In this document: piece by piece, positions 1 through 64,000 of the stretch | How positions within the stretch are numbered: position 1 is the first letter of the stretch | How the letters are laid out: each line of letters begins with the position of its first letter | Assembly: GCA_048886185.1 (NCBI GenBank) | Contig: JBHLKY010000001.1 | Coordinates: 130,436 to 194,435 of the forward strand | Origin: Candidatus Hermodarchaeota archaeon | Lineage (GTDB): Archaea; Asgardarchaeota; Heimdallarchaeia; Hodarchaeales; Hodarchaeaceae | Direction of reading: 5' to 3' | DNA length: 64,000 nt | Notes under the pieces: model-generated | What the model was told of the DNA's origin: nothing | Databases searched by the model: none | The model's input: the letters and a program-made list of their open reading frames with translations, nothing else | Program-made: the position numbers and the translations under genes

Positions 1-2
1 TG

Positions 3-389
3 GTTGCTGAAAAATCAAAGATTCCGTTTGAAGCTAGTGAAATAGACGAATACATACCAATAGGTGATTATCACGTTCATAAAATCAATCTTAAATACGC
101 AATTAATAGTATCAAGAAAGGCTTAGATAGTGATTTTCTATTCATTGATGAAATTGGACCCTTGGAGCTTCAGGGGAGTGGTTATTTTCCTATACTTGAT
201 TCAGTACTGTCACGTGAACAAGGAAATATTCTAGTAATCAGAGAAACGATTCTGAATGAATTTTTATCTATGTACCCTCTTATAAAAAAGTACAGACTTA
301 TCAAAGTTGAAAGTCATGAAACTTTATCTCCCCTTAATTTTTTCAAAAACATGATTACACAAACATCAAATGATTCTCAAAAAATATAA
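3..389 (+). CDS. C-terminal part of a P-loop NTPase-like protein (5' end lies outside the window)
   Basis: The frame is open from the window edge to TAA at 387-389. A Walker-B-like 'LFIDEIGPLEL' resembles THEP1/MJ1559-type NTPases. No Walker A is visible because the N-terminus is missing. Confidence 0.3.
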   Translation, partial: VAEKSKIPFEASEIDEYIPIGDYHVHKINLKYAINSIKKGLDSDFLFIDEIGPLELQGSGYFPILDSVLSREQGNILVIRETILNEFLSMYPLIKKYRLIKVESHETLSPLNFFKNMITQTSNDSQKI

Positions 390-455
390 TTTAGAAGTAC
401 GATATGTTATTACTAATTCAGAGTCTTGAAATTCCTTAGTCTAGGAGAAAAATGA

Positions 456-1967
456 ATGGCCACAGAAGAATATATTGGTGCACTCGATCAAGGAACGACT
501 GGTACGCGATTTATGATATTCGATAAGAATTGTGGTCTTATTGGTTCGAATTACAAGGAACATGAACAGATTTTCCCTTACCCTGGATGGGTGGAACATG
601 ATCCTTTAGTTATTTGGAAAAATACTCAAGCTGTAATTAAAGAAGCTCTCAAAAATACAGAGCTTACTCTTAAAGATCTAGCTGCAATCGGTGTGACTAA
701 TCAACGAGAAACCACAATTGTTTGGGATCGAACAACGGGATTACCTATTCATAATGCAGTTGTCTGGCAATGTATACGGACGGCTGAAATCTGTGAAAAA
801 TTAAAAACCAATGGTCTAGAATCGATTGTTAAAAAACGAACTGGCTTAGTCATAGCCACTTATTTCTCAGGTCCAAAGATTAAATGGTTATTGGACAATG
901 TTTCAGGAGCTCGATTAAAAGCTGAAAAGGGAGAACTTCTTTTTGGGAATGTTGACACTTGGTTAATTTGGAATTTAACAGGGGGAATTAATGGAGGAGT
1001 GCATATAACAGATGTTTCAAATGCTTCCAGAACTATGTTGATGAATTTAAAAACATTAGATTGGGATGAGGAATTAATAGAACAGTTATCAATTCCTAAG
1101 TCCATACTTCCAGATATTCGACCCTCAAGTGATCCCGAATTATATGGATATGTGATTCTAAAAGGGATGGGTGAGGGTCCACCAATCTCAGGAGATCTTG
1201 GGGATCAACAAGCAGCTTTATTTGGCCAAACATGTTTTGATCCTGGAAATGCAAAAAATACCTATGGAACTGGAAACTTCCTCCTGTTAAACACTGGAAA
1301 AAAAATCATTCAATCTGATTCTGGACTTCTTACAACTGTGGGCTATGGAATCGGAAGAGAGACAACTTATGCCCTAGAAGGTAGTGTGGCAATCAGTGGT
1401 GCCGCAATTCAGTGGTTAAGAGATAAATTACAATTTTTCTCCGTTGCTTCCGAATCAGAGGAGCTTGCTGCTTCTGTAGCTGACAATGGAGGAGTATATT
1501 TTGTACCAGCATTTGTGGGCCTTTTTGCCCCACATTGGGATTCAACTGCTCGTGGAACATTAATAGGTCTTACAAGAGGAAGTAATAGAGCTCATATTAC
1601 TCGGGCTGTAATAGAATCAATAGCTTTCCAATCTTTTGACGTTTTCCATGCAATGGAAATAGATAGTGATATTAAACTCCAAAGCTTACGTGTTGATGGA
1701 GGAGCTTCCAAGAATAATCTTTTAATGCAATTTCAGGCGGATTTGTTGGATATTGAATGTATTCGGCCAAAAATAGAAGAAACTACAGCTCTTGGAGCTG
1801 CTTTTTCTGCTGGAATTGCTGTGGATTTTTGGGATCTAAATGATTTACGTGAGAAATGGTTAATTGACCGTATCTTTCAACCAAAAATGAATTCTGAACG
1901 AAGAGATGAATTGATTTATTTTTGGAAAAAAGCAGTATCAAAGGCTAAAGGATGGATTGAGGTTTAA
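456..1967 (+). CDS. glpK: glycerol kinase (FGGY carbohydrate kinase family)
   Basis: 503 aa. N-terminal 'GALDQGTTGTRFMIFD' is the FGGY motif, and 'GTGNFLLLNTG', 'DGGASKN' and the C-terminal FGGY domain are colinear with GlpK. Confidence 0.9.
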   Translation: MATEEYIGALDQGTTGTRFMIFDKNCGLIGSNYKEHEQIFPYPGWVEHDPLVIWKNTQAVIKEALKNTELTLKDLAAIGVTNQRETTIVWDRTTGLPIHNAVVWQCIRTAEICEKLKTNGLESIVKKRTGLVIATYFSGPKIKWLLDNVSGARLKAEKGELLFGNVDTWLIWNLTGGINGGVHITDVSNASRTMLMNLKTLDWDEELIEQLSIPKSILPDIRPSSDPELYGYVILKGMGEGPPISGDLGDQQAALFGQTCFDPGNAKNTYGTGNFLLLNTGKKIIQSDSGLLTTVGYGIGRETTYALEGSVAISGAAIQWLRDKLQFFSVASESEELAASVADNGGVYFVPAFVGLFAPHWDSTARGTLIGLTRGSNRAHITRAVIESIAFQSFDVFHAMEIDSDIKLQSLRVDGGASKNNLLMQFQADLLDIECIRPKIEETTALGAAFSAGIAVDFWDLNDLREKWLIDRIFQPKMNSERRDELIYFWKKAVSKAKGWIEV

Positions 1968-1994
1968 AAGAATGAGATATCACTTGATACAAGA

Positions 1995-2735
1995 TTAATT
2001 TTCTTCAATTAGAAATAGATGAACAGATTTCTCCATTTCAAGTAAAGTCTCAAAACTTGCGTCCGGATTATTCTCTTGTAACGTCTTAGGATTCGAATAT
2101 CCACTTGTAAAAGCAAATGTTGTAATTCCTACGGTTTTTCCAGCTAAAATATCTTCTCCTAGGTCTCCAATCATTGCACAACATCTTGGTGTATTCGTTA
2201 AATGAAATTTACGGAGGAAATGGACATATCCCTCTTCTTTATGTTTTCCAAACTCTCCTGATGCTAATATTCTATCTGTTGGGAAATAATTTGTGTCTTT
2301 AAGATACTTCTTAACAAATTGCATGATCTTTTTTCGGGGAGAATCGCTTACAATTGCTAATTTTATACCCGAAGCATGTAACCGCTTCAATGCTAATAGT
2401 GCATCTTTAGTGGGTTGAGCAGATGAAAATCGTTTTGATTGATTTCTCCCAACATAAATCATTGCTCTCAAGGACTTTATATAACCATATCCTAAAGCCC
2501 GAGGAACTTGATAGAGAGTCCAAATTATTTTCCATTTCACATTTCTTTCTCGAGAGGAAAGTTTCGAAAAAGTAATTTCATCCGCTTTCTCGATAACCAG
2601 AGTAGGATCAATCTGGAGGTATTGTGCTAACATTCCAAAATAATATTGCTTAGTATCAATAAGTGTGCCATCAAAATCGAATATTATCGCTTTAATTGGG
2701 ATGTACACTAATTGGGGCATGAACTGACTGTCCAA
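1995..2735 (-). CDS. HAD-superfamily hydrolase
   Basis: HAD motif I 'IIFDFDGTLIDT' (DxDGT) is at the N-terminus, with a 'GDLGEDI' motif-IV-like region. Confidence 0.75.
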   Translation of the reverse strand: MDSQFMPQLVYIPIKAIIFDFDGTLIDTKQYYFGMLAQYLQIDPTLVIEKADEITFSKLSSRERNVKWKIIWTLYQVPRALGYGYIKSLRAMIYVGRNQSKRFSSAQPTKDALLALKRLHASGIKLAIVSDSPRKKIMQFVKKYLKDTNYFPTDRILASGEFGKHKEEGYVHFLRKFHLTNTPRCCAMIGDLGEDILAGKTVGITTFAFTSGYSNPKTLQENNPDASFETLLEMEKSVHLFLIEEN

Positions 2736-2892
2736 AAGATTAGAATAATCACAAACTTATCTTTCTTCCTTAAATAAAAACACTTTGGCTAATTTCTCTT
2801 TCCTTTTCACAAAAAATTTCTTATTATCTTTTTAATTCTCCGAATCTACACTGATCAATACCCACTTCACTGGAAATTATGGATGTAATTCC

Positions 2893-3849
2893 ATGAAATT
2901 TAGTCTTAATGACCCTTTAGCTGGATTATCTTTTCCAAAGACTAATATTTGCGATTCACACACTCATATTTGGAGTGCTGATGCATTCGATGAACTAGAG
3001 AAGTGGGGACATCAATATGGGGTCAAACGTTTTATGGGTATTGCTCAACCTGATATAAAGAAAACTCTAGAGCAAAATGGCAAAGGTCATGATATCATTT
3101 TTGCTTTTTATCTCCCAATGGGTGCTTTTGCTGACCATGATGCAAATAAGCTTATAGAAGCGGTTGATGAAGCCCATGCGCTAGAGTATTCAATGGTTAA
3201 AATGTGGTTTGGACCCCGATTCCTTGATTATTTTAAACCATCAAACAAAATAAAATTCACTATATCGAATCCAGAATTTGAGCCAGTATTTACACGTATT
3301 GAGGATTATGACATTCCTATTGATGTTCATGTTGCTGACCCAGATATCTGGTATCAAACTAAATATCTTGATCATAACCTCTATAGAACAAAAGATGATG
3401 CCATTTCTGAATTTAATGCGGTCTTAGAAAGGCACCCTTCCCTCAGAACGATTAGTGTTCATTTCGGGTCATTACCAGAATCTCTTGAGCAATTAGAAAC
3501 CATTCTAAAGAGATTTCCAAATTTTCACATTGATACTGCTTCAACTAAATGGATTATACGTGAACTAGGGAAATACCGTAAAAAGTCTCGTGATTTTTTT
3601 ATTCGTTACAAAAAGCGAATCCTTTTTGCTACTGATATATCAGCAGGATGGGATGATCGCCCAAAGGATTACATTGCGACTCGTTACTGGGCGCAGCGAT
3701 TATTTTGGGAGACTAATGTCCAAAATGTTGAACTACCCTTTTCAGATGCAGATAATCCTACCCCCCCTACTTTTATCAATGGTTTAAATCTTCCTCAGTC
3801 TGTTCTTGATCGTTTTTACTGGCAAAATGCAAATGAATTTTTCAAGTGA
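2893..3849 (+). CDS. metal-dependent amidohydrolase-fold (TIM barrel) hydrolase
   Basis: N-terminal 'CDSHTHIW' HxH metal-binding motif, and later 'IDVHVAD' and 'SVHFGS' metal ligands typical of amidohydrolase_2. Confidence 0.5.
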   Translation: MKFSLNDPLAGLSFPKTNICDSHTHIWSADAFDELEKWGHQYGVKRFMGIAQPDIKKTLEQNGKGHDIIFAFYLPMGAFADHDANKLIEAVDEAHALEYSMVKMWFGPRFLDYFKPSNKIKFTISNPEFEPVFTRIEDYDIPIDVHVADPDIWYQTKYLDHNLYRTKDDAISEFNAVLERHPSLRTISVHFGSLPESLEQLETILKRFPNFHIDTASTKWIIRELGKYRKKSRDFFIRYKKRILFATDISAGWDDRPKDYIATRYWAQRLFWETNVQNVELPFSDADNPTPPTFINGLNLPQSVLDRFYWQNANEFFK

Positions 3850-3910
3850 CTAAAAAATTATATGAAGTGAGCTAAATCTAAAATACCCTAAAAATTAGAG
3901 GTTTAAAACC

Positions 3911-4942
3911 ATGAAAACTAAATTCAATGTGGTTCAAGTGGGACTCGGAGCAATGGGACGACGAATATCACAGGCATTGATAGAACGGGAGAATATAGAT
4001 TTGATAGGGGTGGTCGATATTGATCCAAGTCTGGAAAATAAGGTCTTGAGTGAGATTTTAGAACAAACAAATATCCCTGAAATAAGAATTGAAAAAAACC
4101 TCGAACAACTTCTGAATAAAAAAAAGGTCGATGTAGTGATAATTTTAACATCTTCTTCTTTAGAGAAGGTTGCTCCACTCATAATGATTGCAGTAAAAGC
4201 TGGTTGCAATGTAATCTCCATTTGTGAAGAATTATCATACCCCTTTGAATATCATCCCCAGCTTTCTAGAGACATTGATGAGCTAGCTAAAGACAATAAC
4301 GTATCTGTAGTTGGGACAGGTATTAATCCAGGTTATTTAATGGATTTATTGCCCATTGTATTGACCGCTCCATGTTTAACTGTTCAGAAAATTACTATAA
4401 CTCGAATGATGAATTCAGCAAAAAGAAGGTTACCTTTTCAAGAAAAGATTGGAACTGGTTTATCAGTTGATGAATTCAAACAAAAAATCAACAATAAAGA
4501 AATAACTGGCCATGTTGGACTAACACAATCTATTCAGATGATAATGTCCGCTTTGGGTTTGATGAGTGATGAAATTATTGAATTTCCTCCTGAAGCAATT
4601 ATTGCAGAAAAGGAAATCACAACTTCTTATTGTACCACACCACCAGGGTTTGTATGTGGACTTCAAAGTAAAGCAGTGGCCAGAAAAGATGGAAATGATC
4701 TAATTGTATTGAATTTCACTGCTTTTGCAGGAGATCAAGAAGAATTTGATAGTGTTATTATTGAGGGAAATCCTCAAATTTCACAAAAAATCGAGGGAGG
4801 AGTTCATGGAGACATAGGTACTGTTGCTATGGTAATTAATCTAGTACCAAAGGTTTATGATGCCAAGTCTGGTTTACTCACAATGAAAGATATATCAGTA
4901 CCTTGTAATACTGAGGGTATTTGGAAAAATCAGGAAAAATAG
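3911..4942 (+). CDS. NAD(P)-binding dehydrogenase, DapB-N-like (diaminopentanoate dehydrogenase-like)
   Basis: N-terminal Rossmann 'VVQVGLGAMGRRI' resembles the DapB GxxGxMG loop. The product is 343 aa. Confidence 0.4.
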   Translation: MKTKFNVVQVGLGAMGRRISQALIERENIDLIGVVDIDPSLENKVLSEILEQTNIPEIRIEKNLEQLLNKKKVDVVIILTSSSLEKVAPLIMIAVKAGCNVISICEELSYPFEYHPQLSRDIDELAKDNNVSVVGTGINPGYLMDLLPIVLTAPCLTVQKITITRMMNSAKRRLPFQEKIGTGLSVDEFKQKINNKEITGHVGLTQSIQMIMSALGLMSDEIIEFPPEAIIAEKEITTSYCTTPPGFVCGLQSKAVARKDGNDLIVLNFTAFAGDQEEFDSVIIEGNPQISQKIEGGVHGDIGTVAMVINLVPKVYDAKSGLLTMKDISVPCNTEGIWKNQEK

Positions 4943-4958
4943 GGTTTGGTCGTTACAT

Positions 4959-5264
4959 ATGAGAACTAAAATTATTGCAGAAATTACGACATATCCAATC
5001 GGAGAAGGCTCCAGTTTGAGTAAATTTGTTAAAGAAGCCGTCAAAGAGATAAACAACTATAAAGGAATCCGTGTTATTCATCATCCAATGGGCACAGTAA
5101 TCGAGACCGATTCTCTTGATCAAGTATTTGATGTAACAAAGTTGGCTCATGAAGCCATATTACGAACTGGTGCGAAACGCGTCGTTACTCAACTTAGAAT
5201 CGACGATCGCAGAGATAAACCAAGGAAAATGGAAGATAAAGTAGCTGCGATCTTAAAAGACTAA
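4959..5264 (+). CDS. MTH1187/YkoF-family (DUF77) small ligand-binding protein
   Basis: 101 aa. 'IAEITTYPIG...IRVIHHPMGTVIE' matches the MTH1187/YkoF thiamin-binding fold family. Confidence 0.55.
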   Translation: MRTKIIAEITTYPIGEGSSLSKFVKEAVKEINNYKGIRVIHHPMGTVIETDSLDQVFDVTKLAHEAILRTGAKRVVTQLRIDDRRDKPRKMEDKVAAILKD

Positions 5265-5290
5265 AAAAGGGGTTGTTAATCTCAACTGAA

Positions 5291-5668
5291 TTATTCAGGT
5301 GCTTTTTGATCTACTGGGCTTTTCTTAGTGGTTCCACGTTCTATCCCTACTAGAACTATTTTTAGCGATTTAGTATATTTTTTCAATGCTTTTCTCCCTT
5401 CACTAGTTATGTGGACAACAGTTCTGGGACGGACATTCACAAAAGTCTTTTCCTGTTCCACAAAACCTACAGAAACAAGTTTAGTTAAGTGACTATTTAA
5501 ATTTCCTGATGTTACACCTAGTCCTTTTTGTAATACACTAAAGGTGAGTGATGAATTGAGATGTAGTAATGTTAATATTCCTAATCGCACTGGTTCATGA
5601 ATGGTAGAATCCAGTCCTCCGAGTAGGTTTTCCAGATAAGCTGGATTCTCTTCCATTTCAATACTCAT
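5291..5668 (-). CDS. ArsR/winged-helix transcriptional regulator
   Basis: 'VRLGILTLL...FSVLQKGLGVTSGNLNSHLTKLVSVGFV' is an HTH plus wing pattern. The gene is coupled (6-nt gap) to the upstream membrane-protein gene. Confidence 0.55.
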   Translation of the reverse strand: MSIEMEENPAYLENLLGGLDSTIHEPVRLGILTLLHLNSSLTFSVLQKGLGVTSGNLNSHLTKLVSVGFVEQEKTFVNVRPRTVVHITSEGRKALKKYTKSLKIVLVGIERGTTKKSPVDQKAPE

Positions 5669-5673
5669 CTCTA

Positions 5674-6378
5674 CTATTCTGCAGTTTCTACTAGGGCAAT
5701 ACCTTCTCTACCAGAATACCAGTATGTAAGCATACTAATTCCAATTAAAACAAAGCCAAATATATTACAGAAAAGAAACATTGCTGAATTGGGGTCTAAC
5801 TCATAGAATATTAAAGATGAGACAAATCCAAGGCATAAAGCGAATAATCCAAATGATAACAAGCCTAATCGTACTTTCACATTTCTCGTTTCTGCAAAGA
5901 GAATTCTACTTGCAAGTAAAAATCCAATCCCTGTGGTGGTACCCCATACAATAGGAATAAACTGGGAATTCATTGAATCTACAACACCAAGCACCAAAAC
6001 AAGAAAATGAGTAATAATGAACAATCCAACAATGATTGCTCCAATGGTTCGATAAGCTTTGTTCCAATTTATGAATCCTGGGGAGAAACCTGTTGTAAAA
6101 ATAATGACACCAATCAGAGGAATAAGATAAATAAACCACAAGCCAAAAAATAGAACTGGTTCGAGATTTGGAGCTAATCCAAGAATGAGGAATGTTGAAT
6201 CAACAGCTAAGAAGTAGTAACAAACATATTCAATCCAGCCACCAATGATAGCTACGAAACCAGTAAGACTTATGAAAAGTAAAAGGCGATTTGATTCCAT
6301 TTTTTCTTCAAAAGCAACAATTTTATCTAAAATTTCAAGAGTTGGCTGTAAATCTGATAGTAACTCCATTTCTATCAT
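5674..6378 (-). CDS. polytopic membrane protein of unknown function (about 6 TM)
   Basis: Hydrophobic helices run throughout. It is co-oriented and coupled with the ArsR-like gene. Confidence 0.5.
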   Translation of the reverse strand: MIEMELLSDLQPTLEILDKIVAFEEKMESNRLLLFISLTGFVAIIGGWIEYVCYYFLAVDSTFLILGLAPNLEPVLFFGLWFIYLIPLIGVIIFTTGFSPGFINWNKAYRTIGAIIVGLFIITHFLVLVLGVVDSMNSQFIPIVWGTTTGIGFLLASRILFAETRNVKVRLGLLSFGLFALCLGFVSSLIFYELDPNSAMFLFCNIFGFVLIGISMLTYWYSGREGIALVETAE

Positions 6379-6609
6379 CCATTTCCACTTTTTTCTTCTC
6401 CAAAATTTACTGTAAAATACTTTTTCTTATTGGTTTGTGTGACAAATCATTCTCTCAGAGAAAATTGTATTGGGTTTAATAAAGGCTTAGAATGATGATT
6501 CATCCATGTGCCTCAAACAATTCATGAATAAGGTGTTTCAACATTTTGAGAGTAAAAAAGTTTACCTTCATAATCGTAACAGGGACTTTGAGGCTAGGAG
6601 GTTAATAGA

Positions 6610-7221
6610 TTGAATGGTGTAATTGTTTTGATAATTGATTCTATTATTTTTATCTTCCCAGCATTCGTTGCAAATGCTGCACCTACGATATTAGGTAAAG
6701 GTAAGCGCTTCAATGGACCTATTGATGGTGGAAGATTGTGGAAAGACAACAAAAGAATTTTAGGAGATGGTAAAACGATCCGAGGATTTGTTTCTGGAGT
6801 TTTCTGCGGAATGTTGACATGTGTTGCGATCATTATTCTTGGAAACTATACTGGTTATCCTTTGGTTTTTATGACCTACATGAAAGGAGGCCTTCTTTAC
6901 AATGTTTTAAAGCCATTAGATACTGCTATTTTGGACAATATGATACTCTTAGGATCATTAATTGGTTTTCTTCTTGGTTGTGGCGCTCTCATTGGTGACA
7001 TAATTGGAAGTTTTATAAAAAGACGTAGTGGACTCAAAAGAGGAGAATCCTATCCTTTAATGGATCAATTAGGTTTTTTAGTTACAGCACTGATCCTTGT
7101 ATATTTAGTAATCCCTTGGCCTGTCATTTGGCTTATATTTCTGGTGCCTATCAGTCTTGGTCTTCATATCAGTCTAAATTTGCTAAGTTATGTAGCTGGT
7201 GTCCAAGAAGTCCCACTCTAA
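6610..7221 (+). CDS. carS: CDP-archaeol synthase-like (CarS/DUF46) membrane protein
   Basis: 203-aa membrane protein with 'ANAAPTILGKGKRFNGPIDGGRLWKDNKRILGDGKTIRGF', which resembles the CarS cytidylyltransferase signature. Confidence 0.5.
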   Translation: MNGVIVLIIDSIIFIFPAFVANAAPTILGKGKRFNGPIDGGRLWKDNKRILGDGKTIRGFVSGVFCGMLTCVAIIILGNYTGYPLVFMTYMKGGLLYNVLKPLDTAILDNMILLGSLIGFLLGCGALIGDIIGSFIKRRSGLKRGESYPLMDQLGFLVTALILVYLVIPWPVIWLIFLVPISLGLHISLNLLSYVAGVQEVPL

Positions 7222-7444
7222 TTAATTCTCTTGGATTAGTATAATTCAGGTTTTAAAAGCAGTAGGGAGGATGAAACTTTCTCAAGTTGTTTAAAGCAAT
7301 ACTAAATCACTCATACTATTTTTTATAATTTATATAGCTAATATAATATTTTGGTTAGTTTCTACCACAAAGTAATTTCTTGTAGAAAGGTTCATCGGGT
7401 TTTTTAAACTCATAGATTCAAATTCACCTATAATTTTCTCAAAA

Positions 7445-7882
7445 GTGGGTGAAAAGAAGATGAACTTTTTGGCACATCTGATAGTGACATTAGTCTTTGT
7501 GAAAATAGCTGATTTATCGGGAATGAATATCTTTTGGGCTTTAATGTTCGGGGTGTTTATTGATTTTGATCATTTAATTAAACTACCTCTTTATATCAAG
7601 CAGAATGGTTTTAAAATAGTTAGGTACTGGAATTGGCGAACAGGGTTCCAGGAACCTGTCTCATTGTTATGGATTATACCTTTGAATATTTACATTCATA
7701 CATGGGTACCTGTATTCTTTTTCATAACTCATATTGTCTTAGATTATTTGATGAGTTATGAAAAGCAACCATTTTACCCTTTCTCTAGTTTTACTATCAA
7801 ACAACGGAAAATAAAGCTTGATGATTCTCTTGGAATAGTAACAGTGGTGATAGCAATATGCATATACGTATTCCTGGTTTAA
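7445..7882 (+). CDS. small membrane protein (possible DUF457-like membrane hydrolase)
   Basis: 3-4 TM helices and an 'FIDFDHL' motif. Weak. Confidence 0.3.
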   Translation: MGEKKMNFLAHLIVTLVFVKIADLSGMNIFWALMFGVFIDFDHLIKLPLYIKQNGFKIVRYWNWRTGFQEPVSLLWIIPLNIYIHTWVPVFFFITHIVLDYLMSYEKQPFYPFSSFTIKQRKIKLDDSLGIVTVVIAICIYVFLV

Positions 7883-8409
7883 AGAAACGATATGACCAAA
7901 TAATGATGCCAATAAGCGATTTCTTTCATATGACTTTGAAGTTACAGCCAAATCACGTATCTTGTATTGGATTTTTGATTGGACTTTTTTCTGTGATTTT
8001 AGTCCTCGGCGGTTATTGGCAAGCTGGATTAATAATAATGGCAGTTTCCCTCCTTTTTGACGGAATCGATGGAAATATTGCACGATTATATAGTTTAGAA
8101 AGTGAAACAGGAGAAAAACTTGAACTTCTATTTGATCGTTCTCTAGAAACGCTCTTGTTTTTAGCCTTTGCAATAGTTAATGGCATTAATTTTGGATTAG
8201 TCTTCTTAGTTATTTATTCCATCTTGCTTATGACATCATTGAGAGATAAGGCGAAATTTGATCCTGGATTAAAGAGAATTGCATTATTTCTGGGATTTAT
8301 CATTAGTTTTGAGATGATTTTCAATATTGTCTTTCTTGTACACATCGGTTCTTTCATGCTTCAAATCATAATCTTAGATTATGCAAATCAGAGAGGAGTA
8401 GGGGTTTAA
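7858..8409 (+). CDS. CDP-alcohol phosphatidyltransferase
   Basis: 'DGIDGNIARLYSLESETGEKLELLFDRSLE' fits the D-G-x2-A-R-x8-G-x3-D-x3-D signature on a membrane protein. Confidence 0.6.
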   Translation: MHIRIPGLKKRYDQIMMPISDFFHMTLKLQPNHVSCIGFLIGLFSVILVLGGYWQAGLIIMAVSLLFDGIDGNIARLYSLESETGEKLELLFDRSLETLLFLAFAIVNGINFGLVFLVIYSILLMTSLRDKAKFDPGLKRIALFLGFIISFEMIFNIVFLVHIGSFMLQIIILDYANQRGVGV

Positions 8410-8440
8410 TCCCCTCATAAAATTTTTAGAAATAAGATTA
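8398..8440 (+). terminator. hairpin (AGGGG-TTTAAT-CCCCT) followed by a T-run
   Basis: The inverted repeat is visible in the sequence immediately after the 8409 stop, followed by 'aaaattttt'. Confidence 0.3.
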
Positions 8441-8612
8441 TTAGAGGTGAAAGTGATATTTCTCGTTCTTAGTATTGATGAAGAAAAATGTTCATGGAAT
8501 TATATGAATGGAAATTATTTCCAAATTGTGAACTGTAATTATCTTTATAAGTTAAAGTTCCCAAATATGGTATATTTTTCTGTCCTAAGTTTTTACTCTC
8601 TTCAATCATTGA

Positions 8613-9929
8613 ATGAAAGATGAAATACTTGAGAATAAAGGGATTATTTTGAAAAATATTTCATTTAAGCACAAATTTTGCATATTTTTGATCGGCTTAT
8701 TGATTATTTGTATATTGAGTAGAATAAAAGAGAATCAGGGATTATTAAATTCGATAAGTTACTCTGATGGGGATTCTATATTTTGTAAATCATTAAATCC
8801 TAAAGTGACCGAACAAAATATCCCTGAAAGAGGATTTAACGATCATACTTATGAATTGATCCCGATTAGACGAAGTTGGTCAGCTGCTAGAGATGATTGT
8901 GAATCCCGGAGAGGACATTTAGTGACTATTACAAGCCAAGGAGAGAATAATATGGTAAGACACTTGATTGAATATGAAAGTGTTTGGATTGGTTTTACTG
9001 ATGAAGGAATTGAAGGGAGTTGGCGATGGATTACTGGGGAGTCTGTTACCTATATTAACTGGGCTGACGGCGAACCCAACGACAGTGGTGGTGAGGATTA
9101 CGTTGAACTTTACGAGAGTGGTGAATGGAATGATTTGTCTGGTTTAGAGGAGTTGTACTATATATGCGAATGGGATTCTACACACAATATAACAACTCCC
9201 ACAGTAATTTTCCCAAATGGGGGAGAAACTCTTGAAGGCATCATCAATGTTCTCTGGTCAGCATCAACCGATTCGTATGATCATCATGATGTCACCTATA
9301 AAGTTTCTTATTCCATCGATAATGGAGTTAATTGGAATCTAATAACTAAAGAAGTAGTTGCCACTAATTACGAATGGGATACCAGTACGATTCCTGAAGG
9401 AACTTCATTTCTGATCAAAGTAGTTGCAAAGTGTTCTCAAGGAAAAAATGTAGAGGATATCTCCGATGGTTCGTTTTTTGTGCATTATCTCACAAGGCTA
9501 ACGCTTCTGTCTCCTCATCAAGGTGATCGACTGAGAGGTATCAGTATTCTTAAATGGTCAGAATCAACTGATTCCTTAGGATATGCAGTCACATACTCAG
9601 TATTCTTTTCTATAGACAACGGGATGACCTGGGATTCATTAGTTACAGGGTTGATGACAAATAATTACAATTGGAATACATCAAAATTTGCTGATGGAAG
9701 ATATAAGATAAAAATTAGGACAATTAGTTCAGAGGGTCTAACTACTGAATACATTACTGAAGGGACATTTCTAATTGATAATATTCTAACAGATATTACA
9801 CTTATTGTACTTGGATTAGCACTCCTCATGATTTTTCCAGAATTGTTCTTCAGTAGAAAACTCAGCAACGTTCTTAGTCGTAAAAGAATAGAGATTGTTG
9901 AGAGAGAAGAAGGAGTGGGACAACCATGA
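8613..9929 (+). CDS. membrane-anchored C-type lectin domain protein with two tandem Ig/Fn3-like domains
   Basis: N-terminal TM; CTLD at about aa 82-187 ('WSAARDDCESRRGHLVTITS', 'WIGFTD', 'WADGEPND', 'EWNDLSG', 'YYICEW') with EPN (nt 9072-9080) and WND motifs; two beta-rich repeats of about 95 aa; C-terminal TM. Its stop overlaps the next start (ATGA at 9926-9929). Confidence 0.7.
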   Translation: MKDEILENKGIILKNISFKHKFCIFLIGLLIICILSRIKENQGLLNSISYSDGDSIFCKSLNPKVTEQNIPERGFNDHTYELIPIRRSWSAARDDCESRRGHLVTITSQGENNMVRHLIEYESVWIGFTDEGIEGSWRWITGESVTYINWADGEPNDSGGEDYVELYESGEWNDLSGLEELYYICEWDSTHNITTPTVIFPNGGETLEGIINVLWSASTDSYDHHDVTYKVSYSIDNGVNWNLITKEVVATNYEWDTSTIPEGTSFLIKVVAKCSQGKNVEDISDGSFFVHYLTRLTLLSPHQGDRLRGISILKWSESTDSLGYAVTYSVFFSIDNGMTWDSLVTGLMTNNYNWNTSKFADGRYKIKIRTISSEGLTTEYITEGTFLIDNILTDITLIVLGLALLMIFPELFFSRKLSNVLSRKRIEIVEREEGVGQP

Positions 9930-12900
9930 TTGAATCTGAAAAAAGAGCTAAGGAACTTGAAGAATTCACACCTATTGAACCAATATATCATGAAAATTTA
10001 ATTCGGAATTTGGTTCGATTTGCATCTTTGATAGTAATTGGACTTCTAGTAGGACAACCTGCACAAAACTATCTTCCAGAAATTTATCCAACCATATTAC
10101 ATCAGATGTTGGTCTTTACTCTTTTGATAGTTTTTCTCGTTGGGCTATTCTTTACATTTTCGCAGTTACGTTGGTTTAATGAAAAAAGAAACAAGTCAAC
10201 CAATTTAGGAGGGACTATGGGTTTATTTGGACTATTTCTAACACTCATTTGTAGTGTACTTTCATTGCTTACTGTTTCATCAGCAGTTCTTATCCCTCTA
10301 CTTGGTATAGGACTGTTTTTAACATTCTTAGGGTTCTTTATAGAGACAACTCGCATAGATGAACCATTGGTATATTGGTTCAGAATGAATCTGGAGGTTA
10401 TTATACGCTATTCGATAACGGGAACTGGAGCCTTTTTGATCAACTGGAGTGTATTAATGACAATTTTGCTCTTCTTGGGATATTCGGGTATATTACCACC
10501 TTTCTATGTCTGGCCTGGAGATTCAATTGGAGGATTATTATTAGGGAGTATTGGTTTGGTTCTTGTCTGGGGTTCTTGGTATCATAGAATCACTCAAACA
10601 CTCTGGAAATATCGGATTGAAATCATTAGAACAATCGAGTTAAGTATCAGTCAGGGTCTAATCCTCATAGCACTAATAGGTCCATTCTTAAATCCGGACT
10701 TTCTTCTATACAGCTCCATTTTAGGCATCGCAGGATTAGCAGTAATATATCTAGACCTATACATATTTAAAAAGAAGGTTTTTAGTAATTTTTCCAGCGG
10801 ATTTATATCCTCTAGTCAGGTTTATGCCTCTATCATTGGTCTAATCTTCATTCTTTATGGACTAATCTTGATTCAGCAGCCTAATTGGCGATATTTCACG
10901 ATCTATCTTTATGTAATGGGATGCTTGCTGCTCTACAGAGTCTGGTTTGATAAAACCAATTACACAATAAATCGTTCTGCTCAAATCTTCGTTTGGTTTT
11001 TCCGAACTCATTATAGAGAGGTTATTACCTCTTTTTGCTTTGTCTCTATGGCTTTAGGATCTTTTTTATTTGGATTCACAAGATTGTTTTTAAGAATTAA
11101 TGATTTTTTTGATCCTGTACCTTTAGGGTTATTTCTAGTTGGTTACGCAATTGGACTAGTGGTTTGGTATATTCCAAGTCGTCATACATACTATCGAGGT
11201 ATGACAACGTCGTTAAATTTCTATTTGTTGTTATGGGGAATTTTCCTTTTTATTTTCCTCTTGCAGATAGATTCTAATGATATGATACCTTATGTGATTT
11301 CAACTACAATGTTTGTTATGGGGATGAGTGTAAACGTATGGCTTTGGAAAAGAGAAATATACAATTCAACTAAAAATACACTTATCACAATAAAAAACAC
11401 AATTTTTCAAACAATTCATGTTGTTGCCCAGTTCTTCAAAACATATTACCGTGAATTATTAACTATTGGAATTCTAAGCCTTATAACATATGGACTTGTT
11501 GTAACGTGGAGTACAGTCATTCACCCTCCCTATTGGCCATTCTTGTTTTTGATAACTGGTTATGCTATGCTTTTAGCCATCTGGCGCTTTCCTAACCGTC
11601 ATGACTATTTTCGTGGAGTGACAACAACTCTTAGTACCGTAATGATCCTTTTTGGCTTAGTATTAGTATTTTTCCAGGATTATCAATCTATCATTTGGCT
11701 TTCTGGTGGAATAATCATTATTGGTGTTGTAGTCAATGGAGCAGCGTGGCAAACGGAACTTAAACTGCTATTAATTCAAACTGCTACTGCTATCAAGAAC
11801 GTAATTGTCCGAACTGGCGTAACATTGAGAAATTTCTTTATCACTGTTAAAAATGCATTTATCCAAACTATTCATGCTCTTATTCACTTTATCGATAAAT
11901 CCCTCCATACTATCTGGGACTATCGCGTTCCTCTCATGAGGTCGATCATGACAACTATTGGTGCAATTCTAGCCATCACAGGTTTTTTATCATGGATTTT
12001 AAATTACGTATTCGACATAACTTGGATCTCTGGTCTTGAACCTTCGTTCTTGATATCTGGTATGATCCTTCTTTATATAGCTTGGTTCTATCAAGTTAAC
12101 CAGATTGTTAAGCAATCCGCTATTGCTATTCGTAATGGACTTGTCCACGTTTTTCATATTATCGCGGACTTCCTTGTGGCCGCTAAGAATACTGTCATAG
12201 TTGTTTCTCACTATATCTGGGATCACCGTGTTGACATTTTAAGAGCTCTCGTAACAATGATTGGTATTGTTTTGATCTCTACTGGGATTATTCCAGCAGA
12301 TCTAATTGATATTGACTCAAATATGAAATTAGTATTAGTAATTGGAGGTATAATTGTATTGTATTTATCCTGGCTCCAACCAGTAAACCATTTCCTCATA
12401 AAAACCTTGATTGCAATTAAAAACTTCTTTGTTGCTGTTAAGGACGCCACTATCCAGTTTATTCAAACAGCTATCCAATTTCCTGTAAATACATATCGAA
12501 AAATAGTTAATTTTCTCCAAAAATACTATATTGAAATAATTCGCTATTCTGCTACAACTATTGGGGGCTTCTCCATTTTCTTTGGGTTTTGGGGAACATT
12601 GAGGCAGGAACCGTTTGGGCTACTCATTCTTATTGCAGGATTGGCTATCCTTTATGCTGCTTGGTTCCATCATGTCAATCAATTTATTATTAGAACAATC
12701 CAGTCCATAAAGGATGCCATAATCCACGCTGCTCACGCTATTGCTAATTTTCTCCAGAATGTCAAAAATGCAATTATGCGAACTTTTTCCGCAATTGGAT
12801 CTTTCATGCAAAAAATAGCAATCCAACTGAACCAATTACTCCGTTCTATTGTAGATTTAATTATCCCAATATTTCTTCTGATTTTGTCAATCTCGGCGCT

Positions 12901-13252
12901 TTTCTATGGTATCATTCTAATTTTGTCTGGAGTATTTGATCCGACTGGAGCTCTTTTTAGTGATCTTCTTCTTCCAATTCCTCTTTTTGGAGATCTTTTG
13001 GATTTTCTTGCTCGATTGCTTCAGGGAGAAATCTATGAAGGGAATATCCTAGGTGTTTTTGCTAATCAAGACCCCATATTTCAAATTCTGGTTGGTATAG
13101 GCATTATTATATTCGGTGGTGTTGTATTTTTATTTGTGGCGCTAAAGAAGGAGAAAATGAGAATTAGATCCCTTTTGAAGGCTGATGAAACGTATTCTCA
13201 AGCAACACTTGATAAAGAAGAGGTTAATGACCTTGATGGTGGTAAAAAGTGA
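9926..13252 (+). CDS. giant (1108 aa) polytopic membrane protein with about 5 internal repeat modules
   Basis: A soluble charged N-terminus is followed by more than 20 predicted TM helices. There are recurrent amphipathic modules '..AIKNxxVxxxxxxxNFFxxVKNAxIQTIHxxxxF..' (about 5 copies) and repeated 'W(Y/R)(I/F)P(S/N)RH(T/D)Y(Y/F)RG(M/V)TT' segments. It is translationally coupled on both sides. Confidence 0.6.
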   Translation: MIESEKRAKELEEFTPIEPIYHENLIRNLVRFASLIVIGLLVGQPAQNYLPEIYPTILHQMLVFTLLIVFLVGLFFTFSQLRWFNEKRNKSTNLGGTMGLFGLFLTLICSVLSLLTVSSAVLIPLLGIGLFLTFLGFFIETTRIDEPLVYWFRMNLEVIIRYSITGTGAFLINWSVLMTILLFLGYSGILPPFYVWPGDSIGGLLLGSIGLVLVWGSWYHRITQTLWKYRIEIIRTIELSISQGLILIALIGPFLNPDFLLYSSILGIAGLAVIYLDLYIFKKKVFSNFSSGFISSSQVYASIIGLIFILYGLILIQQPNWRYFTIYLYVMGCLLLYRVWFDKTNYTINRSAQIFVWFFRTHYREVITSFCFVSMALGSFLFGFTRLFLRINDFFDPVPLGLFLVGYAIGLVVWYIPSRHTYYRGMTTSLNFYLLLWGIFLFIFLLQIDSNDMIPYVISTTMFVMGMSVNVWLWKREIYNSTKNTLITIKNTIFQTIHVVAQFFKTYYRELLTIGILSLITYGLVVTWSTVIHPPYWPFLFLITGYAMLLAIWRFPNRHDYFRGVTTTLSTVMILFGLVLVFFQDYQSIIWLSGGIIIIGVVVNGAAWQTELKLLLIQTATAIKNVIVRTGVTLRNFFITVKNAFIQTIHALIHFIDKSLHTIWDYRVPLMRSIMTTIGAILAITGFLSWILNYVFDITWISGLEPSFLISGMILLYIAWFYQVNQIVKQSAIAIRNGLVHVFHIIADFLVAAKNTVIVVSHYIWDHRVDILRALVTMIGIVLISTGIIPADLIDIDSNMKLVLVIGGIIVLYLSWLQPVNHFLIKTLIAIKNFFVAVKDATIQFIQTAIQFPVNTYRKIVNFLQKYYIEIIRYSATTIGGFSIFFGFWGTLRQEPFGLLILIAGLAILYAAWFHHVNQFIIRTIQSIKDAIIHAAHAIANFLQNVKNAIMRTFSAIGSFMQKIAIQLNQLLRSIVDLIIPIFLLILSISALFYGIILILSGVFDPTGALFSDLLLPIPLFGDLLDFLARLLQGEIYEGNILGVFANQDPIFQILVGIGIIIFGGVVFLFVALKKEKMRIRSLLKADETYSQATLDKEEVNDLDGGKK

Positions 13253-14433
13253 CAGTTAATAGAAAGAGATCGAAAGAAAAATCAGATGATATAGCTAAAA
13301 TCCCAAACATCTCTCTCGATCAGGAGAAAGAAGCAAGGGGTAAACGTCTCCAGGAAGCATCATTTTCGGAACTTGTCTCATTTTCAAGATTTACACTAAT
13401 AGCAATCTGCATATTTATACTAGCTTTAATAATTTCAATTATTCTCCAATATAGCCCACTTGAAAACCCTGGACGATACGTAACTGGAATTATAGGGATT
13501 TCAATTCTTATCCTGCTCCTTAGTTTAATCGTTGATATTCTACGTTGGAGAGATTATACCGAATGGGGAGCTTTGGGAGCTTTAATCTCCTATGGTGGAA
13601 TTCTCCTAATTTTCATGCCACTTTCTCTCAATATGGTGATCCTGATCGAAGATGTTACTTTCCTGGTTCCATTCTTTGGAGAATTTAGCTTATATCTAAT
13701 AATCATTATTTTAGGTGTCGTCATTTTTACTATTGGATTCACTTCTAGAGCCACTGAACTTGACCACAAAATTGAAAACCTTCTCTTTATAATGAAGCAA
13801 TGGATAACTACATTTGCTTTTCGACAATTCTTTCGAACCCTTGGAGAGTTTATTCTAACATTTATTAGTGGATTTTTCAGGTATATTGGGAGGGGAATCC
13901 GAGAATTGAGAACTCGTATAGCAAGGCTTCTTAGATGGACAACACGATCTTTCATTTTCTTTTTAACCTCCATCAAGGATTTCTTTTACCATACCTTCCC
14001 CCAGATACTAAAACGATCATTGATCGGATTTTGGAACAATTTTCATTGGCTGGGATTAATTGCTGTTATCGTCTATGTTATTCTGACTGATATTCCTATT
14101 CCAAATATTGATCCTTTTCTTATCAAAGCAGAGCTACTTATTGTTATTGGTTTTTTCTTTTGTCTTGGGATCCTTTACCCTCAGAAAGACCGTTTTGCAC
14201 TAATTGCTAAGGGTATGAGGAGCTCTGTTCTTAGTAGAGTGATAAGTGCTTATAGTATGCTCTCAGGAACCAAAATAGAAATGGACAAAGCTATTTTCTG
14301 CTCTAGATGTCTTAGAGGGGTTGAAGTTAGAGAATTTGAATCCCTCATGGAAATTAAAGGGATGATAGATCCACCCTGCCCGTTTTGTGGATTTAATAGT
14401 TGGATTGGATCTGAAAAAGTGTCTATCCCTTAA
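13249..14433 (+). CDS. membrane protein with a C-terminal CxxC...CxxC zinc ribbon (GTG start)
   Basis: The GTG start overlaps the upstream TGA. There are multiple TM helices and a C-terminal 'CSRCLRGVEV...CPFCGF'. Confidence 0.5.
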   Translation: MTVNRKRSKEKSDDIAKIPNISLDQEKEARGKRLQEASFSELVSFSRFTLIAICIFILALIISIILQYSPLENPGRYVTGIIGISILILLLSLIVDILRWRDYTEWGALGALISYGGILLIFMPLSLNMVILIEDVTFLVPFFGEFSLYLIIIILGVVIFTIGFTSRATELDHKIENLLFIMKQWITTFAFRQFFRTLGEFILTFISGFFRYIGRGIRELRTRIARLLRWTTRSFIFFLTSIKDFFYHTFPQILKRSLIGFWNNFHWLGLIAVIVYVILTDIPIPNIDPFLIKAELLIVIGFFFCLGILYPQKDRFALIAKGMRSSVLSRVISAYSMLSGTKIEMDKAIFCSRCLRGVEVREFESLMEIKGMIDPPCPFCGFNSWIGSEKVSIP

Positions 14434-14535
14434 GACAAGCTTTTGCAAAAGGAGAAACTCGAAGTTCCCACTATTCCAAAACCTCATCCAAAAGAATCTA
14501 TTTCTCCTTCTGAAATAGTAATGACTGATGAATAG

Positions 14536-15948
14536 AAGAAAGCTATTAAAAAAGGTCACTTTCCTGATTATCAATCATATCAGCGGGCACAGAACCTCGG
14601 AGCACAGACTCACTCTGAAGTGGAGTTCATCGATCGCCTTGGGGCCCCGAATTTAGCTATAGCTGAAAAAATCAAAGCAGGGGGATTTTCTCATTTTGAA
14701 ACATACCAAAAAGCTCAGGCTGTTGGTGCTTCTACTGCCTCGGAATTATCTTTGATAACAGAATTGCAAGCTCCTGATTTAGCTACTATGAAAGAAATTC
14801 AGAAAGGTAAATTTCCTGATTTTCCATCTTATCAACGAACGTAGAATCTCGGAGCTTCAACCTATTACGAACTAGAAGTTATTGATCACCTTGGAGCCCC
14901 TAATTTTAAAACTGTTGAGAAAATTAAAAATGGAGGATTTCGTGATTATAAAAATTATGAGAAAGCTTTGGCGGTTGGAGCTTCCAATATATCTGAATTG
15001 CGTATAGTAAAAAAATTCAATGCTCCAGATCTGAGTACTGCGAGAAAAATTCAGAAAAGGAGATTTCCAGACTATCAAACGTTTAAACGAGCTCAGGATC
15101 TGGGAGTGCAAAAGTATTCTGATTTAAGAATCATTGATCGTTTTAAAGCTCCAGACCTTGAGACAGCGAAGAAAATCATTGATAGCGGTTTCTCTACTCT
15201 TGAAACTTATCAAAAAGCTCAAACTATTGGTGCTTCCACTTTCTCAGAATTAAAATTAATTGAAAAATTACAAGCTCCTGATTTAGCTACCACGAGAGAA
15301 ATTCAGAGCGGAAATTTCCCTGATTATCAAACCTATCGACAGGCACGAAGCCTTGGAGCACGAACTTACTCTGAACTACAGTTAATGACTAAACGACCAA
15401 CTATCAGTGCTGATGTTGAAGTACAATCTGCACAAGAAAAAATAAGCTCCAAGAGAGTGATAGAAGAGATTAGTGCGGAAGTAGGAACCCAGACATTGAT
15501 CACAAAGAAACTGCAAGACGAAAGATTATTCCCAATTGATGAAGAGGCAATCGAAGTTTCATCAAAGATTGAAGAGCCACAAAAAGAAGTACAGGTTTCT
15601 GTCCCTGACATAAGAGATGAATCACTTATCAGGAAAAGAGATGCTCCTGCTGAAGAAATACCAAGTACAGAACGAAAAATTTCGAAAAAAGAAGTTCCTG
15701 TAAAACAAGTAATCGAGATAATTGACGTATTCTTTGCTTCTGATTTGTTAGTAACATCAGAAACCCAAGATAAATGGGACATGCATAAAAAGGAGTATTA
15801 TCGTCAACGAACGTTATTCCTTGACTTTGGAGAGCTCAGTGAATCCTCCTTTAGGTCTTATCTTCAGAAATTGAGAATGTTTTTCACTCAGGAAATGGGT
15901 ATTCAACACGACAAATTATTCAAACTAGACGTAGAAGACACTGAATAA
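14536..15948 (+). pseudogene. 42-aa tandem-repeat protein gene interrupted by an in-frame TAG (no ATG start; possibly disrupted or non-canonical)
   Basis: One frame is open from 14536 to 15948 apart from TAG at 14842-14844, which replaces a conserved Gln of the repeat. The frame is continuous with upstream gene 13249-14433 across TAA 14431-33 and TAG 14533-35. There is no in-frame ATG before repeat 7. Confidence 0.4.
14560..15390 (+). repeat. about 6.6 copies of a 126-nt (42-aa) tandem repeat in perfect register
   Basis: Repeat units start at 14560, 14686, 14812, 14938, 15064, 15190 and 15316. Consensus is 'FPDYQTYxxAQxLGAxTYSELxLIxxLxAPDLxTAKKIQxGx'. Confidence 0.8.
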
Positions 15949-16030
15949 ACATTGGAGATAAGAGAAGCGCGACAAAAACTAGAAAAACCGAGTTACAATC
16001 AAATAATAATTATCTGAGAGATGATTCAAA

Positions 16031-16840
16031 GTGCAATCAGGACTTTATGGTGAGCATGTATTAATAACTGGAGCTAGTGGGGGTATTGGCCAAGCTACTG
16101 CAAAGCTTTTTAATGAAGAGGGCTGTTGTCTTTCTCTTCATTATAATAAAAATGCAGACCAACTTCAGAAATTCTCTTCGGAGTTAGAAGGTGACCATTG
16201 TATAGTTCAGGCGGAATTATCTTCTGAAGAAGAAACTCAACAGATGTTCAACGATTCTATTGCCACTTTTGGGAGGATAGACCGACTCGTGGTAAGTCAC
16301 GGTATTTGGCCAGAAGAAAATATCCCTGCCAATGAAATGACTATCGATCAATGGGATAGAACTATCTCGATTAATCTTCGTGCTGCATTTCTGTGTAGTA
16401 AACTTTTTTTGCAGAACTTGGTGAAATTCCCTAAGGATAACGCGAGTATTGTCTATATTGGGAGTACAGCAGGAGTTTTCGGGGAAGCAGGTCATGTAGA
16501 CTATGCTGTTTCAAAAGCAGGGCTTAATGGGCTCATGCTTTCTTTAAAAAATGAAATTGTAAAAATCGCTTCACGAGGTAGAGTGAATATTGTCGCTCCA
16601 GGATGGACTATAACTCCTATGACCAAGAAGTTTCTGGAAGATCACAAAGGGGTCCGTACAGTTTTACAGACAATGCCTTTACGTAAAATAGCTCGTTCCA
16701 TGGATATTGCGCAGTGTATTGTTTTCCTTTCATCAGATAATCTTGCTGGTCACATCTCTGGTCAATTAATTACTGTAGCAGGGGGCATGGAGGGAAGACG
16801 ACTCTTCGAACCTCATGAAATAGATATAGAGCGGATTTAG
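16031..16840 (+). CDS. short-chain dehydrogenase/reductase (SDR)
   Basis: 'VLITGASGGIGQATAK' is the TGxxxGxG motif and 'YAVSKAG' the YxxxK motif. GTG start. Confidence 0.8.
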   Translation: MQSGLYGEHVLITGASGGIGQATAKLFNEEGCCLSLHYNKNADQLQKFSSELEGDHCIVQAELSSEEETQQMFNDSIATFGRIDRLVVSHGIWPEENIPANEMTIDQWDRTISINLRAAFLCSKLFLQNLVKFPKDNASIVYIGSTAGVFGEAGHVDYAVSKAGLNGLMLSLKNEIVKIASRGRVNIVAPGWTITPMTKKFLEDHKGVRTVLQTMPLRKIARSMDIAQCIVFLSSDNLAGHISGQLITVAGGMEGRRLFEPHEIDIERI

Positions 16841-16869
16841 AGTAATTTAATAAAATCTTTATTTGGTTT

Positions 16870-19554
16870 TCATGATGACAATTCTTTGGTTACGACAGTT
16901 AAGTCAAGTTTAACTCCTTTATAGAATGCGGGGATTTGGGAGAGTAGTACAACACCAAGGATTCCTCCCCAAATGAATATCCAAGTAATCGAATTAATTA
17001 TGATTTCAAAATAGAATAATCGCAAAATATTATCTAAAATCCAGCTTGCGATCCAAAGACCGATTGGAATTCCTAGGAAAATACCTAGAATTGCTTGACT
17101 TAGATTTTCAAGAGTCATAATAAACAGAAATTCCCCATCAGATAATCCAAGGGTCAACATTGTTGCAATCTCGCGTTTTCTCTCCTGAAAATTCACGTAA
17201 ATTGTCGTGAATATCGACGCTCCTGCTAATAAGCACGAAAAGATCAAAAACACCGCAATAACAGCATTGAAGGCCGCCATTAATACATTAACCGACTGAC
17301 GAAAATCAACGCTGAGTTCGATAGATCTAACATCTTCCAACAGAGAGATAGATCTTTTTATTTCTTCTAGCAACGTTATATTCGATGGTTGGCTTATTTT
17401 AAGGATTAATTGTGATGTAGGAGTTAGGTCGATGTCTAATTCTGTTTTAAATTTATCGATCCACAACTCTTCTGCAATAGTTTGAAGGGTAGTATATACC
17501 ATACTTCCCCAAATTTCTTTGCTTACTCCTGAAACTGTGATATAGGGACTACTGAAATCTATATTTCTTACATTTTCAGAAAAAGAGATACTTTCCGTGT
17601 TTTGTTTTATAAGTTCTTTTAGGTACATCAACGTTTCATTTCGTCCATGGGTTTGAAGTGTATCATTAGCCATTTTCCATACTATCCTCACCTGATTATC
17701 AATAAATGGGAGCGTATACTTTATTAAACTTCCAGCTCTGATGCTTAACTTATTTGCAAGAGCAGAACAGACAACCATACTTCCAGTTGTCCAAAGTGTA
17801 TCCTCATTAGTAGACCAACGAAAATTATGAGTAGCAGGATTTGAGAAGTTCCATGCAGTGATTAAAACTTCTTGTGATTTCCCATTACTTTCTATTTTCG
17901 AGGGTATTTGAAGTACTGGGTCTATGGATACGACTCCTGGTAGATTCTGGATAAATTCTACATCTTCTTTCACTCCTAGATCAAAATAATTTACACCTTG
18001 GTATTTGATAATCATATCATATTGAGAAATTTCAAAGAACTGACTATTAACTCCAGCAGTCACCGAATCAATAAATGCGAATGACACGATGATGATCATC
18101 ACAGCTGCAGCTATAGCTGTAATTGTTGCTAATGTGTGAATTCTTTTCCGAAAAAGATTTCTAATTGGCAGTGTTATACGTAATCCCAGAAGTTTCACCA
18201 AGGGAATTTTCTCTAAAAGGGCATGTGAGCCCTTTTCAATGATAAACATTGTTTGAAGAGCTTTACGAGGGGTCAATCGGCTAGCATTCCAAGCAGGGAC
18301 AGCTCCACCAAGAAAACTCACTCCTAGACCCGTTATTAAGGCTATGAGCACTAGATGTAATTGAATATTTATCTCAATTATCTGAGGGAACCTCATGAAA
18401 TATGAATAGACCCATGTAACCAGACCTGAGGTAATAATTCCAAATCCAATCCCTAATATACTTCCTAAACCTCCAATTACCAAAACAAAGCAGATATAAT
18501 GTAAAAAAATATCATTCGGGAAATAACCTATACAAGAAGCAATACCAATATTACGTCTTTGACTCTGGACTGTTCTACCTAAAGTAATATAAATTGAAAC
18601 TGCAGCAACTCCTAAAACAATAATTGGAAGAGCTAAAGCTATTTCCTCAAATGTCTCTAAGTCTAATCGAAGTGCAAGGTTTGAAACTTGGTTTTCTTGC
18701 ATCACAGGAGGATTGAAAGGTACATCAATAGAAGCCTCAAGGACTTCAGCGAATTCTTCAATTATCCGATTTCGGGTCACAATGTCTACATTCGATGCCA
18801 TTTTGATAATGACATTGTTCGCCAATCCAGTAAGGTTTGTGTAAGATTGTAATCTCTCTATGGGTAAAAATATTATTCCAAAAACGCTCGTGGGAAGAAA
18901 ATCATGTTTTGAGGGGATGATGACAAGAAATTCGGGACTAAAAACAACACCTTGGACAGTAAAATTAAATTTCTGGTCTAATATTGTTGTAGAAAGGATG
19001 TCTCCCTTTGAAATTTTAAATTTTTGAGCAAAGTGAGATTCTAATAAAATTGACTTGTCTTGAGAAAAAGAATCTGAGTATGAACCACTCGTAAAAATCA
19101 AATCATTAATGCGATTGGCTTCCACTTCGGGCCATTTAATACCAATTGCACGACCCCTTGCTAAGAATTGACGAATAGAGGAGTCACTAGAGCTCGTGAT
19201 GTTATAACTAGTACCAGTCACAAGACGGAAATTAATTGCTTGGATCTCTTCTGCATACTTAGATGATACGAAATCGGTCACAATAGCCTCCATTTCTGTA
19301 GTATTAAAGCAGGTGTCACTATATGTGGAAAATTCAGCATCTGCGAAATTTGTTTGCTTATAAATGTGGTTATATGAAGTATAAAGATTCTCGTAGCCCA
19401 TTGCTAATGCAAGAAATGAGCCAGTACCGAAAAAACATAGTATAATCAATGCAAATGTTAAGAGTTTACTTCGAACAAGATCTCTACCAAGCTTCTTGAA
19501 CCAAATTCGTGTTAGAAATTTCATATTCGACGTTCTTAAGTGTATCTTTACCAT
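16870..19554 (-). CDS. ABC transporter permease, FtsX/MacB-like with two FtsX domains
   Basis: 894 aa. An N-terminal TM is followed by a large extracytoplasmic domain then 3-4 TM, twice over. It overlaps the upstream ATPase gene by 7 nt. Confidence 0.75.
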   Translation of the reverse strand: MVKIHLRTSNMKFLTRIWFKKLGRDLVRSKLLTFALIILCFFGTGSFLALAMGYENLYTSYNHIYKQTNFADAEFSTYSDTCFNTTEMEAIVTDFVSSKYAEEIQAINFRLVTGTSYNITSSSDSSIRQFLARGRAIGIKWPEVEANRINDLIFTSGSYSDSFSQDKSILLESHFAQKFKISKGDILSTTILDQKFNFTVQGVVFSPEFLVIIPSKHDFLPTSVFGIIFLPIERLQSYTNLTGLANNVIIKMASNVDIVTRNRIIEEFAEVLEASIDVPFNPPVMQENQVSNLALRLDLETFEEIALALPIIVLGVAAVSIYITLGRTVQSQRRNIGIASCIGYFPNDIFLHYICFVLVIGGLGSILGIGFGIITSGLVTWVYSYFMRFPQIIEINIQLHLVLIALITGLGVSFLGGAVPAWNASRLTPRKALQTMFIIEKGSHALLEKIPLVKLLGLRITLPIRNLFRKRIHTLATITAIAAAVMIIIVSFAFIDSVTAGVNSQFFEISQYDMIIKYQGVNYFDLGVKEDVEFIQNLPGVVSIDPVLQIPSKIESNGKSQEVLITAWNFSNPATHNFRWSTNEDTLWTTGSMVVCSALANKLSIRAGSLIKYTLPFIDNQVRIVWKMANDTLQTHGRNETLMYLKELIKQNTESISFSENVRNIDFSSPYITVSGVSKEIWGSMVYTTLQTIAEELWIDKFKTELDIDLTPTSQLILKISQPSNITLLEEIKRSISLLEDVRSIELSVDFRQSVNVLMAAFNAVIAVFLIFSCLLAGASIFTTIYVNFQERKREIATMLTLGLSDGEFLFIMTLENLSQAILGIFLGIPIGLWIASWILDNILRLFYFEIIINSITWIFIWGGILGVVLLSQIPAFYKGVKLDLTVVTKELSS

Positions 19555-20288
19555 ATTAGATTACTCACTTCCACTGGTTCTCGCTGCTCAAAGTGGATCA
19601 TTTGCCCCATTTGCATTGTTAAGACCATATCTGCTATTTTAGCGATTTGTTGGTTGTGGGTTGCAAGAATAAATGTTTTTTTGGTTTGTTTGTTCAGTTC
19701 TTTCATCAACTTAAGAACAGAGATTCCAGCACGATAATCAAGATTACCAGTGGGTTCATCAGCTACAACAATTGGTGGATCTTTAGCCAGAGCTCGTGCG
19801 ATGGCAACCCGTTGTTGTTCCCCCCCACTTAATTGTGAGGGAAAATGATTAGCTCGTTCTTTTAGTCCAACTTTGTCTAACCATATCAAAGCTTTTTCGT
19901 GAATATTCTTTTTCTTAAAAGTTCTAGCCCCATTTGTGGTTGGTACCCCAACCAAATCCAAAGCAAATTCAATGTTTTCTGAAGCAGTAAGAGTTGGTAA
20001 TAGATTGAAAAATTGAAAAATAAATCCTATTTTTTGTCGACGAAATTGGGCTCTCTGTTTTCGATTAAGAAAGGTGATGTCGACCCCTTCAATATGAATT
20101 CTACCTGAAGTAGGAAAGTCAATAGCTGAAACTAAGTTTAAAAGGGTTGTTTTTCCAGAACCAGATGGCCCAAGTAAAACTACAAACAATCCAGGTTCAA
20201 TGTCAAGTGTTATTCCATGTAGGGCGTTGACCGTCACCTCACCCATTTTGTAGTTTTTTGTTACCTCTTGAAGAGAAATTTGAGTCAA
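19548..20288 (-). CDS. ABC transporter ATP-binding protein (LolD/MacB family)
   Basis: Walker A 'GPSGSGKTT', signature '[15 protein letters not shown]', Walker B '[11 protein letters not shown]'. Confidence 0.85.
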
Positions 20289-20796
20289 ATATTACAAATC
20301 CTAAATTCATTGAAGCTTGTAAGACCGAATTATTACTAAGATATTTAAAAACTATACTATTCTCATCCTCGTCCGAGGTGAGATACTTGTTAAAAATTAA
20401 ATCATTTCGATTATTAGTAAATGAGGAGAAGATAGTAGCAAAAAGATTTGTACAACAATTCATTGGAAATTCTTTAGTTGGAATGGTAGAAAGTCTTCGT
20501 TTAAAGGATCCATCTATTCGTAAAATTGATCTTGTGATAGAATTTAATGATAGTTAATCCCTCATAATCATGAATAAGATCCAAATTTCTTGTACTTTTG
20601 ATACATTTGTCTTATAATATTATTTACATTTCTGATTTGAATTTTTTTTAACAACTATTACCAATACAATATATAGAATTATTTTAATCCCATAAAATGG
20701 AAAAATAATAAAAATTATCCTAATTAGAATAGGATCAATATTGAAATATTCTCCTAAACCACCACAAACACCAACTAGCTATTTATCTTCTCTGCT

Positions 20797-20982
20797 TCAA
20801 AAAAATTTTTTAAATTGGGATAGTCTATGAGTCCGTTGGTAAGACAATAGGGGTCTTTCGGGGAGTCTCTCACTTTTCTTCTCTATCCATTTTTGAGAAC
20901 TGTGTAATTCCAACCCACAATTACTGCAGGGCATATTGACTGTATTTATCATCATTCCACATTTATCACAATAATGTGCCAT
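20797..20982 (-). CDS. small zinc-ribbon protein
   Basis: 61 aa with 'CDKCGMMINTVNMPCSNCG' (CxxC-x11-CxxC). It lies in a roughly 900-nt AT-rich intergenic region. Confidence 0.3.
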   Translation of the reverse strand: MAHYCDKCGMMINTVNMPCSNCGLELHSSQKWIEKKSERLPERPLLSYQRTHRLSQFKKFF

Positions 20983-21190
20983 GTTTAAGATTTCCTTAAT
21001 ACATATAGATGACAGAATATGGTTATTTTTAATCTATGGCTAATATTTATACCTTTACTTCCCCTTGGTCATTTTAGCGAGCTAATAGTATTCCTCTAGT
21101 AAATCTCAAAAGTAATTAGTTTAAATTCTTATTATGACAAGTAAAAAACTAGAATTATCTGTTTATTTCCAAAAGGAGTTAAATTAGGGG

Positions 21191-22699
21191 ATGAAATCCT
21201 CATTCAATAATAAAATGGATCTCAATGATGAAACCAAGGCATTTTTTAACTTTATTACGCATCCAACTAAATTAGAATCATTAATCATGTTAGAACAGCT
21301 TATTAAAGACACTAAGGATGAAAATCTAAGATGTTTCTGGAAAATACTTTCAGATAAAAATCTAGAATGTTTTAGACTTACATGTAAAGAAAATAATACA
21401 TCTAAGGAAGTATATTATATTGATCTTGAAACTCCGATATTATTTTATCCTGTATTCCAGAATCACATCTCTTTAAATATTGCCTCGAATTTTTTTTCTC
21501 TAGCGAGTAAAATTAAGTCAAATTTATTGAATTTCTATAGTCAAGAAGTCGAAAGTTCTTTTATTTTAATAAAAAAAGGTACAACTGAAAAATTGGTTGA
21601 TTCTTATACTTTTAAAGTAGAAGATCAGGATATCAAATTGTTACAAAGGTCTAATCTTTATAGATCTAGGAGAAAAGAAATATCCCAAAAGAATTTAGAC
21701 AATTTTCTTAAGAATAACGAGTCTATGTTAAATAATAGATTAAAAAAAGACGAAGGGGTTTATGCTTCGCTTGGAGATCATTTGTTATTTAAATCAGATA
21801 GTTTAAATCTTCAAAATGGCAAAAAGCGCTTTCCTGTTGGTCAACGAAACCCCAAAAATCGCTTGAATCTGTTAACGGGGAGAGAATGGATAAAATTTTC
21901 TAAAACATGGTTTATTCATCGTCCTCCATCACGAAAAGATGAAGAATTTTTACATCCTGCTAAATTCCCTGAGACACTTATTAGAAAGTTTATCACCTTT
22001 TTTACAAAACCAGGTGAATTAGTGCTAGATCCATTTCTTGGTACTGGAAGCGCGCTCATCGCTGCTAAACAGAGCAACAGGAGTGGAGTGGGAATTGAAC
22101 TCTCTCCTACTTACGCTAAAATTTCTAAAAACCGTTTAAAAGGAATAAATTCTCTATTATATCCCCCTTTATACCAAACTGATGAATCATGCTTTTGGAA
22201 GGTTATTTGTGGAGATTCTAGGAATTTAAATGACTACTGGGAGGATTTTAATTTACCAACTGTTGATTTTTGTATCACGAGCCCTCCTTATTGGAATCAG
22301 CTCCAACGAAATACTATTCGACAAAGGAAACGAAAACATGAGGGCTTAGATACACAATATAGTTATGATGATCCAAAGGATTTAGGGAACATTGATAATT
22401 ATAACAACTTCCTAAGTGAACAACAGAAAATATTTGGTAATGTTTACGAAATTCTACGACCTAATGGATACTTAGTCATAATCACAAATCATGTTTTTAC
22501 AGATGGACAGGTTTATCCCTTAGCTTATGACACAGTATCTAGTTTAATTAATGATAAAAAACATAATTGGATACAAAAAGATGAAAAAATATGGTTACAA
22601 GATGATAAGTCCTTGGTGGCATTAGGGGTAAATTATGCTTGGGTTGGAAATAGGTGCCACCAGTATTGTCTTATTCTAAGAAAAGAAGTATCAAACTAG
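21191..22699 (+). CDS. DNA methyltransferase (N4-C/N6-A, SPPY type) with a 240-aa N-terminal domain of unknown function
   Basis: 'HPAKFPETLIRKFITFFTKPGELVLDPFLGTGSALIAA' (AdoMet motif I region) precedes 'ITSPPYWN' (motif IV) by about 80 aa. This is a permuted order relative to beta-class enzymes. No adjacent nuclease gene. Confidence 0.7.
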   Translation: MKSSFNNKMDLNDETKAFFNFITHPTKLESLIMLEQLIKDTKDENLRCFWKILSDKNLECFRLTCKENNTSKEVYYIDLETPILFYPVFQNHISLNIASNFFSLASKIKSNLLNFYSQEVESSFILIKKGTTEKLVDSYTFKVEDQDIKLLQRSNLYRSRRKEISQKNLDNFLKNNESMLNNRLKKDEGVYASLGDHLLFKSDSLNLQNGKKRFPVGQRNPKNRLNLLTGREWIKFSKTWFIHRPPSRKDEEFLHPAKFPETLIRKFITFFTKPGELVLDPFLGTGSALIAAKQSNRSGVGIELSPTYAKISKNRLKGINSLLYPPLYQTDESCFWKVICGDSRNLNDYWEDFNLPTVDFCITSPPYWNQLQRNTIRQRKRKHEGLDTQYSYDDPKDLGNIDNYNNFLSEQQKIFGNVYEILRPNGYLVIITNHVFTDGQVYPLAYDTVSSLINDKKHNWIQKDEKIWLQDDKSLVALGVNYAWVGNRCHQYCLILRKEVSN

Positions 22700-23002
22700 T
22701 TTTTCCGATGCTGATAAAGATTAGCTTATCATTAAAGGATTCTTATCCTCATATCACAAATTTCGAAAGAGAAATAGTAGCATGTCTTGTCTCACAAGTT
22801 GGTGTCATAATGGTTGGGAACATGCATTGATTTTAAGGAAGAAGGATTTGATAAGGCATCAAGACTTGTTTTAAGTATGATGGAGGCAATTGGTGAAAGC
22901 GAACAGGCAGATAGATTTTCTTTATTCGATCCTATTGAAGAGTTATTTTAGTTAAAGGTTAGTTAATGTATTTTTAGAAGAGATTCTTAGCAGATTAACT
23001 CC

Positions 23003-23596
23003 TTACAGTAGTTTTTCATAAACGATAATTGGGAAAGTACTCTCTGGAGGATGTTTTTGAGTCAATTGAGAGAAGTTTTTCGATTCTATAATACCCATAA
23101 GGGATATTGGTGTTATTTCATAAGGTAAATCTATTGCATATTTATCAAAAAAGTCAGTAGTTAATAGGACTTCATAAAAACGATGAATTTCCTGAAAAAG
23201 GAGTTTTTCCAGCCATAATTTTATTCCAATGTCATCACGAACCCAAATTTCTAACCGATGGATTGCATAATTTTCTGAAATCAATTTGTATGCTTTTTCA
23301 ATTAATCTTGTTGCTATTTTCTTTCTACGGTATTGGGGATGTACCCCAACGACTGAGATCATACCCCCACGCTCATTATTATTAAAACAAAATTGTCCTG
23401 GTTCTTGTTCAATCTCTATATCTAAAATACCAACAATTTTTTCTTTATAAACTCCGATTAATTCAATACTTGGAGTTTCGTATCTAGGTTTCACTTTAAC
23501 TAATTCATCATAATAAATTGAATTATAATAGGCAAAATGATGACAGTTTATCCAGTCGTCTTCATCTGAAGGATTATAGTGACGGATTTTTAGCAT
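23003..23596 (-). CDS. GNAT-family N-acetyltransferase
   Basis: 'QYRRKKIATRLIEKAYKL' is the acetyl-CoA binding motif A. Confidence 0.55.
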   Translation of the reverse strand: MLKIRHYNPSDEDDWINCHHFAYYNSIYYDELVKVKPRYETPSIELIGVYKEKIVGILDIEIEQEPGQFCFNNNERGGMISVVGVHPQYRRKKIATRLIEKAYKLISENYAIHRLEIWVRDDIGIKLWLEKLLFQEIHRFYEVLLTTDFFDKYAIDLPYEITPISLMGIIESKNFSQLTQKHPPESTFPIIVYEKLL

Positions 23597-23647
23597 ATTT
23601 ATGTCCTCTACGATCTATATGCCTCATTTTGCAATATTTTAAGTAAT

Positions 23648-25777
23648 TTATCCTTCATTCCTTTTCTTTATTGGTGTTTCAATTAGTGATAACATTTCTC
23701 TTAACAACTCAGTAATTTCATCATGAGCTCCAATAATAAACTTCATACTACCCACTAATTCGTGCCCTCCCCCTTCTATTCCTGCTTTAGGGAGCTTTTT
23801 TGAACAATTTGAAACCAATTTGGGGAAATCTAATTGTACATTTTGAGAGCGGAAAATAGCAAAATCAGGGCCTAAGCCTATAGTTACAAGAGGAGATTCT
23901 AGATCTTTTTTTGCTAGATGATCGAAAAGAGAACCTGTTATTTTTCCTGGAGGTGGGTAATCGAATCTACTAGCATATTTCTCGACATCTAATATTGCTA
24001 AATGAATTCCATTCACTAACTTCTCTTCTTGAACATATTCTAGAGATATTTGTAACTGATTTTCAAGATGTTTACGAGCCTCATTTGATAAAAGCCTAAC
24101 ATAATTAATTTGTTTCTCCTGTTTTCCCTGTAGCCCTAAAAGATCGCTTAGGAGAAGACGTCCTGGTGAGAATTTTAAAAAATAGGCTTGGTAATCAACT
24201 GCTACAGCAATATCTTCTAGAAAATTCTCTGAATAATCCTTTTCTATAGCAATTGTTAAGTATTGGTTTAATTCGTCCCCTGATACACGATCACCTTTTC
24301 CTGCGATAGCTGGGAGATGGCTTATAGTGTCAGTGATATTAGGTTCAATTTGTCTGGCTAATTCACAACCTAACATTCCAGTACATATATTATAGTCGCC
24401 ACCAACAAAATAAACATTTAGATGAGTATCAATAGTATTTTGAATAATACTTGAGGGAAAATGATGATCAATGACTATAATTTCTATTTCATATGATTTT
24501 AGTAAATTGTATGAGAATAAACTTTCCTCACTGCTTCCTGAATCTAAAATTACAATCAAAGGTATTTTATCACCGAATCTATCCTGATCTGATAGCGCGA
24601 AATCAAGATCTCTAATTGCATCAATGGGATCATAAAAAGGAGGTTTATTAGGCGTTCTCTTAACTAGGTGCCTTAATTTTTCCTCATCTGTATCAAATAG
24701 TTGAAACCAAAGTTCTCGACATGCTGTCTCTAATGCAATTCCTGCAACAATTCCATCACAATCATTATGATGTCTAATTATCACGGGTTGTAATTCTAGT
24801 AATGCTCGGCGAATTCTTTTTGCTATACTAACAAATTTTTCTTGTAATAAGTCCAGTGTTTCAGATTTTATCATAAAATCGACTTTCGGGGGTTCACTTC
24901 GCGATTCAAGTAGATTTTCCATCTTTTGAGTAAATAAATTGGCATAAGTCTCATCAACGATGAAAATATCGGAAATCTCAATTTGTTCTGAATCTCTGTG
25001 ATGTGTGTATTCTCCCATAACTTCAACGATGTCTCCAACTTTGATTTCCTCCGCAAACTCAAGATGAAATGCTGCAGCTTCTATCACACCTGTTTCATCT
25101 AAGAGGGTAAGAATTTTCGGCCCCCGAGGAATTTGATGAATGTTCTCAATCCTTGCGTGAATTGAGAAAAAAGTCCCAACTTCACGGTCTGTATTGATTT
25201 TCTGAAAAGGAACAACGTCATGGACACGTTTCCTTAAAATTTTGGAAGTATCTCTAATAGGTACCTCCAGAAATTCTAGCTTCTCACCTTTCTTATTTTT
25301 AAGTTTAACAAATAAGGGATCCCCTTTATTTCCCTCAAACTGTTTATTTCTAATTAATCCCTCTACTTTTGGTGTCAGTTGAACAAAAAATCCAAAATCA
25401 GTATTTTTAACCATTGTGGCAGAGTAAACTTTCTTAAATTCTACTGTAGCTGATGAAGCAGGGGGAATCAACTCAAAAATAACTGGATTTTTTTCACACA
25501 TCTCACATAGCTGTATTCCAGCTGGTATATTTTTCTCACAAACAATACACTGATTTTTCTTTGTTCCTGTTCCTTTACATACAGGACAGGTCTTTTCAAT
25601 CGATTTTAATATCTGACCTGATCCTGAACAATCGGAACAGGCATTCTTCTTTGATGGTTTAGAACCTACTATAATTTTTGTTGAACCCATTCCATGACAG
25701 GTTGGGCATTTAATCTTGCGTTCACTAGAGATTTTTCCCGTTCCAGAACATTTGGGGCACTTTGAAAGTGAAGACAT
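23648..25777 (-). CDS. RecJ-like DHH/DHHA1 phosphoesterase with N-terminal DnaJ-type zinc finger and OB folds
   Basis: Four perfect CxxCxGxG repeats (CPKCSGTG, CPTCHGMG, CSDCSGSG, CPVCKGTG) plus an extra CxxC...CxxC ribbon; two OB/S1-like segments; DHH motifs 'HHNDCDGIVAG' and 'IVIDHHFP'; DHHA1 'GGGHELVG'. Confidence 0.65.
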   Translation of the reverse strand: MSSLSKCPKCSGTGKISSERKIKCPTCHGMGSTKIIVGSKPSKKNACSDCSGSGQILKSIEKTCPVCKGTGTKKNQCIVCEKNIPAGIQLCEMCEKNPVIFELIPPASSATVEFKKVYSATMVKNTDFGFFVQLTPKVEGLIRNKQFEGNKGDPLFVKLKNKKGEKLEFLEVPIRDTSKILRKRVHDVVPFQKINTDREVGTFFSIHARIENIHQIPRGPKILTLLDETGVIEAAAFHLEFAEEIKVGDIVEVMGEYTHHRDSEQIEISDIFIVDETYANLFTQKMENLLESRSEPPKVDFMIKSETLDLLQEKFVSIAKRIRRALLELQPVIIRHHNDCDGIVAGIALETACRELWFQLFDTDEEKLRHLVKRTPNKPPFYDPIDAIRDLDFALSDQDRFGDKIPLIVILDSGSSEESLFSYNLLKSYEIEIIVIDHHFPSSIIQNTIDTHLNVYFVGGDYNICTGMLGCELARQIEPNITDTISHLPAIAGKGDRVSGDELNQYLTIAIEKDYSENFLEDIAVAVDYQAYFLKFSPGRLLLSDLLGLQGKQEKQINYVRLLSNEARKHLENQLQISLEYVQEEKLVNGIHLAILDVEKYASRFDYPPPGKITGSLFDHLAKKDLESPLVTIGLGPDFAIFRSQNVQLDFPKLVSNCSKKLPKAGIEGGGHELVGSMKFIIGAHDEITELLREMLSLIETPIKKRNEG

Positions 25778-26066
25778 ATCATTTCACACATTTAGAAAAC
25801 TTTAATGAAATTAAATTGATTTTAAGATTCCCAGTTTCTAAGGATATAGACATTAACGACGCTATGTCTACTCCGAATAAAATTGAACAAGGTACTTATA
25901 TTTATAGACAAATTATTTTATTTCAAATGATACAATTGTTGTATTAAATATAAAAAATACAGAAAAACGGTCAAGAATACAAATAGTATTCATTTAAAAC
26001 AAGTCTATTTAAGATCAACGCATATTTTAATAGTAAATTCAAATAATATTTTTAGGTGAATATGTC

Positions 26067-27683
26067 GTGAATGATGAACCCTCGATGAGGGAAGAAGTAA
26101 TTATCTTTTCTGACAGCCATATCTCAAAATTTACTGGTCTTTTTAACAAAAAAGCATTTACTACTGGCGTAAAACTCATTCAAGGTCTTATAAAGGCAAA
26201 TCCTAAGGCTTATCTTTTGCATCTTGGGGATATTACCGATTCAGGTACTTATGAAGATTTTGTTTTTGCTAAAAGCCTACTTGATGAAAATTTTTCCAAT
26301 ACAAACAATTTTTATACTTTAACTGGAAATCATGATATGCGTAACATCGGGGATAAACTTTGGGGAGACTTCTTTGGTGAACGGCAATTCCTCATTGACA
26401 CTACAAAAAACGGAGGAAATATGGTTATCCTTGGTATTGATAGCTCTGAACCAGACGAAAATATAGGTAGAATAGGTGATCGAGGTCTTGAAGCAATTCA
26501 TGAACTTCAAAGTTATAGTGATGACATTGTAAAAGTACTTTGTTTTCATCATCATTTATTACCAATTCCAAACACAGGAAGGGAAAGATCAATGATCTTG
26601 GACGCAGGTGATGTCATGCAAGTCATTTGGAAAGCAGGAGTAGATGTGATTATTACAGCCCATAGGCACTATCCAAATATCTTTTCACTTTCGAATGGAA
26701 TTAGGAGTTGCTTACTTGTTAATTGTGGAACTTTTAGTAGTTTTAAAACCCGTGGAAAAGCCGGACATACTTTCGTGGAACTAAGGTTTGAAAATGAAAG
26801 ATTGGATGTTAATATTTATGGGATAGAATCATATTCAAAATATAAAAAACCTGTTAAAGAAACCATTTCTATATTGAAGGGCGAACTTAAACCTCAAACG
26901 GGCTATTTCGTTCCTGGAGACAAAATCTTAAGTAAGATTTGTCAATTCTCGGATACTCACTTCAGCCCAGGAAATCATTTTCTTTCTGAAGTTTATGATC
27001 TTGGTATTAAGATGATGATCCGTGAGGAACCAAATATACTTATTCATTGTGGAGATTTGACAAATGATGCTTATCCTGAGGATTTTGCCGTTGCTAAAAT
27101 AAAGCTAAGAGAGTTACGTGATCTTAATATCCCTTACTTAATTGTCCCAGGTTCAAGGGATTTACAACCATTTGGCCGTGAAATGTTTCTTCAACAGGTT
27201 GGTCCTTTAGATCCTGTATACGAAGATCCAAGTATTCGTATTCTAGGAATTAATACTGGACCTGATGCCTCAGGTCACGTTGGACGTAGTCGATTGAAGA
27301 TGATTGAGTATGAGTATAAGACTTATGGTTCATATAAATTCTTTTTTGTTGTTATGCACCATAGCGTACTACCAGTCCCACGTGCTCGTTTTAAGCGAGC
27401 AGTTACAGACGCAGGTGACGTAATAGATTTTGTTACTTGTCATAAAGTACCTCTTGTTTTATCAGGACTTGATCATTATGCTACAACAATGCAAGTGAAC
27501 GAAACGGTATTTGTAAACGCTGGGACATTCTCGAGCAAGAAAATTCGCTCTAAAAGAATGAACACCTTTAATGTTATTACTATTTATGAAAGTGGAGTAA
27601 TACATGTTGAAGAAATTGAAATTCATAGTAGTACTCGTCATCTTTTAGGATTATATAGAGTGCCCATTACCTCATCGAGATAA
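26067..27683 (+). CDS. tandem calcineurin-like metallophosphoesterase
   Basis: Two copies of GD...GNHD...HHH-type motifs ('LHLGDITDSG','TGNHDM','CFHHHLLP' and 'IHCGDLTNDAY','MHHSVLP'). Confidence 0.6.
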   Translation: MNDEPSMREEVIIFSDSHISKFTGLFNKKAFTTGVKLIQGLIKANPKAYLLHLGDITDSGTYEDFVFAKSLLDENFSNTNNFYTLTGNHDMRNIGDKLWGDFFGERQFLIDTTKNGGNMVILGIDSSEPDENIGRIGDRGLEAIHELQSYSDDIVKVLCFHHHLLPIPNTGRERSMILDAGDVMQVIWKAGVDVIITAHRHYPNIFSLSNGIRSCLLVNCGTFSSFKTRGKAGHTFVELRFENERLDVNIYGIESYSKYKKPVKETISILKGELKPQTGYFVPGDKILSKICQFSDTHFSPGNHFLSEVYDLGIKMMIREEPNILIHCGDLTNDAYPEDFAVAKIKLRELRDLNIPYLIVPGSRDLQPFGREMFLQQVGPLDPVYEDPSIRILGINTGPDASGHVGRSRLKMIEYEYKTYGSYKFFFVVMHHSVLPVPRARFKRAVTDAGDVIDFVTCHKVPLVLSGLDHYATTMQVNETVFVNAGTFSSKKIRSKRMNTFNVITIYESGVIHVEEIEIHSSTRHLLGLYRVPITSSR

Positions 27684-27710
27684 TCTAATCTTAATATTCT
27701 TATTAAAGTT

Positions 27711-28184
27711 GTGAGATCATTGAATCAAAGTTATATTAGTAAAGAAGGATGGATATCTAAATTAGACGCTCTAAGGGGTTCTACAGAGAGGATTTTAAAC
27801 CTCAGCCCTGATTGGAGGGCTTCAAATGGTTGGGATCTGAAAGATTTAATGATTCATCTTACTGCATGGGATGAGGAATACTTAAGCATTTTAAGAAGTC
27901 AGATACATAAAGAATCCTATATTCCAAGGTTTTGCCGATTTTCTGACTATAAGAAAGAAGAGCAAATGAAATTCGTTAATCGTTGGAATAATCAAATATT
28001 GAATGATAAGAGGCATTTGTCCTTTGAAAAAATTCGTAAATATTTTATTAAAACCCGTCAAAGAGTGTTCAGGGAATTTGGAGGGATATGGTCTGATGAT
28101 AGGGGACTTTCAAACGATTTTGCTCTCCAAATTAGTGATCTTTCCGCCCATGACGCTGAACATATCGCTAAAGGTATAAAATAA
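27711..28184 (+). CDS. DinB/ClbS-like four-helix-bundle protein (tentative)
   Basis: 'DLKDLMIHLTAWDEEYLSIL' pattern. Weak. Confidence 0.25.
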   Translation: MRSLNQSYISKEGWISKLDALRGSTERILNLSPDWRASNGWDLKDLMIHLTAWDEEYLSILRSQIHKESYIPRFCRFSDYKKEEQMKFVNRWNNQILNDKRHLSFEKIRKYFIKTRQRVFREFGGIWSDDRGLSNDFALQISDLSAHDAEHIAKGIK

Positions 28185-28266
28185 GGGATTAAGAAGACAT
28201 CTATTAAGGCTACAAGGTGTAGATAGAGATTAACATTAAGAAGCCAAACAGATCTTTCTATAGATT

Positions 28267-28890
28267 TTATTCTTCTATATAATTGTGAGATGGAGGGAAG
28301 ATTAACACCAATTCAGCCTGTAAAAGCTTTTTTTGAACCTTAGATTGAAACCGATGACTTTCTAGAACCTTAATTAACTGGATAAGATCTGTTGTTTCTA
28401 TAAGAATCTGGAAGATTGGTTTATTATCGGCAATTTTGATTTCGATACGACCAAAACTGTCAATTTTTCCTCCAATCTTTTTTCTTTGCCATCGGTCGAG
28501 TTTCAAATAGTGGATATCGTTGTATCTGCTTTTTTCCACCTTATAGATTGATTTCATTCTTGATTGAAATAATGAAAAAATTGATCCGATCCCATATGCT
28601 ACTGCATATTTATTTATCTGAACGAACCTGTAATGTTTTGGGACAAGCCATGGAATTATGAACAACCATGTAAAAGGGACTATTAAAAATGAACTCCATT
28701 GAACAAACAAAAAAGCAAAAAATCCAAAGAGTACTGTAAAAATGAGGCTATTTCTTAGGAATCCAGAAGTATTTCTAAGATAGCAGCGATAGATAACAGT
28801 TTTATCGGAGGAAGGAAAAAACTCACCTGGGGTGAGCGCTTGATCTTTACCTATAGCCAAAACAAAAACCCTGTACCATTTTTCAAGCAT
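28267..28890 (-). CDS. membrane protein, bacterial PH-like (DUF304-like) architecture (tentative)
   Basis: A 2-TM hairpin is followed by a beta-rich domain. Confidence 0.3.
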   Translation of the reverse strand: MLEKWYRVFVLAIGKDQALTPGEFFPSSDKTVIYRCYLRNTSGFLRNSLIFTVLFGFFAFLFVQWSSFLIVPFTWLFIIPWLVPKHYRFVQINKYAVAYGIGSIFSLFQSRMKSIYKVEKSRYNDIHYLKLDRWQRKKIGGKIDSFGRIEIKIADNKPIFQILIETTDLIQLIKVLESHRFQSKVQKKLLQAELVLIFPPSHNYIEE

Positions 28891-28943
28891 AATTCTATTA
28901 TGAGCTCATCATCAAGAGTCACTTTTTCAAATTATTTTAGTGA

Positions 28944-29813
28944 CTAAATATAATGTTTTGCCATAATTAATTCTTGTTCAGTAAACTTGAATCCCCATCG
29001 TTTATACATTTCATTATGAAAATTACTTTTAGCAAAAGTCGTCAATAAAACTTTCTGAACTTGTTGTTTCTTGAACCACTGAAAAGCCTTAACGGTGAGA
29101 CTGGTTGCGATGTGTTGTTTTCGATATTCTGGAAGAGTAGCAATTCGCGCATAATGTCCCTCGATCCCATTCGCAGAAATAGAGTTTGAATTGTATCCTA
29201 TTAGTTTATCATTCAAAAGGGCTATAAATAGGGAATTTGTTTTTGATTCGATTTCTTCTCTAAACTCCTCTCTAGTTTTTCTCCAATAATCTGAAAAGCA
29301 GATCTTCTCCAACTTAACAAGAGCTCTGAGGTCATTTTTTGTAGCTGACTTGATTTTTACATTAGGATTTGGCTGATATGGAAAAAAAAGATCACTTTTT
29401 TCATAACAATTAATTTTGGTTATAATGTGGAACCTGTGTTTAATGAAAAAATCTTTTGTATTGAAAAATTTCTCGGGAATTCGTACAGAGAGATATCGCA
29501 GATTAGGTTGCCTTGTAAGAAACTCTTTCTCTAATAATTGTATAAGATCACTACCAATTTGACGTCGTTGAAAGCTTGGGAGAACATAAAGAGAAAAAAT
29601 TCTTGCTTTATGTGAACTGTTTTGGTCTCCTATTATATAGCCAATAATTTTTGAGAATTGCACTGCTATTTTAACAAGATGGGAATTGAACATGATATAT
29701 CTACGAAAGTTGGAATGTTCAACAGGATTATCAAAATCTCCAAATATCTGGATATACAATTCTTCAAAGGATTTGAGATATGTTTCATTAAGGGAATGAA
29801 GTTTTATATCCAT
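28944..29813 (-). CDS. tandem GNAT acetyltransferase (two GNAT domains)
   Basis: Two motif-A-like segments, 'QRRQIGSDLIQLLEKEF' and 'YRKQHIATSLTVKAFQWF'. Confidence 0.5.
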   Translation of the reverse strand: MDIKLHSLNETYLKSFEELYIQIFGDFDNPVEHSNFRRYIMFNSHLVKIAVQFSKIIGYIIGDQNSSHKARIFSLYVLPSFQRRQIGSDLIQLLEKEFLTRQPNLRYLSVRIPEKFFNTKDFFIKHRFHIITKINCYEKSDLFFPYQPNPNVKIKSATKNDLRALVKLEKICFSDYWRKTREEFREEIESKTNSLFIALLNDKLIGYNSNSISANGIEGHYARIATLPEYRKQHIATSLTVKAFQWFKKQQVQKVLLTTFAKSNFHNEMYKRWGFKFTEQELIMAKHYI

Positions 29814-29986
29814 TTACTTGTTCTTCCTAGATTGAATTCTGTAACTATGCAATCTTAAATCTATTAAGAGAAGTATTTAAGTATTTTAATTTGACCTGAG
29901 GATGGTTCTTTCTTTGAAGAAATATCTTGACAAACTTTTGTAAAAATTCTTTCGGCTCTTAATCTTGAACGCAAAAGTGACATAAT

Positions 29987-32287
29987 TTGAGAGATTCAAA
30001 GTGCTATACTGAAGAGGAAATTTTAGCAGCTTTAACAAATGCTGTTGATGAGGTTGAAGTCTACACTAGGAAAATTGGCTTTGAAAAGTTTGAACAACCC
30101 CTTGGGTTCTTTTTTGCTCGGGTTTTGGATAATAAAATTACTCGATCTGAGAAAAGAGGAAAAGAACTTAAAACAGCAATTATAAGAGGTGCTGCGTTCA
30201 TTGTAGTAATTCAAATTCTGATATATACTGTGTTATTAAAAGAGGATTCTAAAAGCAGTTTAATTAATACAATACATGATTCTAAACATCTACAATCTTA
30301 TTTTGATGAAATTGAAAACGAAAAGAATTTTGGAGCTATCTTTAATGCTAGGATTGTTGAATTACTTCCTAAAGAATCAGCTGTGACTCTAAATCACGTT
30401 TTTCAATCATTTATCTCTTTTAATAAGTCGCAGTTCACTTCTGATATTCTTGGGAAAATTTTCCATGGATTAATCCCCTTTGAGCTGAGGAAATTTCTTG
30501 CTGCATATTATACCTCAAACGTTGTTGGAGGATTTCTATCATATTTAGCAATAAAAAACGACCAAGTTAAAATCATGGATCCAGCTTGTGGTTCTGGGAC
30601 TCTATTAGTGAGCGCTTATAAGCGAATCATAGAGATCAATAGAAATCTGGATCATAATCAAATTTTACGGAATATCTATGGAGTTGATGTTTCAGCATTT
30701 GCAGCTCAGCTTGCTGCAATTAATCTTGCGATTCAAAAACCTACTGATTCCTGGAACACTTGTAATATTGCCATTCTTGACTTTTTTAGATTAGAAATCG
30801 GAGATAAGGTAGTAGGTTTTAAAGTCCCCAAATTTGATGTTTTTATTGGAAATCCCCCATTTACTCGTGGTGATCGATTAGATAGTGAGTATAAGGACTT
30901 CTTACAAAATCATCTTCTTCATAAAGGAATTTCCTTTGATTATAATAAAAAATATTTGGGTTTATATGCATATTTTCTTCTAGATTCTTTAAGATTCTTG
31001 AAAGCGGAAGGAATCCTTGCTTTTATTCTTCCTCTTTCATTAATTAACTCTTTCACAATGAAACCTGTTCTGAAGTTTTTGATGTCAAAATTTCTCTTTA
31101 TTTACATTATTACATCAGAAGCTCAAATTACTTTTTCAGAGCAGTGCTCATTTAAAGAGATTCTCTTGATTGCCCAAAAAGGGAGAAAGAAGAGTTTTGG
31201 AACTAAATTCGTCACATTAAAAAAGGAATTAACAGATACTAATTATCGAAAAATAGCTGAAACAATAGAAAAGACTACGAAAAATTATGAAGACACAAAT
31301 ATACGAATTAGAACTATTTCAACAAAGACTCTGAAAGAAACTCTAAAAATGAACTGGATTGTATATTTTTACAATAGTAAATTCATCACCATTTTTGATC
31401 AGATAAGACGGTCCGATACGATTTCTCTAGTAAACGAAATAGTTGAAAATCCTCGGTATGATGTGGATCGGGGACTCCGTGCTGGAATTTCTGATTTCTT
31501 TTATCTCCCCAATAAATTCTGGAAAATTGTTGATACATCGAATAATGGGATTAAAATAAAGAATATTAGAGACAGTTCTATTCTAAATCTGTCTTCTAAA
31601 TATCTTGCACCTGTGTTAAGAAAATCTTCTCACTGTAGATGTGTTATTCCAGAATCTTCTGACTATATTGTCGTAATTCCTGATAAAAATGAAAAGGAAA
31701 AAGATGTTGATAATTATATCAAGTGGGCTGTTCAGAAGTTCCAAAAAACAGGATTTGAATCACTAACATTCAGGCATATCAGTCAAAAACGCAAAATTGC
31801 TAGAGTAGCAATCACTCATAAGCTTAGTCTTATAAGTAGTAAGATTATCACTTATTACTCCCCAAAGCCCATTGTTTTAACTGATAATTTTATCTTCATT
31901 AGAACTTTTAATAAAGAGAACGACAAAATTCTAGCTGCTTACTTGAATAGCTCAATATTTCTCTTAACTTATCTTATTCTACGTCGAGAGAAAAGTGGTG
32001 CTCTTGGCCAAATATTTGGTACTGATGTGAGGAATTTCTTTTGTTTGGATCCCCGAAAGGTGAGTTATTCTGACCGATTAGAGCTTATTAAGTTATTTGA
32101 TCATTTTATTAAGGAATCAAGCTTTTTTCCCTCTTTTCGTGAACAGATTAACAAAGCGAAAGAGGAGAGGGATAACATTAGATTTCTACTGGATGAAAAG
32201 ATCTGTGAGACACTTGGAATCAAAGATATTCCACTGTTCTTGAAACAACTTTATGAAACATTAATTGAGGAATTGAAGAAGTTTTAA
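29987..32287 (+). CDS. gamma-class N6-adenine DNA methyltransferase (Eco57I/TaqI-like), TTG start
   Basis: 'LAAYYTSNVVGGFL', motif I 'MDPACGSGTLLVSA', motif IV 'FIGNPPFTRGD', and a roughly 450-aa C-terminal target-recognition region. The first in-frame ATG lies inside motif I, so the start must be non-ATG. Confidence 0.75.
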   Translation: MRDSKCYTEEEILAALTNAVDEVEVYTRKIGFEKFEQPLGFFFARVLDNKITRSEKRGKELKTAIIRGAAFIVVIQILIYTVLLKEDSKSSLINTIHDSKHLQSYFDEIENEKNFGAIFNARIVELLPKESAVTLNHVFQSFISFNKSQFTSDILGKIFHGLIPFELRKFLAAYYTSNVVGGFLSYLAIKNDQVKIMDPACGSGTLLVSAYKRIIEINRNLDHNQILRNIYGVDVSAFAAQLAAINLAIQKPTDSWNTCNIAILDFFRLEIGDKVVGFKVPKFDVFIGNPPFTRGDRLDSEYKDFLQNHLLHKGISFDYNKKYLGLYAYFLLDSLRFLKAEGILAFILPLSLINSFTMKPVLKFLMSKFLFIYIITSEAQITFSEQCSFKEILLIAQKGRKKSFGTKFVTLKKELTDTNYRKIAETIEKTTKNYEDTNIRIRTISTKTLKETLKMNWIVYFYNSKFITIFDQIRRSDTISLVNEIVENPRYDVDRGLRAGISDFFYLPNKFWKIVDTSNNGIKIKNIRDSSILNLSSKYLAPVLRKSSHCRCVIPESSDYIVVIPDKNEKEKDVDNYIKWAVQKFQKTGFESLTFRHISQKRKIARVAITHKLSLISSKIITYYSPKPIVLTDNFIFIRTFNKENDKILAAYLNSSIFLLTYLILRREKSGALGQIFGTDVRNFFCLDPRKVSYSDRLELIKLFDHFIKESSFFPSFREQINKAKEERDNIRFLLDEKICETLGIKDIPLFLKQLYETLIEELKKF

Positions 32288-32322
32288 TGATTATTTTCGA
32301 TCCAAACTAGGATGGACTCTGA

Positions 32323-34443
32323 GTGACAATAGAAGAAAGGTTTCCCATTACTATTATTCAACAACTGGCAAAAATAGAGTCTCAGCGACGGCAATTTTAC
32401 CGACCGATATATTCTATCCATAAATCCTGGGCCAGAAGACCAGGGACAACAATACGTGCAATAGGTCTTTCTCATTTCTATCAAGATACTCTCTTTAATT
32501 CTAATCATATAGAAGAAGGAGGATTTTACCAAAATCATTATTTCCAAGGGAAAATTGCTCTCGATCCCTTCTGTGGTGGAGGAACGAGTATAGTTGAGCT
32601 TCATCGTCTTGGAATAAAAACAATTGGGATTGATGTAAATCCAATAGCTTGGTTCACTACAAAAAAGGAATTGGATTCATTTAATGAAGCCACTTTTAAC
32701 CAAGAAGTTAAAAAAATCTTTCAAAGCGTTGGCCAACGAATTAAATCTTATTATAAAACAATATGTCCAAGCTGTCACTATTCTGATGCTGATATTATGT
32801 ATATATTTTGGGTAAGAACCATTCAATGTCCTTCGTGCAACTCCGAGGAAGATCTATTCAAGTATTATATTATTGGTAAGAAGCAACGGAAACATAAAGC
32901 AACAATGGTGATATGTCCTTCTTGTGATCATTTATTTTATACATGGAAGAAGGTTAAAGAAATATCATCTTGTCCAGAATGTCAACATGAGTTTATTCCG
33001 ATACAAGGGAATTGTCGCTTGAAAAAATTCACCTGTACTCATTGTCAGAAAGAATCTAGACTTGTTGAGATACTCCAACAACCTACAAATTCTTTTTCTG
33101 CAAGACAAATAGCAATAGAATTCTTTTGTCCCGAATGTCGAACACGTGATTATAAACCAGTAAATAAAGAAGATAGAAATCTTTTTACACAAGTACAAGA
33201 AGAATTCATGATAAAAAAGGATGAACTCTTATATCCACATGAATTATTACCAATTGAAGGGGATAATATATCAAACCTTAGAAATTATGGTTTTCAACGA
33301 TTTTCAGATCTGTTCAATGAAAGACAGCTACTAAGTTTGAGTCTCCTCATACAAGCAATATCAAAAGTTGCAGATCAGAATATTAGAGAATTTCTCTTGT
33401 CTGCATTTTCTAGTTGTTTAGAATTTCATACTGTAATCTGTCCTTATAATTATACAATGAAACAGATTGTAAATGTGTTTAACTATCAATCTTTTCTTGT
33501 ACCAACCATGTATGTAGAAAATAATGTTTGGGGGACGAAAAAAGGGAATGGAACTTTCATTACTTACCTCGAGAGGATAAAAAAAGCCAAAAAATATTGC
33601 AGATCACCTTTTGAAATAGCTTTTCAGAATAACCAGATTATACGAATCTCTGTACCAGGAGATAATATCGAAGCCAAGTCCGTTAAGACCTTTCAGGAAC
33701 TTCAAGCAAGTTCTAGAGCTGAAACTTTACTTATTAATGATTCCTCTGAAAACCTTCAGAGATTGGGTATTCCTAAGGCTTCTGTCGACATAATAGTGAC
33801 TGATCCTCCTTATTTTGACTATATTCAGTACTCTGAATTGGCTAATTTTTTCTATGTCTGGTTGAGAATAGTTTTGAGACCTTTATACTCAGAATTTCAT
33901 TCTAATTTAATCAATACTGAATATGAAATTGGTAGATTAAAACAAGAGAACCATTTCCTTGAGGGAATAACTAAAGTATTTCAAGAATGTTATAGGGTTT
34001 TAAAGCCAGAAGGTCCGATGATTTTTACATTTCATCATTCTAGTGAAACAGCATGGGCAATGATATTAGAGGCTTTAGCCAAAAGCCAATTCCTAATAAC
34101 TGCTACATTTCCTGTTCGAAGTGAATTTGGTGCTCGTCCTGTTAAAGGACAAAACTTTGATTTTATCATTATATGCAGAAAATATTCAAAAGTAAACCTC
34201 GCCATGAATCATATAAGTCGAACAGTATTAGAGTCAGAGATAAAAAGAAGTTTAGATGATTTTTCAGTTGTTTCTCCTCGAGAACCTGATCTTACTCCGT
34301 GGGGGGTTGCATTTGCGTCTATTCTCCCTATGATATCAAAATTCTCTACATTAAATCAATCTGTAGATATTGAAGAAATCATATTACACACCTTTACCCT
34401 CCTCAAAAACCTTAAAATTCAATATAATTCTAAAACACCTTAA
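32323..34443 (+). CDS. adenine-specific DNA methyltransferase with internal multi-CxxC zinc-ribbon module (COG1743/DUF1156-like)
   Basis: N-terminal 'YRPIYSIHKSWARRPG', motif I 'LDPFCGGGTSIVELHRLG', six CxxC pairs (CPSC..CPSC, CPSC..CPEC, CTHC..CPEC), motif IV 'IVTDPPYFDYIQYSELANFFYVWLR', and 'FTFHH'. Confidence 0.7.
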   Translation: MTIEERFPITIIQQLAKIESQRRQFYRPIYSIHKSWARRPGTTIRAIGLSHFYQDTLFNSNHIEEGGFYQNHYFQGKIALDPFCGGGTSIVELHRLGIKTIGIDVNPIAWFTTKKELDSFNEATFNQEVKKIFQSVGQRIKSYYKTICPSCHYSDADIMYIFWVRTIQCPSCNSEEDLFKYYIIGKKQRKHKATMVICPSCDHLFYTWKKVKEISSCPECQHEFIPIQGNCRLKKFTCTHCQKESRLVEILQQPTNSFSARQIAIEFFCPECRTRDYKPVNKEDRNLFTQVQEEFMIKKDELLYPHELLPIEGDNISNLRNYGFQRFSDLFNERQLLSLSLLIQAISKVADQNIREFLLSAFSSCLEFHTVICPYNYTMKQIVNVFNYQSFLVPTMYVENNVWGTKKGNGTFITYLERIKKAKKYCRSPFEIAFQNNQIIRISVPGDNIEAKSVKTFQELQASSRAETLLINDSSENLQRLGIPKASVDIIVTDPPYFDYIQYSELANFFYVWLRIVLRPLYSEFHSNLINTEYEIGRLKQENHFLEGITKVFQECYRVLKPEGPMIFTFHHSSETAWAMILEALAKSQFLITATFPVRSEFGARPVKGQNFDFIIICRKYSKVNLAMNHISRTVLESEIKRSLDDFSVVSPREPDLTPWGVAFASILPMISKFSTLNQSVDIEEIILHTFTLLKNLKIQYNSKTP

Positions 34444-34501
34444 TAATCCTAATGACAAGTTTTTAAACAAAACAAACAATTTACAAATAGAAGTGAGCTT
34501 G

Positions 34502-35155
34502 ATGACTGGAGAATACTTTGGGCAATTATTAAAGGATAAGGACATTCATAAAAAAGGAACAGAGTTATTTGTTAAGCTTGTTGAATCACTAGAAGAAGCT
34601 TATGATAAATTCGAAAAAGCATTGAAAGCATGGCGAGGAGGTGACTTTGAACGAGGTTTCATGTTACGTGATGAGGTAATTCAACTGGAGAGAGATGCAG
34701 ACAAAGTAAAGGATATTTTTTTTGAAACAATTTTCAAAAAAAAGGCATATCTCCCTCAGATAACAGAGGAGCGTTATAACATGATGTTGAATGCTGATCG
34801 CTTATTGGATCGGATCGAAAGAGCAGTTAGAATCGTTTGTGTGAAAAAAATTGATGCTAGTTATTTCCCTCCAGAACTCGATCGGATAATAGATTTAACT
34901 GAAGATGTTATTGAAGATTTCGTAGAAGCCAATAAACTATTTTTCAGTGACTTTGAAAAGGCATCAAAGCTCGCACGTAAGGTAGAGGAGAAGAGGGATG
35001 AAGTACGTGATCTTTTTTACATTATTTCAGAAAAAATAGTTAATGACGAACTCCCACGAGGTACAAGTAGAATACTAGATGCTACTACTCGTATTAGCGT
35101 CGAAGCAGAGCAAGGTTCAGATTATTTAAAAGTTCTTATAGCTAAACATAGTTAA
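34502..35155 (+). CDS. DUF47 / PhoU-like phosphate transport regulator
   Basis: A helical protein, 'VIQLERDADKVKD...' and '...VEEKRDEVRDLF', classically paired with PiT. The ORF-track start at 34370 overlaps the upstream gene and is not used. Confidence 0.6.
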   Translation: MTGEYFGQLLKDKDIHKKGTELFVKLVESLEEAYDKFEKALKAWRGGDFERGFMLRDEVIQLERDADKVKDIFFETIFKKKAYLPQITEERYNMMLNADRLLDRIERAVRIVCVKKIDASYFPPELDRIIDLTEDVIEDFVEANKLFFSDFEKASKLARKVEEKRDEVRDLFYIISEKIVNDELPRGTSRILDATTRISVEAEQGSDYLKVLIAKHS

Positions 35156-35175
35156 TCGATAGAAGGTGTAATACC

Positions 35176-36219
35176 TTGACCGCACTGATTATTATAGGTG
35201 CCGCTCTTCTTCTTGGTTTCGTTGTCGCATTCACCATTGGAGCCAACGATGAAACAATGACTCCAGCAGTAGGTGCTGGTTTACTCTCGTTGAATATTGC
35301 TGTCCTAATTGGTGGTCTATTTAATTTCATTGGTGTATTCTTTCTAGGAGAATCTGTTTCCAAGACTGTTGGTAATAAATTCACTACTCCCAATTATAGT
35401 CTTTCTCTAACAATGGTGTTTGTAGTACTTCTCTCAATGGCACTTTGGCTATTCATCGTATCCTTGAAAGGAGTTCCTATCAGTACAACACAATCTGTTG
35501 TTGGGAGCGTTATAGGGGTTACCATCCTTGAATGGGGATTAATAGCTTTAAATTATGATACTCTCTTTTGGGTTCTACTCAGTTGGGTTGTCAGTCCTCT
35601 TATCGGGCTTGCTGGAGGTTATGCTTTTTACTCATTAATCATGAAAATCCGACAATCAGTTAAAACACAGGGTTACGCAGATTATGAGAGACAAGAAAAG
35701 ATAGCTTTTTATGCTTTGGCTGTTTTTTTACTCATTTCAGTATTTTCTCGAAGTGGAAATGATGTTGCTAAAGCTATTGGTCCCCTAATGGCGATTGAAG
35801 ATTTTGTAGTGGAATTATATATGATCGGACCAGTTCCTATTAGTGGACTATACTTAGCACTAATCGCAGGTGGTTCAGGAATGTGCCTAGGGGTAATTAT
35901 CCTTGGGCGAAGAGTTGTAAAGAAACTAGCCAGCGATATTGTAGCTTTATCTCCTACATCTGCGTTAGCGGCCAGTATTTCTGTCAGTTTAATCATGTTC
36001 TTTGGTACATTATTAGCAATTCCATTATCGGGATCTCATATTTTAGTTGCAGCCTTTATTGGAGTTGGTTTCGTAAATAAAGAGAAAGTGGATAAAGAAA
36101 ATCTCAAAGAAATTGGAATAAGTTGGTTAATTACAACACCTATATCTGCGATCTTTTCTGCTATAATTTATGTGGTCTTCAACTTACTAGGGGAATTTTT
36201 TGTTGCACTTTATGGATAA
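35176..36219 (+). CDS. PiT-family inorganic phosphate (or sulfate) permease
   Basis: Two-fold repeat with 'GANDETMTPAVGAG' and 'SGNDVAKAIGPL' (GxNDxxNxxGP-like). TTG start preceded by 'aggtg'. Confidence 0.6.
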   Translation: MTALIIIGAALLLGFVVAFTIGANDETMTPAVGAGLLSLNIAVLIGGLFNFIGVFFLGESVSKTVGNKFTTPNYSLSLTMVFVVLLSMALWLFIVSLKGVPISTTQSVVGSVIGVTILEWGLIALNYDTLFWVLLSWVVSPLIGLAGGYAFYSLIMKIRQSVKTQGYADYERQEKIAFYALAVFLLISVFSRSGNDVAKAIGPLMAIEDFVVELYMIGPVPISGLYLALIAGGSGMCLGVIILGRRVVKKLASDIVALSPTSALAASISVSLIMFFGTLLAIPLSGSHILVAAFIGVGFVNKEKVDKENLKEIGISWLITTPISAIFSAIIYVVFNLLGEFFVALYG

Positions 36220-36244
36220 TTATACCTCTTGATGGAATAAACAT

Positions 36245-38422
36245 ATGAAACAGAAGATTCAAAGATCAGAAAAAGTAATCGAGAATTATTTTCCATTCTC
36301 AAAGGTCAATGAAATTGCCTACAGAGAGAGTAATGCGAAGAGGTACTATCGTCCTGTTCTAACTCTGCATAAGTGGTTTGCTCGCCGATTAGGTTCTGTT
36401 TTTAGATCTATTCTCATCTATTCTTCACTTTCCTCAGTAAAAAACGATGTTAAAGCTGTCAATGCTTCGTACGAAGACAATATCCTGGCATTGGAACATG
36501 ATTTTTGGAATCTGTATTTACAAGAACATAATTTTGAAGATATTATTGTTATAGATCCTTTTATGGGAGGGGGGACAACAATTATTGAAGCCATTCGTTT
36601 AGGCTTTGGTGGGATTATAGGTGGTGATTTGAATCCTGTCGCTTGGTTTGCAGTAAAAAAAGAGCTAGAAGAAGTTAATATTAATAGTTTAAAGGTAGAA
36701 TTTGAGAAATTATCATCCAAACTTAAACATGAGCTTTCTATATATTATAAAACACAATGTGGTCATTGTTCGAATCATGCGGATGTAATGTACTTTTTCT
36801 GGGTAAAAGAGATTCAATGTGAGCATTGTTCAACAACTACTCCCCTTTTCCGAAGTTATTTGTTTGCTTATGATCGTAAGGATCCTTCATCAGGTCATTT
36901 TATTTGTCCTAAATGTCAAACCATTTTTCACGGAATTTTTAAAGAGGATCTTTACTGTCCTGAATGTAGCTGGATCTTTGATCCATTTTCTTTTGTTGTT
37001 AAACGCGGAAAAATTTTTTGTCCCAGCTGTGAACATACAGCTAAAATTGTAGATGTTTGTGCAAAACAGGGAAAGTCCCAGGAAAGATTATATGCTATAG
37101 AATATTATTGTTCTTATTGTAATACACGTGATTACAAAAGAGCTGATATAAATGACCTTGACCTCTATCAACAAGCATCTCATGAATTTAAGATGATTCA
37201 GAAGTTATTACCACTTCCTAACCAAGCTATCCCTATGGGAGCTAAAACCCAGGAATTATTAAATCATCAAATTCTCTTTTTTACCGATATGTTCAATATG
37301 CGTCAACTACTTTCTTTAGGAAAATTATTGAGGGAAATTCTGGAAATTCAAGATCAAAATATAAAGGAATTCTTTCTTATAACATTTTCAACAGCTTTGG
37401 AATATAATAATCTTCTGTGTGAATATCATAGAAAGAACCATTACATCTACAATTTATTTCGAAAACATGCCTTTCCTGCCACATTGAACCCTGTTGAAAA
37501 TAATGTATTTGGTACAGCAAAATTCGGTACAGGAACTTTCAAAAACTTCTTTTCGAAGACCATTCGAATTAAACAATTTTGTAGGAATCCGTACGAATAC
37601 TATATTACTGAGGAAGGGAATACTAACCGCCAATCTATGAAACGTTCAATTAAAGGGAGAGTAGTGTCTTCATATTCCAAGCTCATGCAAGATCCTACAG
37701 AAAATATTTATCTCTATTGCCATTCTTCTGACCAAATTCAGGTTCCAGATAATAGTGTGAACTTAGTAGTAACAGATCCTCCCTATTACGATAATGTTCA
37801 GTATTCTGAGTTATCAGATTTTTATTACGTTTGGTTGAGATTAGGACTTAAGGATCATTATCCCTGGTTTAGTTCAACATTAACTCCCAAAAAAGAAGAG
37901 ATTGTAAAAAATATAAAAATTGGAAAAAAAAGTAGTGATTATCAACAGGGCTTAAAAGAAGTATTTTCAGAGATTTCCAGAGTCTTGAAAACTGATGGTT
38001 TGTTAATATTTTCATTTCATCACAAAGAATTACAGGCTTGGACTTCAATAATACAGAGTTTATTGGATATTAATTTCTACATCACAGCAGTTTATCCTGT
38101 GCGTGGTGAAATGGAGACCAGTACACAGATTCGAGGTAAAAAAAGTATTGAATTTGACGTCATCTTTGTCTGCAAGAAACGTTTGGGATATTCTCACAAA
38201 AACATGTGGGAAAGACTTCTTCCTAAGATTAAGAAGAGTATAAAGGACAAAATAACCCTTCTGAGTAATACTGGTGACTTTCTTTCAAAGGAAGATCAAT
38301 TTGTAGTTCAACTTGGTGTTGGATTAAAGTATTTCACAAAATACTATCCTAATATTACCTTTAATTCAAAATCTTTGGCTTTAAAGGAAGCTTTAGAAAA
38401 TCTCGCATCGCTCACTTATTGA
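36245..38422 (+). CDS. paralog of 32323-34443: Zn-ribbon adenine-specific DNA methyltransferase (COG1743/DUF1156-like)
   Basis: Colinear with 32323-34443: 'YRPVLTLHKWFARRLG', 'IDPFMGGGTTIIEAIRLG', six CxxC pairs, 'VVTDPPYYDNVQYSELSDFYYVWLR', 'FSFHH'. Confidence 0.7.
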   Translation: MKQKIQRSEKVIENYFPFSKVNEIAYRESNAKRYYRPVLTLHKWFARRLGSVFRSILIYSSLSSVKNDVKAVNASYEDNILALEHDFWNLYLQEHNFEDIIVIDPFMGGGTTIIEAIRLGFGGIIGGDLNPVAWFAVKKELEEVNINSLKVEFEKLSSKLKHELSIYYKTQCGHCSNHADVMYFFWVKEIQCEHCSTTTPLFRSYLFAYDRKDPSSGHFICPKCQTIFHGIFKEDLYCPECSWIFDPFSFVVKRGKIFCPSCEHTAKIVDVCAKQGKSQERLYAIEYYCSYCNTRDYKRADINDLDLYQQASHEFKMIQKLLPLPNQAIPMGAKTQELLNHQILFFTDMFNMRQLLSLGKLLREILEIQDQNIKEFFLITFSTALEYNNLLCEYHRKNHYIYNLFRKHAFPATLNPVENNVFGTAKFGTGTFKNFFSKTIRIKQFCRNPYEYYITEEGNTNRQSMKRSIKGRVVSSYSKLMQDPTENIYLYCHSSDQIQVPDNSVNLVVTDPPYYDNVQYSELSDFYYVWLRLGLKDHYPWFSSTLTPKKEEIVKNIKIGKKSSDYQQGLKEVFSEISRVLKTDGLLIFSFHHKELQAWTSIIQSLLDINFYITAVYPVRGEMETSTQIRGKKSIEFDVIFVCKKRLGYSHKNMWERLLPKIKKSIKDKITLLSNTGDFLSKEDQFVVQLGVGLKYFTKYYPNITFNSKSLALKEALENLASLTY

Positions 38423-39253
38423 TTAGGACTCTTCTTTTGTTATGTTATTACTTTTGTTATAAATCCAGCGAGTTAAATACATATAAGGAGTATCGATTAG
38501 TCCTAGAGTCCATTTCGTTATTAGCTGTCCTATAATTAGAGTAAAAACAAATTCGACTGTTTCTACTTTAATTGAAGTATCAAATAACCTCTGAACAGAA
38601 GGTAAAATCAAAAAAGCTAATGGGATAAAAATGATCGAATCTAAACCTAAACTTAAAATGTCACTAAAAACATTTCTTATCCATAGATACTTCCACCATT
38701 CCTTCTCTAACTCAGATCTTGCATGAATCCAAGATCGAATCATGTCATAAATCCAAGCGTCAAATCGTTCACTGATGAGAAAGCTAATCCATGAAGCCAG
38801 GGTGATAGCAGGAACAATTGCAAATGGTGTCAAGGGATCAGTCTCTTTTCCACCTGCAGCAGGGAGTAAACCAGCAAGTATCAATAAAAATACCATAATT
38901 ACCTGACTAATGAGAGCAATCCAGATCATTTCGTAGACAGTCTTTCTTCCAAATTTTTCATTTACCATATCAGTAACCTGCAGAGTAAAAGGGAAAACAA
39001 TTACTCCCACTGGAGCAAAAATTGGAAGAACACCTAAATTTAACAATAAATCCCCAATAAATGGTAGGTTTTCAAACCCTAAATCAAACATAGCGATTTT
39101 TGCGGCAAAAAATTGAGCCAAGGTTAGAAAGAGTATGTAAATTCCTATTAATGCCCTAGGAGAGTTTGATTTTGCTGTATACCAAGCACCAAAATACGTA
39201 ACAACCCCTAATATAATGAATACTCCAAAGCTTACTATTATTCCTTCATACAT
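38423..39253 (-). CDS. YhhQ/VUT-family (DUF165) membrane transporter, putative queuosine-precursor transporter
   Basis: 'FPFTLQVTDMVNEKFGRKTVYEMIW' and overall TM topology resemble COG1738. Confidence 0.4.
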   Translation of the reverse strand: MYEGIIVSFGVFIILGVVTYFGAWYTAKSNSPRALIGIYILFLTLAQFFAAKIAMFDLGFENLPFIGDLLLNLGVLPIFAPVGVIVFPFTLQVTDMVNEKFGRKTVYEMIWIALISQVIMVFLLILAGLLPAAGGKETDPLTPFAIVPAITLASWISFLISERFDAWIYDMIRSWIHARSELEKEWWKYLWIRNVFSDILSLGLDSIIFIPLAFLILPSVQRLFDTSIKVETVEFVFTLIIGQLITKWTLGLIDTPYMYLTRWIYNKSNNITKEES

Positions 39254-39797
39254 GCCTCATTAATCTCCACAGTAATCCAAGAGGGAAGTACGTTATGGTT
39301 TTTTCTTTCTACTCTTTAAGATTTACATAGAAATACAAGAAAAAAAAGGGAGGAAATCTAAGTTTATATCACTAATTAACTCGTAGTTTCAATGTTTTGT
39401 CATCTATATTAATTTTCGAAAGAATTCCTCCTCTAGATCTGAATGATTTAGCCAAAGATGTGAGAACTGGTAGATTTTCCTTTAGATTATGTTTTTCCTT
39501 TAATATTTAGTCTTTGATTGTTCTTTCAACACGTAAAAAGTGTATAAACTCATTTTGGTTAATACAAATAATAAATATCGCAAGTATAAACAGAAAAACA
39601 ATTATTTTGCTTTCATCTTTCCCACTCCGACCTTTTTTCTACACATCAAAAATTATTCATTTTTGTAATTAAGAGAAAAATAAATGAAATAGTCAGTAAA
39701 GGTCTTTTTCATTTAAAATATTTTACAATTATGTGACAAAGCGTAAGAAAAATGAAAATCGATTTGTCTGAGAGATTTTTCAAGGTGTGACCAAAGT

Positions 39798-40532
39798 TTG
39801 ATCTTTGAAGTATACACACCGCTAAAGGAACATTATACTAAGCTTGATCCTCATGCAGAAACATGGGATCTTTGGATCAAAGGTAATAAAAGTTCTTTAG
39901 AGGTTTATGAGGTTGCTATTGGAACAATTTTGGTTCAAAATACAAATTGGAGTAATGTAAATAAGGCTATAGAGAATTTAAAGAATACAGATATTACTTC
40001 TTTCAAAAAACTACAAAAAATACCACTTGAAACGCTAGAAGAGCTGATTAAACCTGCTGGTTTCTATACACAAAAAGCCTCCTATCTTAAATCCTTAAGT
40101 AATCTCTTCTTAATCCATAGTGATACCAATACATCTCCTTCTCGTGGTGAATTATTAAAATGTAAAGGTATAGGAAAGGAAACAGCTGATTCAATTTTGG
40201 TGTATTGCTTTCAACAACCTATTCCTATTATTGGGACATATACTCGCCGTTTCCTAGCTCGAATACAAGGAAATGCAGATTTTCTAAGAATAAAGTATGA
40301 GAATCTTCAAAAAGTATTAATTGAAGAGCTTAAGGAAGATTCTGAGATATTAGGACGATTTCATGCTTTGGTAGTGGTTCATGGCCAGAATTATTGTCAA
40401 AAAAACAATCCTCTGTGTCCAGAGTGTTTTCTCCTTGATTTATGTACCTATGGGCAGAAACATGAAACAGACTCTAATATAGCTCAAATTCAAAAACAAA
40501 TAACCAAATCTTTGAAGCGAAAAAAGAAATGA
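39798..40532 (+). CDS. HhH-GPD base-excision DNA glycosylase, endonuclease III family with [4Fe-4S] loop
   Basis: HhH 'LLKCKGIGKETADSIL' and C-terminal C-x6-C-x2-C-x5-C ('CQKNNPLCPECFLLDLC'). Confidence 0.65.
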   Translation: MIFEVYTPLKEHYTKLDPHAETWDLWIKGNKSSLEVYEVAIGTILVQNTNWSNVNKAIENLKNTDITSFKKLQKIPLETLEELIKPAGFYTQKASYLKSLSNLFLIHSDTNTSPSRGELLKCKGIGKETADSILVYCFQQPIPIIGTYTRRFLARIQGNADFLRIKYENLQKVLIEELKEDSEILGRFHALVVVHGQNYCQKNNPLCPECFLLDLCTYGQKHETDSNIAQIQKQITKSLKRKKK

Positions 40533-40545
40533 TTTCAGAACAGTG

Positions 40546-40554
40546 TTTTTTTTT
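40546..40554 (+). terminator. oligo-T tract (9 T) after the HhH-GPD gene
   Basis: 'gtgttttttttt' immediately 3' of the 40532 stop. Archaeal terminators are T-runs. Confidence 0.3.
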
Positions 40555-42295
40555 AGCTGATTTTCTTAATTTCTTCTTCTCTTAGTAACCGTCGTAACAC
40601 CTTTCCTACGGCACTTAAAGGAAGGGAATCTCGAATTTCAATCTCTTTGGGTACTTTATACTTTGAAAGACCCTTTTTTGCATACTCCATGAGTTCACTT
40701 TCCGTGATTGATGCCCCTTGTTTTAAGACAATGAACGCCTTCGGCCTTTCTCCTCGATATTCATCAGGAATTCCAATAATCGCTACATTCTCAATTTCTG
40801 GATGTTCAAAGAAATATTCTTCAACTTCACGAGGAAAAACTTTGTATCCAGAGGCAATGATCATATCCTTTTTCCGATCCTCAATATAAATGAACCCGTC
40901 ATCATCCATATGACCAATATCACCCGTTATAAAGTATCCTTGAGTATTCATTACATTGTGAGTTTCTTCTTCTTTATTCCAATAGCCTTTCATCACTTGA
41001 GGTCCTTTAATGCCAAGTTCTCCACTTTCTCCAATTGCCAATTCTTTATTCTTGTCATCTAGATCAAAAACCTTCACACTTGTATCGATAAATGGTATTC
41101 CTACAGATCCCGCTTTCCGATTTAAAGGTGTATTGGCACTAGCTATCGGTGATGTTTCGGTCAAACCCCATCCTTCTAGGAGAGTTGATCCACTTGCTTT
41201 CTCAAATTGTTTCATCACTTCAATAGGTAGCGGAGCGGCTCCTGTTAGACAAAAATCAATAGATTTTAAGTCATATTTCTTAAAATGAGGATGATTAAGT
41301 AAAGCGATGAACCCAGTGGGAACAAATGGGAGAAAGTTTGGTTTATAAGTGTCTATGAGTTCTAATAATTCTGTGAAGTTCCTCTCTCTAGGATTTGGCA
41401 CTAATATAATTTCATCAGCTAAAAATATCGGTAGAATCATAGCCAAAGTCCCTCCAAATAGATGAAAGAGCGGTAAAGCAGCAAGAAAGCGATGTATTCC
41501 TTTTTCTGGTAATCCATCATAAATCGGAATCATCCAATGATATCCAGCAAGACAATTAGTGATTAAATTCCAATGTGTTAACATAACTCCTTTAGGTAAT
41601 CCTGTTGTACCCCCAGTGTAAGGAATCATGGCAACATCATTTTTAGGATCGATTTTTGGATTTGGATAAGAAATAGTCTCATCTTCTTGAATCATCCTTT
41701 TGAAAGGAATATCCTCTGGGTTTAACTTTACTATTTTACCAATTAATCCTCCAAGGAATCCCTTTACTCTACCTATATACGGTTTAATAGAAGCGACAAT
41801 AATGTGTTCAAGGTGATCGACATTTTTAGTAACAGTGTGGATTAGATCTAGAAATGCCTGATCGCCACTCTTCACATCCATTGTTACTATTATTTTTGAT
41901 CCAGAATCCCTGATATGGTACTCTAATTCTTTCTGAGAAAACATTATGTTTAATGGGGCAACTATTGCCCCTAATTTTTGAGTTCCATAGAATGCGATAA
42001 TAAATTCCGGAAAATTGGGCAAAAAAAGAGCAACTCGGTCACTCTTTCGAACTCCTAGTTTGGACAGATGCTTAGCAAAATTTGTTGCCATTTTTTCAAG
42101 CTGTTCAAAAGTAATCCTCGTGGTGCGAAATTGTTTACCTGTAAGTAGTATTGCGGGATTATCTGGAAAAGCTTCAGCGTTTTCTGTTAATACATCAGCT
42201 AGACTTTTTGATGGATAATTCAAAGTCTTTGGGACATTTTTTGGATAACTTTTATACCAAACAGGCTGATCATTCATAATTAGACAACTTCTCAT
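40553..42295 (-). CDS. AMP-dependent acyl-CoA synthetase/ligase (long-chain fatty acid-CoA ligase-like)
   Basis: AMP-binding 'MIPYTGGTTGLPKGVMLTH', plus 'GWGLTE' and 'GDIGHMDDDGFIYIEDRKKDMI'. Confidence 0.85.
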   Translation of the reverse strand: MRSCLIMNDQPVWYKSYPKNVPKTLNYPSKSLADVLTENAEAFPDNPAILLTGKQFRTTRITFEQLEKMATNFAKHLSKLGVRKSDRVALFLPNFPEFIIAFYGTQKLGAIVAPLNIMFSQKELEYHIRDSGSKIIVTMDVKSGDQAFLDLIHTVTKNVDHLEHIIVASIKPYIGRVKGFLGGLIGKIVKLNPEDIPFKRMIQEDETISYPNPKIDPKNDVAMIPYTGGTTGLPKGVMLTHWNLITNCLAGYHWMIPIYDGLPEKGIHRFLAALPLFHLFGGTLAMILPIFLADEIILVPNPRERNFTELLELIDTYKPNFLPFVPTGFIALLNHPHFKKYDLKSIDFCLTGAAPLPIEVMKQFEKASGSTLLEGWGLTETSPIASANTPLNRKAGSVGIPFIDTSVKVFDLDDKNKELAIGESGELGIKGPQVMKGYWNKEEETHNVMNTQGYFITGDIGHMDDDGFIYIEDRKKDMIIASGYKVFPREVEEYFFEHPEIENVAIIGIPDEYRGERPKAFIVLKQGASITESELMEYAKKGLSKYKVPKEIEIRDSLPLSAVGKVLRRLLREEEIKKIS

Positions 42296-42388
42296 TCATT
42301 GACAAAAACTATTCGTTCTATATCTAAATTACCATCTAGCGATTAATACCTGAATATCAAATTAGGTAATGTGTTTGAGGTATAAAAA

Positions 42389-43210
42389 GTGAATACAGAT
42401 GACATTATAAAGGTTGCACTTGACCTAGTGAACATGAATGATCTACCTGCTGACTCAGCCATCTATGTTCCTGGAGAAGGCATTTCAAAGGTGCTTTACG
42501 GAATAGATATTGGGGCAACTGAGTTGCTTTACGCCAAAAAGCATGAATACGACGCTGTGATCGCACACCACCCTGTAGGCGTGGTAAATCAGTTTAAAGT
42601 TTTCTATAGACATATGGAACAGTTGGTTTCAAAAGGTGTACCTAAAGAAATAGCTCAAAAGGTCGTGGATAAGAAGATTCTCGGGCTTAAATTTGGTATA
42701 CATGCACATAATTATGAAATGATCCCCTCTTTTGCACGATTAATTGGAATTCCTTTTCTTAACATTCATTGTCCTTCAGATGAGCTAGGTAGAAGGCTGA
42801 TAACTACTTCAATAAAAGAATTGGTGGAAAAGAAAGAGAATCCTCTTTTAAGCGAAGTTAAAGCGCACCTAGAATCTTCTTTTCCAGAATTTCGTGAAGC
42901 TCAAACCGTAATTGAGATTGCTAAAGGAAATGGTGACAGTCCACTAGGGAATTGGATTTTTAGTCATGGGGCGCTTACTAATGGAGGTTTTAAGATTGCC
43001 GAATGCTATTTTCAGCATGATGTTGATACAGTTATCTATATACATATAGCACCGGCTGAATTATTTCAGATATTAAATTTAAACAGTGGGCAGCTTCTTA
43101 TTACTGGACATTTAGCTTCTGATTCAATTGGAATTAATCCCTTCTTAGATCGATTAGAAGAAAATGGGATTCAAATTACAGCTATTGGTGGATTAATACG
43201 TTCGAAGTGA
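42389..43210 (+). CDS. NIF3/DUF34-like metal-binding protein (tentative)
   Basis: 'DAVIAHHPVG' and a C-terminal 'ITGHLASD'. Weak. Confidence 0.3.
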   Translation: MNTDDIIKVALDLVNMNDLPADSAIYVPGEGISKVLYGIDIGATELLYAKKHEYDAVIAHHPVGVVNQFKVFYRHMEQLVSKGVPKEIAQKVVDKKILGLKFGIHAHNYEMIPSFARLIGIPFLNIHCPSDELGRRLITTSIKELVEKKENPLLSEVKAHLESSFPEFREAQTVIEIAKGNGDSPLGNWIFSHGALTNGGFKIAECYFQHDVDTVIYIHIAPAELFQILNLNSGQLLITGHLASDSIGINPFLDRLEENGIQITAIGGLIRSK

Positions 43211-43223
43211 GAGTAGTACAATT

Positions 43224-43703
43224 ATGGAGGATTTCCCAGTGCGACTTCAAGAATATATTAATGACAATGGACTAAATGCAGAAATAATCTCATTACAAAC
43301 TTCAACAAGAACTGTAGATGAAAGTGTAAACGCATTAGGTTGTGAACCAGAAGAAATAATAAAAACAATCATTGTTGTTACTAATACAAATGAATTTATT
43401 TTGGTTATTCTTCAAGGAAATCGCAAAATAAAGACTAGAAAAGTTAAAAAATTATTAAATGTAAAGGATGTTAAACTTGCTTCACCAAAACAAGTTGAAA
43501 AAGAAACAGGGTATAAAGTGGGGGATGTTCCTCCTATCAGCATAAATCTGCCAGTTATATTAGATGAACTTGTCTTAGAAATGTCAAGAGATTCAAAATT
43601 ATATGGAGGTGGAGGTTCTTCATCGAAACTTATTTCAATTTCTGTTGATGAGCTTCTAGATTGTACTCATCCTCTTATTGCTGATGTTACGACCCCAATA
43701 TAA
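43224..43703 (+). CDS. YbaK/ProX-type aminoacyl-tRNA deacylase domain protein
   Basis: 'TRTVDESVNALGCEPEEIIKTIIV...LVILQGNRKIKTRKVKKLL' follows the YbaK pattern. Confidence 0.45.
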   Translation: MEDFPVRLQEYINDNGLNAEIISLQTSTRTVDESVNALGCEPEEIIKTIIVVTNTNEFILVILQGNRKIKTRKVKKLLNVKDVKLASPKQVEKETGYKVGDVPPISINLPVILDELVLEMSRDSKLYGGGGSSSKLISISVDELLDCTHPLIADVTTPI

Positions 43704-43769
43704 AGGAGGATCATGAATTGAGAATTTAATGTCTGATTTTCTTGACTATTCTTTATTTCATACACTAAA

Positions 43770-43949
43770 TTAATGTAATTTATATTTGTGAGCTCGCTGT
43801 ATCCCCATATGAGTCATTAGATTGATGATCTGATGAAATTTAAGTTTTTTTATGCTCTCTTCCCTTTCTTGTAGGATCAATTCTGTGAAATATTCTTTCA
43901 TAGCTGGTACGAGATCATGAACCACGTTTGAATTCGGGTTTCTAATCAT
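43770..43949 (-). pseudogene. 59-aa remnant duplicating the C-terminus of 43990-45063
   Basis: Minus-strand translation 'MIRNPNSNVVHDLVPAMKEYFTELILQEREESIKKLKFHQIINLMTHMGIQRAHKYKLH' aligns with the parent C-terminus 'IEVAHDLAPAMKEYFIDLSIQGQREKLKRLEFHRVINYYTQMGIRRARAYRLP'. About 65% nucleotide similarity over roughly 100 nt. Confidence 0.5.
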
Positions 43950-43989
43950 TTAGGGGTCAACAGATGATGGTTTCGCCTTATTCGAAATA

Positions 43990-45063
43990 TTATTCCTTTT
44001 TCTGAGGCAATCTATATGCTCTTGCTCGTCTGATGCCCATTTGTGTATAATAATTGATAACACGGTGAAATTCTAACCTTTTTAATTTCTCTCGTTGGCC
44101 CTGAATTGATAAATCAATGAAATATTCTTTCATTGCAGGAGCCAAATCATGAGCAACTTCAATAGGTATTTTGTTCCATTTTCTCAGAAATTTTTGTAAT
44201 TTTAAGAGTTTTCGGGGATTATTAATCACAAATACGTTTTCTTCAGTTGTTATGAAATCCATTGCTTGCATAGATTGAGCTCCAAACACAAGACGAGCGG
44301 GAAAGGCTTCAAAAAGCAACTGACAATAGTTCACAATAACAGCTGAAAATGCACTTATGAGGGCTGAATCTAGCGGAGAATCATACTCTAAATGGATTGG
44401 TACTCCTGCACTTGAGTGAATGACTCCCCAAGGACGAGACGGTGTTAATGTTGAAAAATGAGTTTCGAACAGCTCTCTCAACAAGGCATGAAAAAACAGC
44501 AATTCTTCAAAACTTAATGCAGAGAAGGAACATTCACCATTCCCCACTGTTACATTTTCATTATAGGTTACTGCATTTATTGCTTCTTGGAAAAGCTGAT
44601 CTACGATGTTTTTATCATGATTATTTTCTTCTTGTGAGTAAAATTGTGAATAGATGACTGAAGCACCCCCTGCAAGAATACTCCTCATTTCATCCCAAGG
44701 AGCAGTTTCTAATTCTATTCGACTCATTAGTCTTGTCGTGACAAGAGGGTCAGAAATAACAATGCTGAATCTCTTCAATTTACTAGATAGATTTACAATC
44801 ATAATTTCTCGTGCTTGACTTGGGTGAGGACGAGGATATCTTAACCTTACAATTCCAATTCCCTGACCCCACAATTCTGCTCCTAATCTACTGACAGATC
44901 TCACGAAATCGAGTGTTTGTTCAAGCTTATCTTGGTTGAGATCACCAAAATGCCATTTCACTTCGTTTTCACTAGTTAGAATTGCCCAATTATTGAGATA
45001 TAAACGACGCTGATTAGTAATCATTATAGAATGTTCTCCATGTCTGTTTTTTCTAATGTTCAA
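43990..45063 (-). CDS. hypothetical protein (357 aa), no recognisable motif
   Basis: Long ORF in AT-rich DNA and last gene of the minus-strand operon 46814-43990. The C-terminal paralogous remnant downstream argues it is a real protein family. Confidence 0.5.
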   Translation of the reverse strand: MNIRKNRHGEHSIMITNQRRLYLNNWAILTSENEVKWHFGDLNQDKLEQTLDFVRSVSRLGAELWGQGIGIVRLRYPRPHPSQAREIMIVNLSSKLKRFSIVISDPLVTTRLMSRIELETAPWDEMRSILAGGASVIYSQFYSQEENNHDKNIVDQLFQEAINAVTYNENVTVGNGECSFSALSFEELLFFHALLRELFETHFSTLTPSRPWGVIHSSAGVPIHLEYDSPLDSALISAFSAVIVNYCQLLFEAFPARLVFGAQSMQAMDFITTEENVFVINNPRKLLKLQKFLRKWNKIPIEVAHDLAPAMKEYFIDLSIQGQREKLKRLEFHRVINYYTQMGIRRARAYRLPQKKE

Positions 45064-45183
45064 TCGTTATCTTTAGTACTTCAATGAGGGGACTAAAAAG
45101 GATTTATTTATTAATTATGTAAAATGTAAATAGTAAATTTTCGCAGAATGTTTAGAATTATTTTGTTGCTTTCAATCTTTTTA

Positions 45184-46461
45184 TTAAGACAGAAATAATA
45201 TATCATATATTAAGGTGCCATAATAATTTTCAGTTTCAATTATGGTGATTTGCAGTAAATCCATTGCAGCTTTTTTTCCAACTATCTTAGATAGATTATG
45301 TAAAAGTGAGTCCAAAAATGGGAGGAATGCGTTTTGAAAAAGTGGTGTCATTATTTGTGGGCGAGTATTTAATACAGCTTCTAATTTTTCAAAATATAAG
45401 CCTTTCATATAATTTTCTACAAGCTTAGCAATAGTTATTATCCTTCCTTTGTTTTTTGCCCGTTCTAGCTCATGATTAAATATTGTCTCAAAGATTGTGA
45501 AAGTGAAATTTTCTCCAAACATTTTAACCAGTTGGAGGCGAAATAACTTTAGAAATTCTTCAAAAACAATTAGTAATAAACCAGAATCAGACAAGAGGCT
45601 GATATAACCACTAATTGACAGATATCGAAATAGTTGGATCATCCTCATTTTTTCTTGTGTTGTTAAATTCGCAGAGAGAGACTTAATTGAATGTCTTCCA
45701 TCAATTTTTTGAGTAATCTTAATTCCCCATTCTCCCCAATGTTTAAAAATTGTCTGATAGGCCATTCCTTGTTCTAATATGATACCGATATGAGCTTTTT
45801 CGATTTTAAAAATATCAGTGTTTTTTATTGCAATATCCACTGATTTTAAGTATCCTATCTCTTTTAATATTGCTGTTCTAGCAATACAATATTCTAATGG
45901 CCAATTAATTTTGCGAGAGATTTCTATAATAGCTAATTTCCCATCAAATAATTCCAATAGGGGTTTGTACTTAGATGGGATCTCTATTCCTCTATTTTTA
46001 TAAGCTTCATCTTTTATTTGTTTGAAAATAAGGTTCTCATCTAAATGAGATAGCATAAATTTTCGAGTTAATTCACGAAAAGGAATGTATCTCTGGGTTT
46101 GTATATTTTGTTCTTTGATTTCCTTTAAATAATTAAATTCGAAAATATCAATGATTGCTCTAATTTTTTCCATTAAAATTTGACTTTCATTATCTACTAC
46201 TAAAATAGCTTCGATTTCTTGACCACGTTCAAACATTATTTTCTTTCCTTCCCTTTCAATCACATTTAATGTTCCACTCTCGCTTGATATATTATCCATC
46301 ATACTATCAGAAAATGTCGAAATAGCATTTACCAATCCTCCTAAAATAATGGAATCAGTACGAGGAGCATAACTACTAAATTTAATGTCAAAAATTGTCA
46401 AACCAGAGATGTTTAACAAAAAATAAATGAGACCAGCTTTATCTAGGGATTCATTACTCAT
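45184..46461 (-). CDS. hypothetical protein (425 aa) with a possible N-terminal longin/roadblock-like alpha/beta module
   Basis: N-terminal beta-beta-alpha-beta-beta-beta-alpha pattern ('GLIYFLL','GLTIFDIKF','SIILGGLVNAISTF','TLNVIERE','KKIMFERG','IEAILVVD','SQILMEKIRAIIDIF'). The rest is helical. Confidence 0.45.
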   Translation of the reverse strand: MSNESLDKAGLIYFLLNISGLTIFDIKFSSYAPRTDSIILGGLVNAISTFSDSMMDNISSESGTLNVIEREGKKIMFERGQEIEAILVVDNESQILMEKIRAIIDIFEFNYLKEIKEQNIQTQRYIPFRELTRKFMLSHLDENLIFKQIKDEAYKNRGIEIPSKYKPLLELFDGKLAIIEISRKINWPLEYCIARTAILKEIGYLKSVDIAIKNTDIFKIEKAHIGIILEQGMAYQTIFKHWGEWGIKITQKIDGRHSIKSLSANLTTQEKMRMIQLFRYLSISGYISLLSDSGLLLIVFEEFLKLFRLQLVKMFGENFTFTIFETIFNHELERAKNKGRIITIAKLVENYMKGLYFEKLEAVLNTRPQIMTPLFQNAFLPFLDSLLHNLSKIVGKKAAMDLLQITIIETENYYGTLIYDILFLS

Positions 46462-46814
46462 TTTGGTGCATCATCCAATTTGACGGGACTTGCGGGTTTT
46501 TTTGCTTTAGTTTTCAGCTCATCAAAAAATACTGAAATCTTCCATAATCCAAAGAAAACAAACCCAAATCCTATACTAATCAATACAAGAAAAACTAATT
46601 GTACTAAAGGATTCCAAATTGGATCCTGATAGTTTAAAATTGAGATAATTGTTTGAGAAAGCAAACCACATGAAATAAAAAATGCTCCTAGGCTAATAAT
46701 CTTATTACTGGTTCCAAAAATTCCTTCTAACCGAAATTGTTTAGCAGTTGTAACAAGACTAATCATCATGCAGCATCCATAAAGCATACCACGAATAATG
46801 TCATATTCTTGCAT
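46458..46814 (-). CDS. small 3-TM membrane protein
   Basis: 118 aa. It overlaps the downstream gene by 4 nt. Confidence 0.45.
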   Translation of the reverse strand: MQEYDIIRGMLYGCCMMISLVTTAKQFRLEGIFGTSNKIISLGAFFISCGLLSQTIISILNYQDPIWNPLVQLVFLVLISIGFGFVFFGLWKISVFFDELKTKAKKPASPVKLDDAPK

Positions 46815-47009
46815 ATTTTCACCATCAATTTCCTAGCGACTTTTATTAACTCTTAATTCTCCCTATAAATTCATTTGTATCCAAAATAATTCTGATTTTA
46901 AACTTATGTTCAACAGGAGTTTGGTTTCTAAAACTTTTTAATACGACAAATATCTAATGAGATCTCACTATATAATAATTCCTGAATTAGAAACGACTTG
47001 AGTGATAAT

Positions 47010-48962
47010 CTAATGATGATTAAAGTACTTGTGGTGAGTTTCTAATTGTTTGATTACTTCTTTTTTAAATAAATCAGGTAATCTATAAAGCTCAAAAATT
47101 AAATCATCTAATGAACAACATAATTCTGATATTTTTCCTTTCTCAGTACAGAATGGACATAATTGTAAGAAAATCTCTTTAGAAGATGAAAACTGCTCAA
47201 GTGACTTGCTAAGGGAAGATACTTCTTCTTCGATTGAAGTGCAAATATCATTTTTCAAAGGATTAAGTCGAGGTAGGGGTATCAACCCTATATCTGCTGG
47301 CGGAACAGCTGCTGTTAGGTTAATCTGATGGATAAACCAGTTTATTAGAAGAGAGTTAAAAATTCCTAATAATAAATTAGTAGAAACATATATTGAAGTC
47401 GAATTACAATCTAAAAGAAAATAATTCAAGTTATTTTCGACCCAAATTCTGTTGTGAGTTTTAAGGTGGTCTTCCGAGATCAAACCAGAAACAACTCTAC
47501 GTAATTGTTCTCTAGCAGTAATTCGTTGGAACACAATTCGGGGAGTATTGGCGTGCTTTTTTCGAAAGATAGTGTTATCCATTGATGATGGTTGTAAGTA
47601 CCAACGAGGCTTATGGCGATTTTCTGATAGATTGATTATAAAAGGATGGACATTCTTCCCATTTAATACAATCTCGAAATTTGAAATGTTATCTTTTTCA
47701 AGAATCTTTTTATAGTAAAAAGGTCGGATTTTGCTATCAGCAGGTCTTATTTCTCCGCTTTGAATTTTGTATACATCTTTTAAACAGATAGAATTCTTTC
47801 TAATAAGCCTAATTATTTCAAATGTTTTAGGGTATGGTGAAGGAATAATTTTATCCTGAAAAAGTAGAAGGGGGGTTGAAATGTCACCTTCAGTAATTTC
47901 ACCTAGGACTAATTCTTCTATATTACAGGTTCGTATTATATGAGTTTGCTCTTTTTCTTCACCCCCTTTCTTCTTCTGTAAAACTAATAAGCAGGTTCCT
48001 TGAAGAACATTAGGAAAGATATGAGTTCGACTTACAAAATCAACCACTTCGCGTAAATGGAATTGCGAGAGAAGGAATTTACGAACCTCTACACTATAAT
48101 AATCAGTCAATACTGAATTTGAAGTTAAGAAAGTTGCGATTCCATCTGAAGTCAAAAGCTCATTCACACGGGTTAAAAAAAGGTGATAAAGATTAAATCG
48201 ATTAATAAATATCTGTTTTTGGTATAATTGGCGATAAATTTGGTTATCTTTTGATGAAATATCTTTTGTTACATAGGGTGGATTACATAAAACGAGATTA
48301 AAACCTTTATTTTCATGATTAAAAATTCTTGGAAATTCCTTATACCAATGAAAAAATTGATTTTCGTTAATACTTAATTCTTCTTTCTGGAGTAATTCAA
48401 GAAATCTTTTTTGATCTTCAGGTTTAGTACTTCCAAGTAAGACATTACCATGCCTAATCTGGTGATTTAAAGTGTTCTGCACTTCTTTGAGCTTATTTTG
48501 AGTTAAATTGGATTCATTTTGTCCTAATAACCATTTTTTTAGCTCCTTTTGGCAAGTATGAATTGCTTTAGGATTAAAATCTACTCCATGTAAATTGTTC
48601 TGGATTATCTGAAATCTAACATCTGTTGAATCTGAGGAATTACAATGAATTGCTTCTAGAAATTTACCTGCTTCTAAAAGAAAAACTCCATTTCCAACTC
48701 CAAGATCGAGAATTTTGATATCCTTTATTAGCTCTTGCATTTGTAGGCGTGTTGAATAATTAATGGTATCTTTAGGAATTTTTGATGCTGTTACCTGTGA
48801 TAAGAATTTCAATAATAATTTTTTAGGTAATCGTTGGTGAAAAAATTGTTGGAATGCCGACCAGACCACAAATTGAGCTAGTATGGTTGGTGTGTAATAG
48901 GTACCAAGCGATTCTTTCTTATTTGAGGATTTCACTTGTAACACCTGGTGAGACCCGTTCAT
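47010..48962 (-). CDS. gamma-class N6-adenine DNA methyltransferase
   Basis: 'LGTYYTPTILAQFVV', motif I 'ILDLGVGNGVFLLEAGKF', motif IV 'LVLCNPPYVTKD', then a roughly 330-aa C-terminal region with a 'CPFCTEKGKISELCC' ribbon. Confidence 0.75.
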   Translation of the reverse strand: MNGSHQVLQVKSSNKKESLGTYYTPTILAQFVVWSAFQQFFHQRLPKKLLLKFLSQVTASKIPKDTINYSTRLQMQELIKDIKILDLGVGNGVFLLEAGKFLEAIHCNSSDSTDVRFQIIQNNLHGVDFNPKAIHTCQKELKKWLLGQNESNLTQNKLKEVQNTLNHQIRHGNVLLGSTKPEDQKRFLELLQKEELSINENQFFHWYKEFPRIFNHENKGFNLVLCNPPYVTKDISSKDNQIYRQLYQKQIFINRFNLYHLFLTRVNELLTSDGIATFLTSNSVLTDYYSVEVRKFLLSQFHLREVVDFVSRTHIFPNVLQGTCLLVLQKKKGGEEKEQTHIIRTCNIEELVLGEITEGDISTPLLLFQDKIIPSPYPKTFEIIRLIRKNSICLKDVYKIQSGEIRPADSKIRPFYYKKILEKDNISNFEIVLNGKNVHPFIINLSENRHKPRWYLQPSSMDNTIFRKKHANTPRIVFQRITAREQLRRVVSGLISEDHLKTHNRIWVENNLNYFLLDCNSTSIYVSTNLLLGIFNSLLINWFIHQINLTAAVPPADIGLIPLPRLNPLKNDICTSIEEEVSSLSKSLEQFSSSKEIFLQLCPFCTEKGKISELCCSLDDLIFELYRLPDLFKKEVIKQLETHHKYFNHH

Positions 48963-48977
48963 TTCAACAATAATTAT

Positions 48978-49778
48978 TTATAGAAAGCTGTCTAGATTGA
49001 TGATTTGACTCCGATTAATATATTCAAGTCGAGATTGAAAAGATTTGGCATTTTCCAAATTCTTCTGAGACTCAAGAACATATTCTGGATTGATTTCAAT
49101 CCCTAGATATTTGCGATCGAGGAGTTTAGCTACGATTGCAGTTGTTCCTACTCCAAGAAAAGGGTCGAAAACTAGGTCTCCTTCATCAGAAGATGTCAGA
49201 ATTATCCTTTCCATGAAAGTTAAAGGTAATTGAGTAGGGTGTTTATCATGTCTCTTCTTTCTATGCTTGATTCTATAAATATTAGTCCAGATATCTGAAA
49301 ATGGCTTTTCTATCAAAGGAGTATTGATTCGTTTATCAATACATTGTGCTCGTGCGCAATGAGTCCAATTATGCTTAGAAGTTAATTTGTTGAACGTGTA
49401 CTTCTTGTTTGATTTTGTGTAGAAAAGTAATGAATAATGAGCAGGCATTATCTTACCACGGGGAGCTGATAAAGCATCCCAAGCGATGGTATTTTGTCGA
49501 AATAAGAATTTATCTAAAAAAACTGCATGATTAATAGCCCATTTTGGAAGATTTAATAGATAGAACGATCCGTCTGGCTTTAATAATCGTACTATTTCAA
49601 TAATCCATTTTTCAGCCCATTTAAGATAATTTTGAGTGGTAGTGGAATCATCATATATACCATAATCTTTCTCCAGATTATAAGGAGGATCTGCAAAAGC
49701 TAAATCGACTATGCCTGAGGGAAGGTTTTTCATTTCTTCAATGCAATCCCCATTGATAATTCGATTTTCAAAACTCAT
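48978..49778 (-). CDS. beta-class DNA methyltransferase (N4-C or N6-A)
   Basis: Motif IV 'AFADPPYNLEKDYG' is N-terminal. 'FSDIWTNIY', 'HPTQLPLTFMERIILTSSDEGDLVFDPFLGVGTTAIVA' (motif I) is C-terminal. Confidence 0.8.
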   Translation of the reverse strand: MSFENRIINGDCIEEMKNLPSGIVDLAFADPPYNLEKDYGIYDDSTTTQNYLKWAEKWIIEIVRLLKPDGSFYLLNLPKWAINHAVFLDKFLFRQNTIAWDALSAPRGKIMPAHYSLLFYTKSNKKYTFNKLTSKHNWTHCARAQCIDKRINTPLIEKPFSDIWTNIYRIKHRKKRHDKHPTQLPLTFMERIILTSSDEGDLVFDPFLGVGTTAIVAKLLDRKYLGIEINPEYVLESQKNLENAKSFQSRLEYINRSQIINLDSFL

Positions 49779-50688
49779 AAGGATTCACTCCATCATAAGG
49801 AGCAAGAAGTAGAGTTGATGTAGAGGTGCATGATAAGTCAACTAATCGTTTTAAGACTGAAGAAAGTAGCGGATTTACTGTAATCAGTTGATTAGAAGAA
49901 AAATCTGGATGCCAAATGTCTGATAATACCATTCCATTTCTATGTCTAAGGTGTTTTTTTCCGCCATAATCTTTTAGTGGTTTATTACAAAAGGAGCAAA
50001 AACGATATGGTATCCTAACACGATTAATTCTGAATTTTTTAGGAGATTTCACATAATACAAGATACAATTTGCTTCTGATTTGTATTTTCTTGAAACATC
50101 AACATGAGGGATTTCCTCTGAATAAACAATCCAATATTTAAAATAAAGACCTAAATGATTAAGTTTAACACCAAAATAAGGTAAATAACGAGGAATTGAA
50201 TGGATCAAAACATTTCCATTGGATTTTAGAATCCGTAAAGTCTCCTCTAGGTAGCCATAAACTTCTTTTATAAGTGATGAATTAGAAATGTTATGATATG
50301 ACGAAGTATCTTGTTTCTCCTTAAATGTAAATTTTGGAAAAAGAATCCACGTATCAACACTTTGATCCTTAATTTCAGCTAATTTCTTCATTTCAGACGA
50401 TTGTAATACTATAAAGTTTGATGGAATGATATCCTTAACACTGTCCCTTCTATGTTTACGTGCTAGAAAACGTTCCTTTCCTGCCTCAGGATCCTTAATA
50501 TTGTAAACTGCCATCAACTCTGATAATTTGAAGAATCCTTTTACCTTTAAGGGATTTTTAAGCTGTGTTCCATTTTTGTCATACTTTTTTAATAAACCAC
50601 GTTCTATTTGTAGTCGGATGTTCTCCTCCGCATGATTGGAATAAATCACTGCATCTTTCAATGTTATAAAACGATCACGTTTAGGCAT
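49768..50688 (-). CDS. catalytically degenerate paralog of the adjacent beta-class methyltransferase
   Basis: Colinear with 48978-49778: 'VDTWILFPKFTFKE' vs 'VDLAFADPPYNLEK' (DPPY becomes FPKF, nt 50329-50340); 'SDIW' conserved; 'LLLAPYDGVNP' vs 'LVFDPFLGVGT' (FxGxG lost). It overlaps the downstream MTase start by 11 nt. Confidence 0.55.
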   Translation of the reverse strand: MPKRDRFITLKDAVIYSNHAEENIRLQIERGLLKKYDKNGTQLKNPLKVKGFFKLSELMAVYNIKDPEAGKERFLARKHRRDSVKDIIPSNFIVLQSSEMKKLAEIKDQSVDTWILFPKFTFKEKQDTSSYHNISNSSLIKEVYGYLEETLRILKSNGNVLIHSIPRYLPYFGVKLNHLGLYFKYWIVYSEEIPHVDVSRKYKSEANCILYYVKSPKKFRINRVRIPYRFCSFCNKPLKDYGGKKHLRHRNGMVLSDIWHPDFSSNQLITVNPLLSSVLKRLVDLSCTSTSTLLLAPYDGVNPYEF

Positions 50689-50803
50689 TCCAATCGAGCT
50701 TTTTTGATGATCTAAGAATTATAAGGATTGTGCTTGATATTTTCCCACTGAGAAGTTTTTAACTGATTAATTATAGCCTCCTCTTACTTTAGGAGTAACT
50801 ATT

Positions 50804-52159
50804 ATGGTAAAAACGGAGGTTTTAGTTGTTGGTGGGGGCCCCGCAGGAGTGATTTCAGCCCTAACGGCTGCCAAATTAGGCCGAAAAGTGATTTTGATAG
50901 ATTCTAAATCATATGAAGAAATTGGTAACAAGGTTTGTGGTGATGCGTTAAATCTAGCTCCAGCCACATTCTTAGAAGAAAAACTAGGGCTTGAAAAGCC
51001 TCATGGTGAAGAGGTTGCCGAAATTGTGGAACATTTAATTTTTATGACTTCCAAAGCTGATTTTCCAATCCAAGGGGATGGTTATGTATTGAATCGCCAT
51101 CCATATGGTCAACGGCTCCTAAAGAAAGCTATTGAATATGGTGTTGAAGTTCGTGCAGAAACTAAAGCAATAAAAGCAATTACTGATGCAGGTTTTGTGA
51201 AAGGGGCCGTAGTTCGAGATAAGAGTAAAAAAGAAACATATGAAATTTTTGCAAGCGTAACAATCGATTGTAGCGGTAGAAACTTCCAAATACGCCGTAC
51301 TCTCCCAGAAGATGACTTTCCTCTTCTTGAAAAGGAGATGGAGAAACGAGACATCGCTGTTTCTTATCGTGAAATTATTAGATTAAAAGAAGAGGATCAC
51401 CCTTATCAGAATAAGATTTTTTTGATTTATCGTAAGGAAATTCCTGAACCTGGTTATTTCTGGGTCTTTTCTAAAGGTCCGAAAAGACTCAATGTTGGGA
51501 TTGGTTGGTTCCTGGAGCCAAGACACAAAGGGATGAAAGATTGCTACCAAGAAGTTTTACATAAATATTATTATCCCCCAGGTTCTTATGTTGTAGAAGA
51601 TAGGGGAGGATACACTATTCCTACTCGTTATCCAATGACAAATGCTGTTGCCTCAGGTTTTTTGACCGCAGGTGATGCAGCTTTTCATGTTAATCCATTG
51701 TCTGCAGAGGGCCATGGACCAGCACTAACTGCAGGGTATTATGCAGGAAAAGCAGCATCAGAGGCGATTGAAACGAATGATGTTTCGGAAAAACAGTTAT
51801 GGAAATATAATATCGATGTCATGAAGCATTTTGGTTTAAGTCATACAAAGACCCAGTTATTTACAGCCGCTTTACGACGAATCAAGGTTTCTGGAGTAGA
51901 ATTTCTTCTGCGAAGAAGGATATTAAACAAAGAGCAGTTCATTGAATTGCATGAAGGAAAACAGCTCAGCTATTTTGATATAGCAAAAATTGCGATTAAA
52001 TCTTTCCCTCGATATGATATCCTTTTCCAGCTTTCAAAAATCGTCAAGGGAGCACAATTTTTTGAAAAGTTATTTGCAGAATATCCACATATTCCTGCTG
52101 AATACGCAGCTTGGAAGGCTCAATTTGATTCAAAAATGGAACAAATCCGTTCAATTTAG
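50804..52159 (+). CDS. FAD-dependent geranylgeranyl reductase family (archaeal lipid saturation)
   Basis: 'VLVVGGGPAGVISALTAAKLG' dinucleotide-binding motif, plus 'GDA' and 'YFWVF...GIGW' typical of GGR. Confidence 0.75.
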   Translation: MVKTEVLVVGGGPAGVISALTAAKLGRKVILIDSKSYEEIGNKVCGDALNLAPATFLEEKLGLEKPHGEEVAEIVEHLIFMTSKADFPIQGDGYVLNRHPYGQRLLKKAIEYGVEVRAETKAIKAITDAGFVKGAVVRDKSKKETYEIFASVTIDCSGRNFQIRRTLPEDDFPLLEKEMEKRDIAVSYREIIRLKEEDHPYQNKIFLIYRKEIPEPGYFWVFSKGPKRLNVGIGWFLEPRHKGMKDCYQEVLHKYYYPPGSYVVEDRGGYTIPTRYPMTNAVASGFLTAGDAAFHVNPLSAEGHGPALTAGYYAGKAASEAIETNDVSEKQLWKYNIDVMKHFGLSHTKTQLFTAALRRIKVSGVEFLLRRRILNKEQFIELHEGKQLSYFDIAKIAIKSFPRYDILFQLSKIVKGAQFFEKLFAEYPHIPAEYAAWKAQFDSKMEQIRSI

Positions 52160-52191
52160 GTTTCATAAGTCTTTTTAGAACCCTTAATCTC

Positions 52192-55089
52192 TCAATTTGT
52201 GGATTTAATTGAGGGTTCTGTAGGTGCTTTAGTTCCTGTTAAATCAAAAATTTCACGCAAATAAGTACCCGTTGGACATTCAAAATGAGCGATCTCTTCG
52301 GGTGTTCCTGTGGCAAGTACTTCCCCTCCATTGTCCCCACCTTCAGGTCCTAATTCTATAATCCAATCTGAAGTTTTTATGACATCTAAATTATGTTCTA
52401 TAACGACAACTGTATTACCTTCTTCAACTAACCTCTGAAGAACAGCTAACAAATAAGATATATCATGGGTTGAAAGACCAGTAGTAGGTTCATCTAAAAT
52501 ATAGAAGGTTTTACCTGTCGATCTCTTAGAAAGTTCTTTGGACAATTTAACCCGTTGAGCTTCTCCTCCTGATAGTGTTGTTGCAGGTTGACCTAGTTGG
52601 ATGTAACTTAAGCCAACATCAACGATGGTTTGTAATTTATGCTGTATTTTTGGAATATTAGAAAAGAAGTCAAGGGATTCCTCCACAGTCATGTTCAAGA
52701 CATCAGAGATGTTTTTTCCTTTATAACGGATCTCTAGTGTCTCTGTGTTATACCGTTTTCCTTTACAATCATCACATATAATCCAAACATCCGGTAGAAA
52801 TGATAGTTCAATCTTGATCTGTCCTCCACCTCTACATGTCTCACAACGTCCCCCCTTCACATTAAAGCTAAAACGTCCCTGTTTATATCCTCTTATTTTC
52901 GCTTCTTTTGTTTGAGCAAATAACGCGCGTATATTATCCCAAACTCCTGTATAAGTTGCAGGATTGGATCGTGGTGTCCTTCCGATTGGGCTCTGATCAA
53001 TGTTGATAACTTTATCGACGAATTCTAATCCTTCGAAACTTTCATGTTTACCAACTTTCTCTCGAGATCTATGAAGATATTTCATAAGCCCTGGATATAG
53101 AGTGTCATTCATCAATGTGGATTTTCCTGATCCAGAGACTCCTGTAATGCAAATAAAGCGGCCTAAAGGAAAACTGACATCAATATTTTTTAGATTGTTT
53201 TCCCCAGCTCTTATAATTTTGATACTTTTACCATTGCCAGTCTTCCTATTCTCTGGGATCTTAATCTTTTTTCTCCCAGAGAGGTAGGCTCCTGTTGTGG
53301 AAGTAGGACAATTCATAATATCTTTAGGCGTTCCCTGAACAACTAATGTACCTCCATGAATTCCTGGGCCCGGGCCTAAATCTATAACATGGTCAGCTGC
53401 TAAAATCGTTTGGTGATCGTGCTCAACAGCAAGGACAGTATTTCCTATAGCCTGAAGGTTCTTCAAAGAGTCCAATAACTTTTGTTGATCACGAGTGTGT
53501 AATCCGATTGAAGGTTCATCTAAAACATAAGTAACACCTACTAAAGCAGAACCAATTTGAGTGGCTAAACGAATTCTTTGGGATTCCCCTCCTGAGAGAG
53601 TCATCGAAGTTCGGTCTAATGTCAAGTAGGGTAATCCTACTGATATGAGGAAATCTAATCGGGATTCAATTTCTCTTAAAATATTAGAAGCAATCTTCGA
53701 ATGAGTCTTTGAAAGTTGAGAACGGAGTTCTCTTATCCAACTTAGGCAATTTTCAACAGTCATTTCTGTGATTTCAATGATATTTTTATTCTGAATCGTC
53801 ACGGCTAGCGATTCTGGTTTTAGACGTTTTCCATTACAGCTGGTACAGAAGTCTTGTCTCATAAATCGTTCATAATAAGAACGTGCGGTCTCACTTTTGG
53901 TTTCTTTGTATCTTCGCCAGATCGTATTTACTGTACCTTCGTGGCGATGTTGTTTGGACTCCCAACGACTTTTTTCTGATTCAAAAACAACATTCATTTT
54001 CGTTTTTGAGCCATAGAGTAAACTCTCTATCACTTCAGACGGAAGATCTTTTAAAGGTGTATCAACTGAGAAATCGTTCCATGATTTTGCTAGAGAAGTA
54101 TAATAGGCAAATCGCCATGTGCCAGGTGTCAATGGTTTGTCCATAAATCCTCCCTCACGAAATGAAAGATTCGGATTAGTTATGATTAAACTCGGGTCAA
54201 TGTTTAAGGTAGTGCCTAATCCCTGACATTCGGGACATGATCCCCAAGGGGAATTAAAACTGAAATTTCTAGGTTTTAACTCTTCGTAGGAAAGCTCACA
54301 GTCAGGACATGCATAATTTTCACTGAAGAAAAAATCCTCTCCAACTTCAGAGTTATCAATATTTATCCTAGTTATTATCACTACTCCTTCTCCAAGTTCG
54401 AGAGCTTGTTCTAATGCTTCAATCAAACGATTACGTATGTTAGGTTTAATAACAAGTCGATCGATTATTGTTTCTATGGAGTGAAGCTTGTACCGATCAA
54501 GCTGAGGAGGATCAGCTAGATCATATTCAATCCCATCAACCCTTACGCGAACAAAACCCAATTCTGTAAGACGATCCCACTGGGTGTGATGTGTTCCTTT
54601 CTTACCTCGAATAATTGGAGCTAGAATCTTAATACGTGTTCCTTCTTTCCATGTAAGTAAAGTTCTGACAATAGATTGGGGAGTTTGAATTTTTAATTCT
54701 TTATTGCAGGAGATACAGTGAGGAATTCCGATGTTAGCAAATAATAAGCGTAAGTAATCAAAAATTTCAGTTTGAGTACCAACTGTTGATCGTGGATTCT
54801 TACTAGTTGTTTTTTGTTCGATCGAAACAGCTGGAGACAACCCTTCAATAAGCTCTACGTCTGGTTTTTGCATTCTTTCAAGAAATTGACGGGCATATGC
54901 ACTTAATGACTCTACATAGCGACGTTGTCCTTCTGCAAAGATCACATCAAACGCTAAGCTTGATTTTCCTGAACCACTGACCCCAGTAATTACTACAAAT
55001 TGATTACGAGGGATGGATACTGTTAAATTCCGAAGGTTGTGGACTTTAGCATTTTGTACATAGATTACCTCTTTTTCTTTATTTGACAT
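52192..55089 (-). CDS. uvrA: excinuclease ABC subunit A
   Basis: 965 aa. Two ABC ATPase modules ('GVSGSGKSSL' twice, 'LSGGE(S/A)QR' twice) with inserted zinc fingers ('CPDCE..CPECQGLG','CETCRGGG..CDDCKG'). Confidence 0.9.
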   Translation of the reverse strand: MSNKEKEVIYVQNAKVHNLRNLTVSIPRNQFVVITGVSGSGKSSLAFDVIFAEGQRRYVESLSAYARQFLERMQKPDVELIEGLSPAVSIEQKTTSKNPRSTVGTQTEIFDYLRLLFANIGIPHCISCNKELKIQTPQSIVRTLLTWKEGTRIKILAPIIRGKKGTHHTQWDRLTELGFVRVRVDGIEYDLADPPQLDRYKLHSIETIIDRLVIKPNIRNRLIEALEQALELGEGVVIITRINIDNSEVGEDFFFSENYACPDCELSYEELKPRNFSFNSPWGSCPECQGLGTTLNIDPSLIITNPNLSFREGGFMDKPLTPGTWRFAYYTSLAKSWNDFSVDTPLKDLPSEVIESLLYGSKTKMNVVFESEKSRWESKQHRHEGTVNTIWRRYKETKSETARSYYERFMRQDFCTSCNGKRLKPESLAVTIQNKNIIEITEMTVENCLSWIRELRSQLSKTHSKIASNILREIESRLDFLISVGLPYLTLDRTSMTLSGGESQRIRLATQIGSALVGVTYVLDEPSIGLHTRDQQKLLDSLKNLQAIGNTVLAVEHDHQTILAADHVIDLGPGPGIHGGTLVVQGTPKDIMNCPTSTTGAYLSGRKKIKIPENRKTGNGKSIKIIRAGENNLKNIDVSFPLGRFICITGVSGSGKSTLMNDTLYPGLMKYLHRSREKVGKHESFEGLEFVDKVINIDQSPIGRTPRSNPATYTGVWDNIRALFAQTKEAKIRGYKQGRFSFNVKGGRCETCRGGGQIKIELSFLPDVWIICDDCKGKRYNTETLEIRYKGKNISDVLNMTVEESLDFFSNIPKIQHKLQTIVDVGLSYIQLGQPATTLSGGEAQRVKLSKELSKRSTGKTFYILDEPTTGLSTHDISYLLAVLQRLVEEGNTVVVIEHNLDVIKTSDWIIELGPEGGDNGGEVLATGTPEEIAHFECPTGTYLREIFDLTGTKAPTEPSIKSTN

Positions 55090-55597
55090 GACAAGATATT
55101 CCTATTTGGGATAAATTTTTAAATTTACAGAAACTGGTAAAGCATTAGAAGAAGTAATATGGGCTAATCTCGACTATACTAGCCTTTATCGATTTTATTG
55201 AAAGAAAGAAGGTCTTCAATTAAATCTTACTTTGATATAAAGGGCATAAGTGTTGATGATTATAAAACCTAATCACACTAAAATCAAAAAAATATACACA
55301 TTAAAGAAAGATTAGTTCAATAGTATTTTTCTATTTTCGTTTTAATTCACTATATGTTTTTGTGATACATTCTTCTTGGGAAAAGAGTAAATTATTTGTC
55401 ATAATTGAACAAAAATATGTTTGAAGTTCGTTGGAATCTGATAAAAATTAGATAACTATATTTTATATTAGGTTATATTTTGGTTAGCTTTTTATAAGGA
55501 GTCACAGGTATTATGATCTAGGCCAAAGGTTTAATTTTTTTAAAATCGTTTAGAATTCATATTATTCTTGATGAAAATACAAAATTTGGGATAATAC

Positions 55598-58500
55598 ATG
55601 ACAAAATTAAAAATAATATTTCTGATATTGAGTTTATTATTGCTTGGAGGATCGACAACATTAATAATCACACCTCTCGGATCTACAACTTCCTTTACGC
55701 AGATAAATTCAAAAATTCCTCCCCTTAGAGGGGGACACGATATAATCGAAAGTTCGAAAATCCAATCTCCAATTTTGTCTCCGTTTCTCTCAATCCAGTT
55801 CTTCCCCGAACCTACTTTTGAAGTATTACAGTTTTCTGACCATGAAATGGATCTACGCGGCTATGGGAACGATACAGTTCGGTTCAATATGCAATTTCGA
55901 CCGACTTCAGACAGAGCATGGTATTATGGGTACGCTCAATTATGGACCAGTGATACTACTACTCCAATAAGTCGAGAAGCATATTGGGAAGCTTGGGTCG
56001 ATCCAAACACAATTACTATTGCCAGTTTTGATATTAGTGGGTACGAAATTCTAGAAAGCGGAGTTAATGGCCCTTATTCTGTTCGATTACGATTCTATAA
56101 AGATAATGGAACTTCTACTTTAATTTATAATAATATATTTGTACATACAACTCAATTCTATTCATACACGGAATTTCAACCGAGACCAACAATCGATAGC
56201 TATACATACAGCGCGATTGATACCGACTTTAATGGTTTATATGATTGGATCGAGGTTTACGTCACTGTGACGGTTTCAATACCTACTAATTATTATTTCA
56301 GTGGAACAATATCGGGTGGTGGAATTTCTGAAGATGCACGAAATAATACTTACGTTTCTGGTACCCAAATAATCACACTAAGGTTTGCAACCTGGGATTT
56401 TCAAAGTATGAGCGGATCAAATACAGTTTCATTAACAAGCTTCTTTATGGAACATGACACTTCCCCAAGGTATTTCATTTATTCTGGAAATCCGAGTGTT
56501 TCTCTTGGATTATACGCCGCGAGTGATTTCGATGAATCCCCTTTTAAACCTACTGGTCGTTTTTGGGAACGAGGATATGACACAGATGCTGATGGTTTCT
56601 ATAATTACTATCGTTTCACTATTGAAATAAATAAAACAAGGATTGAGGAAGGTGAATTCCGACTTTACGCCACTCTCTATCAACCACCAAGCAGTTCAAT
56701 CACTGGCGTATGGGATAATTACGTTTCTAGCCTTAGTTTGAATACAATAGGACTTGTGAATGCTTCTTTTGACTTCAACGGAATTGAGATTTATAAGAGT
56801 GGGATTGTTGATACTAATTTCCTTGTGAAGAATATTCAAGGATATTATCAACACCGCCCAAATATTGGATGGAACTGGGATGATTGGGTCTATTTCTCCA
56901 GTGTCGAACTGTACACGGTCACTTACTATAATTACACCGATTTTGAAGGCCCAGGAGCGGCACTAACACATAACTTTAACGATTATGGATTTGATACTGA
57001 TAATGATGGATTGTACAATTATATCATTGTAGAAGTCGAAATCGATGTATTTATCGATGGTGAGTATTATCTATCAAGTTGGTTAGATATTAGTTCAACA
57101 TATCAAGACATTGATTATGCAAGCACAAGTATCTATCTCACTGTTGGAATCCATTGGGTTCAACTTCAGTATGATGGTATAGAATTTTTCCGTCAAGCAG
57201 TTAACGATTATGTGAAATTCGAATATTTGACTCTGCAAGGCGGATCACCTTCAACGGAACTTGATTACAACAATACAGCAATTCTGTCTTATTATGTGTT
57301 TACCCAATTTGATCCTCCAAAGGCCCGATTTACAGGCATATATAGTGATACCACAGCAGATACCAATAGTGATGGAATATGGGATGAATTAAGAATATCT
57401 GTAGAAGTCGAAATCAATGAGACTGGAAGATATCAAGTTCATGGAAGCTTAAGAAATCCAATTACAGGTGATGGTGTGGGTGTTGATTCAGAAGCAATGG
57501 ATGTTTTACTAGTTGGAACCGTATCCTTCGTTCTTCCGTTTCCAGGTGATTGGATATGGAGGCAACATATCAATACAACTTATCTCCTCGATTATGTTTC
57601 GATCAGTGAAGTTGATGACAATGATAATCAGATTTATACGTGGGATTCGAAAGGCACCCCCTTTACCACGGATTTTGTTTATAACTCTGCTGAATTCATT
57701 GCACCAGTAGCATTCTTCACAGGTAATTTCTATGAGGCCCTTTTTGATTCAGATTTGGACACATTGAACGATTTTCTCGTCATTGGAGTAGAAGTTGAAG
57801 TCTCTCAGACAATTGATTTGTCTATAGAAGGGTATATCGAACTTGAGAACACCATTTGGGCTTATACTTATGCTTACAATCTTAGTCCAGGAACACACTG
57901 GATTGAAATAAAATTTGTTTCCTATCAATTGTATAAGACATTTGTGAATCGGATATATAGTATCAATTTCTATCTTTATCGAACTGACTTCTGGGATCAA
58001 TTGGACTACTATCATGATTATGTAACTGATTCTTATGACTATACTGAATTCGATCCTCCACCTGCTGAGTTCACAGACAACTTCTTTGACTATGGTGTCG
58101 ATTCTGATGTCCCCGGGAATGGAAAGTTTGACTACGTTGAGCTTGCTTTTGAGGTCATTGTAGTTGAAACAGGTATGTATCGAATATTTGGAGGTGTTTA
58201 TGCAGATGAAGGTGGTGAAAGTTATTATTTCTCCACAGACTGGGAGACTTTAACACCTGGTACACATAATATTACAGCAACAATCGAGCCATACTGGTTC
58301 CTAGGTCATAGTAGCGGAACCTCAGCTTATGTTAGTTACGTCGACCTTATTGAATACCGTGAAATCGATTCTATAGGATATGATCTTAATCTTGACTATA
58401 ACCGTGAAAATCGTCCACTGACCAATACATATAACCATAATGAGTTCGATCCTCCCCCAATTGCTTTCACAGACGCTATCTTTGACTATGGTGTTGATTC

Positions 58501-60196
58501 TGATGTCCCAAGTAATGGGAAGTTTGACGTTCTAGAGTTAGCTATTGAAGTCAATGTAACCGAAGCAGGCACTTATTACCTGTATGGACGAGTATATTGC
58601 GAAAGTGGTGGTGATAGTTTCTATTTCAGTTCAGACTTCTTAGATTTACCTGTAGGCCTCTTCAACTTTACTTTTCAAATGGATGCTGGCTGGATACGAG
58701 GTCATGCTGATGGCTCCCAATATTATATCAGCTACATGCATCTTTATCAGTACATTCCATCTGAAGGTGAAATCCTACGAGATCGAGTCGAGCAATCCCA
58801 GTATTTCAGTCGTCTTTATTATCATCATGAATTCGATATACCTGATGCTTGGATTATCGGTATTCTCACAAATTATCCTTTAGATTTTGATTATGATGGA
58901 TATTATGATGCATACCGAATAATCTTCCAAGTGAATGTAACTGTACATAATTTTGATTTGCACATTTACGCGGTGATAACTGAACAAGAAACCTACAATT
59001 GGATAGCTTCAAGTTACATTGATTTATATGATTTGACTATCGGTATTCACAATATCTCTATTGATTTCCGTGGCGATGAGATCTATGATAGTGGCTTTAC
59101 AAATGGAATGCAAATTGACTGGTATGAACTTTATAGAATATCCGATTGGGTGATGATAGATAGCTCTGACAGGGAAATTCCTCTTACTATATTATACGAC
59201 TATACTGATTTCAATTCCAAATTCTATAAGTTGATACGGGTCTATAGTATCAATGTTCAAGAGAATGAATATGAAGAACTGGTCGTAAATGTAACTATTC
59301 TTCGTGAGGGTACAGAGTCAATTCTTTCAGTTGAGATAGAAACAGAATTTGGCTGGTATGGGATGTCTAGAATTTATATTGGTGGGAATTACGAAATCTG
59401 GACTTTCACCTATACACCTTCATCTCTCGAAACCTATACATTTACTGTTTATGTTGAGGGAGATAGAGGTTCAGACGATAGTAAGACCTATCAGGTCGGT
59501 ATCCCAGAAATTCGAGTTTTCACTATGAACACATCATTACCAGTAACCCTTGGAGGAGCCATTCACTTTGAGACAGTTGTACGTGATCCTGATGGAATTG
59601 CTGACGTTACATTAGTCACTTTTGAGACAAGCTATCCAATGTTGTTTATAAAAAGTAGCTCTATGGGTGAAATTTGGGCAGTAGACGTGACTTTTAACGT
59701 CGCAGGGCAGTCATCTGCATATATCTTAGCAACAGATATGATTGGAGGTACCGCACAATCAGATAGTTTGATAATAATCGTTAACGAAGGTTCAGAGATT
59801 GATTACGTTACCATCTATCCAGGTACGACAATAGAAGCTAATACAGAAATTTCCTTCGAGATTGGTATTCAGAAATCCGATGCTATTATAACTAGTGTAA
59901 CTCTTGAGATAATTGATGACCGTGGAAATGATTATCTTGTTCCTCTTGAAATGACAGATGAAACTGATGAGCTTGAGATTTATGGAGGCCAGTTCACTCC
60001 TGAAAGATCTGGATTATATGAATGTACAATTCGGGTTTTGAACACACGGAATCAAGAATCAGTCTATGCGGTTACAATCACAGTGAGAGGCAATGAAGAC
60101 ATCGAAATGATTACACTTGGCTTTGAGGTACTACTAGGCATCGGTATTCTTGTACTTTTCTCCATTAGAAGAAGATTCCTGAAGAAACAACGGTAA
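55598..60196 (+). CDS. giant (1532 aa) secreted, C-terminally membrane-anchored surface protein built of about 10 repeats with DxDxDG calcium-loop motifs plus C-terminal Ig-like domains
   Basis: N-terminal signal peptide 'LKIIFLILSLLLLGG'. Repeats begin 'Y(N/D)xTEF(D)PPxxxFT...DYG(V/F)D(S/T)DxDGxYD(Y/W)(I/L)E(L/V)..EV.V...G.Y' (for example DTDNDGLYNY, DTDADGFYNY, DSDVPGNGKFDY). C-terminal TM plus 'RRRFLKKQR'. Confidence 0.6.
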   Translation: MTKLKIIFLILSLLLLGGSTTLIITPLGSTTSFTQINSKIPPLRGGHDIIESSKIQSPILSPFLSIQFFPEPTFEVLQFSDHEMDLRGYGNDTVRFNMQFRPTSDRAWYYGYAQLWTSDTTTPISREAYWEAWVDPNTITIASFDISGYEILESGVNGPYSVRLRFYKDNGTSTLIYNNIFVHTTQFYSYTEFQPRPTIDSYTYSAIDTDFNGLYDWIEVYVTVTVSIPTNYYFSGTISGGGISEDARNNTYVSGTQIITLRFATWDFQSMSGSNTVSLTSFFMEHDTSPRYFIYSGNPSVSLGLYAASDFDESPFKPTGRFWERGYDTDADGFYNYYRFTIEINKTRIEEGEFRLYATLYQPPSSSITGVWDNYVSSLSLNTIGLVNASFDFNGIEIYKSGIVDTNFLVKNIQGYYQHRPNIGWNWDDWVYFSSVELYTVTYYNYTDFEGPGAALTHNFNDYGFDTDNDGLYNYIIVEVEIDVFIDGEYYLSSWLDISSTYQDIDYASTSIYLTVGIHWVQLQYDGIEFFRQAVNDYVKFEYLTLQGGSPSTELDYNNTAILSYYVFTQFDPPKARFTGIYSDTTADTNSDGIWDELRISVEVEINETGRYQVHGSLRNPITGDGVGVDSEAMDVLLVGTVSFVLPFPGDWIWRQHINTTYLLDYVSISEVDDNDNQIYTWDSKGTPFTTDFVYNSAEFIAPVAFFTGNFYEALFDSDLDTLNDFLVIGVEVEVSQTIDLSIEGYIELENTIWAYTYAYNLSPGTHWIEIKFVSYQLYKTFVNRIYSINFYLYRTDFWDQLDYYHDYVTDSYDYTEFDPPPAEFTDNFFDYGVDSDVPGNGKFDYVELAFEVIVVETGMYRIFGGVYADEGGESYYFSTDWETLTPGTHNITATIEPYWFLGHSSGTSAYVSYVDLIEYREIDSIGYDLNLDYNRENRPLTNTYNHNEFDPPPIAFTDAIFDYGVDSDVPSNGKFDVLELAIEVNVTEAGTYYLYGRVYCESGGDSFYFSSDFLDLPVGLFNFTFQMDAGWIRGHADGSQYYISYMHLYQYIPSEGEILRDRVEQSQYFSRLYYHHEFDIPDAWIIGILTNYPLDFDYDGYYDAYRIIFQVNVTVHNFDLHIYAVITEQETYNWIASSYIDLYDLTIGIHNISIDFRGDEIYDSGFTNGMQIDWYELYRISDWVMIDSSDREIPLTILYDYTDFNSKFYKLIRVYSINVQENEYEELVVNVTILREGTESILSVEIETEFGWYGMSRIYIGGNYEIWTFTYTPSSLETYTFTVYVEGDRGSDDSKTYQVGIPEIRVFTMNTSLPVTLGGAIHFETVVRDPDGIADVTLVTFETSYPMLFIKSSSMGEIWAVDVTFNVAGQSSAYILATDMIGGTAQSDSLIIIVNEGSEIDYVTIYPGTTIEANTEISFEIGIQKSDAIITSVTLEIIDDRGNDYLVPLEMTDETDELEIYGGQFTPERSGLYECTIRVLNTRNQESVYAVTITVRGNEDIEMITLGFEVLLGIGILVLFSIRRRFLKKQR

Positions 60197-60210
60197 TCTT
60201 TCTTCATTCC

Positions 60211-60229
60211 TCTTTTTTTTTATTTTTTA
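60211..60229 (+). terminator. oligo-T archaeal-type terminator
   Basis: 'tcttttttttttatttttt' immediately after the 60196 stop. Confidence 0.4.
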
Positions 60230-60293
60230 ACCTTATCTTGGGTAGCTTTTTTAAAATATTTGATTTTCACCCTTATTTACTGAAATAGTTATT

Positions 60294-62186
60294 TTGACAA
60301 TTGCCACAATCCACTTACTTTTAAGGTGGAGAAACAATGATCCATTTGTGTCGAAACGGATGAATTCTCCCCCAAAATTTAAAAAATCATTTACACGCTG
60401 GTTACTAAGTCATTTGACTGCAAAACCCTTTATAATAGTTGGTGTGCTAATAGGAACTGCTTTTGGGATTTTTACTCGATTGCTAATTCCAATTATTTTA
60501 GGCCAAGCGATTGATGTTGCTATCATCGATAAAAGAGATCTATTAAGTTCTGAAGCCCAATCCTCTCTATTAACTGATTATGTTCTTTTTCTCTTATTGT
60601 TAGGCATATTTCGGTTTATCATTGGGGTAGTGACGACCATCGCGAATGACGGGCTTGCGTGGAATGCACAACGACGAATCAGGGAAGAATTTTTTGAAGA
60701 AATGCAGAATAAGCCTCTTAAATTTCATGACTCTGTTCGAACTGGTGAATTAATGGCTCTTGCCACAAATGATTTAGGACAAGTGGGTGGATTGATCAGT
60801 CCTGGATTCGGGATGATAGCAGATGTCTTTATTTCTATTATCCTCTCTGCAATATTAGTCTTAGGAGTATTAAATTCCCCTGAGTTGATAGTACTTTCTA
60901 TTCCCTTTCTTATTGCCTACATATGGGCTGTTCTAAGTTTTAATCGTAAAATGGCACCAATAAGCTATACTTTCATGAGGAAATGGAGTGCCATTGCCAC
61001 CGCGGTTCAAGATAATATCACAGGAGCTGAGGTAGTAAGGGCATTTGCAGAGGAATCATATGAGAGGCAAAAATTTATGAAATTTGTTCTTGATTTTAGA
61101 AGCACTTGGTATCGTCAAGCAGTACTCCAAGCACGTTATTTTCCAACACTTATCCTATTTTCAGCAATTGGAATTTCTGCTATAGCTGGATCTTACCTCG
61201 TTTTTCTTGATAAACTTACTATTGGAGGTTTGATTGCCTTTAATGGTTTATTAATCAGCTTACTATTTCCAACATATGTGATAGGCTTTGCCATTCGGAT
61301 TTTTAATGGAGGGATGGCTGGAGCACGTAGAATTCATGCAATGGAAATTCGAGAGGAATGTGAGGAAAACGGAGAGAATGAAAAGGAGTTTCCATCTCAC
61401 ATTACAGGTATTATTCGTTTCAAGAATGTAAGCTTCAAGTATCCAACATCAAAGAAACCTGTTTTAGATAATATAAATTTTGCAGTAGCTCCAGGGCAGA
61501 CCATTGCTATTGTTGGCCCCACTGGATCAGGGAAATCTTCCCTAACAAACTTATTACTCAGACTTTATGATTATGAGGGAGAAATTACTATAGATGGAGT
61601 AAATATCAAGGATTACTCTCTTGAATCTTTAAGAAAGAGATTTGGGAGAATCGAACAAGATATATACTTATTTCCACGTTCAATTAAAGAGAATATAATC
61701 TTTGGCGCGAGAGGAGCTAACCAGTCTGATGTTGAACGTGCTGCCCGATTAGCTCAAGCTCACGACTTTATTATGCAGTTACCGAAGGGTTATGATACTT
61801 ATGTGGGAGAAGGGGGAAGTCAGCTATCTGGAGGACAGAGGCAGAGGGTCGCTCTCGCAAGGACTTTCCTCACAAATCCCAGCATACTAATTTTTGATGA
61901 TTCGACGAGCTCTGTAGACTCTAAGACTGAGGAGAAAATTGTCAAGGCCATAAATACCGTTATTGAAGGTAGAACTACGTTTGTGATTACACATAGACTG
62001 TCTACCATCCGTCAAGCTGATTGTATCATTGTACTCAAAGGTGGAAGAATTGTTGCAAAGGGTCATCATTCGAAATTAATAGTTACTTCACCAGATTACC
62101 GCCGAATATTCGGTAAAAATGTAGAACTTCCTCCTTTAGAAGTGAGTCAACCTACGTTAACACCTACTGCTGCTGGAGGTTCTTAA
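60294..62186 (+). CDS. ABC exporter, fused TMD-NBD (half transporter)
   Basis: Six-TM domain, then Walker A 'GPTGSGKSSL', signature 'LSGGQRQRVALAR', Walker B 'ILIFDDSTSSVD'. Confidence 0.8.
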   Translation: MTIATIHLLLRWRNNDPFVSKRMNSPPKFKKSFTRWLLSHLTAKPFIIVGVLIGTAFGIFTRLLIPIILGQAIDVAIIDKRDLLSSEAQSSLLTDYVLFLLLLGIFRFIIGVVTTIANDGLAWNAQRRIREEFFEEMQNKPLKFHDSVRTGELMALATNDLGQVGGLISPGFGMIADVFISIILSAILVLGVLNSPELIVLSIPFLIAYIWAVLSFNRKMAPISYTFMRKWSAIATAVQDNITGAEVVRAFAEESYERQKFMKFVLDFRSTWYRQAVLQARYFPTLILFSAIGISAIAGSYLVFLDKLTIGGLIAFNGLLISLLFPTYVIGFAIRIFNGGMAGARRIHAMEIREECEENGENEKEFPSHITGIIRFKNVSFKYPTSKKPVLDNINFAVAPGQTIAIVGPTGSGKSSLTNLLLRLYDYEGEITIDGVNIKDYSLESLRKRFGRIEQDIYLFPRSIKENIIFGARGANQSDVERAARLAQAHDFIMQLPKGYDTYVGEGGSQLSGGQRQRVALARTFLTNPSILIFDDSTSSVDSKTEEKIVKAINTVIEGRTTFVITHRLSTIRQADCIIVLKGGRIVAKGHHSKLIVTSPDYRRIFGKNVELPPLEVSQPTLTPTAAGGS

Positions 62187-64000
62187 ATGGGTTGGATTTT
62201 TGAAGGTATAGATCGACAGGATCAGGAAAGGAACTATTCAGACTGGGAATTGGTCAGACGTAGTATTAAGAGAATTACTCCCTTTAAACGGCCGATAATT
62301 ATTTCTTCGATTACTACGGTTATTATTACCATTACTAGTTTATTGACTCCATTAATATTCGGTAATATCATTGACTCTCTTCAAAATCCGCAATTAACAG
62401 ATAATATGGTATTATTTTTAGTCTGTGGCGGGATTAGTTACTTTTTTTTGTATATTCTATCATGGGTGGCGGACTATATAATTAACATTCAATCTGCGAA
62501 GTTTGTACCTGACTTTATGGTAACATTAAGGGCTGATATTTTTGGAGCCCTTCAAAAACAGGACATGAAATTCTTTGATAAACACCGAAGTGGACGTTTG
62601 AATTCACGGGTTTCGAGTGATGCTTCAGACTATGGAGTAGCAATCTCGATTGTCATGACGATTATAGGTCACTTTCTTGTGTTAATTATGATATTTATTA
62701 TTTTAGCATTTATCGATCTTCCATTAACACTTCTTTCTATTTTAGTTATCCCAATCCTTTTAATAATGAGTTACTTATTTCGTAGAGTAGCAAGAATAAC
62801 GAGTATGAGCTTTCGACGAGCCCATGCAGCTGTAAATTCTGCGATGGCTGAATCTGTGAATGGAATTCAGGTTAGTAAGTCATTTGGAGTAGAGACAGAG
62901 ATTCTTGATGAATTCAAGGAAATAAATAAACGTCATTTTATAGCAGGTTATCGAAGGAGTATTTCCATGGGGATGTTTTTCCCATTTGTAGATTTGTTGT
63001 CAGCAATCGGGACAGTGGCTATTTTAGGGATTGGTGGTCAGGGTGCAATTTCAAATTATGGTTTTGTAACAGCAGGAATTCTCTACATTTTTTTAAGCTA
63101 TTTAACACGATTCTTCTTTCCTATTACTCAACTAGTTAACTTTTATTCCCAATTGCAAGCTGGATTTGCTGGTTATGAACGTATACTGCAAATAATTGAT
63201 TCAGAACCAGAAGTTCAAGATCTTGGTGATGTTGAAGTCAACCAGATTCAGGGAAAGATTGAATTCAAGAATGTTGACTTTGAATATGTAGCTAATGCTC
63301 CAGTATTAAGAAAATTTTCTTTAACAGTTCAACCAGGAGAAAAATTAGCCATTGTAGGGCACACAGGAGCTGGAAAAACTTCAATCATATCGTTATTAGC
63401 CCGATTTTATGAATTTCAGGGAGGAGAGATTTTGATTGATGATATTTATATCCGTGACATCACGCTTAAATCATATCGAAAACATTTAGGAATTGTACTC
63501 CAAACTCCATTCCTATTTAATGGGAATATTGAGGAAAATATTTGTTATGGAAGGAAAGACGCAAGTAAAGAAGACTTTAAGAGAGCTTTGAAAATTTCAA
63601 GAGTAGATGAAGTTCTAGAATATTTAAAAGATGGATTACAAACCCAAGTTGGCGAGGGGGGATGTTTATTGAGTACAGGTCAAAGACAACTCGTTAGTTT
63701 TGCTCGAGCGCTTTTAGCAGATCCTAGAATACTCATCTTGGATGAAGCCACCTCTTCTGTTGATGCGTATACTGAAAGTATGATCCAAGAGTCGCTTGAA
63801 GAATTAATGAGAGGGCGAACATCGATAGTTATTGCTCATCGGTTAAGTACAGTCAAAAATGCTGATCGAATTATTGTATTAGATCAAGGAAAGATTATTG
63901 AAGAAGGAACTCATGAAGGGTTACTCTCTCAAGGTGGAGAGTACGCCAATTTATATAACACCTATTTCAGGCATCAAGAGGTAGCATGGGTACTTGATGA
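62187..64000 (+). CDS. second ABC exporter half-transporter (3' end beyond window); likely heterodimer partner
   Basis: ATG immediately follows the upstream TAA. TMD, then 'GHTGAGKTSIISLL', 'STGQRQLVSFARALL', 'ILILDEATSSVD'. The frame is open to the window end. Confidence 0.75.
   Translation, partial: MGWIFEGIDRQDQERNYSDWELVRRSIKRITPFKRPIIISSITTVIITITSLLTPLIFGNIIDSLQNPQLTDNMVLFLVCGGISYFFLYILSWVADYIINIQSAKFVPDFMVTLRADIFGALQKQDMKFFDKHRSGRLNSRVSSDASDYGVAISIVMTIIGHFLVLIMIFIILAFIDLPLTLLSILVIPILLIMSYLFRRVARITSMSFRRAHAAVNSAMAESVNGIQVSKSFGVETEILDEFKEINKRHFIAGYRRSISMGMFFPFVDLLSAIGTVAILGIGGQGAISNYGFVTAGILYIFLSYLTRFFFPITQLVNFYSQLQAGFAGYERILQIIDSEPEVQDLGDVEVNQIQGKIEFKNVDFEYVANAPVLRKFSLTVQPGEKLAIVGHTGAGKTSIISLLARFYEFQGGEILIDDIYIRDITLKSYRKHLGIVLQTPFLFNGNIEENICYGRKDASKEDFKRALKISRVDEVLEYLKDGLQTQVGEGGCLLSTGQRQLVSFARALLADPRILILDEATSSVDAYTESMIQESLEELMRGRTSIVIAHRLSTVKNADRIIVLDQGKIIEEGTHEGLLSQGGEYANLYNTYFRHQEVAWVLD

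Follow-up and report, generated by a model that had tools for sequence, protein, structure and literature searches.

A full-length HAN-family nuclease with an N-terminal DnaJ-type zinc finger in a Hodarchaeales (Asgard) genome

Results

The gene and its domains

The window, that is, the whole stretch of 64,000 nucleotides that was analysed, carries an open reading frame of 709 amino acids with an ATG start (Table 1), and a deposited protein from a Promethearchaeota MAG was found to be 100% identical to its product in a protein search. The neighbouring genes encode a tandem metallophosphoesterase, a GNAT protein and a DNA methylase, and no match was found in an Rfam scan of the window. The whole protein was modelled as an AlphaFold2 monomer with a mean pLDDT of 88 and a pTM of 0.78.

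Table 1. Features of the locus, with positions in the window and residues (aa) in the encoded protein.
Feature	Position	Strand	Evidence
Complete HAN-family gene, ZnF - Zn ribbon - S1 - OB - DHH - DHHA1	23648..25777	(-)	ORF list, NCBIfam, end-to-end alignment
DnaJ-type cysteine-rich domain, four CxxCxGxG repeats, aa 7-71	25565..25759	(-)	Pfam PF00684, profile match
Fifth zinc ribbon, CxxC-x10-CxxC, aa 77-94	25496..25549	(-)	conserved Cys
S1-like five-stranded barrel, aa ~110-172	25262..25450	(-)	Pfam (weak), 4nbq, model
OB fold, aa ~200-275	24953..25180	(-)	Pfam tRNA_anti-codon, model strands
DHH catalytic domain, motifs I-IV, aa ~327-500	24278..24799	(-)	Pfam DHH, PfuHAN alignment
DHHA1 domain, aa ~580-697, R643 and G669-G-G-H672	23687..24040	(-)	PfuHAN alignment, Foldseek

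The N-terminal zinc module

The strict pattern C..C.G.G started at residues 7, 24, 47 and 64 of the protein, giving spacings of 17, 23 and 17 residues, the corresponding spacings in E. coli DnaJ being 17, 22 and 14. When the whole window was translated in six frames (127,996 residues), the pattern turned up just six times, namely in these four places and twice in a UvrA gene, so the four repeats are not a product of chance. The sequence-only reading had taken them as a DnaJ cysteine-rich domain, and this proved right as opposed to a generic ribbon: Pfam DnaJ_CXXCXGXG (PF00684) matched with model positions 1-65 of 65 (E=3.7e-9, 37.2 bits vs. a gathering cutoff of 32.7), while a profile of the N-terminal region matched the cysteine-rich domains of E. 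coli DnaJ (1exk, E=3.9e-9) and Ydj1 (1nlt, E=2.7e-8). All eight cysteines of the repeats were invariant among 45 homologues, as were C77, C80, C91 and C94 of the fifth zinc ribbon, which that reading had also recognized. Moreover, C77, C80 and C91 were retained even in haloarchaeal homologues without the four repeats. By analogy with DnaJ, two Zn would be expected in the DnaJ-type domain, and the whole module would probably hold three, including one in the fifth ribbon. The module is also highly basic, with a net charge of +11 over the first 98 residues and a median of +10 in the zinc modules of 25 homologues.

The model of the isolated zinc domain (pLDDT 79.8) showed long strands at residues 15-23 and 55-63, which, lying between repeats 1-2 and 3-4, would resemble the DnaJ hairpin. 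The top Foldseek matches of this isolated domain were DnaJA2, anti-TRAP and DnaJ, all with E >= 0.11; since none was significant (best E=0.11), the identification of the module rests on sequence profiles and not on fold. Despite the shared repeats, the protein differs from DnaJ/Hsp40 proteins in lacking the J domain, the G/F region and the C-terminal substrate-binding domains and in being fused to nucleic-acid-binding and nuclease domains. In particular, the NCBIfam DnaJ equivalog models matched only residues 2-90, over about positions 138-253 of the models, with 14-35 bits against cutoffs of 338-619, and no Pfam match to the J domain was found in the 709 residues. A type I DnaJ/Hsp40 chaperone was therefore rejected.

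The S1, OB and DHH-DHHA1 domains

The two OB/S1-like folds suggested from the sequence were recovered in the AlphaFold2 model as two five-stranded barrels, at residues 117-171 (strands 117-126, 129-135, 138-142, 154-163 and 166-171) and 203-273 (strands 203-215, 221-226, 231-236, 250-260 and 263-273). The Pfam S1 match to the first (residues 116-190) was weak, with E=0.005 and 17.7 bits vs. a cutoff of 22, and the region matched the PNPase S1 domain 4nbq with E=4e-4. The second scored above the cutoff as a Pfam tRNA_anti-codon OB fold (residues 205-271, 30.6 bits vs. 27).

The Pfam search proposed earlier for the remaining domains was successful for DHH (residues 332-450, 35.1 bits vs. a cutoff of 28.1), as it had been for the DnaJ-type domain, but not for DHHA1, which had no Pfam match in the 709-residue protein. 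The complete DHH-DHHA1 unit that had been claimed is present all the same, as the DHHA1 region bears a GGGH motif (residues 669-672) and both aligned and superposed with the DHHA1 domain of PDB 5yh1. The motifs HHNDCDG (336-342), DHH (437-439) and GDR (495-497) were also present. The motif residues of the DHH domain were H337, D339, D341, D412, D437-H438-H439, R475 and D496; they aligned with H362, D364, D366, D436, H462, R507 and D528 of the Pyrococcus furiosus enzyme (PfuHAN) and were invariant or nearly so among the 45 homologues. Of the nine PfuHAN residues tested by mutagenesis, eight were identical here, with H362, D366, D436, H462, D528, R507, R676 and H709, all of them required for function in that work (Feng et al. 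2018, PMC6158738), corresponding to H337, D341, D412, H438, D496, R475, R643 and H672, and the sole change being R587 to K555. Judging from this alignment, the active site is intact.

Assignment to the HAN family

The best NCBIfam model was HAN_nuclease (NF053577), which aligned from residue 99 to 696 over model positions 1-601 of 612 with E=2e-162, compared with 5e-8 for RecJ_archaeal, 2e-6 for bacterial recJ and 3e-5 for RecJ_Meth. Its score of 541.8 bits lies under the NCBIfam equivalog cutoff of 840, which governs naming on the assumption of identical function and sets no structural criterion, so the protein need not be functionally equivalent to the Thermococcales enzyme. PDB 5yh1, the DHH domain of PfuHAN, was the top PDB match both by sequence (E=2.7e-97) and by fold (Foldseek E=1.3e-46, TM 0.93 on the target, rmsd 1.9 Å). 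Furthermore, BLASTP aligned the protein end to end with HAN of Pyrococcus sp. ST04 (residues 3-698 vs. 2-736, 35% identity), with the four CxxCxGxG repeats and the fifth ribbon all in register, the ST04 protein itself being 94% identical to PfuHAN across the crystallised DHH domain. The DnaJ-type finger, extra ribbon, S1, OB and DHH-DHHA1 domains follow the same order in the HAN proteins of P. furiosus (PF0399, 5yh1) and T. kodakarensis; apart from the change at K555, the protein differs in that Pyrococcus has 16 more residues in the loop joining repeats 2 and 3.

On the other hand, GAN, the archaeal RecJ/Cdc45 relative, and bacterial RecJ shared only the DHH-DHHA1 core, to which the structural similarity was limited (Foldseek E about 1e-14, identity of only 12-16%). 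GAN has 5'->3' polarity and a domain for interaction with CMG, with no N-terminal finger and no S1 or OB domain (PMC5717133). With RecJ_archaeal scoring 32.1 bits against a cutoff of 360, a GAN/Cdc45-like identity was rejected. The protein is thus an Asgard member of the HAN family (COG1107 / arCOG00429 / NF053577) with its defining architecture; membership is clear, while functional equivalence with the characterised enzymes is what we infer.

Phyletic distribution and gene neighbourhood

At least 514 stretches encoding relatives were found in a genome collection (one genome per species) by a scan for which haloarchaeal sequences and two divergent ones had been left out of the query alignment. 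The fusion with the DnaJ-type finger was encoded by nearly all of the best 80 loci, in answer to the earlier question of whether orthologues share it. The relatives in the scan came from Methanosarcinales, Methanobacteriales and Heimdall lineages, and copies from Thermococcales and Archaeoglobaceae were obtained by protein searches. The haloarchaeal homologues that were retrieved lacked both the DHH and GGGH motifs and carried a long acidic insert, resembling the published description of RecJ4.

The gene under study lies on a contig of 268 kb, and orthologues were found on complete Heimdall-lineage chromosomes of 3.16 Mb and 3.08 Mb. In a neighbour-joining tree, the Hodarchaeales copies formed a clade with 100% support that was nested in no euryarchaeal order; the deep nodes were weak (36% for Hodarchaeales plus Heimdallarchaeum), so that the tree does not choose between vertical descent and ancient transfer. 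The G+C content was uniform across the window. Two MAGs labelled 'Bathyarchaeia' and 'Nanoarchaeia' bore Heimdall-like and ANME-2-like HAN copies.

The order metallophosphoesterase-HAN-GNAT was conserved in all seven of the other loci of the Hodarchaeales clade that were compared (L004 and L006-L011). It was absent from the single annotated Heimdallarchaeum locus, and no tblastn match for it was found in the remaining Heimdall or euryarchaeal loci that were compared. Moreover, the neighbouring phosphoesterase is more like GpdQ-type phosphohydrolases than like enzymes of repair. The neighbourhood was rejected as a functional link, being conserved only within this clade and containing a GpdQ-like enzyme. 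No Hef-like gene was found in the 20 kb around the HAN gene or among the ten large open reading frames of the window that were scanned.

Discussion

The fusion of a DnaJ-type finger to a RecJ-like nuclease is not new. The sequence-only reading, which knew of no RecJ-family protein with such an N-terminal finger, was mistaken on this point, since the layout dates back to Makarova et al. 2012 and the protein, named Hef-associated nuclease (HAN), had its domains tested by Nagata et al. 2017 (PMC5717133) and Feng et al. 2018 (PMC6158738); it has been in COG/arCOG and the literature since 2012, with a crystal structure and biochemistry. That reading had named two grounds for giving up its proposal, namely that the repeats were only generic ribbons, which they are not, and that archaeal RecJ homologues widely carry the fusion and are already annotated with it, which was found. 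The published architecture comprises an N-terminal DnaJ-like zinc finger, two OB-type folds and DHH-DHHA1 (PMC3307487, PMC5717133, PMC6158738), and HAN is a Mn2+-dependent 3'->5' exonuclease on ssDNA and ssRNA whose activity is raised by the N-terminal domains, increasing with the length of the N-terminal region retained (PMC5717133, PMC6158738). The 3'->5' activity is established for PfuHAN, TkoHAN and HvoRecJ3/4, and further traits of the family are a homotrimer of the DHH/DHHA1 domain and a physical association with Hef by way of the disordered region of Hef.

Taken as a whole, the most convincing explanation, which we hold to be very probable, is that the protein is the Hodarchaeales orthologue of HAN, a 3'->5' exonuclease of ssDNA and ssRNA that would hold the strand with its N-terminal part and trim ends in fork repair. 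By homology, it would be Mn2+-dependent and act on single-stranded DNA and RNA, with catalysis taking place in the C-terminal DHH/DHHA1 cleft. The basic zinc module, the S1 barrel and the OB fold would most likely grip the single strand upstream of the 3' end, and this grip would most likely increase affinity and activity. In vivo, exposed 3' ends would most likely be trimmed when stalled or damaged replication forks are repaired, possibly with a Hef/XPF-type partner, although the neighbours of the gene do not suggest repair. The earlier suggestion of a Zn-dependent DNA-binding finger, taken as a module that binds nucleic acids, agrees with the published truncations. Its contribution is uncertain, because the PfuHAN truncations D4 and D5, in which only the finger was removed, were comparable to the full-length enzyme and Haloferax needed none of the N-terminal region for resistance to MMS (PMC6158738).

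A main role of this HAN family member in RNA turnover, as a 3'->5' exoribonuclease acting alone or in a complex like that of RecJ3/RecJ4 with aRNase J, seems unlikely, yet it deserves real weight and is not mutually exclusive with fork repair. The abundance of TkoHAN exceeds that of Hef 50-300 times, with its authors allowing a role in RNA (PMC5717133), S1 domains typically bind RNA and no Hef gene was found in the 20 kb around the HAN gene. Furthermore, RecJ3 (HVO_1018), the Haloferax volcanii orthologue and itself active as a 3'->5' exonuclease, has a preference for RNA over ssDNA, and both RecJ4 and aRNase J were recovered with it on purification. RecJ3 and RecJ4 share arCOG00429 and the S1, OB and DHH/DHHA1 domains with the protein studied here; unlike it, the haloarchaeal members lack the four CxxCxGxG repeats, keep a single ribbon and form the complex with aRNase J. 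That complex has been proposed for archaea without an exosome, which weighs against the same role here. Asgard archaea encode exosome components. In addition, neither an inactive RecJ4-like paralogue nor aRNase J was found in the scanned part of the window, and the deletion phenotypes reported so far concern survival of DNA damage.

Another proposal of the sequence-only reading, that the finger directs the nuclease to unfolded protein/DNA complexes, found no support, and a chaperone-like finger that would bind unfolded proteins or serve as a protein-protein or redox module is improbable. The DnaJ cysteine-rich domain contacts substrate polypeptides, the sequence match to it is significant, and DnaK co-purified in low abundance with Haloferax RecJ3, which has itself no finger; yet the protein has none of the other DnaJ parts, its zinc module is highly basic, and in published work the finger is credited with nucleic-acid binding, the site of Hef binding being the DHH domain and not the finger (PMC6158738). 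Even less credible, and largely refuted, is that the Asgard assignment is an artefact of a mis-binned euryarchaeal contig or of very recent horizontal transfer. The copies in 'Bathyarchaeia' and 'Nanoarchaeia' MAGs illustrate how bin labels can mislead, but the lengths of the contig and of the chromosomes with orthologues, the conserved synteny, the uniform G+C content and the position of the Hodarchaeales clade outside every euryarchaeal order all argue against it.

What remains as novelty for HAN in Hodarchaeales is taxonomic and mild, as the family has been called Euryarchaeota-specific (PMC3307487, PMC5717133, PMC6158738 and the Haloferax RecJ3/RecJ4 work) and tied to Euryarchaeota possessing Hef (PMC5717133); no relevant work on HAN or Hef in Asgard archaea was found in the literature. 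We tentatively suggest, with less than even confidence, that HAN is not Euryarchaeota-specific but old and vertically inherited in Heimdall lineages, including Hodarchaeales and two or more other clades labelled Heimdall. The record is corrected in that Hodarchaeales and other lineages labelled Heimdall have clear full-length orthologues with an intact active site, encoded on long contigs and on complete chromosomes. Since their scores do not reach the threshold for the HAN name, the NCBI labels go no further than 'zinc finger domain-containing protein' or 'DHH family phosphoesterase', which is a reason for retraining the family model. Moreover, the Heimdall copies offer a simple test of the proposed co-evolution of HAN and Hef. 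Heimdall lineages are the archaea placed closest to eukaryotes. If their genomes lack Hef, HAN would act alone or with another partner and the definition as 'Hef-associated' would be weakened; if they encode Hef, a relative of FANCM/XPF, a HAN-Hef fork-repair module may have existed in the archaeal ancestor of eukaryotes and been lost afterwards.

Domain layout and family assignment

The sequence-only reading had listed a DnaJ-type zinc finger, a fifth ribbon, two OB/S1-like folds and a DHH-DHHA1 phosphoesterase, and each of these elements was located by the open reading frame, Pfam, motif searches and the barrels of an AlphaFold2 model (see Table). The model, built on an alignment of 45 homologues, was confident (pLDDT 88, pTM 0.78) and showed the zinc module to be separated from the phosphoesterase by two barrels of five strands each. 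In aa 7-71, the CxxCxGxG motif occurs four times in its strict form (CPKCSGTG, CPTCHGMG, CSDCSGSG and CPVCKGTG). Since four of the six matches to this motif in the six-frame translation of the 64-kb window (127,996 residues) fell in this gene and the other two in the UvrA gene, the cluster was not due to chance.

Table. Features of the protein and of its surroundings (aa, residues of the 709-aa protein; otherwise window coordinates; HAN, Hef-associated nuclease; PfuHAN, Pyrococcus furiosus PF0399)
Feature	Position	Strand	Details
HAN-family ORF	23648..25777	-	709 aa, ATG start
DnaJ_CXXCXGXG	aa 7-71		Pfam, full model covered, 37.2 bits (curated cutoff 32.7)
Fifth ribbon	aa 77-94		CxxC-x10-CxxC
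S1	aa 116-190		Pfam, weak match
tRNA_anti-codon OB fold	aa 205-271		Pfam
DHH	aa 332-450		Pfam
GGGH	aa 669-672		DHHA1 signature
Metal ligands	D341, D412, H438, D496		PfuHAN D366, D436, H462, D528 (alignment)
Substrate binding	H337, R475, R643, H672		PfuHAN H362, R507, R676, H709 (alignment)
GNAT	23003-23596		downstream of HAN gene
Tandem metallophosphoesterase	26067-27683	+	538 aa, two calcineurin-like domains, divergent from HAN gene
C-type lectin domain protein	8613-9929	+	438 aa
ORF without Pfam match	9926-13252	+	1108 aa, start overlaps stop of lectin-domain gene; followed by a 394-aa ORF without match
DNA-methyltransferase-type genes (five)	21191-22699, 29987-32287, 32323-34443, 36245-38422, 47010-48962		three N6_N4_Mtase; one MmeI/Eco57I-like, 766 aa, type IIG appearance; one Eco57I/N6_Mtase
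UvrA, bacterial-type	52192-55089	-	965 aa; UvrA_inter, UvrA_DNA-bind, ABC_tran
ORF	55598-60196	+	1532 aa; sole Pfam match a marginal DUF4785 C-terminal domain

NCBIfam NF053577, 'Hef-associated nuclease' (E=2e-162), far outscored every other family model, with aa 99-696 aligned to its positions 1-601 of 612; archaeal and bacterial RecJ models reached only 5e-8 to 3e-5. The sole strong match among PDB sequences was 5yh1, the DHH domain of PfuHAN (E=2.7e-97), onto which the predicted structure was superposed with a TM of 0.93 and an rmsd of 1.9 Å over 440 columns; GAN, RecJ and Cdc45 ranked far below it in the fold comparison, with identities of 12-16%. Full-length Thermococcales HANs were retrieved with the 5yh1 sequence rebuilt from its alignment to the window protein. 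In particular, the 740-aa HAN of Pyrococcus sp. ST04, 94% identical to PfuHAN across the crystallised domain, aligned with residues 3 to 698 at 35% identity, with the four repeats, fifth ribbon, S1, OB, DHH and DHHA1 all in register. As this alignment was colinear and all but one of the residues required in PfuHAN were kept, the protein belongs to the HAN family over its full length, and its active site is intact.

The DnaJ-type finger within the family

The fusion of a DnaJ-type finger to a RecJ-like nuclease is not new. The family was named HAN by Nagata et al. 2017 (PMC5717133), and 'DnaJ-Zinc-finger' is stated in the abstract of Feng et al. 2018 (PMC6158738), where stepwise N-terminal truncations were made, the trimeric DHH domain was solved and Hef binding was mapped to it. 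Moreover, the fusion proved to be widespread. In a first protein search, nearly all full-length homologues, down to 32% identity, had three or four strict repeats and the fifth ribbon. At least 514 stretches encoding a relative were found in a collection of one genome per species; among the best 80 of them, about 70 of the 77 loci with a matching ORF recovered had three or four strict repeats, spanning Hodarchaeales, other Heimdall-labelled lineages, Methanoperedens, Methanothrix, Methanosarcina, ANME-2 and Methanobrevibacter. Thus, the domain reading of the sequence-only account stood, with Pfam, motifs and model behind it, but its view of the fusion as unprecedented was refuted by the criterion that this account had itself set, and the protein adds an uncharacterised member to a known family.

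The likeness of the zinc module to the DnaJ cysteine-rich domain (CRD) is statistically sound at the level of sequence, since the Pfam cutoff was passed and a profile of 25 N-terminal regions matched E. coli DnaJ CRD (1exk, 3.9e-9), Ydj1 (2.7e-8) and DnaJA2 (3.5e-8). The repeats were spaced by 17, 23 and 17 residues, and two long strands were predicted between repeats 1-2 and 3-4 (aa 15-23 and 55-63), a modelled placement that fits the DnaJ hairpin. However, the fold search with the isolated module gave no significant match (best DnaJA2, anti-TRAP and DnaJ, at E of at least 0.11), so that support for the DnaJ CRD fold falls short of demonstration. No other chaperone parts were found in the protein, in which DnaJ models matched the finger segment only. 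Furthermore, the module carried a net charge of +11 in 98 residues (homologue median +10), while the OB and DHH parts were acidic; this basic charge fits the published view that the module helps to bind nucleic acid. In published work, removal of the finger alone had a small effect, and Haloferax needed none of the N-terminal region for resistance to MMS (PMC6158738).

An exhaustive search of 50%-identity representatives returned 590 clusters, and 21 of the best 150 representatives had the finger. The remainder were shorter, starting from the S1 barrel (~620 aa) or the OB fold (~500 aa) or comprising only DHH/DHHA1 (~400 aa), and DHH and GGGH were kept in all shorter representatives (P0106-P0243). 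Fragmentary genes may account for some of them. With representatives both with and without finger, S1 and OB, the search shows the family to be modular. Haloarchaeal members of the family lacked the four repeats but kept the single ribbon; those retrieved as P0094-P0098 (Halobacteriales) also had a long acidic insert and had lost DHH and GGGH, which fits what has been described for RecJ4, an inactive scaffold, rather than for RecJ3. In a Heimdallarchaeum-like clade (homologues P0050-P0067; loci L015, L017-L020, L023 and L065), the fourth repeat was degenerate (CxxCxGKK), with the Cys pair kept and the second Gly lost.

Predicted activity and role

The residues required in PfuHAN were established by mutagenesis (Feng et al. 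2018, PMC6158738). The sole change among them was R587, replaced by K555, in a region variable across the family; the other mapped residues were invariant or nearly so among 45 homologues. The best-supported reading is that of a 3'->5' single-strand exonuclease, in which Mn2+ would be held in the DHH/DHHA1 cleft by D341, D412, H438 and D496, the 3'-terminal phosphates would be gripped by H337, R643 and H672, and roughly ten nucleotides upstream would be held by the OB, S1 and zinc modules. Its cellular role is probably 3'-end trimming at stalled or damaged forks, performed in Thermococcales with Hef (PMC5717133, PMC6158738). A rival role in RNA turnover, suggested by the Haloferax orthologue RecJ3, which has a preference for RNA and is part of a complex with RecJ4 and aRNase J, would be compatible with fork trimming.

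Genomic surroundings and distribution in Asgard archaea

The window comes from a Hodarchaeales (Asgard) MAG, and an identical protein (100%) was found on contig JBHLMD010000002.1 of assembly GCA_048938455.1. The metallophosphoesterase, whose nearest solved relatives were GpdQ-type phosphohydrolases, and GNAT flanked HAN in every other Hodarchaeales-clade locus examined, with HAN identities down to 58%; the metallophosphoesterase was more conserved than HAN (69-86% in other species' loci). Neither gene lay beside HAN in the one Heimdallarchaeum locus annotated, and tblastn of the remaining loci examined, both Heimdall and euryarchaeal, found neither. The arrangement was treated as lineage synteny, not as a functional unit. 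Two of the five methyltransferase-type genes were also kept beside HAN in a second Hodarchaeales-like genome. No Hef-like gene was found in the HAN flanks or among the large window ORFs scanned. In Candidatus Heimdallarchaeum endolithica (locus L005, 18851-21013), an XPD-type helicase (DEAD_2, HBB, Helicase_C_2) lay ~7 kb downstream of HAN, in this one genome only and probably by coincidence.

The family has been described as Euryarchaeota-specific (PMC3307487, PMC5717133, PMC6158738 and the Haloferax RecJ3 study), and a literature search for HAN in Asgard archaea found no report. Yet Heimdall-lineage archaea encode full-length orthologues on a contig of 268 kb and on complete chromosomes of 3.16 and 3.08 Mb. 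By neighbour joining, the copies from Hodarchaeales came out as one clade with 100% support; the Asgard sequences split into three groups and no group fell within a euryarchaeal order, but the deep nodes were weak. The HANs of two MAGs were placed at odds with their labels, one labelled Bathyarchaeia clustering tightly with Heimdall-labelled sequences (L016) and one labelled Nanoarchaeia clustering with ANME-2 (L034), which suggests mis-binning or mislabelling. The Asgard HANs thus modestly widen the taxonomic range of a known family and, as the distribution of HAN has been linked to that of Hef (PMC5717133), they offer a ready test of this proposed co-distribution.

Follow-up and report, generated by a model that had tools for sequence, protein, structure and literature searches.

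On the current view, beta-class amino-methylases require a pair of protomers, one that holds or reads the DNA and another that catalyses, and in the homodimeric bacterial enzymes these reading and catalysing roles are genetically inseparable. Type II restriction-modification systems include methylases bearing an N-terminal helix-turn-helix (HTH), with autoregulation of the M.SsoII type, and HTH controller (C) proteins. EcoP15I divides these tasks, with DNA reading left to one protomer and catalysis to its partner (PMC7544214). In METTL3-METTL14 (RNA m6A) and the ciliate MTA1-MTA9 (DNA 6mA), an active DPPW subunit is joined by a paralogue with an eroded motif IV that aids substrate binding. Both also have extra nucleic-acid-binding modules, either attached or recruited: METTL3 carries CCCH zinc fingers, and the MTA1 complex contains the homeobox-like p1/p2 (PMC7544214).

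Here we describe an archaeal locus of three methylase genes, A, B and C, found in a 64,000-nucleotide stretch of an Asgard contig (the window). With a probability of about 70%, A and B together make up a single beta-class DNA amino-methylase, an obligate heterodimer to which each gives one half and in which the division of labour would be hard-wired, a reading drawn from sequence comparison and structure modelling.

Layout and gene content of the locus

The minus-strand triplet proposed by the first-pass annotation was confirmed as three open reading frames (Table 1), together with the 11-nt overlap between A and B and the 15-nt gap that separates B from the downstream gene C.

Table 1. Features of the locus, with positions counted from the first nucleotide of the window
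Feature	Position	Strand	Description
Gene A	49768..50688	-	306 aa; N-terminal winged helix and dead, C-terminally truncated beta-class methylase-like domain
Gene B	48978..49778	-	266 aa; complete beta-class amino-methylase: DPPY, HPTQLP, DPFLGVGTT
Gene C	47010..48962	-	650 aa; gamma-class N6-adenine methylase (NPPY), TaqI-like C-terminal recognition region
A stop/B start overlap	49768..49778	-	11 nt, ATGAGTTTTGA
Divergent intergenic region, A to geranylgeranyl-reductase homologue	50689..50803	.	sequence
TATA-like CCTTATAATT	50717-50726		inside the A/geranylgeranyl-reductase intergenic region
Predicted winged helix-turn-helix, excisionase/MerR/BldC type	50449..50688	-	N-terminal ~80 residues of A
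F117-P-K-F120	50329..50340	-	motif IV (DPPY/F) position in the multiple alignment with active relatives
A296-P-Y-D-G-V-N302	49783..49803	-	remnant of SAM-binding motif I (DPFxGxG), multiple alignment
C231-x2-C234...K-D-Y-G-G-K-K-H...S-D-I-W259	49912..49998	-	position defining the target-recognition domain (TRD) in beta-class enzymes

The overlapping order of A and B recurs in all Asgard loci whose contig runs through both genes (10/10); an eleventh, L005, is outside this count as its contig ends inside B. The overlap measures 11 or 17 nt in the window and seven other loci of the Heimdall/Hod group, and 14-32 nt in a distant clade with A and B, and is consistent with translational coupling. C follows B in every Heimdall/Hod-group locus whose contig extends past B and is missing from the distant clade. 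In the Heimdall/Hod group the same geranylgeranyl-reductase gene adjoins the methylase genes. The genes downstream differ from one orthologous locus to another. The Asgard locus is set among housekeeping genes, with uvrA adjoining. The TATA-like motif upstream of A is kept among the closest relatives only. A programmed +1 frameshift fusing A to B at UUU-UGA was considered and rejected because TTTTGA is confined to the window and L006; the other orthologue junctions differ, and no conserved slippery site was found at the A/B junction across orthologues.

B presents the features of the active beta-class enzyme announced by the first-pass annotation. It matches PF01555 over its full length (166 bits, 1.3e-48, profile positions 1-220 of 221), carries motifs IV, X and I-III complete and in beta order (FADPPYNL, HPTQLP, DPFLGVGTT, LGIEIN), and has M.BceJIV (3e-29), M.MboIIA (2e-25) and CcrM (2e-25) as its closest solved structures. 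The assignment of C to the gamma class also stands: motif I (DLGVGNG, near residue 87) precedes NPPY (near residue 227) and is followed by a C-terminal TaqI_C-like region, which is the arrangement expected of a gamma-class N6-adenine methylase with its C-terminal TRD. C matches Eco57I (89.5 bits, 3.5e-25) and N6_Mtase (38.6 bits, 1e-9), and its match to TaqI_C in region 432-548 is weak and below the cut-off (19.6 bits). Its closest solved structures, M.BseCI and CamA, align over ~120-130 residues around motif IV with E about 1e-9.

The report of a locus without restriction endonuclease was borne out. No open reading frame near A-B-C matched a nuclease or defence family, tblastn searches of the window and of 11 Asgard loci with the nuclease families that go with the bacterial relatives came back empty, and the cognate endonuclease gene that accompanies the methylase of a type II restriction-modification system is missing. 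Bacterial relatives usually neighbour restriction nucleases, and the genes of such nucleases adjoin B-like domains in L084, L088 and L090, which argues for DNA as the substrate. The nucleases beside relatives align with the DpnII and BanI models in their C-terminal part only, and the window shows no depletion of GATC (observed/expected 0.93), so no target specificity can be claimed. N6-adenine and N4-cytosine are the candidate products, DNA adenine-N6 being the putative target.

Lost motifs and kept segments of protein A

A shares the beta-class fold, with its elements in the order IV-VIII, TRD, X, I. It scores 29.2 bits against PF01555 (cut-off 26.7) over profile positions 18-151 only and 3.5e-26 against PADLOC MTase_II, and a search with the A-family profile hits M.MboIIA (1g60) at E = 1.7e-13 (residues 100-270). 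The substitutions named by the first-pass annotation, FPKF for DPPY and APYDGVN for DPFLGVG, were verified in a multiple alignment that included active relatives. The (D/S)PP(Y/F) of active enzymes is thus not found in A, and the motif IV position varies within the family (FPKF, SPRF, SPKY, LPRW, FFPY, FFSY). A-P-[FY]-x-G is kept across the A family and the motif I glycines are not conserved; the chain stops four residues past this remnant, so that the succession of FxGxG and motifs II-III is broken, strands beta2/beta3 of the SAM-binding half being missing. The loss of motifs II and III, as well as that of the 'HRIKHxKxRDxHPCQLP' loop (HPxQxP), comes in addition to the losses described at first pass. 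Judged by its motifs, A is catalytically dead, retaining neither catalytic nor SAM-binding ones.

Other parts of the protein are better kept. Conservation is highest, at 0.81-0.83, in the winged helix, in the segment at the TRD position and in helix Z-beta1, compared with 0.62 for the surroundings of motif IV. The CxxC...KDYGGKKH...SDIW segment is invariant in the A family (conservation 0.82); its C, C, D, GGK, G, D and W show no variation either across the alignment of 114 fused dead-live proteins, and in the 60 of these aligned with an A-linker-B chimera H246 and S256 are invariant too. The segment is common to A and to active DPPF/KDYGGKK methylases, and not to B.

The AF2 model of A alone, built with 20 sequences, is poor (pLDDT 56.6) and only its N-terminal domain is usable (pLDDT 71-93 for residues 1-70, 65 for residues 71-80). 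With Foldseek, this domain resembles Pukovnik Xis, BldC and MerR-type regulators (TM 0.6-0.7 on the target, with weak E-values); it has no Pfam match, HTH_3 included. Its mean column conservation is 0.82, and the winged helix is Asgard-specific, missing from fused and bacterial split relatives. A differs from a controller (C) protein, a small XRE-type HTH protein with an operator upstream of its own gene.

Fused relatives and the role of A

A and B are only remotely similar (22% identity over 91 aa, E = 0.004). The paralogy proposed at first pass thus holds in a deep sense and fails as a recent event: the two are ancient paralogues inside one subfamily, not a recent tandem duplicate. Each has closer relatives in a large family of proteins of 550-600 aa, present in many bacteria and in some Asgard archaea, in which a dead domain like A and a live domain like B share one polypeptide, a Rosetta-stone fusion. 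Of the 150 best representatives retrieved with the A-family profile, 48 combine dead and live domains in a fusion and 36 consist of a dead domain alone; the fused-family profile retrieves >5000 proteins at E <= 1e-20, the top 120 being mostly 550-610 aa. By BLAST, A reaches a median of 86 bits with dead halves but only 40 with live ones, and B a median of 231 bits against live halves, with a median identity of 46%, and 35 against dead halves. A neighbour-joining (NJ) tree, whose rooting is uncertain because dead domains are long branches, gathers the dead domains in one bipartition (bootstrap 100/100), the live domains in another (100/100) and the B family at 94/100, A clustering with the dead and B with the live domains. 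The AF2 model of the fused protein P0336 forms a single confident body (pLDDT 88.6, pTM 0.87). Strand beta1 is present in the dead half of this model, while beta2 and beta3 are absent. A linker of ~40-70 aa joins the domains of fused relatives, and the split A/B pair has none. The genes of the split pairs L086 (without winged helix) and L088 (with an XRE-type HTH) overlap too.

No fused member was found in phage and plasmid collections, and no NCBIfam model is specific for the dead-live family. In the literature searched, no dead-live beta-class methylase has been described from prokaryotes, which is not proof of novelty. In public databases, stand-alone dead domains are labelled 'DNA methyltransferase' or 'hypothetical protein'.

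The dead+live fusions, the two 100/100 clades and the single-body model make A most likely the non-catalytic half of a heterodimer; with the overlap in 10/10 loci, they form four independent lines that favour the heteromeric methylase suggested by the first-pass annotation. SAM binding and methyl transfer would be carried out by B. A should be unable to bind SAM or to catalyse, as it keeps only the beta4-beta7 half, the TRD-position segment, helix Z and strand beta1. It would fill the second-protomer place needed by beta-class enzymes, with a putative role in DNA binding or recognition opposite B's active site, and would be expected to bind B physically in this organism. Its extra N-terminal winged helix may provide a further DNA contact or autoregulation, and the gene overlap would ensure the co-synthesis of both proteins. 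The pair may thus represent the split form of a widespread fused 'dead-live' methylase, a module that in bacteria would usually serve as the modification half of a type II restriction system. The Asgard A/B/C set is probably an orphan methylation system, because it has no nuclease, keeps a constant place in the chromosome and has acquired C as a third methylase. On the other hand, B might be active without A because it closely resembles homodimeric beta-class enzymes, and the Asgard-specific winged helix could give A a separate role.

The loss of every catalytic motif would also be expected of a decaying duplicate, a recent pseudogene still open by chance. The conservation data already refute this explanation, in agreement with the first-pass view of an intact gene: A homologues fall into 38 Asgard clusters across lineages, with E down to 1e-134 and all reading frames intact, which makes A a real gene and no chance open reading frame. 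All A orthologues found lie in Asgard MAGs. No frameshift was seen in any orthologue among the tblastn matches, 55 columns are invariant in the family at identities down to 39%, and between Hod/Heimdall loci A is better conserved (59-66% identity) than the active enzyme C (48-54%). With synonymous sites saturated and no distinct orthologue closer than 69% identity, selection was judged from the conservation of intact open reading frames, which points to purifying selection on A. It is also highly improbable that A is still an enzyme, using unconventional residues, borrowing SAM-binding elements from B in trans or acting on another substrate. The invariant CxxC, GGKKH and SDIW could mark a functional or metal-binding site, but A lacks the whole beta2-beta3 SAM-binding half, conservation does not extend to the motif I glycines, and orthologues differ freely at the motif IV position.

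More serious is the proposal that A is chiefly a transcription regulator, analogous to controller proteins, whose N-terminal HTH would sit on the operon promoter while the dead domain only dimerises or senses the methylation state. The predicted excisionase/MerR-type winged helix ranks among A's most conserved regions, the bacterial split relative P0308 carries an XRE-type HTH (HTH_3, 1.4e-10) of the kind used by restriction-modification controllers, and a small separate HTH_3 gene adjoins the fused member in L091. However, the dead domain occurs without HTH in fused proteins and in stand-alone forms such as P0170, which ties its primary role to the live domain and not to transcription, and a comparison of the sequences upstream of A in orthologues revealed no conserved palindrome or operator. 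We regard regulation as an unlikely main role, compatible with the heterodimer as a second function of A. Somewhat less probable again is an A independent of B, acting as a reader or DNA-binding protein that applies its retained base-flipping/TRD surface to a methylated or unmethylated site, for instance in marking origins, mismatches or foreign DNA. It would suit a protein that has lost catalysis and kept both the TRD-position segment and a DNA-binding-type N-terminal domain, in a nuclease-free locus beside uvrA and housekeeping genes, but it leaves unexplained the invariable A/B overlap, the repeated fusion to B-like domains and the strict co-phylogeny. The heterodimer accordingly remains our preferred reading, with A most likely a built-in helper subunit and not a broken gene.

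Comparison with known systems

M.EcoP15I Mod2, CcrM, M.BceJIV and M.MboIIA belong to the same fold family as A and B. Their protomers are identical and complete, whereas the predicted asymmetry of A/B is gene-encoded, one protomer being permanently inactive and truncated. A's closest active relatives are beta-class methylases with DPPF and 'KDYGGKK' from bacteria and some archaea (69 loci, L015-L083), which are 30-35% identical to A over its residues 94-302 (median 97 bits) and about 44% identical to B. With A they have the CxxC...LKDYGGKK...SDVW segment in common, but DPPF, the HPCQLP loop, DPFxGTG and motifs II-III are all retained in them, and unlike A they are stand-alone single genes. Like the HTH methylases and C proteins of restriction-modification systems, A places an HTH on a methylase-fold protein heading an operon; it differs from them by its predicted excisionase/MerR-type winged helix, its inactive subunit and the lack of a nuclease to regulate. 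M.BseCI and CamA combine, as C does, an NPPY core with a TaqI-like C-terminal recognition region, and our literature search found no counterpart for the fixed linkage of a gamma-class enzyme to a dead-live beta pair.

A natural system with one dead, truncated protomer, available in two-gene and fused forms, would allow a direct test of protomer roles. Such a test would show which half gives specificity and whether the second protomer can do without its SAM-binding half. If stand-alone dead domains are counted as active enzymes, predictions of methylomes and of restriction-modification will be wrong.

The predicted A/B complex would resemble METTL3-METTL14 and MTA1-MTA9 in pairing an active subunit with a paralogue of eroded motif IV, in beta order, and in carrying an extra module, here a winged helix on the dead subunit, in place of the METTL3 zinc fingers or the p1/p2 of the MTA1 complex. 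The families differ: METTL3/METTL14 and MTA1/MTA9 belong to MT-A70, whereas A and B belong to PF01555 and gave no match to PF05063 (MT-A70) at E <= 0.1, a fused relative showing only a remote structural match to MT-A70 structures (E about 1e-4). METTL14 and MTA9 keep the complete fold, whereas A has lost its whole SAM-binding half. These two differences mark the likeness as convergence rather than homology. The 'active enzyme plus dead paralogue' solution of the eukaryotic m6A/6mA writers would thus have arisen independently in prokaryotes, where the module also exists as one fused chain, unlike its eukaryotic equivalents. One lineage with the dead-live pair, the Asgard lineage, is among the archaea closest to eukaryotes. 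We tentatively suggest, as a broader possibility held with well under even confidence, that the dead-live module constitutes a widespread undescribed class of 'hard-wired' asymmetric DNA methylases, domesticated in Heimdall/Hod-group Asgard archaea with a winged helix and a gamma-class partner into a nuclease-free chromosomal writer that would serve regulation or genome maintenance rather than defence, as a prokaryotic equivalent of METTL3-METTL14 and MTA1-MTA9.

The methylase-type triplet and the loss of catalysis

Three methylase-type genes, here called A (dead beta-class), B (live beta-class) and C (gamma-class), lie head to tail on the minus strand of the window (see table). The stop of A and the start of B share 11 nt (ATGAGTTTTGA) and 15 nt separate B from C; in ORF calls and in sequence, the set is arranged as the first-pass annotation described it. 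The window is Asgard archaeal DNA, and a MAG labelled 'Promethearchaeota archaeon' encodes proteins identical to A and B. Complete as a beta-class amino-methylase, B is matched by PF01555 over its full length (1.3e-48) and carries DPPY, HPTQLP and DPFLGVGTT; its nearest solved structures are M.BceJIV, M.MboIIA and CcrM. C runs from motif I through NPPY to a TaqI-like C-terminal region, as expected of a gamma-class enzyme (Eco57I, 3.5e-25), with M.BseCI and CamA as nearest solved structures. A is matched by PF01555 in the middle of the model only, with 29.2 bits, barely above the threshold of 26.7.

Coordinates of the genes and ORFs discussed
Feature	Sequence	Position	Strand	Description
A	window	49768-50688	minus	ORF, 306 aa
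B	window	48978-49778	minus	ORF, 266 aa
C	window	47010-48962	minus	ORF, 650 aa
Flavoprotein gene	window	50804-52159	plus	geranylgeranyl-reductase type
uvrA	window	52192-55089	minus
Downstream ORF	window	43990-45063	minus	357 aa
ORF pair	window	45184-46814	minus	118 aa (hydrophobic) and 425 aa
Homologues of the 357-aa ORF	CP070760 (L002)	11647-12684, 12767-13810		tandem
Fused dead-live gene (P0401)	L085	8001-9734		Asgard MAG
215-244 aa family	L086	7497-8219		next to dead-live methylase
215-244 aa family	L091	2280-3014		next to dead-live methylase
215-244 aa family	L084	11184-11831		next to dead-live methylase

In an alignment of A with its orthologues, B and active relatives, the motif IV site of A reads FPKF in place of DPPY/F and varies among the orthologues (SPRF, SPKY, LPRW, FFPY), the 'HRIKHxKxRDxHPCQLP' loop is absent and motif I reads APYDGVN. 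Because the chain stops four residues after this remnant, motifs II and III are absent as well. A fused relative modelled with high confidence fits these losses: its dead half comprises beta4 to beta7, the hairpin region, helix Z and beta1 before the linker, with beta2 and beta3 missing. Judged from the alignment and the model, A cannot be an enzyme and its catalytic capacity is gone. The FPKF and APYDGVN substitutions on which the first-pass annotation had called it dead are confirmed, and the loss extends further, to the HPCQLP-type loop and motifs II-III.

Conservation and ancestry of A

A search of 5.8 billion proteins gathered 38 clusters of homologues of A, the named ones being without exception from MAGs of Asgard archaea (Heimdall-, Hod-, Prometh- or Odinarchaeota by label). 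Identity to A is 53-69% in most clusters, three fragments among them, and 39-40% in a distant clade. A gene deprived of its catalytic motifs might be a pseudogene, for which frameshifts in orthologues had been named as the sign; no frameshift was seen in any of the orthologues found, and their intactness, together with 55 invariant columns in the family, rules this reading out. To judge by its alignment, A is conserved, not decaying. Mean column conservation reaches 0.82 over the N-terminal ~60 residues, 0.83 over residues 207-228, 0.82 over the segment C231-x2-C...KDYGGKKH...SDIW259 and 0.81 over helix Z and beta1, against 0.62 in the ex-catalytic region. The CxxC...SDIW segment stands between motif VIII and motif X, where the beta class by definition carries its target-recognition domain (TRD). 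Across orthologous loci, identity is 59-66% for A and 67-76% for B, and just 48-54% for the active C.

The closest active relatives of A are not B but widespread DPPF methylases (30-35% identity, median 97 bits), which have a CxxC...LKDYGGKK...SDVW segment in common with it; these enzymes are about 44% identical to B, and a direct BLAST of A against B gives E = 0.004. Since the DPPF group is closer to A than B is, A and B are, on this comparison, paralogues of ancient date rather than the product of a local duplication, so that the earlier description of A as a paralog of its neighbour stands only in the ancient sense. The simplest reading is the duplication of a DPPF-type enzyme followed by complementary specialisation, whereby one copy would have kept the segment at the recognition position and lost catalysis, and the other would have kept catalysis while this segment changed. 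Some lineages have active DPPF/KDYGGKK methylases that are much extended at the N-terminus, by a LexA-like repressor with a peptidase S24 module (P0171, from sequence only) or, in many candidate-phyla-radiation bacteria, by ~240 aa (L020, L024-L026 and other Saccharibacteria/Parcubacteria loci).

The pairing of A and B

All ten Asgard loci whose contig spans the pair have B directly after A and overlapping it; the contig of an eleventh, L005, is cut inside B and is left out of this count. The overlap measures 11 or 17 nt in the window and seven further loci of the Heimdall/Hod group, and 14-32 nt in the distant clade. C comes after B in the Heimdall/Hod group wherever the contig reaches beyond B, and the distant clade holds A and B only. 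A divergent geranylgeranyl-reductase homologue is found upstream in every Heimdall/Hod-group locus holding upstream sequence; L012 has it ~3 kb away from A, and the others directly next to A.

In the window this flavoprotein gene (69-84% identity in syntenic loci) is directly followed by uvrA, which is also near the triplet in CP070695. Downstream, the 357-aa ORF, without match in Pfam, NCBIfam or PADLOC, has two homologues directly after C in the Heimdallarchaeota chromosome CP070760 (73% and 62% identity) and may be part of an extended syntenic block. The 118-aa and 425-aa ORFs overlap by 4 nt (ATGA), have no family match and are absent near the triplet in all other loci fetched.

An A-family profile, searched against 1.84 billion cluster representatives, returned besides the Asgard type many proteins of 530-600 aa with two matches each. 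Their N-terminal domain is A-like, without DPPY, and shows FKYWI, CxxCG..L.DWGGKKH..P.G..SDVW and a degenerate ending; a linker joins it to a B-like C-terminal domain with FADPPYNLxKxY, HPCQLP and DPFxGTGTT. The best 150 representatives include 48 such dead-live fusions, 36 stand-alone dead domains and 12 active enzymes. A profile of the fusions matched more than 5000 proteins at E <= 1e-20 (the top 120 mostly 550-610 aa), the named ones belonging to Chloroflexi/Anaerolineae, Acidobacteria, the cultured Alkalibacillus filiformis and two Asgard MAGs. Split pairs occur outside the Asgard type too, with a bare 231-aa dead domain (L086) or an XRE-HTH dead-domain protein (L088) overlapping a live gene. 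As Asgard MAGs also encode the single chain (P0401, P0405), the phylum holds both versions; the genes around that of P0401 are metabolic, and none could be recognised as a nuclease.

A resembles the dead halves of the fusions (median 86 bits, versus 40 for the live halves) and B the live halves (231 versus 35). A neighbour-joining tree places all dead domains in one bipartition and all live domains in another, each with 100/100 bootstraps. The AlphaFold2 model of the fused A. filiformis protein P0336 (114 sequences, 576 residues) has a pLDDT of 88.6 and a pTM of 0.87, a value hard to reach unless the two halves hold a defined mutual arrangement; no PDB entry spans both. An invariant cysteine pair follows beta7 at the equivalent place in dead and live halves alike (231/234 in A, ~141/146 in B; C143/C146 and C401/C406 in fused-family columns), and it is possible that the two pairs jointly make up a metal site where the halves meet.

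Gene fusion is the decisive evidence for treating A and B as a unit. Together with the conserved overlap, the tree and the fused-member model, it supports the non-catalytic subunit role proposed at first pass, and we give a probability of about 0.7 to A being the non-catalytic partner of B; for A as specifically the DNA-reading half our confidence is lower. The two protomers of EcoP15I share the work, one reading the DNA and the other methylating it, and in the METTL3-METTL14 and MTA1-MTA9 heterodimers motif IV is eroded in the second subunit (review PMC7544214). By inference, A would be a permanent 'second protomer' that binds or recognises the DNA and completes the structure, and B would supply binding of the methyl donor SAM and catalysis, the gene overlap favouring equimolar synthesis. 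The N-terminal domain of A is Asgard-specific and has no Pfam match; it is predicted as an excisionase/MerR-type winged helix (pLDDT 71-93 over residues 1-70), with Xis and BldC as Foldseek matches (TM 0.6-0.7, weak E-values). Such a domain could provide extra DNA affinity, enzyme targeting or autoregulation; a conserved operator was looked for upstream of A and not found.

Nuclease context and relation to known systems

In five of the six bacterial contexts examined, the module has a putative restriction nuclease as a neighbour. Homologous proteins in L084, L088 and L090 match the C-terminal part only of the DpnII and BanI models. A second recurrent family of 215-244 aa, without Pfam match or recognised fold, is present on three unrelated bacterial contigs (L084, which holds both families, L086 and L091); two members are 60% identical and the third 27-28% identical to them (E = 1e-16 to 1e-19). 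The family may represent a new kind of restriction endonuclease or an accessory subunit. Neither the window nor any of 11 Asgard loci holds a match to these families, and the ORFs downstream in the window match no nuclease or defence family. What the Asgard locus holds is thus a set of methylases at a fixed position with no nuclease, in line with the first-pass statement that no REase is present; this is consistent with an orphan role. That C is linked to the pair for second-strand or second-motif modification is only a guess.

GATC depletion was not found in the window, where all 4-nt palindromes but CCGG have observed/expected ratios of 0.90 to 1.13. CCGG is strongly under-represented (9 sites in 1-64000, 29 expected under a second-order Markov model, ratio 0.31); a restriction system specific for CCGG is one possible cause, and a methylation/deamination effect from another part of the genome is a second.

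The dimer principle and heterodimers with a dead partner are already known. No description of a prokaryotic dead-live pair or fusion was found in the full-text literature searched (REBASE being outside this scope) and NCBIfam has no model for the family; what seems not to have been described before is the dead-live family itself, with its truncated partner, its occurrence in fused as well as split form, and the winged-helix orphan version of Asgard archaea. The module belongs to the PF01555 superfamily, although A lacks what the family's catalytic criteria call for. With no Pfam match and only a remote fold match, it falls outside MT-A70, but its mechanism, as proposed here, is similar to that of METTL3-METTL14 and MTA1-MTA9.
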